A DNA stretch of 32,000 nucleotides from Micrococcus luteus NCTC 2665 (GCF_000023205.1 NC_012803.1:1980001-2012000), one strand, 5' to 3'; numbered from the stretch's first letter, positions 1-32,000 are shown. Made by a program: numbers and translations. Notes: generated from the letters alone by a model not told the origin.

Positions 1-6
1 GCGGGC

Positions 7-936
7 ATGTCGACCGCGAGGTTCTGCCAGCTCTTCGACATGCCCGAGCGGACCTGGCGCCGCTGGCAGGCCAAGGCCCGCACCGGGACGGCGGTGAAGG
101 GACCGTGGCCGCAACCGGGACGGCAGGCCGCCAGGGAACTGGTGGTCAAGCACGCGCTGGCCCATCCGGCGTGGGGGCATCGGAAGATCTGGGCGATGGT
201 CCGCCACGACGGGCATGTGGTTTCCGAGGCGACCGTGCTGCGGATCCTGCGCGACGAGGGGCTGATTCTGCCCGCGCAGTACCAACGGGAGCGACGGAAG
301 CTGGCCGAGCGGCGCAAGGCCGCGTTCGCCACCGAGCCCTCAGGCCCGAACCAAGTCTGGCAGCTGGACTTCAGCGAGTTCGAGACCACCACCGGAGGGA
401 CCTGGCGGCTGGCCGGGTGCCGGGACTACTGGTCCAAGTACGAGCACCCCTTCCACGTTTCGCCCACCGGGAACCAGCACGACGCGATCGACGCGATCGA
501 GTTGGCCCTGGCCGACTACGAGGCCATGTTCGGTCACCCGCTGGTCGAGGCCTGCCCGGTCGATCCCGAGACCGGTGAGCTGTTGCCCGTGGTGACCATC
601 GTGACGGACAACGGCGGGCCGTTCCGGTCCTTCCGCTTCGAGTCCTTCATCGCCGCCCACCCCGAGCTACACCACGTGCGCACCCGAGTGAAGACCCCGG
701 GGCAGAACGGGTCCCGTGAACGCGGCTTCGGCACGCTGAAGTACGAACGGCTCTACCTGGACGAGATCGACGACGCGATCGTGCTCGCCGAGCGGGCCGA
801 GGACTACCGGATCGAGTACAACGAGCTCCGGCCCCACGAGGCCATCTCATGGAACCGGCCCAAGGAGGTGCACCTGGGCCTGGCCGACCCCACCACCCCG
901 ACATTCAAAACCAAGGAAATCCTGCCAACTACTTGA
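7..936 (+). CDS. DDE (rve/integrase-core) transposase with N-terminal HTH. IS481/IS3 superfamily, exact family unresolved.
   Basis: 309-aa ORF. HTH-like N-terminus (FCQLFDMPERTWRRWQ). Catalytic-core pattern PNQVWQLDFSEF ... TDNGGPFRS ... NGSRERGFGTLKYE ... YNELRPHEAI. The window starts 6 nt upstream, so the element's left end is not visible. Confidence 0.8.
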   Translation: MSTARFCQLFDMPERTWRRWQAKARTGTAVKGPWPQPGRQAARELVVKHALAHPAWGHRKIWAMVRHDGHVVSEATVLRILRDEGLILPAQYQRERRKLAERRKAAFATEPSGPNQVWQLDFSEFETTTGGTWRLAGCRDYWSKYEHPFHVSPTGNQHDAIDAIELALADYEAMFGHPLVEACPVDPETGELLPVVTIVTDNGGPFRSFRFESFIAAHPELHHVRTRVKTPGQNGSRERGFGTLKYERLYLDEIDDAIVLAERAEDYRIEYNELRPHEAISWNRPKEVHLGLADPTTPTFKTKEILPTT

Positions 937-954
937 CGCGGGACAGCGGGAGGG

Positions 955-2520
955 TCAGTGGATGTAGGAGAAGACGCCCATCATCCCGGCCTCGGCGTGG
1001 TAGGCGTTGTGGCAGTGGGTTAGCCACTGGCCCGGGTTGTCCGCCTCGAAGTCGAAGACGATGGTTTGCCGGGGTTTGATGATGACCGTGTCCTTGCGGG
1101 CGCCATGGTCGGCCAGCTGGAAGGTGTGGCCGTGCAGGTGCATGGGGTGCCACATGTCGGTGTCGTTGGTCATCGTGACCCGCACGCGTTCGTCCAACCG
1201 GAGTTCGAAGGCGCCCTCGAAGGGGTTGGCCGGGTCGAAGCGTCGCCCGTTGATGCCCCAGTCGTACTCCATCATCGACCCGGTGAGGCGTACCTCGTGG
1301 GTCCTGGTCGGGTCCTTGGGCGGGAGCAGGACGGATTCGTGTGCCTTCAGTCGGCTGCCATCGAGCACGGTTCCGCCCAGGGTCTGCGGGAGCCGACCGG
1401 AGAGCGTGGTCTTTGGACCGGCTGCGATGATGCCGTAGGCGTGGCCGGTCTTGCCCTCGGGCAGGGCCAGTACGGGCACCGCCTGGTCGCCGAGGGTGAT
1501 CAGCACGTCCAGGCGTTCGCCCATCCCCAGGACGACGGCATCGGCCTGGCGGGGCTGGACCGGGAACCCGTCGGTGTGGGTGATGGTCAGTTCCTGGCCG
1601 GGGATCCCGACCCGGTAAGCGGTGTCTCCGGCCGCGTTGATCAAGCGCAGGCGGATCCGGTTGCCCGGGGTGCTGGAGAAGGTGTCCGGGTCGGATGGGG
1701 GGCGGCCGTTGAACAGGTGCACGGGGATCTTCACGTCGCCGGCGTCCCCGCCCAGATAGTCGCTCTCAGCGCCCATGAGCATGTGCTTCATGGGCATGCC
1801 CGAGGAGCTGTCCTGGCTCATGGACCCGTGGTCCATGCCCGCCATGCCGGCCATGCCCTCCATGTCGCCGGACATGTCCATCCCGGCGGAGAGTTCCTCG
1901 ACGACGTCCTGCGGTGTTCCGGTGATCCCGTCGAGCCAGTCGTCCAGGATCACGACCCATTCCTGGTCGTAGCTGAGGGGCTCGTTGGGGTCCTCGACGA
2001 TCAGGGCCCCGTACAGGGCGCGTTCGCGCTGGGTGTCGAAGTGGGAGTGGTACCAGTACGTGCCCGGATGGGACAGCCGGAAGTCGTACGTATAGGTTTC
2101 TCCGGCGGCGATGGGGTCCTGGGTCACTCCTTGGACTCCGTCGGCGTCGTTGCGCAGGGCCAGCCCGTGCCAGTGCACGCTCGTGTCCTCGGGCAGGTCG
2201 TTGGCGACGCTGACCTTGAGCAGGTCCCCGGTCTGGGCGCGCAGCAGCGGCCCGTTGAGGCCGTCGTTGTATCCCCAGGTGGTCAGGCCCCGACCCTGGA
2301 GGGAGGTCTCGAGGGGTGCGGCGGAGAGCCGGTGGGTGACGGTGGTGCCCGAGGCGGCGCGTCGTTTCTCGTACTCGGCGACCAGCGGGTCGGTGGGCAG
2401 GATGCGCCCTGACGGTTGGGGGCTGATGGCGGGATCGGCGCAGGCGGCCAGCCCGGCCAGCGCCAGGGCCCCGACGGAGGCGCCCAGGAAGGTGCGGCGG
2501 GTGGTCAGTGAGGAGGTCAT
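955..2520 (-). CDS. Multicopper oxidase (CopA/CueO/MmcO-like), Tat-exported lipoprotein with a Met-rich insert
   Basis: Tat motif TRRTFL followed by lipobox LAAC. Copper-ligand motifs HWHG, WYHSH, HPMHLHGH and HCHNAYHAEAGMM. Met-rich loop GMDMSGDMEGMAGMAGMDHGSM..MPMKHMLMG. RBS GGAAAGAAG lies upstream of ATG 2520. Confidence 0.92.
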   Translation of the reverse strand: MTSSLTTRRTFLGASVGALALAGLAACADPAISPQPSGRILPTDPLVAEYEKRRAASGTTVTHRLSAAPLETSLQGRGLTTWGYNDGLNGPLLRAQTGDLLKVSVANDLPEDTSVHWHGLALRNDADGVQGVTQDPIAAGETYTYDFRLSHPGTYWYHSHFDTQRERALYGALIVEDPNEPLSYDQEWVVILDDWLDGITGTPQDVVEELSAGMDMSGDMEGMAGMAGMDHGSMSQDSSSGMPMKHMLMGAESDYLGGDAGDVKIPVHLFNGRPPSDPDTFSSTPGNRIRLRLINAAGDTAYRVGIPGQELTITHTDGFPVQPRQADAVVLGMGERLDVLITLGDQAVPVLALPEGKTGHAYGIIAAGPKTTLSGRLPQTLGGTVLDGSRLKAHESVLLPPKDPTRTHEVRLTGSMMEYDWGINGRRFDPANPFEGAFELRLDERVRVTMTNDTDMWHPMHLHGHTFQLADHGARKDTVIIKPRQTIVFDFEADNPGQWLTHCHNAYHAEAGMMGVFSYIH

Positions 2521-2539
2521 CGGTTCTTCTTTCCGTCAT

Positions 2540-2575
2540 CCGGCCCCGTGTCGCAGGCGGGCGCGACGGGGCCGG
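2540..2575 (-). promoter_or_regulatory. GC-rich stem-loop between the DUF6153-like gene and the oxidase RBS (possible attenuator, processing or stability element)
   Basis: CCGGCCCCGT(GT)CGC..loop..GCGACGGGGCCGG. About 13 bp of stem with a 2-nt bulge. No U-tract follows on the minus strand. Confidence 0.3.
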
Positions 2576-2632
2576 GCATGGCTGATCAGTTGCTGGGTGA
2601 GGCCGGTGGCGTACCGGGGCTGCGTGCCGCTG

Positions 2633-3136
2633 TCACCCGGAGGTATTGGCGGACCCTGCGCTCACCGGTGGGGCGCGGCCGGGGGCTTTAGGTGCGGCTG
2701 ATGGCCAGTTGAGCCAGTGAAGGGTCCACGGGGGCCGGAAATGGGCAACCCAGGGCAGGGGTGGTGCGGTCAGTCCCCCACCAGGGCTAGGCAGGAGGGC
2801 CCGGGAGGCCAAGTGGGACACGACAGGTGCCTTGGTCAGGGCCGAGGCGCAGGTATCGTCCACGGCCTCCAGGGCACAGACCGGCAGCCCGGGGTCGGCT
2901 GCCTCATCCCCGGCAGGCTCGGCCGGGAGCACGACCTCGGCCACCATGCCGGCCGGACCGATGGCCCCCGGCCCGAGGTGATGAACAGTTGTGGCGGCGG
3001 CCGTACCGGTGGCGGCCCAAGCCGCGCTGGTGCCCGTACCAGCGTGCATCCCGAGCAGGCCCAGGATCAACACGAGGGTGCCCAGAACGGTTCGAAGGGC
3101 GGGCCAGCCGGACAGGGGGCGGCGGTAGGAGGTCAC
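2633..3136 (-). CDS. Small membrane-anchored protein, DUF6153-like
   Basis: 167-aa ORF. N-terminal TM ending LLGMH, spaced Cys residues and a Pro-rich tail, resembling DUF6153 proteins as I recall them. The GTG start overlaps the upstream stop (GTGA at 3133-3136). Family assignment is from memory only. Confidence 0.5.
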   Translation of the reverse strand: MTSYRRPLSGWPALRTVLGTLVLILGLLGMHAGTGTSAAWAATGTAAATTVHHLGPGAIGPAGMVAEVVLPAEPAGDEAADPGLPVCALEAVDDTCASALTKAPVVSHLASRALLPSPGGGLTAPPLPWVAHFRPPWTLHWLNWPSAAPKAPGRAPPVSAGSANTSG

Positions 3137-3999
3137 AGCAGCGATTCGGTGGTGTTCCCGCCGTCCGTGGTGGACAGCACGGTCGAGCCGACGACCAGCA
3201 GTGCTTCGGTCCGCCCGTCGTCGGTGATGCCGGCGCCCAGGGCGGAGGCCGTGCCGACCGGGCGGTCGCTGGCGGTCCAGGTGTCGCCGGCGTCGGTGCT
3301 GGTCAGCAGGTGTCCCTCGGTGCCGGCGCCCACGGCGGTGGTGTCATCGGCCCAGGCGACCAGGTGCATCAGCTGGGGGGTGTCCAGGGTGGTCCAGGTC
3401 GCGCCGTGGTCGGTCGAGCGCAACATGCCGGTTTCGGTGGTGGCCAGCACGGTCCCGGTTTGGGGGGAGATCGCCAGCGATGCCGGGGCGACGGGGATCT
3501 CAAGGCTCTGCCAGGTGAGGCCGTCGGTGCTGGCGCGCAGTTGCCCATCGAAGCCGAGGACCCCGTTCGGGCCGGCGGCCAGGGCGTGGAAATCGGATGC
3601 GCCGCCGCGGGAGAGCACCGTCCAGCTCTGGCCCCGGTCGGTGGACTCGGCCAGGCCCAGCGGCTCGGGCAGGTCGGTGCGCGGCGCGGGGTGACCCGAG
3701 GCCAGGTAGCGGCCCTCGGGAGTCAGGGTGAAACCCATGAAGTCCACGACCGGACCGACCTGGGTCAGCTCCCCGTCCTGGAGCCGGAACAGGCCCTGGT
3801 GGGTGGCCAGCAGCACCTCACCGGACTCGGGGTCCCGGGTGAGGGCATGGACGTGGGTGATGGCCGTGCCGGTGCCCTGCGTGCCGGTGCCGGCCGCCGG
3901 GGATGTCGCGGGGTTCGGCGCGGCGCAGGCGGTGAGGGTGCCAGCGCCGAGCAGGGTCAGCCCGCCGGCGATCAGGGTTCTGCGGGTCAGGGGGGTCAT
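3133..3999 (-). CDS. Tat-lipoprotein beta-propeller (BNR/Asp-box, F510_1955/Ycf48-like) of unknown function
   Basis: I chose the internal ATG at 3997-3999 with RBS GGAAAGG, not the 440-aa track ORF. MTPLTRRTLIAGG..LTAC gives a Tat motif plus lipobox. Repeated S/T-x-D-x-G-x-T/S-W units are present (STDRGQSW, STDGLTW, STDHGATW, STDAGDTW). Confidence 0.8.
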   Translation of the reverse strand: MTPLTRRTLIAGGLTLLGAGTLTACAAPNPATSPAAGTGTQGTGTAITHVHALTRDPESGEVLLATHQGLFRLQDGELTQVGPVVDFMGFTLTPEGRYLASGHPAPRTDLPEPLGLAESTDRGQSWTVLSRGGASDFHALAAGPNGVLGFDGQLRASTDGLTWQSLEIPVAPASLAISPQTGTVLATTETGMLRSTDHGATWTTLDTPQLMHLVAWADDTTAVGAGTEGHLLTSTDAGDTWTASDRPVGTASALGAGITDDGRTEALLVVGSTVLSTTDGGNTTESLL

Positions 4000-4079
4000 G
4001 GAGCCTTTCCGCCCCGGGCCAAAAGGCGGGGCATCTACCATTGTCGGCCGGTGACGCGCCGGGATGGGGCGGTTTGCCT

Positions 4080-4099
4080 TGAAGATTCGATGAAGATTC
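4080..4099. promoter_or_regulatory. CopR-type response-regulator box (9-bp direct repeat, 11-bp period) in the divergent promoter
   Basis: TGAAGATTC GA TGAAGATTC, two perfect 9-mers. It lies 81 bp upstream of the 3999 (-) start and 57 bp upstream of the 4156 (+) start. It matches the TGAAGATTTnnTGAAGATTT motif I recall for C. glutamicum CopR. Confidence 0.65.
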
Positions 4100-4155
4100 C
4101 CCGCCCCGGCACCGTTCTGAGCCGCCGGGGCGCGAGACAGAGCGAGACTGGACCC

Positions 4156-4875
4156 ATGAACTCTGGCACTGGGACTGACACTGGGACTGGTCCGGCGGCC
4201 GGCCGGGTGTTGGTGGTCGATGACGAGAAGCCGCTGGCGCGCATGGTGGCCACCTACCTGGAGCGGGCCGGCTACGAGGTGGCTCTCACCCACACCGGCC
4301 CGGCCGCAGTGCAGGCCGCCCGGGTTCACGAGCCCGACGTGATGGTCCTGGACCTGGGCCTGCCCGGGCTGGACGGGATCGAGGTGTGCCGGCGGGTGCG
4401 GGCCTTCTCCGAGTGCTATGTGCTGATGCTCACCGCCCGCGGCGATGAGCACCACCGGTTGGAGGGATTGGCGGTGGGGGCCGATGACTACATCACCAAA
4501 CCCTTCAGCGTCCGGGAGCTGGTCGCCCGGGTGGGGGCGGTCATGCGCCGGCCGCGCACAACGGTGTCAGCCCCCGAACCGGAACGGGTCTGCGGTGACC
4601 TGGTCATCGACCTGGCCGCCCACGAGGCCCGCGTGTCGGGCCAGGTGGTGCAACTGACGCGCACGGAGTTCGACCTGCTGGCCGCCTTGTCGGGGCGCCC
4701 GCACCAGGCCTTCTCCCGGCGCCAGCTGATCGATATCGTCTGGGACCCGGCCTGGGTGGGCGATGAACGGCTCGTGGACGTGCACATCAAGAACCTGCGC
4801 CGCAAGCTCGACGCGAACCCGGCCCGCTATATCGACACCGTCCGCGGGGTCGGCTACCGGATGGCGGAGCAATGA
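4156..4875 (+). CDS. copR: OmpR-family response regulator (CopR-like)
   Basis: Receiver motifs VVDDEKPL, VMVLDLGLPGLDG and YITKPF. Winged helix LTRTEFDLLAAL..VHIKNLRRKL..TVRGVGYRM. I chose ATG 4156 because the alternative ATG 4090 lies inside the repeat box. The stop overlaps the kinase start (ATGA). Confidence 0.85.
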   Translation: MNSGTGTDTGTGPAAGRVLVVDDEKPLARMVATYLERAGYEVALTHTGPAAVQAARVHEPDVMVLDLGLPGLDGIEVCRRVRAFSECYVLMLTARGDEHHRLEGLAVGADDYITKPFSVRELVARVGAVMRRPRTTVSAPEPERVCGDLVIDLAAHEARVSGQVVQLTRTEFDLLAALSGRPHQAFSRRQLIDIVWDPAWVGDERLVDVHIKNLRRKLDANPARYIDTVRGVGYRMAEQ

Positions 4876-6041
4876 CCGGCCGGCGGCGCTACCAAGGATT
4901 AGCGGCCCGGTTCTTCCTCGCCCAGCTGCTGGTGGTGGGGGCCAGCGTGCTGGCCGCGGTGGTGGTGGCCTCCCTGGCCGGCCCACCACTGTTCCACGAG
5001 CACCTGGAACAGGCCGGGGCCGGACACGATGCAGCCCAGATGCTGCACGTGGAGCAGGCCTACCGGGACACCAATTTCTGGACCCTGGGCGTGGCCCTGG
5101 CCACGGCCTTGATCTGTTGTCTGGCATTGACCTGGCATGTCGCCCGCCGGATCCAGAGTCCGATCAACGCCCTGACCCAGGCGGCCAAGGCCATGGCCGG
5201 TGGACGGTACGACACCCGCGTGCCGGCCATGGGCGCCGGCACCGAGGTGGAGGAGCTGGCAGGGTCTTTCAACACCATGGCCGCACGGCTTCAGCGCACC
5301 GAGGACACCCGTCGACGGATGCTCTCGGACCTGGCCCACGAGCTGCGCACCCCCGTCTCCGTGCTGACCGTCTACCACGAGGCCCTGCAAGACGGGGTGT
5401 CCCACTGGGACGAGCCCACCGGTGAGCTGATGGGCGAGCAGCTGGCCCGGTTGACCCGGCTGGTGGAGGACATCAACGACGTCTCCCGCGTCGAGGAGGG
5501 CCGGATCGAACTGGACCGCAGCCCCCAAGGGGTCAGCGGGCTGCTGCATGCCGCGACCGAGGCCCACAAGGAGGCCTACGCCACCAAGGGCGTGGCCCTG
5601 ACCATGGACGCCGATCCAGGCCTGGCCGTGGACGTGGACCGCCAGCGCATGGGCCAGGTCCTGGGCAACCTGCTCACCAACGCCCTGCGCCACACCCCGG
5701 CCGGGGGCCGGGTCACCCTCGAGGCCCGACAAAGCCCGTCCGGGGTCACGCTCAGCGTCACCGACACCGGGGAGGGGATCTCTCCCGAGCACCTGCCGCA
5801 CGTCTTCGAACGCTTCTACCGCGGGGACACCGCCCGCGACCGTGACCACGGCGGCTCCGGGGTCGGCCTGGCCATCTCCCGAGCTCTCATCCAGACCCAC
5901 GGCGGCACCCTGAGCGCCACCTCCACCACGGCCGGGGCGACGTTCACCATCGACCTGCCCACCAAGCAGCCCCCCGACCAGCCCACCTACCGGCGCACCC
6001 GTTTATCCACCGTGAACACCGGCGCTCCACCCCTTGAATGA
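4872..6041 (+). CDS. copS: Sensor histidine kinase (2 TM, short His/Met-containing outer loop, HAMP, HisKA, HATPase), CopS-like
   Basis: H-box HELRTP. N-box LGNLLTNALRHT. G-boxes DTGEGI and GGSGVGLAIS. Two TM segments flank the loop PPLFHEHLEQAGAGHDAAQMLHVEQAYRDTNF. Confidence 0.85.
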   Translation: MTGRRRYQGLAARFFLAQLLVVGASVLAAVVVASLAGPPLFHEHLEQAGAGHDAAQMLHVEQAYRDTNFWTLGVALATALICCLALTWHVARRIQSPINALTQAAKAMAGGRYDTRVPAMGAGTEVEELAGSFNTMAARLQRTEDTRRRMLSDLAHELRTPVSVLTVYHEALQDGVSHWDEPTGELMGEQLARLTRLVEDINDVSRVEEGRIELDRSPQGVSGLLHAATEAHKEAYATKGVALTMDADPGLAVDVDRQRMGQVLGNLLTNALRHTPAGGRVTLEARQSPSGVTLSVTDTGEGISPEHLPHVFERFYRGDTARDRDHGGSGVGLAISRALIQTHGGTLSATSTTAGATFTIDLPTKQPPDQPTYRRTRLSTVNTGAPPLE

Positions 6042-6057
6042 TACCCCCGGGGGGTAT
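6041..6057. promoter_or_regulatory. CsoR-type operator-like palindrome overlapping a -10-like TATACT
   Basis: ATACCCCC-G-GGGGGTAT: 8-bp perfect arms around one central G. It starts at the last base of the copS stop codon and is followed by TATATACT. It lies 56-72 bp upstream of copZ ATG 6113. Confidence 0.55.
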
Positions 6058-6112
6058 ATACTAAGAGGAGAAGCGCCGTCCGGCGCCGCCCTCAGACCTG
6101 AAGGAGACCGTC

Positions 6113-6442
6113 ATGACCGAATCCGCCCGCACCCCGCTGCCGGGGGCCACCAACGGCTGCTCGTGCTGCGCCCCAGCCGCCGACGCCACCGCCCCCGCCG
6201 GGCACCAGAGTGCCGACCCAACCGGGACGAGCGCCGGCGACGCGACCTACCAGGTGGAGGGCATGACCTGCGGACACTGCGTGGGCTCCGTCGCCGAGGC
6301 CGTGAGCGCCCTGGACGGGGTGGACGATGTCCGGGTCGAACTGGTCGCCGGCGGGGCCTCCCCCGTCACCGTGACCGGGCCCGCCTCCGCGGACTCCGTG
6401 CGGACGGCCATCGAAGCGGCCGGCTACCGCGTCCGGATCTAA
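6113..6442 (+). CDS. copZ: Heavy-metal-associated (HMA) copper chaperone with a 45-aa N-terminal extension
   Basis: The motif GMTCGHC sits in a beta-alpha-beta-beta-alpha-beta-sized C-terminal domain. The N-terminal extension contains CSCC. RBS GAAGGAGA. Confidence 0.85.
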   Translation: MTESARTPLPGATNGCSCCAPAADATAPAGHQSADPTGTSAGDATYQVEGMTCGHCVGSVAEAVSALDGVDDVRVELVAGGASPVTVTGPASADSVRTAIEAAGYRVRI

Positions 6443-6517
6443 CCGACCCATCCCCTCGAGGTCGGCGCCCCACCGCCGAGCCGGTCGCCGAACAGACCGC
6501 CGAGCAGAAGGAACACC

Positions 6518-8755
6518 ATGAGCACCCCGCACCACCACGATCACCCCACCGACCAGACCGCCGAACACCCAGACCCGAACCCCCACGCCGGCCACGCCAA
6601 CCACACCGACCATGCCGCCCACCACCCCGCGGACGCGGCCACCCACGGGCAGGCCATGCCCCAGGGCCACGCCCACTCGGCCCTGGACGAGGACCACCAG
6701 GTCCACGACCACGGTCAGCACGCCGGGCATTCCACCGCGATGTTCAAGAACCGGTTCTGGGTCTCACTGGTGCTCTCCATCCCGGTGGTGTTCTTCAGCC
6801 ACATGGTCGGGCAGCTGCTGGGCTACCACGTCCCCGAGTTCCCGGGCTCGGCGTGGATCGCCCCGGTGCTGGGCACCGTGATCTACCTCTATGGCGGCAT
6901 GCCCTTCCTGAAGGGCGGGCTGACCGAGTTGCGCGCCCGCCAGCCGGGGATGATGCTGCTGATCGCGATGGCCATCACGGTGGCCTTCGTCGCCTCCTGG
7001 GTCACGACCCTGGGCATCGGGGACCTGATGCTGGACTTCTGGTGGGAGCTGGCGCTGCTGGTGGTCATCATGCTGCTGGGCCACTGGATGGAGATGCGCG
7101 CCCTGGGCGCGGCCTCCTCCGCCTTGGACGCGCTGGCGGCGCTGCTGCCGGAGGAGGCCGAGAAGGTCGTGGACGGTGACACCATCACCGTGCCGATCAC
7201 CGAGTTGGCCGTGGGCGATGTGGTGCTAGTGCGGGCCGGGGCCCGGGTGCCGGCCGACGGGACCATCCTCGAGGGCGCCGCGGAGTTCGACGAGGCGATG
7301 ATCACCGGGGAGTCGAAGCCTGTGCTGCGCCAGGCCGGGGACACGGTGGTCGCTGGGACCGTGGCCACCGACAACACCGTGCGGGTGAAGGTGGCCGCCG
7401 TCGGGACCGACACGACCCTGGCCGGGATCCAGCGGATGGTCGCCGACGCCCAGGAGTCCTCCTCCCGGGCCCAGGCGTTGGCGGACCGGGCCGCGGCCCT
7501 GCTGTTCTGGTTCGCCCTGGTTGCGGCGATCATCACCGCGATCGTGTGGACCGCGATCGGCCAGCCCACCGACGCGGTCACCCGCACCGTGACCGTGCTG
7601 GTCATCGCCTGCCCGCACGCCCTGGGCCTGGCCATCCCGCTGGTGATCGCCCTCTCCACGGAGAAGGCCGCCAAGTCCGGGGTCCTGATCAAGGACCGGA
7701 TGGCCCTGGAGCGGATGCGGACCATCGACGTGGTCCTGTTCGACAAGACCGGCACCCTGACCGAGGGCGCCCACGCCGTCACCGGTGTCGCCGCGGCGCC
7801 CGGCATTTCCGAGGCCGAGCTGTTGGCCTACGCCGCCGCGGCCGAGGCTGACAGCGAGCACCCGGTGGCCCGGGCCATCGTCACCGCCGCCGGGCAGCAC
7901 CCGCAGGCCAGCACGTTGCGCAAGCGCGGCACGGACTTCAGTGCTGCCATGGGCCGCGGGGTGCGCGCCACCGTGGACGGCTCCGAGATCCTTGTCGGCG
8001 GGCCGAACATGCTGCGCGAGCTTAACCTGACCATGCCGGCGGAGATCACTGAGCACACCGCCTCCTGGACCGCGCGCGGGGCCGGGGTGTTGCATGTGGT
8101 CCGCGACGGGTCCGTTATCGGCGCGGTCGCCGTGGAGGACAAGATCCGCCCCGAGTCCCGGGCCGCCGTGGCCGCCCTGCACGCCCGCGGCATCAAGGTC
8201 GCGATGATCACCGGCGATGCCCGCCAGGTCGCCGAGGCCGTCGGGGCGGACCTGGGCATCGACGAGGTCTTCGCCGAGGTCCTCCCCCAGGACAAGGACA
8301 CCAAGGTCACCGAGTTGCAGTCCCGGGGACTGTCCGTGGCCATGGTGGGCGACGGCGTCAACGACGCCCCGGCGCTGGCGCGGGCCGAGGTCGGCATCGC
8401 CATCGGCGCCGGCACCGACGTGGCCATGGAGTCCGCCGGCGTTGTGCTGGCCAGCAACGACCCCCGCGCGGTGCTGTCGATGATCGAGCTCTCCCAGGCC
8501 AGCTACACCAAGATGATCCAGAACCTGGTGTGGGCCACCGGCTACAACGTGCTCGCCGTGCCGCTGGCCGCCGGCGTGCTCGCCCCGATCGGGTTCGTGC
8601 TCTCCCCCGCGGTGGGCGCGATCCTGATGTCCGCCTCCACCATCGTGGTCGCCCTCAACGCCCAACTGCTGCGCCGGATCAACCTGGACCCGGGCCACCT
8701 GGCCCCCCTCGGCGCCCCCCGGCCGGAGGCTGCCCTTCAACCCGCGACCTCCTGA
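6518..8755 (+). CDS. copB: Copper-exporting P1B-type ATPase, CopB-like (His-rich N-terminus, CPH motif)
   Basis: His-rich N-terminus MSTPHHHDHP...HAGHANHTDHAAHH. Motifs TGES, CPH (VIACPHALG), DKTGTLT, SEHP and GDGVNDAPAL. No N-terminal CxxC HMA domain. Confidence 0.93.
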   Translation: MSTPHHHDHPTDQTAEHPDPNPHAGHANHTDHAAHHPADAATHGQAMPQGHAHSALDEDHQVHDHGQHAGHSTAMFKNRFWVSLVLSIPVVFFSHMVGQLLGYHVPEFPGSAWIAPVLGTVIYLYGGMPFLKGGLTELRARQPGMMLLIAMAITVAFVASWVTTLGIGDLMLDFWWELALLVVIMLLGHWMEMRALGAASSALDALAALLPEEAEKVVDGDTITVPITELAVGDVVLVRAGARVPADGTILEGAAEFDEAMITGESKPVLRQAGDTVVAGTVATDNTVRVKVAAVGTDTTLAGIQRMVADAQESSSRAQALADRAAALLFWFALVAAIITAIVWTAIGQPTDAVTRTVTVLVIACPHALGLAIPLVIALSTEKAAKSGVLIKDRMALERMRTIDVVLFDKTGTLTEGAHAVTGVAAAPGISEAELLAYAAAAEADSEHPVARAIVTAAGQHPQASTLRKRGTDFSAAMGRGVRATVDGSEILVGGPNMLRELNLTMPAEITEHTASWTARGAGVLHVVRDGSVIGAVAVEDKIRPESRAAVAALHARGIKVAMITGDARQVAEAVGADLGIDEVFAEVLPQDKDTKVTELQSRGLSVAMVGDGVNDAPALARAEVGIAIGAGTDVAMESAGVVLASNDPRAVLSMIELSQASYTKMIQNLVWATGYNVLAVPLAAGVLAPIGFVLSPAVGAILMSASTIVVALNAQLLRRINLDPGHLAPLGAPRPEAALQPATS

Positions 8756-8814
8756 TCGCGCCTCTTGGCGCGAACTCTGATATGAACCCTCAACCCACTG
8801 TGGAAGGACCCACC

Positions 8815-9498
8815 ATGAAACGCACCATGACGCTGACCGCCCTGGCCCTGGCCTCCGCCCTGACCTTGACCGCCTGCGGCACCGGCGCCCAGGACGAGAA
8901 CGCCGGCGCTGAGGCCTCGGCCACTGCGACCAGCTCCGCCCCGGCCGCCACCCCTGCGGCCACGGCCACCGCGACACCGTCCACCACGGCGACCGGTTCG
9001 GCTGAGGAGGTCTCCGCCGAGCACAACGACGCGGACGTGATGTTCGCCCAAATGATGATCCCGCACCACCAGCAGGCCGTTGAGATGAGCGAGATGCTGC
9101 TGGCCAAGGATGACGTCCCGGCGGAGGTGGCCGCGTTCGCCCAGAAGGTCATCGACGCCCAGGGGCCGGAGATCGAGCGCATGAACTCCATGCTCACCGC
9201 CTGGGGCCAAGACCCCGTGGACACGGACGGCATGGACGGTATGGAGGGCATGGACCACGGCGGGATGTCCGGGATGATGTCCGAGGAGGACATGACCGCC
9301 CTCGACCAGGCCCAGGGCACCGAGGCCGCCCGGTTGTACCTGGAGCAGATGACCGCCCACCACAAGGGCGCCGTGGACATGGCCAAGGACGAGGCCAAGG
9401 ACGGCCAGAACCCGCAGGCCGTGCAGCTCGCCGAGCAGGTCATCGCCGACCAGGAGGCCGAGATCACCGAAATGCAACAGATGCTCGACAAGCTCTGA
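8815..9498 (+). CDS. DUF305-family lipoprotein
   Basis: Internal ATG 8815 with RBS GGAAGGA. Signal peptide plus lipobox LTAC. Duplicated DUF305 helices (DVMFAQMMIPHHQQAVEMSE and YLEQMTAHHKGAVDMAK). Met-rich linker DGMDGMEGMDHGGMSGMM. Confidence 0.85.
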   Translation: MKRTMTLTALALASALTLTACGTGAQDENAGAEASATATSSAPAATPAATATATPSTTATGSAEEVSAEHNDADVMFAQMMIPHHQQAVEMSEMLLAKDDVPAEVAAFAQKVIDAQGPEIERMNSMLTAWGQDPVDTDGMDGMEGMDHGGMSGMMSEEDMTALDQAQGTEAARLYLEQMTAHHKGAVDMAKDEAKDGQNPQAVQLAEQVIADQEAEITEMQQMLDKL

Positions 9499-9586
9499 GC
9501 ACCGTCGTCCGCTGCGGGCATCCGGTGAGACGCGGCTGGCGATAGACCCCGAAACCGGAACGGGTCCTCCAGGAAAGGAGACGAGC

Positions 9587-10642
9587 ATGCAGGACAAGAT
9601 CAAGGTCGCGGTGAACGGGTACGGGGTCATCGGCAAACGCGTCGCCGACGCGGTCCGGGCCCAGGAGGACATGGCGCTGGTCGGAGTCAGTGACGTCATC
9701 GCTGACTACCGGATCGCGACTGCGGCCGGGAAGGGTATCCCCGTCTACGCCTCTACCGAGCAGGCCCTACCGGTGATGGCGGATGCCGGCCTTCCCGTCG
9801 TCGGAGGCCTGCACGACCTGCTCGAGAACGTTGACGTCGTGGTGGACTGCACCCCGGCCCAGGTGGGCGCCGGCAACCTGGAGCTCTACCGTGCCCACGG
9901 GGTCAAATCCGTGTTCCAGGGCGGGGAGAAGCACGATCTCACCGGCCACTCCTTCGTCGCCCACGCCAACTACGCCAACGCCCTGGGCCGGGACAGCACC
10001 CGGGTGGTGTCCTGCAATACCACCGCCACCGTCCGGGCCCTTACCGCGCTGAAGGACGTCGGACTGCTGTCCAAGGCCCGGGGGGTGCTCATCCGCCGGG
10101 CCACCGATCCGTGGGAATCGGACCATTCCGGGATCATGAACACCATCGTCCCCGAGGGCCGAATCCCCAGCCATCAGGGGCCCGACGCCCAGTCGGTGGT
10201 CCCGGACCTGGACGTGGTCACCATGGCCGCCAAGGGAGCCCACACTCAGAACCACCTGCACTACTGGACGATCGAGCTCACCCGCCCGGCCGAGAAGCAG
10301 GAGGTGTTGGAGGCGTTCCGGGCGATGCCGCGGATTGCCTTCGTCCGGCGCTCGGACGGCGTCGTGGCGGTCAATAGCACCGTGGAACTCATGGAGGACC
10401 TGGGCCGGCCCCGGGGTGATATGTATGAGGTGGCCCTCTGGGAAGACATCCTCACCGTGGACGGCAACGAGCTGTACTACACCTACACGGTGGACAACCA
10501 GGCGATCGTCGTCCCCGAGAACATCGACGCGATCCGGGCCCTCACCGGAACCGTCGACGACGGCGGCGAGTCCATCCGGCGCACCGACCGCGCCTTGGGG
10601 GTGCGCCAGGACTTCGTGCGCTCCTCGGTGGCTGCCCGTTGA
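9587..10642 (+). CDS. Type II (archaeal-type) phosphorylating glyceraldehyde-3-phosphate dehydrogenase
   Basis: INGYGVIGKRVADA Rossmann N-terminus. VDCTP..FQGGEKH. Active-site RVVSCNTT. IPSHQGPD. VPENIDAIRA. Collinear with archaeal GAPDH (for example Methanothermus) as I recall it. RBS GGAAAGGAG. Confidence 0.88.
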   Translation: MQDKIKVAVNGYGVIGKRVADAVRAQEDMALVGVSDVIADYRIATAAGKGIPVYASTEQALPVMADAGLPVVGGLHDLLENVDVVVDCTPAQVGAGNLELYRAHGVKSVFQGGEKHDLTGHSFVAHANYANALGRDSTRVVSCNTTATVRALTALKDVGLLSKARGVLIRRATDPWESDHSGIMNTIVPEGRIPSHQGPDAQSVVPDLDVVTMAAKGAHTQNHLHYWTIELTRPAEKQEVLEAFRAMPRIAFVRRSDGVVAVNSTVELMEDLGRPRGDMYEVALWEDILTVDGNELYYTYTVDNQAIVVPENIDAIRALTGTVDDGGESIRRTDRALGVRQDFVRSSVAAR

Positions 10643-10748
10643 ACTGCGCGGCAGACGCCGCTGAGGCGGTGCCCGGCCCCAGGAATGGGGGGTGGTCGGA
10701 CACCGCTTCGGCGGCCGCGGACTACCGCAGCGGTCCTATGGCCTCCGG

Positions 10749-11633
10749 TCAGGTGCGAGAGGCCGTCGCGATCGCGTTGATGGCCTCATCCAACACCGCA
10801 TTGAACTGCGCTGGGCTCTGGGCCGTACTCAGCCCTTCGGTCAGGGCGCGGGAGAAGCTGGCGATCACGCCGTGGTTGCGGGCCAGCAGGGTGGTGGCCT
10901 GGGCCCGGGTATAGCCGCCCGACAGGGCCAGGACGCGGATCACTCGGGGATGGTCCACGAACTCGCGGTAGGAGTCCGCCCGCTCCGGCAGCGTCACTTT
11001 GAGGATGACCGACTGGTCGTCTCCGAGCTTGTCCAGTTGGGCGAGGATTGCCGCCTTGAGCTGGTCCTCCACCTCGGCCTTGCGGGGGCTGCGGATATCC
11101 ACCTCGGGCTCGATGATGGGCACCAGCCCGGTAACGAGGATCTGACGGGCGAGCCCGAACTGCTGCTCCACGACGGAGCCCACCCCGTCCCCGGGCAGCT
11201 TGATGACCGAGCGCATCTTCGTCCCGAACATGTGCTTTTCGACGGCTCGAGACAGTAAGTCATCCAGGTGCGGGATGGGTTTCATGAGCTGGGCGCCTTG
11301 CTGTTCCGGGGCCAAGCCCTGGTCGATTTTGAGGAAGGGCACGATGCCTTTGCTGTTCCACAGGTAGTCGCCCGTGGGGGAACCCTCCACCTGGCGGTTC
11401 ATTGTGTTCTCGAACAGGATGGCCCCCATGACGCGCTCACCGTCGAAGCTGGGGCTGGTGATGATACGTGTGCGCACCTGGTGTACCAGGTCGAACATCT
11501 CCTCTGGGCCGGAGTAGGCATCCTTGTCGATCCCGTAGAGGTGCAAGGCCGCCGGGGTGCTGCCCCCGCTCTGGTCCAGCGCCGCGACGAATCCGGCACC
11601 GTTCCTGACCCTCTGATACTTCTCCGAGTCCAT
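10749..11633 (-). CDS. Class I (Schiff-base, metal-independent) fructose-bisphosphate aldolase, Staphylococcus Fda-like
   Basis: Internal ATG 11633 with RBS GGAAGG. Long collinear matches to S. aureus Fda as I recall it: GFVAALDQSGGSTP, VRTRIITSPSF, ILFENTM, VPFLKIDQGL, QLMKPI, FGTKMRS, VVEQQF, GLVPIIEPEV, RVLALSGGY, IASFSRAL. Confidence 0.88.
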   Translation of the reverse strand: MDSEKYQRVRNGAGFVAALDQSGGSTPAALHLYGIDKDAYSGPEEMFDLVHQVRTRIITSPSFDGERVMGAILFENTMNRQVEGSPTGDYLWNSKGIVPFLKIDQGLAPEQQGAQLMKPIPHLDDLLSRAVEKHMFGTKMRSVIKLPGDGVGSVVEQQFGLARQILVTGLVPIIEPEVDIRSPRKAEVEDQLKAAILAQLDKLGDDQSVILKVTLPERADSYREFVDHPRVIRVLALSGGYTRAQATTLLARNHGVIASFSRALTEGLSTAQSPAQFNAVLDEAINAIATASRT

Positions 11634-11729
11634 GGGAGCCTTCCGCGGCGAGGGAGCACGGTGGTCCGGGTTCCCTGCGCGCGTCATGGACGACTGGCCG
11701 CCCTCAAGGGGGAACGGTCATCAGCAGGC

Positions 11730-12140
11730 TCAACCCAGGGTGACGAGCAGGTCCGCGCAGGCCTGCTCACACCGGCGGCAGGCCTCGGCACACACCTTGC
11801 AGTGCTCGTGCATCTGGGCGTGGCTCTCGCATTCGTCCCCGCACGTCTTGCAGGCGGCCCGGCAGGCCTCGAGCAGGGCGCGGGTGGTCTCGACGTTGTT
11901 GCCGGTCTGCCGGGACAGCATCCGGCCTGTGGCGGCGCACACATCGGCGCAGTCCAGGTTCAACCGGATGCACTGCCTCAGGTCGGCCACCATGTCCTCG
12001 GCCAGGCAGGCGTCCGCGCAGGCCGTGCAGGTCTGGGCGCACTCGAAGCAGGCCTGGATGCACTCGGCCAGCTTCTGCCGGTCGATGTTGCCCACATTCT
12101 TTGGGTAGGTGTCCAGCATGGCGCTCACGTGATGGGTCAT
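11730..12140 (-). CDS. Cys-rich four-helix-bundle copper-binding protein (DUF326, Csp3-type, no signal peptide)
   Basis: Internal ATG 12140 with RBS GAAGGAG. 136 aa with 18 Cys counted, in CxxxC/CxxC helical spacing (CIQACFECAQTCTACADAC ... CRAACKTCGDEC ... CKVCAEACRRCEQAC). Confidence 0.85.
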   Translation of the reverse strand: MTHHVSAMLDTYPKNVGNIDRQKLAECIQACFECAQTCTACADACLAEDMVADLRQCIRLNLDCADVCAATGRMLSRQTGNNVETTRALLEACRAACKTCGDECESHAQMHEHCKVCAEACRRCEQACADLLVTLG

Positions 12141-12242
12141 GATGTGCTCCTTCGTCGATCTGATCCGACGCACCGGCCTTCGCCGCCCCGCCATGCCATC
12201 GACCATAGACCGCCCCGCCGACGCGGGTGAAGGGCTCAACCT

Positions 12243-12262
12243 TGAAGGTTCCGTGAAGATCG
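12243..12262. promoter_or_regulatory. Second, degenerate CopR-like direct repeat upstream of the Csp3 gene
   Basis: TGAAGGTTC CG TGAAGATCG has the same 9+2+9 architecture as 4080-4099 (8/9 and 7/9 matches to TGAAGATTC). It lies 103-122 bp upstream of the 12140 (-) start. Confidence 0.4.
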
Positions 12263-12431
12263 CCGGCCACGGAGGCCCGCGGACTCCTTTACGGGCAGGG
12301 ATGACGCAGGTGTGACCAGCCGCCCCTCAGCCCGGCCGACGGCCCTGAGGACCACGCCGACGGGGAGGACCAGCAGGGCTCGCCTCAACGTGGATCCTGT
12401 CGGACCGGACGGTCGGTGTCGGGAAGAGCGC

Positions 12432-13382
12432 TTATGCGATCCGACCAGGGGCGTCGAGGCCGCCGGTGCAGGCCGCCCCGGGCTCAGGCGCGTCGGGGGA
12501 CTGCCAGTACTCGGCCACGAACTGCTCGATCCGTTCATCCTCCGGGGAATCCACCGCCACCTGCGCCTGCCAGGCCGAAAGCACGATGGGCGAATCCAGG
12601 CCCTCGTAGGGGGCCAGGACGACATAGGCGGCCGGTAGGGCCGTCCGCAGGGCATCGACTTGCTCCTGTGAGAGCGCCTCGGAATCGTAGGCGACCCAGG
12701 CGGCACCGTGCTCCAAAGCGTGCACGGCATTCTCGTTGGGTACCGGTTCGGTGTAGACCCCACAGTTGAGCCAGGCGCTGGCATGATCGCCACCCACCGG
12801 CGGCGACTGCTCGTAGTCCACAGGGGTGCTCACGTGGTTAGCGCTGAGCCCCTCGAAGGTCTGCAGCCCGGCGATCTCAATGTCCTCCCGAGCCTGGGGC
12901 GGAGGATTCTGAATCACGGCGAGCGTCACCAGCCCGCCGACCACGGCGATGGCGGTGAGCGCTCCCGCTCCGACCAGAACCTTCCGCCGACGTTCAGCCT
13001 TGGCTTCCGGGTCTGCCGTGACCCGGTCCAGACGGGCGAGGCGGTTGATCCGGCAGCGCACGAGCACGGCATGGACGGTGGAGGCCGGCATCCTGAGTTC
13101 TCCGGCGATCTGTGCCGGCCCCAGACGTCGGCGCCATCGGGCGGCCACGATCTGTTTCACCACCGCCTGCGGTGTTCTGGTCGGCATCGTGGACGGCCGG
13201 CTGGACCGGTCTGCCATCCCTGCAGGTCCCTCGGCCCGGAAGCGTGTGGCCCATTTGCGTGCGGTGGGTGGGGAGACCATGAACATCTTGGCCGCGGTGG
13301 CGACCGGCCAGTGCTCCTCGACGATGAGCTTGGCCAGGCGTAGGCGGGCGCGAGGGGTCAGGGCGGCGTTAGCGTGGGACAT
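12432..13382 (-). CDS. Chimeric ORF: IS481-family transposase N-terminal HTH region fused in frame to the TM and DUF3105 domain of a 5'-truncated gene
   Basis: The N-terminal ~122 aa (MSHANAALTPRARLRLAKLIVEEHWPV...MPASTVHAVLVRCRINRLARLDRVT) match IS481 transposase N-termini. After ~13016 the sequence switches to EAKAERRRK + TM (VLVGAGALTAIAVVGGLVTLAVI) + DUF3105-like domain (PPVGGDH, HALEHGAAWV). I saw no in-frame ATG or GTG between the junction and the TM. ATG 13382 has RBS AGAAGG. Confidence 0.6.
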   Translation of the reverse strand: MSHANAALTPRARLRLAKLIVEEHWPVATAAKMFMVSPPTARKWATRFRAEGPAGMADRSSRPSTMPTRTPQAVVKQIVAARWRRRLGPAQIAGELRMPASTVHAVLVRCRINRLARLDRVTADPEAKAERRRKVLVGAGALTAIAVVGGLVTLAVIQNPPPQAREDIEIAGLQTFEGLSANHVSTPVDYEQSPPVGGDHASAWLNCGVYTEPVPNENAVHALEHGAAWVAYDSEALSQEQVDALRTALPAAYVVLAPYEGLDSPIVLSAWQAQVAVDSPEDERIEQFVAEYWQSPDAPEPGAACTGGLDAPGRIA

Positions 13383-13421
13383 GAAGGCCTTCTGTTCGCG
13401 TGAGCGGTTTCTCGACAACTC
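13017..13421 (-). mobile_element. IS481-like remnant, part 1: truncated transposase 5' portion plus proximal leader. It lacks the DDE catalytic region.
   Basis: The transposase reading frame ends at the junction near 13016. The leader is interrupted at 13421/13422 by the IS256-family element. Confidence 0.5.
13415..13421. repeat. Left copy of the target-site duplication flanking the IS256-family element
   Basis: ACAACTC lies immediately outside the left terminal repeat and is identical to 14856-14862. Confidence 0.6.
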
Positions 13422-14855
13422 GGGCGTGTCAGATGGTCTGTGTAAGCCGTACCGAGAGGAACGGTAAGAATCATGACCATGACCGACGAGAAGAACCCAG
13501 GCGAGCCCTCGGGCCAGGACCTGGTCGAGCAGCTGAAAGCCTCAGGGCAGCTTGATGCCCTGTTCGCGCAGATCGACGCGGGCGGCGTCGAGCTCACCGG
13601 TGACGGCGGGTTCGTGCCCGCGCTGGTCAAGGCCGCGCTCGAGCGGGGCCTGCAGGCCGAGCTGACCAGCCATCTGGGCTACGAGAAGGGCTCGAGCGAG
13701 GCGCTGAAGCACGCCAACTCCCGCAACGGGACCACCCCGAAGACCGTGGAGTCCGAGGTCGGGCCGATCGAGCTGGACGTCCCGCGAGACCGGGGCGGGT
13801 CGTTCACCCCGCGCCTGGTGCCCAAGGGCCAGCGGCGCCTCGGGGGCCTGGATGACATGATCATCAGCCTCTATGCCGGCGGAATGACGATCCGGGACAT
13901 CCAGCACCACCTGGCCTCCACGATCGGCACGGACCTGTCGCACGAGACGATCTCCAACATCACCGACGCCGTGAGCGAAGAGGTCCTGGCGTGGCAGTCG
14001 CGGCCGCTGGAGGAGTTCTATCCGGTGATCTATCTCGACGCAATCCGGATCAAGATCCGAGAGAACAGCCAGGTCCTCAACCGTGCCGCCTACATCGCCG
14101 TCGGCGTGGACCTCGAGGGCATCAAGCACGTGCTGGGGATCTGGGTCCAGGACACCGAGGGCTCGGCGTTCTGGGCCCACGTCTGCGCCGATCTCGCCAA
14201 CCGGGGCGTGCAGGACGTGCTGATCGTGTGCTGCGACGGGCTCAAGGGCCTGCCGGAGGCGATCGAGGCGACGTGGCCGGACTCGATGGTCCAGACCTGC
14301 GTGGTTCACCTGATCCGGGCCGCGATGCGGTTCGTGGCCTACCAGGACCGCAAGAAGGTCGCCGCCGCGCTGAAGCCGATCTACACTGCCCCCAACGAAG
14401 AGACCGCGAGGAAGGCGCTGGCCGAGTTCGAGGCCTCCGAGCTCGGCACGAAGTACCCGTCTGCAGCCGCGACCTGGGCGAACTCCTGGGAGCGGTTCAT
14501 CCCGTTCCTGCAGTTCCCACCCATGCTCCGCAAGGTCATCTACACGACCAACAGCATCGAGTCGCTGAACTTCCAGCTACGGAAGGTGACCAAGAACCGC
14601 GGCCACTTCCCCTCGACCGAGGCGGCGGTGAAGCTGCTCTGGCTGGCGATCTGCAACATCGAAGACAAACGCGCCGCCGAACGCGCTCGGGACCGGGGCA
14701 AACCCGCCGGCCAGCGCAAAGCCCAGGGCCGGCTCGTCGAAGGTCAGGCCGTCACGAACTGGAAGCAGGCCCTCGCCCAGCTCGCCGCGGCCTACCCCGA
14801 CCGGATCAACCCCTACCTGTGACCACCCCGCTTACACAGACAAGTTGACACGCCC
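13422..14855 (+). mobile_element. Intact IS256-family insertion sequence (1434 bp)
   Basis: Single 449-aa mutator-type transposase gene. Terminal inverted repeats GGGCGTGTCAGATGGTCTGTGTAAGC (13422-13447) and the reverse complement of 14830-14855, GGGCGTGTCAACTTGTCTGTGTAAGC (22/26 identical). Flanked by the direct repeat ACAACTC. Confidence 0.85.
13473..14822 (+). CDS. IS256-family (mutator-type) transposase
   Basis: 449 aa. Typical IS256 features: ELTSHLGYEKG, GSFTPRLVPKGQRR, ISLYAGGMTIRDI, YLDAIRIKIRE, VCCDGLKGLPEAI, QTCVVHLIR, TTNSIESLN. Confidence 0.93.
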   Translation: MTMTDEKNPGEPSGQDLVEQLKASGQLDALFAQIDAGGVELTGDGGFVPALVKAALERGLQAELTSHLGYEKGSSEALKHANSRNGTTPKTVESEVGPIELDVPRDRGGSFTPRLVPKGQRRLGGLDDMIISLYAGGMTIRDIQHHLASTIGTDLSHETISNITDAVSEEVLAWQSRPLEEFYPVIYLDAIRIKIRENSQVLNRAAYIAVGVDLEGIKHVLGIWVQDTEGSAFWAHVCADLANRGVQDVLIVCCDGLKGLPEAIEATWPDSMVQTCVVHLIRAAMRFVAYQDRKKVAAALKPIYTAPNEETARKALAEFEASELGTKYPSAAATWANSWERFIPFLQFPPMLRKVIYTTNSIESLNFQLRKVTKNRGHFPSTEAAVKLLWLAICNIEDKRAAERARDRGKPAGQRKAQGRLVEGQAVTNWKQALAQLAAAYPDRINPYL

Positions 14856-14862
14856 ACAACTC
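14856..14862. repeat. Right copy of the target-site duplication (ACAACTC)
   Basis: Identical 7-mer directly abutting the right terminal repeat. Confidence 0.6.
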
Positions 14863-14926
14863 CACTCTCGCAACAGGAGGCCTTCGCCTGTCAGCTGTTC
14901 ACGCAACAACGTCCCTGGACATCACA
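14863..14926 (-). mobile_element. IS481-like remnant, part 2: distal leader and putative left terminal repeat. Probable right boundary of the island.
   Basis: On the minus strand the segment begins TGTGATGTCCAGGGACG, a TGT terminus as I recall for IS481-family ends. It abuts CCTAGC (14927-14932), and IS481 members favour CTAG-containing targets. With the IS256 element removed, the leader to ATG 13382 is ~103 nt. Confidence 0.35.
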
Positions 14927-14985
14927 CCTAGCCACCGGCGCGGACCCCGGAAGAGGTCCCAGGTGCCCGCGCTACACTCGCGCCC

Positions 14986-17169
14986 ATGGCCTCCCGCACG
15001 ACCCGCTTCCCCGCGCCCTCGAGCGCTCTCGGCCGCCTCCTCGCCTTCGTGGGCCTCTCGGCGGTGGCCGGCCTGCTCGTGGCGGCCCTCCTGCTGCCCG
15101 TCGCGGGCCTGGCCGGTGTCGCCGCCGCGTCGGGCCGGGAGATGCTGGACGAGCTGCCGGACGAGCTGCCCGCGGAGCCGGTCTCCGTCCCGTCGCGCAT
15201 CCTGTCGGAGGACGGTGAGGAGATCGCCGTCTTCTACGAGGAGAACCGCACCCCGGTCCCGCTGGACGAAATCTCGGAGCACATGCAGCACGCGATCGTG
15301 GCCATCGAGGACGAGCGCTTCTACGATCACGACGGCGTGGACGCGCGCGGCCTCATCCGCGCGACCGTGAACAACGCCACCTCCGACTCCACGCAGGGCG
15401 CCTCCACCCTCACCCAGCAGTTCGTGAACAACATGCTGGTGAACGTGCAGCAGATCCGCGGCGACTCCCGCCTCACGCTCTCCGGCTCCAAGAACATCGC
15501 GGACAAGGTCAAGGAGATCAAGCTCGCGGTCGCCGTCGAGAAGCAGATGTCGAAGGACGAGATCCTCGAGGGCTACCTCAACATCGTGCTGTTCTCCGGC
15601 CGTGCCTACGGGGTCGAGGCCGCCTCGCAGTACGTGTTCGGCAAGTCCGCCGCCGACCTGGAGAGCTGGGAGGCCGCCACGCTGGCCGGCATGGTCCAGT
15701 CCCCCACCCGGTTCAACCCGGCCCGCAATCCGGAGGAGGCCACGGAGCGGCGCAACCTCGTGCTGAACGCGATGAAGGACAACGGCTACCTCTCCCAGGA
15801 GGAGTACGACCACGCCGTCGCCCAGCCGATGGAGGTGGTGATGGAGTCCCGCCCCTCGGGCTGCCTCTACGCCAAGTTCGGCGCCTACTTCTGCGACTAC
15901 GTGGAGCGGCAGATCCTTGCCGACCCCACGTTCGGCCCGGACGTCCAGTCCCGCCAGGCCCTGCTGGACCGCGGCGGACTCACCATCCGCACGACGATCG
16001 ACTCGACGCTCCAGAAGGAGACCGAGAAGAACCTGCGCGCCTCCGTGCCCAACAACGAGTCGCTGGGCGCCGGCCACGCGCTCACCTCGGTGGAGGCCGG
16101 CACCGGCAACATCCGCACCATGGCCCAGAACACCGAGTACGCCATCCAGGACGAACTCGGCCACACCTCGCTGAACTTCAATGTGGACAAGCAGTGGGGC
16201 GGCGGCCAGGGCTTCCAGGCCGGCTCCACGCTCAAGCCCTTCGTGGCCCTGACGTGGCTGCGCAACGGCAACCGCCTGGTCGACTCCGTGGACGCCTCCC
16301 GGAACGTCTACCCCACGGGCACGCGCTTCGCGGCCTCGTGCCGCCCGGGCGGCTACACCACGATCGGCGGCACCTGGCAGTTCAAGAACGTGATCCCCGA
16401 CATGCTGCGGCAGGTGCGCGTGGACGAGGGCCTCTTCTGGTCCGTGAACACCCCGACCGTCTCCACCGCGTACCAGCTGGACCTGTGCGACATCACGAGC
16501 CTCACCACCCAGCTGGGCATCACCCGCGCCCTGGACAGCTCCCCGCTGCAGCCGGACGACCCGTCCTTCCTGCTCGGCAAGGACTCGGTGGCACCGCTCT
16601 CCCTGGCCGGCGCGTACGCCGCCATCGCCGCGAACGGCCTGTACTGCGAGCCGCGCGCCATCCTGGAGGTCACGGACACCGCCGGCAACCAGTACGACGT
16701 CGCCGACCCGCAGTGCGACCAAGTCATCGACCCGGACCACGTCCGGGAGCTGATGCCGGTCCTGCGCCACATCGGCGGCTTCAACATCGCCGAGGAGGGC
16801 GCCGGCTACGAGTTCGGCGGCAAGACGGGCACGAACGACAACGTGTCCTCCACGTGGTTCGTCGGATTCACCAGCAAGCTGGCCACCGCCGTGTGGACCG
16901 GCCGCTACAACAACCTGAAGTCCATGACGGGCGAGACCGTCAACGGCGAGGTCCGCAACCCGTTCTACTCGACCTCCATCAACGGCCCGTCCTGGCTCGA
17001 GTACAACCAGTTGGCCAAGGAGAAGTTCCCGCCGGGTGAACTGCCCGAGTGGGACGGCCCGCAGTCGGAGGACCCGGGCGAGGCCGGCGAGCACCCGGAC
17101 GGACGCCAGTTCACCATCGACGACCTGGACCGGGGCGGGCCGCAGCCCCAGGCGGTCCCGGGCTTCTGA
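14986..17169 (+). CDS. Class A penicillin-binding protein (bifunctional transglycosylase/transpeptidase, PonA-like)
   Basis: N-terminal TM. GT51 motifs IEDERFYDHDGVD and GASTLTQQ. Transpeptidase motifs STLK (GSTLKPF) and KTGT (GGKTGTN). Confidence 0.92.
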   Translation: MASRTTRFPAPSSALGRLLAFVGLSAVAGLLVAALLLPVAGLAGVAAASGREMLDELPDELPAEPVSVPSRILSEDGEEIAVFYEENRTPVPLDEISEHMQHAIVAIEDERFYDHDGVDARGLIRATVNNATSDSTQGASTLTQQFVNNMLVNVQQIRGDSRLTLSGSKNIADKVKEIKLAVAVEKQMSKDEILEGYLNIVLFSGRAYGVEAASQYVFGKSAADLESWEAATLAGMVQSPTRFNPARNPEEATERRNLVLNAMKDNGYLSQEEYDHAVAQPMEVVMESRPSGCLYAKFGAYFCDYVERQILADPTFGPDVQSRQALLDRGGLTIRTTIDSTLQKETEKNLRASVPNNESLGAGHALTSVEAGTGNIRTMAQNTEYAIQDELGHTSLNFNVDKQWGGGQGFQAGSTLKPFVALTWLRNGNRLVDSVDASRNVYPTGTRFAASCRPGGYTTIGGTWQFKNVIPDMLRQVRVDEGLFWSVNTPTVSTAYQLDLCDITSLTTQLGITRALDSSPLQPDDPSFLLGKDSVAPLSLAGAYAAIAANGLYCEPRAILEVTDTAGNQYDVADPQCDQVIDPDHVRELMPVLRHIGGFNIAEEGAGYEFGGKTGTNDNVSSTWFVGFTSKLATAVWTGRYNNLKSMTGETVNGEVRNPFYSTSINGPSWLEYNQLAKEKFPPGELPEWDGPQSEDPGEAGEHPDGRQFTIDDLDRGGPQPQAVPGF

Positions 17170-17174
17170 CCGCG

Positions 17175-18143
17175 ATGCGCCCCGCCGCCTCCCCCGCCCG
17201 GCGCATGTTCTGCGCCGCAGCGCCTGCCGCCGTCGGGCTGGCCGCGACGGCGGGCCTCGGCCTGGCCTGGGGCCTCGCCGAGGCCGAGGCCCGGACGGTG
17301 CGCACGCACCGACTGGCCGTGCTGCCGGCCGGGTCGGCGCCGCTGCGGGTGCTGCACCTCTCGGACATCCACCTGCTGCCCCGGCACCGGGCCAAGCGGG
17401 CGTGGCTGCGCGGATTGGATGCACTCGAGCCGGACCTCGTGGTCAACACGGGTGACAACGTGTCCGCCGCGGCGTCGGTGCCGCTCGTGCTCGACGCGCT
17501 CGGGCCGCTGCTGGCGCGGCCCGGCGTGTTCGTGCCCGGCTCCAACGACTACTACGCGCCCAAGGCGGCCAACCCCCTCCGGTACTTCGCGGGCCCCTCG
17601 CGCATGGACGCGGACCGGCCCCGGCTTCCCTCCGACGTCCTGTTCGGCGCGTTCCGCGCCGCCGGCTGGGCCGACCTGACGAACCGGGGCGCCGCTCTGG
17701 CCGTGCCGACCCGCGCCGGGACCACGCTCGAGGTCCTCGCCGCCGGCACCGACGACCCGCACCTCGGTCTGGACGCCTGGGCCGGCTTCCCCGGCTCCGC
17801 GCCCGACGACGGCGCCGGGCGGCCCGGCGACGACGGGCGGTTCCGGCTGGGCGTCACCCACGCCCCGTACCGCCGCGTGCTGGACGCCATGACCGCCGAC
17901 GGCGCCGACCTGCTGCTCGCCGGCCACACCCACGGCGGGCAGGTGTGCGTGCCGTTCCTCGGCGCGCTCGTCACCAACTGCGACCTACCCCGCCGACAGG
18001 CCTCCGGGGTCTCGACGTGGACGGCCGCGGGGCGGACCGTCCCCCTCGAGGTGTCGGCCGGCCTGGGGACCGCGCCGTCCGCGCCCGTGCGGTTCGCGTG
18101 CCGGCCCGAGGCCGTGGTGCTGGACCTGGTCCCGCGGGGCTGA
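17175..18143 (+). CDS. Membrane-anchored metallophosphoesterase
   Basis: I chose the internal ATG 17175, 5 nt after the PBP stop. Motifs LHLSDIHL, NTGDN, PGSNDYY and GHTHGGQ. The PBP + phosphoesterase pairing resembles mycobacterial ponA2-Rv3683 as I recall it. Confidence 0.8.
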   Translation: MRPAASPARRMFCAAAPAAVGLAATAGLGLAWGLAEAEARTVRTHRLAVLPAGSAPLRVLHLSDIHLLPRHRAKRAWLRGLDALEPDLVVNTGDNVSAAASVPLVLDALGPLLARPGVFVPGSNDYYAPKAANPLRYFAGPSRMDADRPRLPSDVLFGAFRAAGWADLTNRGAALAVPTRAGTTLEVLAAGTDDPHLGLDAWAGFPGSAPDDGAGRPGDDGRFRLGVTHAPYRRVLDAMTADGADLLLAGHTHGGQVCVPFLGALVTNCDLPRRQASGVSTWTAAGRTVPLEVSAGLGTAPSAPVRFACRPEAVVLDLVPRG

Positions 18144-18184
18144 GCCGCCTGTCCCGTCCGCGGCCGCGGGTACAGTGGAGCCCC

Positions 18185-20023
18185 GTGACCCGCGCCACCT
18201 CTCCCGCCGCCTCGTCCCTGCGTGACGCCCTGGGCGGGATCGCACCGTACCTCGAGGGCGTGCGGGCGCGCTGGGTGCTCGGGCTCGCCTCGGCCACGGC
18301 GGCGGGCCTCGTGGCCCTGGCCATCCCGCAGGTCATCCACCTGCTCGTGGACACCGTGTTCACGCAGACTGTGCTCGCCGGGCCCTCCTCCCCCGACTCC
18401 CGCGCGGACGTGTGGCGGGCCGCCGGCCTACTCGCCGTGCTCGGCCTCGCCGAGGCCGCGTTCATCGGCCTGCGCCGGTACTTCATCCTCCCGCCGGCCG
18501 CCGGGGTGGAGAACCGGGCGCGCATCGCCCTGTTCGAACGGCTCCAGCGCCTGCCGGTGGCGTTCCACGACGCGTGGCCCTCGGGGCAGCTGCTCTCCCG
18601 GGCCCAGGGCGACCTCTCGCTGCTGCGGCGGTGGATCGCGTTCGGCTCGGTCATGCTCGTGGTGGACGTGGTGACCATCGCCGTCGGCCTCGTCCTGCTG
18701 TTCCTGCTGTCCTGGCAGCTGGCCCTGCTCTACCTCGCCGCGGCCGTGCCGATCATGTGGGCGTCGTTCGGGTTCCGCAACGACTTCCGCGCCGCGTCCC
18801 GGCTCTCCCAGGACCAGGCCGGGGACCTCGCCACGTCCGTCGAGGAGTCGGTGCACGGCATCCGCGTCCTCAAGGCGTTCGGCCGCGGCGCGCACGCCCT
18901 CGACGGCTTCCGCGGGCGCGCCCGCACGCTGCAGGGCACCGAGGTGCACAAGGCCTCGGTGCTGGCCCGGTTCATCGCGCTCATCGTGGCCCTGCCGGAG
19001 ACGGTGCTGGGCCTGGGCCTCGCCCTGGGCCTGTGGCTCGTGGCGACCGGGGAGCTGACGGTGGGCGCGCTCGCCGCCTACTTCGCCACCGCGGCCGTGC
19101 TGGCCGGGCCGGTCGAGTCGGTGGGCCAGCTGATGGGCATGACGCTCTCGGCCCGCACGGCGATCGACCGCCACGTGGACGTCCTCGCCACGCCCGTGGA
19201 CATCGCCTCGCCCACCGGGGAGGCCGCCGTCGTGCCCCCGGCCACCGGCGCGCTCGCGTTCCACGGGGTGCGCTTCCGCTGGCCGGACGCGGACCCGGAG
19301 CGCGGGGAGCGCGACCTGCTCGACGGCGTCGACCTCGAGCTGGTGCCCGGCGAGACGATGGCCCTGGTCGGCGCGACCGGCGCCGGCAAGTCGACGCTGT
19401 TGCAGCTGGTCCCCCGGCTGCTCGACGTCACGGCGGGCTCCGTCTGCGTGGACGGGGTGGACGTGCGCCGGATGCCGCTCGAGGAGCTGCGCCGGCGGGT
19501 GTCCGTGGCGTTCGAGGACGCCACGCTGTTCTCCGCGACCATCCGGCAGAACGTGCTGCTCGGCGCCCCGGCGGACGTGCTCGCGGACGGCCTCCACTCC
19601 CCCGCGGCGGACGCCCTGCTCGACCTCGCGCTCGAGACCGCGCAGGCGGGCTTCGTGGCGGACCTGGCGGACGGCGTCGAGACCGAGATCGGCGAGGAGG
19701 GCCTCAGCCTCTCCGGCGGACAGCGCCAGCGGATCGCCCTCGCCCGCGCGATCGCGGCGCGCCCGGACGTGCTCGTGCTGGACGACCCCCTCTCCGCCCT
19801 CGACGTGCGCACCGAGGAGGCCGTGACCGCGCGCCTGCGCGAGGTCCTCGACGGGACGACCACCCTGATCGTGGCGCACCGTCCCTCCACCGTGGCCCTC
19901 GCGGACCGGGTCGCGGTGCTGGCGGACGGGCGGATCGAGGACGTGGGGACGCACCCCGAACTGCTGGCCCGCAGCGCCGTGTACCGGCACATCATCTCGA
20001 GCCGACCGGAGGAGCAGGCATGA
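18185..20023 (+). CDS. ABC exporter subunit (TMD-NBD), NBD with non-catalytic Walker B (LDD)
   Basis: GTG 18185 chosen as start. Six-TM region. Walker A GATGAGKST. Signature LSGGQRQR. Walker B VLVLDDP, where Asp replaces the catalytic Glu. H-loop AHR. Confidence 0.85.
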   Translation: MTRATSPAASSLRDALGGIAPYLEGVRARWVLGLASATAAGLVALAIPQVIHLLVDTVFTQTVLAGPSSPDSRADVWRAAGLLAVLGLAEAAFIGLRRYFILPPAAGVENRARIALFERLQRLPVAFHDAWPSGQLLSRAQGDLSLLRRWIAFGSVMLVVDVVTIAVGLVLLFLLSWQLALLYLAAAVPIMWASFGFRNDFRAASRLSQDQAGDLATSVEESVHGIRVLKAFGRGAHALDGFRGRARTLQGTEVHKASVLARFIALIVALPETVLGLGLALGLWLVATGELTVGALAAYFATAAVLAGPVESVGQLMGMTLSARTAIDRHVDVLATPVDIASPTGEAAVVPPATGALAFHGVRFRWPDADPERGERDLLDGVDLELVPGETMALVGATGAGKSTLLQLVPRLLDVTAGSVCVDGVDVRRMPLEELRRRVSVAFEDATLFSATIRQNVLLGAPADVLADGLHSPAADALLDLALETAQAGFVADLADGVETEIGEEGLSLSGGQRQRIALARAIAARPDVLVLDDPLSALDVRTEEAVTARLREVLDGTTTLIVAHRPSTVALADRVAVLADGRIEDVGTHPELLARSAVYRHIISSRPEEQA

Positions 20024-21885
20024 GCGCCGCCGACGTGAGCCGCGTGCGCGGCGTGGGGGCCGAAGAGGACCTCGACTACACCCGCGCGGAGCGCCGCCAC
20101 ATCCGGCGCCGGTCCTTCCGGCTGCTCGGCGAGCTCGCGCGGCCGGTCCGGGGGACGCTGCTGCTCACCGCGGTCTTCGTGCTCGTGTCCAACGCGGCGC
20201 GGGCGGCCGGGCCGCTGATCATCGCCTGGGCGATCGACGCGGAGCTGCCGCGCGTCGTCGAGGCCGTGCGGGCCGGCGAGTCCGTCTGGCCCATCCTCGT
20301 CCCCGTGGGCGGGGCGTACGTGGCGGCGGCCCTCATCTCCGGCGGCCTCCTGGGGGCGTACACGTGGCTCACCGCGCGGGCGAGCCAGGCCATGCTGCTG
20401 AGCCTGCGGCTGCGCGTGTTCCGGCACACGCAGCGGCTGAGCCTCGGCTTCCACGAGCGGTACACGTCCGGGCGGGTGATCTCGCGGCAGACCTCGGACC
20501 TGGAGGCGCTGCGGGAGCTGCTGGACCAGGGCGTGTCCTCGCTCGTGTCCGGGCTGATGTTCATGTCGTTCACCGCGGCGTCCATCCTGCTGCTGGACCC
20601 GCCGTCGTTCCTCGTGCTGCTGGGTGCGGCCGTGCCGGTGGCGATCGTGACGCGCTGGTACCAGGTGCGGTCCGAGGAGGCGTACCGGCGGTCGCGGGTG
20701 TCCTCAGCACGGTCGATCGTGCACTTCGTGGAGACCATGACCGGCATCCGCGCGGTCCAGGCCTTCGGACGGGAACGGGACAACGACGCGCGGTACCGCG
20801 ACTTGGCCACGGCTTACCGGGACGACATGGTGGCCACGCTCAACCTGTTCGGCATCCTGCAGCCGGTGCTCGTGGCGACGGGCAACCTGACGGTGGCGGC
20901 GCTGCTCGTGACCGGGGGCCTGCGCGTGCTCGACGGCGACCTCGAGGTGGGGGTGCTCGTGGCGCTCCTGCTGGCCGGGCGGCGCGTGTTCCAGCCCATG
21001 GAGATGGTGGCGATGTTCTACTCGTCGCTGCAGTCCGCGACGGCGGCGCTCGAGAAGGTCTCCGGTCTGCTCGAGGAGGAGCCCACCGTGGTGGAGGCCG
21101 CCGAGCCCACGCCGCTGCCCGGGGCCGACGCACCGGGGACGGGCGTGGCGTCCGGGCGGGTGGAGTTCCGGGACGCGGTGTTCAGCTACGGGCCGGACCG
21201 GGTGGTGCTGCCGGAGTTCGACCTCGTGATCCCGGCCGGGCAGACCGTGGCCGTGGTGGGCCAGACGGGTGCGGGCAAGTCGACGCTGGCCAAGCTCATC
21301 GCCCGGTTCTACGACGTCTCTGCCGGCTCGCTGACGCTGGACGGGGTGGAGCTGCGCGAGCTCAGCCAGGCGGATCTGCGGCGCAACGTGGTGATGGTGA
21401 CCCAGGAGGCGTTCCTGTTCTCCGGGTCGATCGCGGAGAACATCGCCCTCGGCCGGCCCGACGCCACCGAGGCCGAGATCCAGGCGGCCGCCCGGGCGGT
21501 GGGGGCGCACGACTTCATCCTGGGGCTGCCCGAGGGCTACGCGACCGACGTCGCCAAGCGCGGCGGGCGGCTGAGCGCGGGACAGCGGCAGCTCGTGTCG
21601 TTCGCGCGGGCGTTCCTCGCGGACCCCGCCGTGCTGATCCTGGACGAGGCGACGTCGTCGCTGGACCTGCCGAGCGAGCGGCTCGTGCAGGCCGGGCTGG
21701 AGCGGCTGCTGGGGAACCGGACGGCGCTGATCATCGCCCACCGGCTCAGCACCGTCGAGACCGCCGACCGGGTGCTCGTGATGCACGACGGCCGGATCGT
21801 CGAGGACGGCAGCCCCGCCGAGCTCGTGGCGGCCGACGGCCGGTTCGCGGCGCTGCACCGGGCCTGGGAGGACTCGCTCGCCTGA
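20020..21885 (+). CDS. ABC exporter subunit (TMD-NBD), canonical Walker B and degenerate signature
   Basis: The ATG overlaps the upstream stop (ATGA at 20020-20023). Walker A GQTGAGKST. Signature LSAGQRQ. Walker B ILDEATSSLD. Confidence 0.88.
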   Translation: MSAADVSRVRGVGAEEDLDYTRAERRHIRRRSFRLLGELARPVRGTLLLTAVFVLVSNAARAAGPLIIAWAIDAELPRVVEAVRAGESVWPILVPVGGAYVAAALISGGLLGAYTWLTARASQAMLLSLRLRVFRHTQRLSLGFHERYTSGRVISRQTSDLEALRELLDQGVSSLVSGLMFMSFTAASILLLDPPSFLVLLGAAVPVAIVTRWYQVRSEEAYRRSRVSSARSIVHFVETMTGIRAVQAFGRERDNDARYRDLATAYRDDMVATLNLFGILQPVLVATGNLTVAALLVTGGLRVLDGDLEVGVLVALLLAGRRVFQPMEMVAMFYSSLQSATAALEKVSGLLEEEPTVVEAAEPTPLPGADAPGTGVASGRVEFRDAVFSYGPDRVVLPEFDLVIPAGQTVAVVGQTGAGKSTLAKLIARFYDVSAGSLTLDGVELRELSQADLRRNVVMVTQEAFLFSGSIAENIALGRPDATEAEIQAAARAVGAHDFILGLPEGYATDVAKRGGRLSAGQRQLVSFARAFLADPAVLILDEATSSLDLPSERLVQAGLERLLGNRTALIIAHRLSTVETADRVLVMHDGRIVEDGSPAELVAADGRFAALHRAWEDSLA

Positions 21886-21903
21886 TGGGCCCCGGCCCGG
21901 GGA

Positions 21904-21942
21904 CTTTCGAACGTGGGATAGGGCCTATCCCACGTTCGAAAG
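21904..21942. terminator. Perfect 39-nt palindrome between convergent genes (bidirectional terminator or protein-binding/REP-like element)
   Basis: CTTTCGAACGTGGGATAGG-G-CCTATCCCACGTTCGAAAG: 19-bp perfect arms around one central base. About 53% G+C in the arms by hand count, in a much GC-richer context. It lies 19 nt after the ABC stop and 7 nt before the purC stop. Confidence 0.5.
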
Positions 21943-21948
21943 CACGGG

Positions 21949-22896
21949 TCAGGCGTCGAAGGGGCGGCCCGTGAGGCGCTCGTACGCCTCCACGTAGCGG
22001 TCGCGGGTCTTGGCCACGACGTCGGCGGGCAGCGCCGGCGGGGCCTCCCCGCTGGTCTTGTCCCAGCCGGAGTCGGGGCCCGTGAGCCAGTCGCGGACGA
22101 ACTGCTTGTCGAAGCTCGCCTGGGTGCGGCCGGGCTCGTAGTCCTCGGCGTCCCAGAACCGGGAGGAGTCCGGGGTGAGGACCTCGTCGCCCAGCACCAC
22201 CTGGCCGGTGGCCGGGTCCACGCCGAACTCGACCTTCGTGTCCGCCAGGATGATGCCAGCCTCGCGGGCGATCGCCTCGGCGCGCGCGTACAGGTCCAGG
22301 GTGAGGAACCGCAGGCGCTCGGCGGCCTCGGTGCCCACGCGCTCGACCATCTGCTCGAACGTGATGTTCTCGTCGTGCTCGCCGACCTCGGCCTTCGCGG
22401 ACGGCGTGAAGATCGGCGGGTCGAGCCGCGAGCCGTCCACGAGACCGGCGGGCAGCGGCAGGCCGGCCACCGTGCCCGACGCGCGGTACTCGGCCAGGCC
22501 GGAGCCGGTCAGGTAGCCGCGGGCGATGCACTCCACGGGGAACATGTCCAGGCGCTTGACGATCATCGCCCGCCCGGCCACGGCTGCGGGCACGTCCGTG
22601 CTCACCACGTGGTGCTCGACCGGCTCGGCGTGGGCCCCGTTGTAGCCCTCGGCCAGCTTCTCGAACCACCACAGGGTCAGCCGGGTGAGGATGGCGCCCT
22701 TGTCCGGGATCGGCGGCTCCAGCACGTGGTCGTAGGCGCTGATCCGGTCGGAGGCCACCACGAGCAGCGTCGCGGACCGTCCCGGCTCGGCGTCGGCGGG
22801 CTCGTACAGGTCCCGCACCTTGCCCGAGTAGACGTGCCGCCAGCCCGGCAGCTCGAGGGCCTCGGCCCCCGTGAACCCCACGCGCTCCCCGCTCAC
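21949..22896 (-). CDS. purC: Phosphoribosylaminoimidazole-succinocarboxamide (SAICAR) synthase
   Basis: YSGKVRDLY, ASDRISAYD, GLAEY, ILADTKVEFG, VLTPDSSRFW. GTG 22896 has RBS GGAGGGAG and overlaps the purD stop (GTGA). Confidence 0.9.
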   Translation of the reverse strand: MSGERVGFTGAEALELPGWRHVYSGKVRDLYEPADAEPGRSATLLVVASDRISAYDHVLEPPIPDKGAILTRLTLWWFEKLAEGYNGAHAEPVEHHVVSTDVPAAVAGRAMIVKRLDMFPVECIARGYLTGSGLAEYRASGTVAGLPLPAGLVDGSRLDPPIFTPSAKAEVGEHDENITFEQMVERVGTEAAERLRFLTLDLYARAEAIAREAGIILADTKVEFGVDPATGQVVLGDEVLTPDSSRFWDAEDYEPGRTQASFDKQFVRDWLTGPDSGWDKTSGEAPPALPADVVAKTRDRYVEAYERLTGRPFDA

Positions 22897-24191
22897 TTCG
22901 CTCCCTCCGTCTCGGGCACGGTGATCTCGCCGCGCTCGGCCTTGAGTCCGATGTCCGTGCGCCACTGGGCGCCGTCGAACCGGATGCGCTCGACGCCCGC
23001 GTAGGCCCGCTGCCGCGCCTGGGCCAGGTCCGTCCCGCGCCCGACGACGGCCAGCACCCGGCCGCCCGCCGTCACCACGTCCTCACCGGACGCCGCGGTG
23101 CCGGCGTGGATCACGTGCACGCCCTCGAGGGCGGCCGCGTCGGCCAGCCCGGTGATCACGTCGCCCCGCGAGGAGGAGGCCGGGTAGCCGGCCGAGGCCA
23201 TGACCACGTCCACGGCGACGTCGTCGCTCCACTCGAGCCGACGGTCCGCGCCGAGCCGGCCGGCCGCCGCGTCGGCGAGCAGCCCGCCCAGGGGCGTCTC
23301 GAGGCGGGCGAGCACGGCCTGGGTCTCGGGGTCGCCGAAGCGCACGTTGAACTCGATGACCTCCACGCCCTTGGCGGTCACGGCCAGGCCGCAGAACAGC
23401 ACGCCCGTGAACGGGACGCCGCGGCGGGCCATCTCGGCGAGCACGGGGCGGGCCACCCGGTCCATGACCTCGTCCGTGAAGCCCTCGGGCAGCCACGGCA
23501 GCGGCGTGTAGGCGCCCATGCCGCCGGTGTTGGGGCCGGCGTCGCCGTCGTGGATGCGCTTGAAGTCCTGCGCGGGGGTGAGGGCGACGGCGTCCTCGCC
23601 GTCGCAGATCACGAAGAGGGAGACCTCGGGGCCGTCCAGGAAGTCCTCGATCACCACGGTGCCGCCGGCGGCGAAGCAGGCCTCGGCGTGGGCGAGGGCC
23701 TCGGCGCGGTCGGAGGTGACCACGACGCCCTTGCCCGCGGCCAGGCCGTCGTCCTTGACGACGTGCGGGGCGCCGAACTCGTCGAGGGCGGCGGCGGCCT
23801 CCGCGGCGGTGGTGCACACGCGGGAGCCAGCGGTGGGCACGCCTGCGGCGGACATGACCTCCTTGGCGAAGGCCTTGGACGCCTCGAGCTGCGCGGCGGC
23901 CTGCGAGGGGCCGAACACGGCGAACCCGGCCTCGCGCAGGGCGTCGGAGACGCCGGCGGCCAACGGGGCCTCGGGACCGACGACGACGAGGTCGGCTCCC
24001 AGCTCGCGCGCGAGCTCCACGACGGCGGCCGGGTCGGTGGCCTCGACGGCGTGGAGAGTGGCGAGGCCGGCCATGCCGGCGTTGCCGGGCGCCGCGTGGA
24101 GGGCGCTGACCTGCGGATCACGGGAGAGGGCGGTGAGCAGCGCGTGTTCGCGGCCGCCGTTGCCGAGCACAAGGGTCTTCACGAGCCTCAA
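22893..24191 (-). CDS. purD: Phosphoribosylamine-glycine ligase
   Basis: VLVLGNGGREHAL, VVGPEAPL, ATP-grasp core VVKDDGLAAGKGV, EEFL-type IEDFLDGPE, GPNTGGMGAY. The start is ambiguous: TTG 24191 or GTG 24182. Confidence 0.9.
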   Translation of the reverse strand: MRLVKTLVLGNGGREHALLTALSRDPQVSALHAAPGNAGMAGLATLHAVEATDPAAVVELARELGADLVVVGPEAPLAAGVSDALREAGFAVFGPSQAAAQLEASKAFAKEVMSAAGVPTAGSRVCTTAAEAAAALDEFGAPHVVKDDGLAAGKGVVVTSDRAEALAHAEACFAAGGTVVIEDFLDGPEVSLFVICDGEDAVALTPAQDFKRIHDGDAGPNTGGMGAYTPLPWLPEGFTDEVMDRVARPVLAEMARRGVPFTGVLFCGLAVTAKGVEVIEFNVRFGDPETQAVLARLETPLGGLLADAAAGRLGADRRLEWSDDVAVDVVMASAGYPASSSRGDVITGLADAAALEGVHVIHAGTAASGEDVVTAGGRVLAVVGRGTDLAQARQRAYAGVERIRFDGAQWRTDIGLKAERGEITVPETEGAK

Positions 24192-24223
24192 GCCTACGCG
24201 GTGGCCCTGGCCCGGCCTGGCCC

Positions 24224-24514
24224 GTGGCCCCTACGGTGGAGCGCATGACGATGCCTCCCCTCCACCACGGTCAGCCCGGCGACGACGGTGACCCCCGTGA
24301 CCCCCGCCACCGGCCCGGTGCGGGGCTGGGACCCGGGCTGCGCACGGCCTGGATGTTCGTCGGCGTGATGTTCACGTGCGCCCTGATCGTCTTCTGGACG
24401 CTGCGGGGGCTCGGCGTCGAGCGCGGCGACCTCAGCCTGGCCGCCGCGCTCGGCGTGCTGGCGCTGGCCGCCGTCGCCGCGGCGGTGATCACCCGGTACG
24501 TGCGGCGCCGCTGA
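24224..24514 (+). CDS. Small two-TM membrane protein, function unknown
   Basis: Strong third-position G/C bias in this frame. Two hydrophobic helices (WMFVGVMFTCALIVFW and AAALGVLALAAVAAAVI). The start is ambiguous: GTG 24224 or ATG 24245. Confidence 0.45.
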   Translation: MAPTVERMTMPPLHHGQPGDDGDPRDPRHRPGAGLGPGLRTAWMFVGVMFTCALIVFWTLRGLGVERGDLSLAAALGVLALAAVAAAVITRYVRRR

Positions 24515-24556
24515 GCAGGACCGGGTCCGCGGGGGCCGGCCGCCCCGGCCTGCGCG

Positions 24557-25186
24557 TCAGCGGATGATGCGCCGTCGCCGGGCCTCGTCGACGGCGCGGG
24601 TGCGGTTGTCCACGCCGAGCTTCTGGAAGATGTGCACCAGGTGCGTCTTCACGGTGGCCTCGGAGATGAACAGCTCCTTCGCGGCCACCTTGTTCGTGGC
24701 GCCCCGCGCGATCAGCTCGAGCAGCTCGATCTCCCGCTCGGACAGCACCTCGGAGCCGCCGGACATGCGCCCCATCAGCGTGGCCGCGACCTGCGGGGCC
24801 AGGGCCTTGCGCCCCGCCGCCGCCTGCCGCACCGCCGAGGCGATCTCCTCGCTCGGGGCGTCCTTGAGCAGGTAGCCGGCGGCGCCCGCGTTCACGGCCG
24901 CGAGGATGTCCGCCTCCGTGTCGAAGGTCGTCAGGATCAGCACCTGCACCCCCGGCCACCGCTCCCGCACGGCGCGGGTGGCGGTCACGCCGTCCATGCC
25001 CGCGCCCATCTGCAGGTCCATCAGCACGACGTCCACCGCGGGCTCGCCCGCCTCCAGGACGCCGATCGCCTCCGCCCCGTCGGCGGCCTCGGCCACCACG
25101 GTCAGGTCCGGGTGCGCCTCGACGACGGCCCGCACCCCCGCCCGCACCACGGGGTGGTCGTCCACCAGCATCACGCGCACGCTCAT
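24557..25186 (-). CDS. NarL/LuxR-family response regulator
   Basis: 209 aa taken from the C-terminal part of the 733-aa track ORF. LVDDHPVVR, VLMDLQMGAGMDG, LILTTFD, GYLLKD. HTH LSEREIELLELIARGATNKVAAKELFISEATVKTHL. The ATG overlaps the kinase stop (ATGA). Confidence 0.9.
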   Translation of the reverse strand: MSVRVMLVDDHPVVRAGVRAVVEAHPDLTVVAEAADGAEAIGVLEAGEPAVDVVLMDLQMGAGMDGVTATRAVRERWPGVQVLILTTFDTEADILAAVNAGAAGYLLKDAPSEEIASAVRQAAAGRKALAPQVAATLMGRMSGGSEVLSEREIELLELIARGATNKVAAKELFISEATVKTHLVHIFQKLGVDNRTRAVDEARRRRIIR

Positions 25187-26559
25187 GCGGTCTCCTCGCT
25201 CTCGGTCTGCTCGGGATCCGCGCCCCGGCCGGCCCCGGCGGCGGCCAGCGGCACCCGCAGCGCCACCACAGTGCCCTCGCCGGGGGCCGACTCGACGGTG
25301 GCCTCGCCGCCCACCGCCGCGAGGCGCTCGCGCACGCTCGCCAGTCCCACGCCGGTCCCCGCCCCCGGGTCGGCACCGGTGGCTCCGGTCCGGGTGCGGG
25401 CCGCGACGACGGCCGGGTCGAACCCCGCGCCGTCGTCGGCCACGTCCACCGTCAGCTCGTCGCCGAGGTAGCCCAGCGTGACGCGGGCGCGATGGGCGCC
25501 CGCGTGGGCGCCGACGTTCGCCAGGGACGCCTGCACGGCGCGCAGCACGGCGGTCTCCACGGCCTCGGCGACCGCGACGGGCTCGCCCACGACCTCGACG
25601 TCCGCGGCCACGGGCGTCCCGGCGGCGGCCTGCCGGTCGGCGAAGCCGGTGACCGCGCGCTCGAGCGCCTCGACGAGGGACGGCGCCCCGGTGCCGCGCA
25701 GGTCGCGGACGAAGCGGCGGGACTCGGCGAGGTTCTCGGCGGCCGTGGCGCGCACGGTCTCCATGCGCTGCCGGGCCAGGGCGGGGTCGGCGGCGTCGAG
25801 CGCGTCCTGGGCCGCGCGCGAGACCAGCACGATCGAGGCCAGCCCCTGGGTGAGGGTGTCGTGGATCTCGCGGGCGAGCCGCTCCCGCTCGGCGCTCACC
25901 CCCGCCCGGTGCTCCGTGCGCGCGAGCTCCGCCTGCGCGGCGCGCAGCTGCTCGGCCACGGCACGCTGGCGCTCGGACTCGGCGTGCAGGGCACGGTACG
26001 CCTCGGAGAGCACCACGGCCACGGCGGCACCCACCAGCGGACCGATCACGGCCGGCACCCGCACGCCGCCGGCGCCCCCCGCCATCCCGGCCACCACGAC
26101 GACGGCCATCGCCACGACCAGCACGGGCCCGACCACGTGGCGCACCCACGCCTGCCGGGTCACCCGGCCGACCACGTGCAGGACGACGAAGAAGAGGGGG
26201 AAGGCGACCCACGCGAAGTCGCCGTGGTGGGCCACGAGCAGCCCCCACAGCATCAGCACCAGGGCCAGCCAGGCGACCGCCGGACCGCGGCCGACGTCGT
26301 CGCCCCGGGCCCACCGGCGCCGCTCCAGCACGGTCCCGGCCAGGTAGACGCCCGCCAGCGCGGCGGTCAGCAGCACCAGGGTGGTGGCCGGGAACGGACC
26401 GGACGCGTCCGGGGACCGGTCCGCGAGCGCACGCACCAGCCCCACGGTGAGCAGCGCGGCGAACGTGACGTGCAGGGCCACGCGCAGGCCGGCGAGCACG
26501 GCGGTGGTGCCGGTCTCGGTGGGCGCGGGGGGCACGGCGGCGCGGGGTGCGTCGGACAT
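25183..26559 (-). CDS. HisKA_3 (DesK/NarX-type) sensor histidine kinase with a multi-TM N-terminus
   Basis: H-box REIHDTLTQGLASI, preceded by a coiled-coil. ATPase motifs NVGAHAGA, DDGAGFD and GTGVGLASVRERL. Five or six hydrophobic helices in the N-terminal half. Confidence 0.88.
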   Translation of the reverse strand: MSDAPRAAVPPAPTETGTTAVLAGLRVALHVTFAALLTVGLVRALADRSPDASGPFPATTLVLLTAALAGVYLAGTVLERRRWARGDDVGRGPAVAWLALVLMLWGLLVAHHGDFAWVAFPLFFVVLHVVGRVTRQAWVRHVVGPVLVVAMAVVVVAGMAGGAGGVRVPAVIGPLVGAAVAVVLSEAYRALHAESERQRAVAEQLRAAQAELARTEHRAGVSAERERLAREIHDTLTQGLASIVLVSRAAQDALDAADPALARQRMETVRATAAENLAESRRFVRDLRGTGAPSLVEALERAVTGFADRQAAAGTPVAADVEVVGEPVAVAEAVETAVLRAVQASLANVGAHAGAHRARVTLGYLGDELTVDVADDGAGFDPAVVAARTRTGATGADPGAGTGVGLASVRERLAAVGGEATVESAPGEGTVVALRVPLAAAGAGRGADPEQTESEETA

Positions 26560-26633
26560 GGCTCCACCCTAGGGCGCGCCCCGGACGCGACAACGCCCCC
26601 GGGCCCCGGGGCCGCGCCGGTGCGCCGCCGGGA

Positions 26634-26649
26634 TCAACCATTCGGTTGA
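26634..26649. promoter_or_regulatory. Inverted repeat in the divergent promoter between the kinase and the ABC permease (candidate LuxR-type regulator site)
   Basis: TCAACC-ATTC-GGTTGA: 6-bp perfect arms, 7/8 if extended. It is the most AT-rich spot of a very GC-rich 186-bp intergenic region. Confidence 0.3.
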
Positions 26650-26745
26650 CCGGGTCCAGCCGCCGCGGGTGATGTCGCGACCCCTCCCCGCGCGAGACCG
26701 TGGAGGCAACCTCAGGACAGACCCCTTCAGGAAAGGACGCGCCCC

Positions 26746-27897
26746 GTGTTCCTCGCACTCCGCGACCTCCGCTTCGCCACCGGACGGTTCGCCCTCATGG
26801 GCTCCGTGGTGGCCCTCATCAGCCTGCTGCTCGTCATGCTCTCCGGCCTCACGGCCGGCCTGGGCGGACAGAACACCGCCGCGATCGACCGCCTCGGCGA
26901 GCAGCGCGTGCAGCGTCTGGTCTTCGGCGGCGCGGCGGGCCAGGAGCCCACCGCGTCGTTCACCCAGTCCGAGTTCACCGTGGCCCAGCGCGACGCGTGG
27001 GCGGCCACGGACGGCGTGGCCTCCGTCGAGCCGCTCGGGGTGAGCCAGGGCCGGGCCATCGGGCTCGAGCACCCCGTGGACACGGACCCGCAGGGCCGCG
27101 CGGACGTGTCCGGCGAGCCCACCACCGGCGTGGCCACCACCGCGTTCATCGGTCTCACCCCGGACGGCTCCGACGCGCCGGCCGGCGTCGAGCCGGGGGA
27201 GATCGTGCTCAGCCAGGACGTGGCCGACTCCCTCCACGCCCAGGCGGGTGACGCCGTCGCGGTCTCCGGCTTCGTCTACACCGTGGCCGACGTCGTGCCG
27301 ACCGAGTACTACTCCCACTCCCCCGTGACGTGGCTGGCGCTCGAGGACTGGAACGCCATCTCGCACACCGCCGACGACGCGGTGCTCGGCACCGCCGGCC
27401 TCGTGCGCTTCGACGCCGGCGCCGACGTCGACGCCGTGGCCGCCGCCGGCGACGACGCCGCGGGCACCGTCGCCGAGACCGTGAAGGGCTCCTACGCCGC
27501 CCTGCCCAGCTACCGGTCCGAGAACGGCTCCCTGATGACCATGCAGGGCTTCCTGTACGGCATCTCGGCGCTCGTGGTGATCGCGTTCCTGTCCATCTGG
27601 ACGGTGCAGCGCACCCGCGACATCGCGGTGCTCAAGGCCCTCGGCGGCTCGAACGGCTGGGTGCTGAAGGACTCGCTCGCGCAGGCCGCGTTCGTGCTCG
27701 TCGGGGGCGTGGCCGTGGGCACCGGGCTGGCCGCCGTGATCGGCGCGTTCGCGGGGCGTGCCGTCCCGTTCGAGCTCTCGTGGGCCACCACCGCGGTGCC
27801 CGCCGTCGGGGTCCTCGTGCTCGGCATGCTGGCCGCCGTCGTCGCGGTCTACCGCGTCACCCGGATCGACCCGCTGGTCGCCCTCGGCGGCAACTGA
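26746..27897 (+). CDS. FtsX/MacB-type ABC transporter permease
   Basis: GTG start with RBS GGAAAGGA. TM1, then a ~230-aa extracytoplasmic domain, then three C-terminal TMs (FtsX fold). DIAVLKALGG motif. Ends RIDPLVALGGN. Confidence 0.85.
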   Translation: MFLALRDLRFATGRFALMGSVVALISLLLVMLSGLTAGLGGQNTAAIDRLGEQRVQRLVFGGAAGQEPTASFTQSEFTVAQRDAWAATDGVASVEPLGVSQGRAIGLEHPVDTDPQGRADVSGEPTTGVATTAFIGLTPDGSDAPAGVEPGEIVLSQDVADSLHAQAGDAVAVSGFVYTVADVVPTEYYSHSPVTWLALEDWNAISHTADDAVLGTAGLVRFDAGADVDAVAAAGDDAAGTVAETVKGSYAALPSYRSENGSLMTMQGFLYGISALVVIAFLSIWTVQRTRDIAVLKALGGSNGWVLKDSLAQAAFVLVGGVAVGTGLAAVIGAFAGRAVPFELSWATTAVPAVGVLVLGMLAAVVAVYRVTRIDPLVALGGN

Positions 27898-27905
27898 CCG
27901 CCTCC

Positions 27906-27933
27906 GACGACGGCGCCGCCCGGCGCCGTCGTC
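27906..27933 (+). promoter_or_regulatory. Perfect 12-bp stem / 4-nt loop hairpin between the permease and ATPase genes
   Basis: GACGACGGCGCC-GCCC-GGCGCCGTCGTC. It begins 9 nt after the permease stop, and the ATPase RBS (GGAGAAAGGA) follows ~27 nt later. No U-tract. Confidence 0.4.
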
Positions 27934-27977
27934 CCCCTCGGCTCCGCCTCGCCCCCGCTTGGAGAAAGGACCTCCCC

Positions 27978-28775
27978 ATGACCGCCCTCACCGCCCCGCA
28001 GGCCGACCTCGACGCCCTCCGCACCCCGACCGCCGCGGCCGCCCACCGCATCGCCGGCGAGCGCCCCGCCGCCGCGGCCGACGCCACCCCCGCGCTGTCC
28101 GTGCGCGACCTCGTGCTGGAGTACCCGGACGGCGAGCGCGGCGTGCTGCGGGCCCTGGACGAGGTGAGCCTGGACCTGCTCCCCGGCACCTTCACCGCGA
28201 TGGTCGGCCCGTCCGGCTCGGGCAAGTCCTCCCTGCTGGCGGTGGCCGCGGGCCTCGTGACGCCCACCTCCGGCAGCGTGTCCGTGGCCGGCCGCGAGAT
28301 GGCCGGACTGTCCCGGAAGGAGCGCACCGCGCTGCGCGGCCAGGAGATCGGCATGATCTTCCAGCAGCCCAACCTCATCCCGTCCCTCACCGCGGCCGAG
28401 CAGCTCGAGCTGACCGTGCACCTGGACCGCGACGCCACCCGCGCCGACCGCAGGGCCGCCAAGGCCCGGGCCCTGGAGCTGCTCGAGCGCGTCGACCTGG
28501 CCGACCAGGCCGGCAAGCGCCCGCACCAGCTCTCGGGCGGCCAGCGGCAGCGCGTGAACATCGTGCGCGCGCTCATGGCCTCGCCGACGCTGCTGCTCGT
28601 GGACGAGCCCACCTCCGCCCTGGACCGCGAGCGTTCGGCCGCCGTCGTGGACCTGCTGGGCACGCTGACCCGCGAGGAGCAGGTGGCGACGCTCATGGTC
28701 ACACACGACCACGAGTTCCTCTCCGCCACGGACCGCACCCTGACCATGGTGGACGGGCGGCTCTCCGCGGAGTGA
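27978..28775 (+). CDS. ABC transporter ATP-binding protein (MacB/LolD-like)
   Basis: Walker A GPSGSGKSS. Q-loop FQQPNL. Signature LSGGQRQR. Walker B LLLVDEPTSALD. H-loop VTHD. Confidence 0.9.
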   Translation: MTALTAPQADLDALRTPTAAAAHRIAGERPAAAADATPALSVRDLVLEYPDGERGVLRALDEVSLDLLPGTFTAMVGPSGSGKSSLLAVAAGLVTPTSGSVSVAGREMAGLSRKERTALRGQEIGMIFQQPNLIPSLTAAEQLELTVHLDRDATRADRRAAKARALELLERVDLADQAGKRPHQLSGGQRQRVNIVRALMASPTLLLVDEPTSALDRERSAAVVDLLGTLTREEQVATLMVTHDHEFLSATDRTLTMVDGRLSAE

Positions 28776-28804
28776 GCCGCTGACGCCGCCGGACCCGGCC
28801 CACC

Positions 28805-28833
28805 GGCCCCGGACGCCCGGCGCGTCCGGGGCC
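28805..28833 (+). terminator. Stem-loop after the ABC ATPase gene (likely factor-independent terminator without a U-tract)
   Basis: GGCCCCGGACGC-CCGGC-GCGTCCGGGGCC: 12-bp perfect stem, 5-nt loop, 30 nt after the stop. Confidence 0.5.
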
Positions 28834-28851
28834 CTCGCTACCCTGGACCGC

Positions 28852-29925
28852 ATGACCCACGCCACCGTCGCCCCCGCGGGCGAGACCCTCGCCCTGTCCG
28901 ACGCCGTCGAGCTCGTGGAGACCGTCCGCAACGGCTTCGTCGAGTCCCGGACGGCGGGCGCCGCCGTCGTGACCGGCCCCGACGGGCGGGTGCTGGCCTC
29001 CCTCGGCCCCGCGGACGCGCTGATCTACCCGCGCTCCACGCTGAAGCCGTTCCAGGCCGTCGCGTCGCTGCGCCACGGGGCGGCGCTGGAGGGCGAGGCC
29101 CTGTCCATCGCGTGCGGCTCGCACCGGGGCACGCTCCGGCACCAGGCGCTGGCCGAGCGCATGCTCGCGGACGCCGGCCTCGACGCGTCCGCCCTGCGGT
29201 GCCCGCCGGCCTGGCCCGCGGACACCTCCGAGGTCGTGGCGCAGGTCCGCCGCGACGGCGAGGCCGCCGCCGCCACCCCGCTGGCCTTCAACTGCTCCGG
29301 CAAGCACGCCGGCTTCCTCGCGGCCTGCGCGGCGTCCGGGCACGACGTCGCCACGTACCTCGACCCGGCGCACCCGCTGCAGCGGGAGGTGGACGCGGTG
29401 ATCGCCGAGTACTGCGGGGAGCCTGTGGCCCACACCGGTGTGGACGGCTGCGGCGCCCCGGCCGCCGTCGTCTCGCTGGCGGGCCTGGCCCGCGGCATCG
29501 GGCGGGTCGCCGCGGCGCCCGGCCGCGCCGACGCGGATCCGCATGCGGCCGCTATCGCCACTGCGATGCTCGAGCACCCGTGGGCCGTCCACGGGGAGAC
29601 GAGCTCCAACACCGTGGTGATGCGCGAGCTCGGCCTGCTCGCCAAGGCGGGCGCGGACGGCGTGCTCGTCATGGCCGCGCCCGACGGCACGGCCGTGGCC
29701 GTCAAGGCGCTCGACGGCGGCACGCGGGCCGGCGACCTGGTCGCGCTCGCGCTGCTGGCCCGGTTCGCCCCGGACCACGTGGACCGCCGGAAGCTGCCGG
29801 GCGTGCTGGCCGCCGTCGTGCCCCCGGTGCTCGGCCGGGATGAGCCGGTCGGTGAGATCCGCCTGGCCGCGCCGGTACGGGACCTCGTGGGGGACGTCCT
29901 GCCGGCCTTCGAGGCGCGGGCGTGA
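28852..29925 (+). CDS. Asparaginase-II family (PF06089-like) protein
   Basis: YPRSTLKPFQA, IACGSHRG, AFNCSGKHAGFL, GVDGCGAP, AKAGADGV. The pattern is typical of this family as I recall it. Confidence 0.8.
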   Translation: MTHATVAPAGETLALSDAVELVETVRNGFVESRTAGAAVVTGPDGRVLASLGPADALIYPRSTLKPFQAVASLRHGAALEGEALSIACGSHRGTLRHQALAERMLADAGLDASALRCPPAWPADTSEVVAQVRRDGEAAAATPLAFNCSGKHAGFLAACAASGHDVATYLDPAHPLQREVDAVIAEYCGEPVAHTGVDGCGAPAAVVSLAGLARGIGRVAAAPGRADADPHAAAIATAMLEHPWAVHGETSSNTVVMRELGLLAKAGADGVLVMAAPDGTAVAVKALDGGTRAGDLVALALLARFAPDHVDRRKLPGVLAAVVPPVLGRDEPVGEIRLAAPVRDLVGDVLPAFEARA

Positions 29926-30323
29926 CCACCGGCTCCGTCCCGCGCCGCCGGGTGCCTGTCGTCGAGGGCCACGCGGCCCTGCTGGCGTGGGCACGCGCCC
30001 ACGAGGAGGACCCCGCGGCGGCCGCCGCGCTGCCGCGCCCCACGCGGGCCATGGCGGTGCGCTTCGCGCTCGAGGAGCTGGCGACCCGCGTGCCCGGGAA
30101 CTCGGTGGAGGTGCGCGTGCCGCCCTTCGGCGTCGCCCAGTGCCTCCCCGGACCCCGGCACACCCGCGGCACCCCGCCCAACGTGGTGGAGATGGACGCC
30201 GTGACATGGCTGTCTCTGGCGACGGGGCTGACGACCTGGGAGGACGCGACGGCGTCCGGGGGCGTGCGCACCTCGGGCGTGCGGGCCGACCTCGGCGCGC
30301 ACCTGCCGCTCGTGCGGCCGTGA
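29922..30323 (+). CDS. Actinobacterial sterol-carrier (SCP)-like family protein
   Basis: 133 aa. The GTG start overlaps the upstream stop (GTGA). Contains VRFALEELA..PGNSVEVRVPPFGAVQ-like and W..ATG segments. Family call is from memory and is moderate. Confidence 0.55.
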   Translation: MTTGSVPRRRVPVVEGHAALLAWARAHEEDPAAAAALPRPTRAMAVRFALEELATRVPGNSVEVRVPPFGVAQCLPGPRHTRGTPPNVVEMDAVTWLSLATGLTTWEDATASGGVRTSGVRADLGAHLPLVRP

Positions 30324-30464
30324 GCGAGGGGTGCCCGGCAGTCCTCTCGGCGGCACCGACCGTTCGAACGTCGGCACCGCTCCTCGTCCCGGGATGCAGG
30401 TCTGCCGATCCCGCCCCGGACACCCGGGACTGGCCCCAGCGGCCGACTCGATAGACTGGCGCGC

Positions 30465-30872
30465 ATGACCTCCGCCCCCGAGCCGACCCCCGATCAGCGC
30501 GCCTACACCGTCCGTCGCGCCCCGCGGCTGACCGCGGTGCTCGCGGTGGCGCTCGCGCTCGGCCTGCTGATCGCCCTCGTGATCACCACCGCGGTCCACG
30601 CCTCCCCCACCCCGCCCGCGGACCCGTACTCCGGCATCCCGCTCTCCTTCTCGGAGACGTTCGGCTTCGCGGCCCTGCTGAGCATGCTCGGCACCGGCGT
30701 GCTCGGACTGCTCGTGTGGCTGCTGCTGGACCGCCGCTCCCGGTCGACCGCGCGCACCGTGGTCCTCGAGCGCACCGACGACCCGGCCGTGGCGGACGTC
30801 CGCCTGGACCGCGTGGACGCGGGCGCCCCGCCCGCCCGCACCACCCCCACCGAAAGGACCCCCGAGCAGTGA
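30465..30872 (+). CDS. Two-TM membrane protein of unknown function upstream of purF
   Basis: 135-aa ORF with two clear hydrophobic helices. Its stop overlaps the purF GTG (GTGA). Confidence 0.5.
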   Translation: MTSAPEPTPDQRAYTVRRAPRLTAVLAVALALGLLIALVITTAVHASPTPPADPYSGIPLSFSETFGFAALLSMLGTGVLGLLVWLLLDRRSRSTARTVVLERTDDPAVADVRLDRVDAGAPPARTTPTERTPEQ

Positions 30873-32000
30873 TCGCACCGCGCACCCGACGAGGCGACGG
30901 CCGCCTGACCGCCGCCCTCGACCCCCAGGACCAGGGGCCGCAGGACGAATGCGGCGTGTTCGGCGTGTGGGCGCCGGGCGAGGAGGTCGCGAAACTGGCC
31001 TACTACGGCCTGTATGCGCTCCAGCACCGCGGCCAGGAGTCCGCGGGCATCGCCGTCTCGGACGGCGGGCGCATCGCCGTCTACAAGGACATCGGCCTGG
31101 TCTCCCAGGTGTTCGACGAGGCCACGCTCACCGCGCTGAGCGGCCACATCGCCGTCGGCCACTGCCGCTACTCCACCACCGGCGTGAACAAGTGGGCCAA
31201 CGCCCAGCCCACCCTGGGCGCCACCGCCGACGACGGCACGGTCGCCCTGGCGCACAACGGCAACCTCGTGAACTCCGCGGAGCTGCTGCGCATGGTGCAC
31301 GCCGCGGACGGCCGCCACACCCACGGTGAGATGAAGCAGGGCAACACCACGGACACCGCCCTGGTCACGGCCCTGCTGCACGGCGCCCCCGGGGACCGCC
31401 TCGAGGAGACCGCCCTCGAGCTGCTGCCGAAGATCCGCGGCGCCTACTGCTTCGTGTTCATGGACGAGCGCACCCTCTACGCCGCCCGCGACCCGCAGGG
31501 CGTGCGCCCGCTCGTGCTCGGCCGCCTCGAGCACGGCTGGGTGGTGGCCTCCGAGCAGTCGGCCCTGGCCACCGTCGGCGCCTCGTTCATCCGGGAGGTC
31601 GAGCCCGGTGAGATGATCGCGATCGACGACGAGGGCATCCGCTCCACCCGCTTCGCCGAGTCGAAGCCGGCCGGCTGCGTGTTCGAGTACGTGTACCTGG
31701 CCCGGCCGGACGCCACGATCGCCGGGCGCTCCGTGTACGAGTCCCGCGTGGAGATGGGCCGCCGCCTCGCGCTCGAGCAGCCGGTCGAGGCCGACGTCGT
31801 GATCCCCGTGCCCGAGTCCGGCACGCCCGCCGCCGTGGGCTACGCGGACGCCTCGGGCCTGCCGTTCCGCCAGGGCTTCGTGAAGAACGCCTACGTGGGC
31901 CGCACCTTCATCCAGCCGTCCCAGACGCTGCGCCAGCTCGGCATCCGCCTCAAGCTCAACGTCCAGTCCACCGTGGTGGCCGGCAAGCGCGTCGTGGTGG
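30869..32000 (+). CDS. purF: Amidophosphoribosyltransferase, 5' partial (runs off the window)
   Basis: Not in the ORF track because it has no stop within the window. The frame from GTG 30869 reads a ~27-aa propeptide, then CGVFGVWAPGEEVAKLAYYGLYALQHRGQESAGIAV ... GHCRYSTTG ... FVFMDE ... CVFEYVYLARPD. Confidence 0.9.
   Translation, partial: MIAPRTRRGDGRLTAALDPQDQGPQDECGVFGVWAPGEEVAKLAYYGLYALQHRGQESAGIAVSDGGRIAVYKDIGLVSQVFDEATLTALSGHIAVGHCRYSTTGVNKWANAQPTLGATADDGTVALAHNGNLVNSAELLRMVHAADGRHTHGEMKQGNTTDTALVTALLHGAPGDRLEETALELLPKIRGAYCFVFMDERTLYAARDPQGVRPLVLGRLEHGWVVASEQSALATVGASFIREVEPGEMIAIDDEGIRSTRFAESKPAGCVFEYVYLARPDATIAGRSVYESRVEMGRRLALEQPVEADVVIPVPESGTPAAVGYADASGLPFRQGFVKNAYVGRTFIQPSQTLRQLGIRLKLNVQSTVVAGKRVVV

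Follow-up and report, generated by a model that had tools for sequence, protein, structure and literature searches.

A type II GAPDH and a class I aldolase in a mobile copper-resistance island of Micrococcus luteus: a copper-linked metabolic module

The DNA described here is a 32,000-nucleotide (32-kb) stretch of the Micrococcus luteus NCTC 2665 genome (the window), which carries a copper-resistance island with a GC content of 0.66–0.73 over positions 1–17000, compared with 0.72–0.79 from 17000 onward (1-kb windows). Transposases of the IS3 and IS256 families stand on either side of the copper block: an IS3-family gene (7..936, + strand; Pfam HTH_21, rve, rve_3) forms the island's left edge within the window and an IS256/Mutator-family gene (13473..14822, +; Pfam Transposase_mut, E 4e-116) lies to its right. 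The block opens with a multicopper oxidase gene (MCO; 955..2520, −; Pfam Cu-oxidase_3/_2/Cu-oxidase, E 1e-42), which also occurs in related islands and whose operon includes a gene for an F510_1955-family BNR/sortilin-like protein (3133..3999, −; NCBIfam NF045728, 240 bits; start set at the ATG at 3999, which has a Shine-Dalgarno sequence) with a 285-aa homolog at the equivalent position in another locus (L092). The + strand then carries the response regulator gene copR (4156..4875, in-frame ATG at 4156, with tblastn matches to CopR at the same position in related loci), the sensor histidine kinase gene copS (4872..6041; Pfam HAMP, HisKA, HATPase_c), a copZ-like gene for a heavy-metal-associated protein (6113..6442; 51% identity by tblastn to the HMA protein of plasmid pCmarinum1), copB (6518..8755; Pfam E1-E2_ATPase, Hydrolase), which encodes a P1B-3-type copper ATPase with the CPH motif (VIACPHALGL) and a His-rich N-terminus (19 His within the first 90 residues), and a gene for a DUF305/CopM-family protein (8815..9498; Pfam DUF305, E 2e-48; NCBIfam CopM, 96 bits).

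This string continues with a gene for a phosphorylating type II (archaeal-type) glyceraldehyde-3-phosphate dehydrogenase (GAPDH-II; 9587..10642, +), which meets tail to tail a gene for a class I fructose-bisphosphate aldolase (FBA; 10749..11633, −). The latter follows, on the − strand, the gene for a Csp3-type four-helix-bundle copper storage protein (11730..12140, −; Pfam DUF326, with a TIGR04401 Csp1-family match under cutoff), which starts at the ATG at 12140 with a Shine-Dalgarno sequence, heads the Csp3-FBA string and has homologs in related plasmids annotated as "four-helix bundle copper-binding protein." Beyond it lies a DUF3105 gene (~12432..13000, −; Pfam DUF3105, E 3e-45, residues 195–319 of ORF 12432–13418), the reading frame of which continues into an IS481-like HTH segment to 13418 (LZ_Tnp_IS481/HTH, residues 14–119). 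The two metabolic genes are members of an IS-flanked, lower-GC copper island together with CopRS, CopZ, CopB, DUF305, Csp3 and the multicopper oxidase. An earlier, sequence-only reading had placed them convergently in a copper block, with an 88-bp gap after the DUF305 gene and a 96-bp gap after the Csp3 gene; profile and structure matches bear out the identities and positions, both gaps are exact, and no triose-phosphate isomerase, also reported as absent, was seen among the scanned island ORFs.

The GAPDH-II protein (351 aa) scores well over the cutoffs of the equivalog models NF003251 "type II glyceraldehyde-3-phosphate dehydrogenase" (457 bits; cutoff 185) and TIGR01546 (346 bits; cutoff 233), and it aligns end to end with the archaeal structures 2czc (Pyrococcus), 1cf2 (Methanothermus), 2yyy (Methanocaldococcus) and 1b7g (Sulfolobus) at E 3e-84 to 4e-70. 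It has in common with these enzymes the fold family, the length, the catalytic Cys motif (VSCNTT), the catalytic His motif (PSHQGPD) and the phosphate-binding motif RRAxDP (RRATDP), all aligned to 2czc. In contrast to the archaeal enzymes, the bacterial clade is horizontally mobile, lies in metal islands and has Asp (G-V-S-D-V-I-A-D) at the position of archaeal Lys33. The four solved archaeal enzymes carry this Lys within G-V-S-K-T-R-P, and the K-T/R-x-P motif that follows their beta-2 is lacking in the bacterial clade. The Asp is present in all 120 closest homologs and in all plasmid copies; it marks a distinct bacterial subclade ("Asp-type") and is no argument against membership of the fold family.

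The aldolase (294 aa), assigned to the metal-independent Schiff-base class, matches NF003784/PRK05377 "fructose bisphosphate aldolase" (456 bits; cutoff 392) and the class I aldolase structure 2iqt from P. gingivalis (E 1e-103, residues 1–291). Its LKIDQG (K-x-D-x-G) and IIEPEV (EPE) segments align to active-site motifs of a class I aldolase from plants (7b2n). For the presumed Schiff-base Lys (V-I-L-K-V-T-L-P), 2iqt (L-K-I-T-I-P) is the sole alignment partner, the canonical class I alignment ending before that residue. The protein has no cysteine. Cysteine counts fail to separate island from non-island aldolases, no island-specific cysteine loss was found, and the FbaB aldolases and phosphoketolases of GAPDH-II islands are not Cys-poor. 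The PRK05377 family is not copper-specific: it is also chromosomal in fast-growing mycobacteria, the Mycolicibacterium copies adjoining genes for universal stress proteins (Usp) without copper genes, and it is to GAPDH-II that the broad copper linkage belongs. For the same reason the statement that Actinobacteria rely on a class II aldolase holds as a generalization only. The S. aureus class I aldolase Fda belongs to this family. Published work reports that Fda rises 2.2–2.3-fold under copper.

Both gene strings are headed by a candidate binding site for CopR. In C. glutamicum the CopR site was defined by EMSA as the direct repeat TGAAGATTTnnTGAAGATTT, apparently the single binding site in that genome (PMC3140484). 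The window has exactly two matches, compared with none in 100 shuffles: box 1 (TGAAGATTCgaTGAAGATTC; 4080..4099, +) lies 56 bp upstream of the copR ATG and matches the C. glutamicum site, and box 2 (TGAAGGTTCcgTGAAGATCG; 12243..12262, +) lies ~100 bp upstream of the Csp3 ATG, before Csp3-FBA. A search of 34 actinobacterial loci, 652 kb in all, gave 28 exact matches to TGAAG-N6-TGAAG, 26 of them directly upstream of copR, Csp3 or a GH65/beta-phosphoglucomutase (GH65/bPGM) gene; the other two (loci L029 and L031) are ~2 kb from the nearest mapped gene. The box before copR is kept in Corynebacterium and Micrococcus loci, that at the equivalent position before Csp3 in Micrococcus, Corynebacterium and Brevibacterium loci, and a box precedes GH65/bPGM in Sediminivirga and B. 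litoralis. These conserved boxes predict copper-dependent transcription of both gene strings.

The box search of the window found none immediately before GAPDH-II, so CopR control of this gene would depend on read-through from copR. The DUF305-GAPDH spacer (9499–9586, 88 bp; z 0.07) and the Csp3-FBA spacer (11634–11729, 96 bp; z −0.8) are unstructured, with no terminator-like structure by fold z-scores. A stable hairpin directly after copB (8756–8773, z −3.4) means that read-through into DUF305-GAPDH is not assured. Between the convergent GAPDH and aldolase ends, a long GC-rich hairpin (10657..10715; MFE fold, ~23 paired positions, 15-bp outer stem; z-scores −1.7 for the + and −2.5 for the − strand) is likely a bidirectional terminator.

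The arrangement recurs in islands of ~10 actinobacterial genera. The order MCO-(CueP)-copRS-copZ-copB-DUF305-GAPDH-II, convergent with FBA-(GH65/bPGM-XFP)-Csp3, is found on the mobilizable Corynebacterium plasmids pCmarinum1 and pCETAM, and the same MCO-to-Csp3 order in islands of Micrococcus, Citricoccus, Corynebacterium, Brevibacterium, Sediminivirga and Nesterenkonia. Another M. luteus strain has a diverged copy of the island (aldolase 71% identical) with unchanged gene order. Some proteins of a related plasmid have WP accessions identical to those of widely shared Corynebacterium proteins. Many related islands also encode phosphoketolase and a GH65/bPGM fusion, situated in these fuller versions between Csp3 and the aldolase, and the window is a reduced form of this larger module. 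The proposal of a two-gene metabolic arm was right in assigning the pair to the island and too narrow as to the extent of the module. No description of the arrangement was found in the literature searched, in agreement with the impression on first reading that it was new. A close described relative is the C. glutamicum CopRS regulon (cg3281–cg3289; Schelder et al., 2011; PMC3140484), which shares with the island the two-component system, the direct-repeat box and the divergent MCO and copR-copS-HMA-copB strings. No metabolic genes are among the reported genes of that copper region, whereas the island has a copR string extended by DUF305 and GAPDH-II and a second CopR box heading a Csp3-(XFP-GH65/bPGM)-aldolase string.

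Copper pumps adjoin GAPDH-II in at least six bacterial phyla. One or more copper marker families occur within 10 kb in 74 of 83 GAPDH-II loci and in 39 of 44 genus-level groups. With identical scoring, copper marker genes were found within 10 kb at 67/81 GAPDH-II loci vs. 1/80 control loci centered on purD and, among loci of at least 15 kb, at 54/61 vs. 1/22 (Fisher p 9e-13). The loci are not independent phylogenetically, and the counts are inflated by horizontal transfer of whole islands. The co-occurrence with copper genes anticipated from the single locus is strong and spans phyla, and the two genes are accessory isozymes of the copper island rather than chance neighbors. Of 82 loci, 59 have a P1B ATPase family member, on the median 2.5 kb away and overwhelmingly of the CPH-motif, His-rich CopB type. 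Copper regulators adjoin GAPDH-II elsewhere as well: CueR together with a CsoR-like protein in Agrobacterium, and in Meiothermus a protein that is CsoR-like. The aldolase partner differs between lineages: a PRK05377-type class I enzyme in Actinomycetota, an FbaB/PRK09250-type enzyme directly downstream of GAPDH-II in ~9 Bacteroidota loci and a short DhnA-type enzyme in Deinococcota. The pairing of GAPDH-II with these non-orthologous class I aldolase families is convergent.

Precedents for parts of this picture come from several known systems. Metal-independent isozymes replace metal-dependent ones in S. aureus (GpmA vs. the Mn-dependent GpmI under calprotectin), in Zur-regulated zinc-free paralogs and in the case of FumC vs. 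the Fe-S enzyme FumA. The logic is shared: disturbed metal homeostasis brings in, for a central step of metabolism, a differently built enzyme that does without the metal cofactor at risk. The known cases belong to chromosomal core regulons and are called up by metal starvation or by oxidative stress, whereas the island is mobile and its proposed trigger is metal excess. The GAPDH-ArsJ arsenate system, which Chen, Yoshinaga, Garbinski and Rosen are said to have described in 2016, reportedly has a metabolic enzyme on which resistance depends within a metal(loid)-resistance operon: a type I GAPDH makes 1-arseno-3-phosphoglycerate that is exported by the MFS pump ArsJ. The island likewise has a GAPDH gene in a metal-resistance setting. 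Membership of the GAPDH-ArsJ system was rejected: the island enzyme is type II, and no MFS or ars genes adjoin GAPDH-II in the window. The MFS genes that adjoin some Bacteroidota GAPDH-II genes score best as Tet-like efflux proteins, not as ArsJ. Copper is not a phosphate analog, so the arsenate mechanism cannot transfer.

The reading preferred here, to which we give about even chances, is that a horizontally mobile copper-resistance island carries GAPDH-II and the aldolase as functional cargo, most likely under CopRS control, and that the pair supplies a copper-stress glycolytic node. GAPDH-II would be transcribed as the last gene of the copR-copS-copZ-copB-DUF305 string from the CopR box at its head, and the aldolase behind Csp3 from the string headed by box 2. 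Copper excess would then bring about a second, differently built node from fructose bisphosphate through triose phosphate to 1,3-bisphosphoglycerate, in which a Schiff-base aldolase without cofactor is joined by a type II GAPDH that has a single Cys motif and is probably NAD-linked, both presumably active. Such a node would sustain carbon and ATP flux, in either direction, once Cu(I) has hit the housekeeping Zn-dependent class II aldolase and type I GAPDH by mismetallation or thiol poisoning. In fuller islands phosphoketolase and GH65/bPGM may in addition feed disaccharide carbon to triose phosphate and acetyl phosphate. Type I GAPDH is an established copper target in Staphylococcus and Streptococcus: copper inhibits GapA of S. 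aureus, as the sequence-only reading had stated (PMC6350627), and published work extends this to GapA of S. pyogenes. The catalytic Cys and His, presumed points of copper attack, are both retained in the type II enzyme, a caveat rightly raised at the outset with regard to the catalytic Cys (SCNTT), and a "copper-proof" step, with island enzymes less sensitive to copper than their housekeeping counterparts, is what we infer. Against the reading, one bacterial type II GAPDH, that of P. thermosuccinogenes and the sole one for which an assay was found in the literature, was inactive with NAD or NADP, and according to the same paper there is no functional evidence for class II GAPDH in bacteria (PMC6543838).

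Another possibility is that GAPDH-II, together with class I aldolase, phosphoketolase, GH65/bPGM, Usp, acetate kinase or the arginine deiminase pathway, forms a substrate-level-phosphorylation survival kit for low-oxygen or dormancy-like stress that shares accessory islands with metal pumps without answering to copper as such. In some proteobacterial loci the genes around GAPDH-II are of fermentation, Usp or hypoxia type, and the ATPase has the CPD motif or is a HAD-IC one in place of CopB, so a wider role as energy back-up under stress has to be considered. GAPDH-II accompanies phosphoketolase, acetate kinase, Prs and UbiB on an Acidovorax plasmid with no copper pump within 9 kb, arcABC on a Roseovarius plasmid, PFOR, alcohol dehydrogenase, Usp and a HAD-IC P-type ATPase on a Phenylobacterium plasmid, and PfkB on a Methylocystis plasmid; Usp genes turn up often in the loci of Bacteroidota and Rhodococcus, and Usp, as noted, adjoins the chromosomal Mycolicibacterium aldolase. 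Gene classes similar to those combined in the B. cenocepacia lxa locus (PMC3721108) and the M. tuberculosis DosR regulon (Usp, cation P-type ATPase, sugar kinases, acetate kinase, metal-dependent RNase) surround GAPDH-II in several Proteobacteria and Bacteroidota. The lxa locus itself, however, has no GAPDH, aldolase or phosphoketolase (PMC3721108), and the commonest GAPDH-II neighbor across five phyla is the CPH/His-rich CopB, together with MCO, Csp3, DUF305 and CusB. CopRS-headed strings with CopR boxes contain the genes both in the window and in its actinobacterial relatives, without Usp or fermentation genes, none of which was detected in the island by a Pfam scan of the window ORFs. Membership of a DosR/lxa-type low-oxygen locus was rejected for the window, the island containing none of the requisite genes (multiple Usp with fermentation, PHA or ribonucleotide-reductase genes and an Anr/DosR-type regulator). 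We regard the survival-kit explanation as unlikely. It and the copper reading are not mutually exclusive, because Cu(I) toxicity is greatest at low oxygen.

Roles outside glycolysis appear less probable still: GAPDH-II might oxidize another aldehyde or sugar phosphate (such as erythrose-4-phosphate from phosphoketolase) or a toxic aldehyde, or act as a Cu(I) sink or chaperone beside CopB. S. aureus GapA has been reported to serve as a major store for excess copper in the cytoplasm, and GAPDH-II often has no aldolase nearby (Agrococcus, Kocuria, Anaerolineae and many Bacteroidota). Against this, VSCNTT is retained in 119 of 120 homologs together with the His motif and RRAxDP, the equivalog scores are high, and the partners found (three class I FBP aldolase families, PfkA, GlgP, phosphoketolase and GH65/bPGM) point to sugar-phosphate metabolism.

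It is very doubtful that both genes are passengers that a successful copper island took up a single time, with no selected link to copper. The island is IS-rich and mobile, one ancestral island could underlie much of the actinobacterial signal, and some Corynebacterium aldolase copies look truncated. Yet the GAPDH ORF is intact, with its catalytic motifs preserved, in 119 of 120 homologs, CopR boxes are retained before the metabolic operon, and the linkage persists across phyla despite differences in gene order, ATPase position, aldolase family and regulators (CopRS, CueR/CsoR, AraC).

The cofactor bears on a further proposal, that an NADP-linked type II enzyme makes NADPH for thiol-redox repair in copper stress. 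Archaeal type II GAPDHs prefer NADP, homologs are annotated by JGI as "GAPDH (NAD(P))," and a gnd-like 6-phosphogluconate dehydrogenase gene lies near GAPDH-II in Rhodococcus. Where beta-2 ends in an acidic residue, the 2'-phosphate of NADP is classically kept out, and archaeal Lys33 is the NADP-binding residue; the invariant Asp in its place predicts use of NAD over NADP by the bacterial clade. This suggests an NAD-linked enzyme, fitting a glycolytic role, and leaves NADPH supply a very slim prospect.

That the pair are simply the host's own gap and fba, near copper genes by chance, is hardly credible even with the window as the host sequence inspected, given their position in a lower-GC, IS-flanked block that is plasmid-borne in Corynebacterium and exists in two diverged versions in different M. 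luteus strains, the rarity of close relatives (450 of 185,579 species genomes scanned) and the type I gap-pgk-tpi operon and class II fba that Micrococcales generally carry.

The locus represents a real and apparently undescribed copper-linked metabolic module. A broader and more tentative proposal, which we hold to be possible but somewhat improbable, is that the mobile Asp-type GAPDH-II is a pan-bacterial, dedicated copper-stress isozyme that forms, with whatever class I aldolase the lineage has available and often with phosphoketolase and GH65/bPGM, a copper-regulated carbon bypass on CopB-type islands. If true, bacterial type II GAPDH would gain its first physiological role, and a metal-excess island would for the first time be seen to supply its own toxicity-resistant core metabolism. 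The copper linkage is the first clue to the function of the "archaeal-type" GAPDH in bacteria.

The window DNA is high-GC actinobacterial, and its GAPDH is 99% identical to those of near-identical loci in Micrococcus luteus MAW843 and M. terreus. GC content is 0.66–0.73 from position 1 to about 17000 and 0.72–0.79 in the remainder, which holds purC, purD and ABC transporter genes. Both transposases, one of the IS3 family (7–936) and one of the IS256 family (13473–14822), lie inside the low-GC part, and the copper block is located between them. It comprises genes for a multicopper oxidase (MCO; 955–2520, minus strand), an F510/BNR-like protein (3133–3999, minus), CopR (4156–4875), CopS (4872–6041), an HMA/CopZ protein (6113–6442), the ATPase CopB (6518–8755), DUF305/CopM (8815–9498), a type II GAPDH (9587–10642, plus), a class I fructose-bisphosphate aldolase (10749–11633, minus), the copper storage protein Csp3/DUF326 (11730–12140, minus) and a DUF3105 protein (12432–13418, minus, opposite to the copRS string). 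This last ORF (328 aa) combines an IS481-type HTH/leucine-zipper (residues 14–119) with a DUF3105 domain (residues 195–319); an IS481 fragment has probably taken the place of the original 5' end of the DUF3105 gene. To the right of the IS256 element the lower-GC segment carries a class A penicillin-binding protein gene with transglycosylase and transpeptidase domains (14986–17169, plus), which may be extra island cargo and not a core gene.

The sequence-only reading had taken the two convergent enzymes for an archaeal-type (type II) GAPDH and a class I aldolase that follow the DUF305 and Csp3 genes after gaps of 88 and 96 bp. Both assignments are confirmed by profile and structure matches (GAPDH: NF003251, 457 bits, and archaeal structures with E down to 3e-84; aldolase: NF003784, 456 bits, and 2iqt, E 1e-103), and the two spacer lengths are exact. 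The VSCNTT, PSHQGPD and RRATDP motifs of the GAPDH are all intact, and the K-x-D-x-G and E-P-E active-site motifs of the aldolase align with plant class I aldolase.

A megablast search of window positions 9000–13000 against plasmids matched pCmarinum1 of Corynebacterium marinum and pCETAM of C. comes, both mobilizable (MOBF). By annotation, they encode Lnt, CcsB, ResB, CcdA, TlpA, MCO and CueP, followed by CopR, CopS, HMA, a copper ATPase, DUF305 and type II GAPDH; convergent with these are the fructose-bisphosphate aldolase, a GH65/beta-phosphoglucomutase (GH65/bPGM) fusion of about 1050 aa, a phosphoketolase (XFP) and Csp3, a four-helix-bundle copper-binding protein. The window module is therefore the plasmid module minus the phosphoketolase and GH65/bPGM genes. 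When 185,579 species were surveyed with one genome each, relatives of the GAPDH occurred in 450 of them, and the best 80 loci were retained with 10-kb flanks. The order DUF305-GAPDH convergent with aldolase also occurs in Micrococcus, Corynebacterium, Brevibacterium and Sediminivirga. The convergent GAPDH-aldolase pair is found with DUF305 not detected in Citricoccus and Nesterenkonia, and an ATPase-XFP-GH65/bPGM-GAPDH string takes its place in Kocuria, Arthrobacter, Rhodococcus and Pseudarthrobacter. A diverged island with the same gene order, its aldolase only 71% identical, is present in another M. luteus strain (CP059046). In five Corynebacterium/Brevibacterium loci (L009, L010, L012, L013, L016; L numbers denote related GAPDH loci from other genomes or plasmids) the aldolase ORF is 164–242 aa long or lies farther from the GAPDH, which suggests that some island copies have been truncated or have received insertions.

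The link to copper extends across phyla. Annotation-free ORF clustering of the window and 81 related loci (82 sources) gave a P1B ATPase as the commonest GAPDH neighbor family (59/82 loci, median distance 2.5 kb), present in 28 of 34 actinobacterial loci, 26 of 39 from Bacteroidota and 5 of 9 from other phyla, and MCO as the second commonest (33/82). The ATPase is overwhelmingly a His-rich CopB (P1B-3) with a CPH motif, in Actinomycetota, Chloroflexota, Terriglobia, Phycisphaerales and Bacteroidota. When MCO, DUF305, Csp3, CueP, CopZ, HMBD-CusB and the ATPase were counted as copper markers within 10 kb, at least one was found in 74/83 loci and 39/44 genus-level groups, and at least two in 43/83 loci. 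Co-occurrence with copper genes, a check proposed in the sequence-only reading, was borne out by identical tblastn criteria applied to 80 control loci with a purD relative at the center (metagenome contigs, 879 kb): 67/81 GAPDH loci were positive vs. 1/80 controls. Among loci of at least 15 kb a copper marker occurred in 54/61 GAPDH and 1/22 purD loci (Fisher p 9e-13, indicative only, given the phylogenetic non-independence of the loci). The phyla differ in gene order, regulators and partner genes, which argues against a single inherited arrangement.

Several of these neighborhoods have features of their own. The Agrobacterium gene, which is plasmid-borne, has a clear copper context (CusAB, a CsoR-like regulator, CueR, ATPase, HMA, DUF305), with clear CueR boxes at the ATPase and HMA promoters and a CsoR-like operator by the CsoR-like gene; a CueR box 5' of the GAPDH itself was rejected, the only candidate being a degenerate CCTTCC...GAAGG element. 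In Bacteroidota (L044–L082) the GAPDH belongs to a recurrent same-strand island with genes for AraC, CusB with HMBD, DUF3347, DUF5676, an ATP-cone/Mrr-like protein, a beta-CASP RNase, AAA_28, CopB, MCO, an amino-acid permease and a 227-aa protein without family match; a small K-channel-like gene ends 2 bp 5' of the GAPDH. A P1B ATPase with an unusual CPD motif in its transmembrane part (VI[AT]CPDALGL) adjoins the GAPDH in Kocuria/Arthrobacter (L022–L024, L031), Rhodococcus (L099), Roseovarius/Paracoccus (L094/L100), Methylocystis (L097) and L076/L081. Its HMA-like N-terminus lacks CxxC and has a conserved C-G-[FY]-H-C-A-G...H-[VI]-C pattern, and its gene often comes first in the ATPase-XFP-GH65/bPGM-GAPDH string.

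In the window, control by CopR is predicted. The CopR site of Corynebacterium glutamicum, defined by EMSA and mutagenesis, is TGAAGATTTnnTGAAGATTT (PMC3140484), and two candidate boxes resemble it: TGAAGATTCgaTGAAGATTC (4080–4099), 56 bp 5' of the copR ATG, and TGAAGGTTCcgTGAAGATCG (12243–12262), about 100 bp 5' of the Csp3 ATG. With up to 3 mismatches allowed, no further box was found in the window and none in 100 shuffles; a separate box just 5' of the GAPDH or DUF305 gene was accordingly rejected. The exact pattern TGAAG-N6-TGAAG has 28 matches in 34 actinobacterial loci (652 kb), 26 of them just 5' of one of three genes, namely copR, Csp3 (in Micrococcus, Corynebacterium and Brevibacterium) and GH65/bPGM (in Sediminivirga and B. 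litoralis), and two (L029, L031) about 2 kb away from the nearest mapped gene. No unusual secondary structure occurs in the DUF305-GAPDH spacer (z 0.07) or the Csp3-aldolase spacer (z -0.8), and a long hairpin (10657–10715) lies between the convergent GAPDH and aldolase ends. From the boxes, the unstructured spacers and this hairpin we infer two putative CopR-activated transcription units, one ending at the GAPDH and the other at the aldolase. Because a short, very stable hairpin (UCGCGCC-UCUU-GGCGCGA, 8756–8773, plus; z -3.4) directly follows the copB stop codon and could attenuate transcription, read-through into DUF305-GAPDH is an assumption. A consensus scan of 8700–13500 returned no sigma-70-like promoters and one chance-level terminator, such a scan being uninformative at this GC content.

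The aldolase that accompanies the GAPDH differs among phyla. An FbaB/PRK09250-type class I enzyme (NF006707, 615 bits) adjoins it in about nine Bacteroidota loci (Epilithonimonas, Kaistella, Chryseobacterium, Fluviicola, Roseivirga, Mariniphaga), directly downstream in most, and the island aldolase of Meiothermus and Trueperaceae is a short DhnA-type class I enzyme, 29–31% identical to FbaB. The Meiothermus plasmid additionally carries PfkA, GlgP and GH57 beside YHS, a CsoR-like regulator and a heavy-metal ATPase. With PRK05377-, FbaB- and DhnA-type partners in different phyla, three aldolase families assigned to the Schiff-base class accompany one GAPDH clade across three phyla. The PRK05377 family as such is not copper-specific, since chromosomal Mycolicibacterium homologs (about 70% identical to the island aldolase) have no copper neighbors; they adjoin Usp, between uvrA and uvrB.

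Other genes travel with the GAPDH. Second copies of Lnt, Lgt, CcdA/DsbD, ResB, CcsB and TlpA/redoxins, involved in envelope and cytochrome maturation, occur in GAPDH copper islands (L001/L002, 1475–7511; L083, 11719–12624 and 19341–21080; L096, 11972–14292), which suggests that islands tend more generally to bring back-ups for copper-sensitive housekeeping steps. Proteobacterial islands contain Prs, a thymidine-phosphorylase-family protein and an MBL-fold hydrolase (L093, 734–3171; L100, 1–1630). In Staphylococcus aureus both PRPP synthesis and the pentose-phosphate pathway are reported to be disturbed by copper (PMC10249872, 2023), and the extra Prs may be a further replacement enzyme. An AarF/UbiB-family kinase gene lies directly upstream of the GAPDH in Rhodococcus and Acidovorax and 1–4 kb off in Meiothermus and Pseudarthrobacter (L083, 8260–9909; L093, 7438–8970; L096, 11368–11889; L099, 7332–8909; L103, 14347–16014). 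An isoprenylcysteine carboxyl-methyltransferase-family gene and a DUF2933 gene (L095, 8246–8905; L103, 10101–11007) occur with the GAPDH on both Agrobacterium and Pseudarthrobacter plasmids, from two different phyla.

For the GAPDH family as a whole, a broader role in substrate-level energy back-up under stress is a serious rival, since on some proteobacterial plasmids the gene sits amid phosphoketolase, acetate kinase, Prs, arcABC, PFOR, PfkB, Usp and CFA synthase, gene classes that overlap low-oxygen loci such as lxa of Burkholderia cenocepacia. The adjacent ATPases in these energy-type contexts are of the CPD-motif or HAD-IC kind. The window island, in contrast, has predicted CopRS wiring and no energy-type genes. 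Although lxa shares Usp, a cation ATPase and acetate kinase with the GAPDH loci, it was rejected as a known home of the gene set, since GAPDH, aldolase and phosphoketolase are all missing from it.

A rival reading, the supply of NADPH by an NADP-linked type II enzyme, is weakened by the predicted cofactor preference. The motif G-[VI]-x-D-[VI]-x-x-D-[YW]-R is common to 120/120 closest database homologs and to all locus copies with a readable motif; among plasmid copies it was present in 10 of 11 checked, and in the remaining one it was not located. Its counterpart in the four solved archaeal enzymes is G-[VI]-x-K-[TR]-x-P, in which the lysine, Lys33 of the Methanothermus structure, is a ligand of the NADP 2'-phosphate. 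An acidic residue ending beta-2 is the classical selector of NAD over NADP. Aspartate at the Lys33 position thus predicts that the bacterial enzyme is NAD-linked and glycolysis-competent, and the motif marks a bacterial subfamily separate from the gluconeogenic enzymes of archaea. The concept is related to the GAPDH-ArsJ module and to metal-independent isozyme switching; an ArsJ-like mechanism was rejected, as no MFS gene adjoins the GAPDH in the window and those beside some of its relatives are Tet-like. Cysteine depletion was also discarded as a proxy for copper-proofing because it does not discriminate between island and non-island enzymes: island GAPDH has about 2 Cys and island aldolase 0–1, non-island Mycolicibacterium aldolases are equally Cys-poor, and island FbaB (about 5) and XFP (about 9) show no depletion.

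No account of copper islands that include type II GAPDH, class I aldolase or phosphoketolase turned up in full-text literature searches, and papers that deal with copper or comparative genomics in Arthrobacter, C. crenatum and M. luteus leave these genes unmentioned. The class I aldolase Fda of S. aureus presumably belongs to the PRK05377 family, as does the island aldolase. In that organism copper inhibits the type I GapA, as the sequence-only reading had stated, and Fda rises 2.2–2.3-fold under copper (PMC6350627). In Streptococcus pyogenes copper inactivates GapA and not GapN after the glutathione buffer is exhausted (PMC7733945). A 2019 paper describes class II GAPDH in bacteria as lacking functional evidence, the one enzyme tested giving no detected activity (PMC6543838).

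On comparative genomics and predicted regulation, the proposal that the island carries aldolase and GAPDH isozymes of alternative classes as functional cargo holds; we further infer that copper induces these enzymes, that they are active and less sensitive to copper, and that the host has core gap and fba genes. The metabolic module is well enough supported, and broad enough, to deserve experiments. It places bacterial "archaeal-type" GAPDH in a specific setting where its role can be tested, and the pairing of this GAPDH with CopB could mark copper-adapted lineages on copper surfaces, in agriculture or in host phagosomes. If truly copper-tolerant, the enzymes would be parts for engineering metal-tolerant production strains. 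Efflux, oxidation, sequestration and envelope repair are the usual explanations of copper resistance. If a conserved metabolic arm is indeed wired to copper, it would mean that mobile islands also shield intracellular copper targets via replacement enzymes, and it would suggest that the aldolase/GAPDH node is an in vivo choke point of copper poisoning, as perhaps are the PDH and pentose-phosphate steps bypassed by phosphoketolase.
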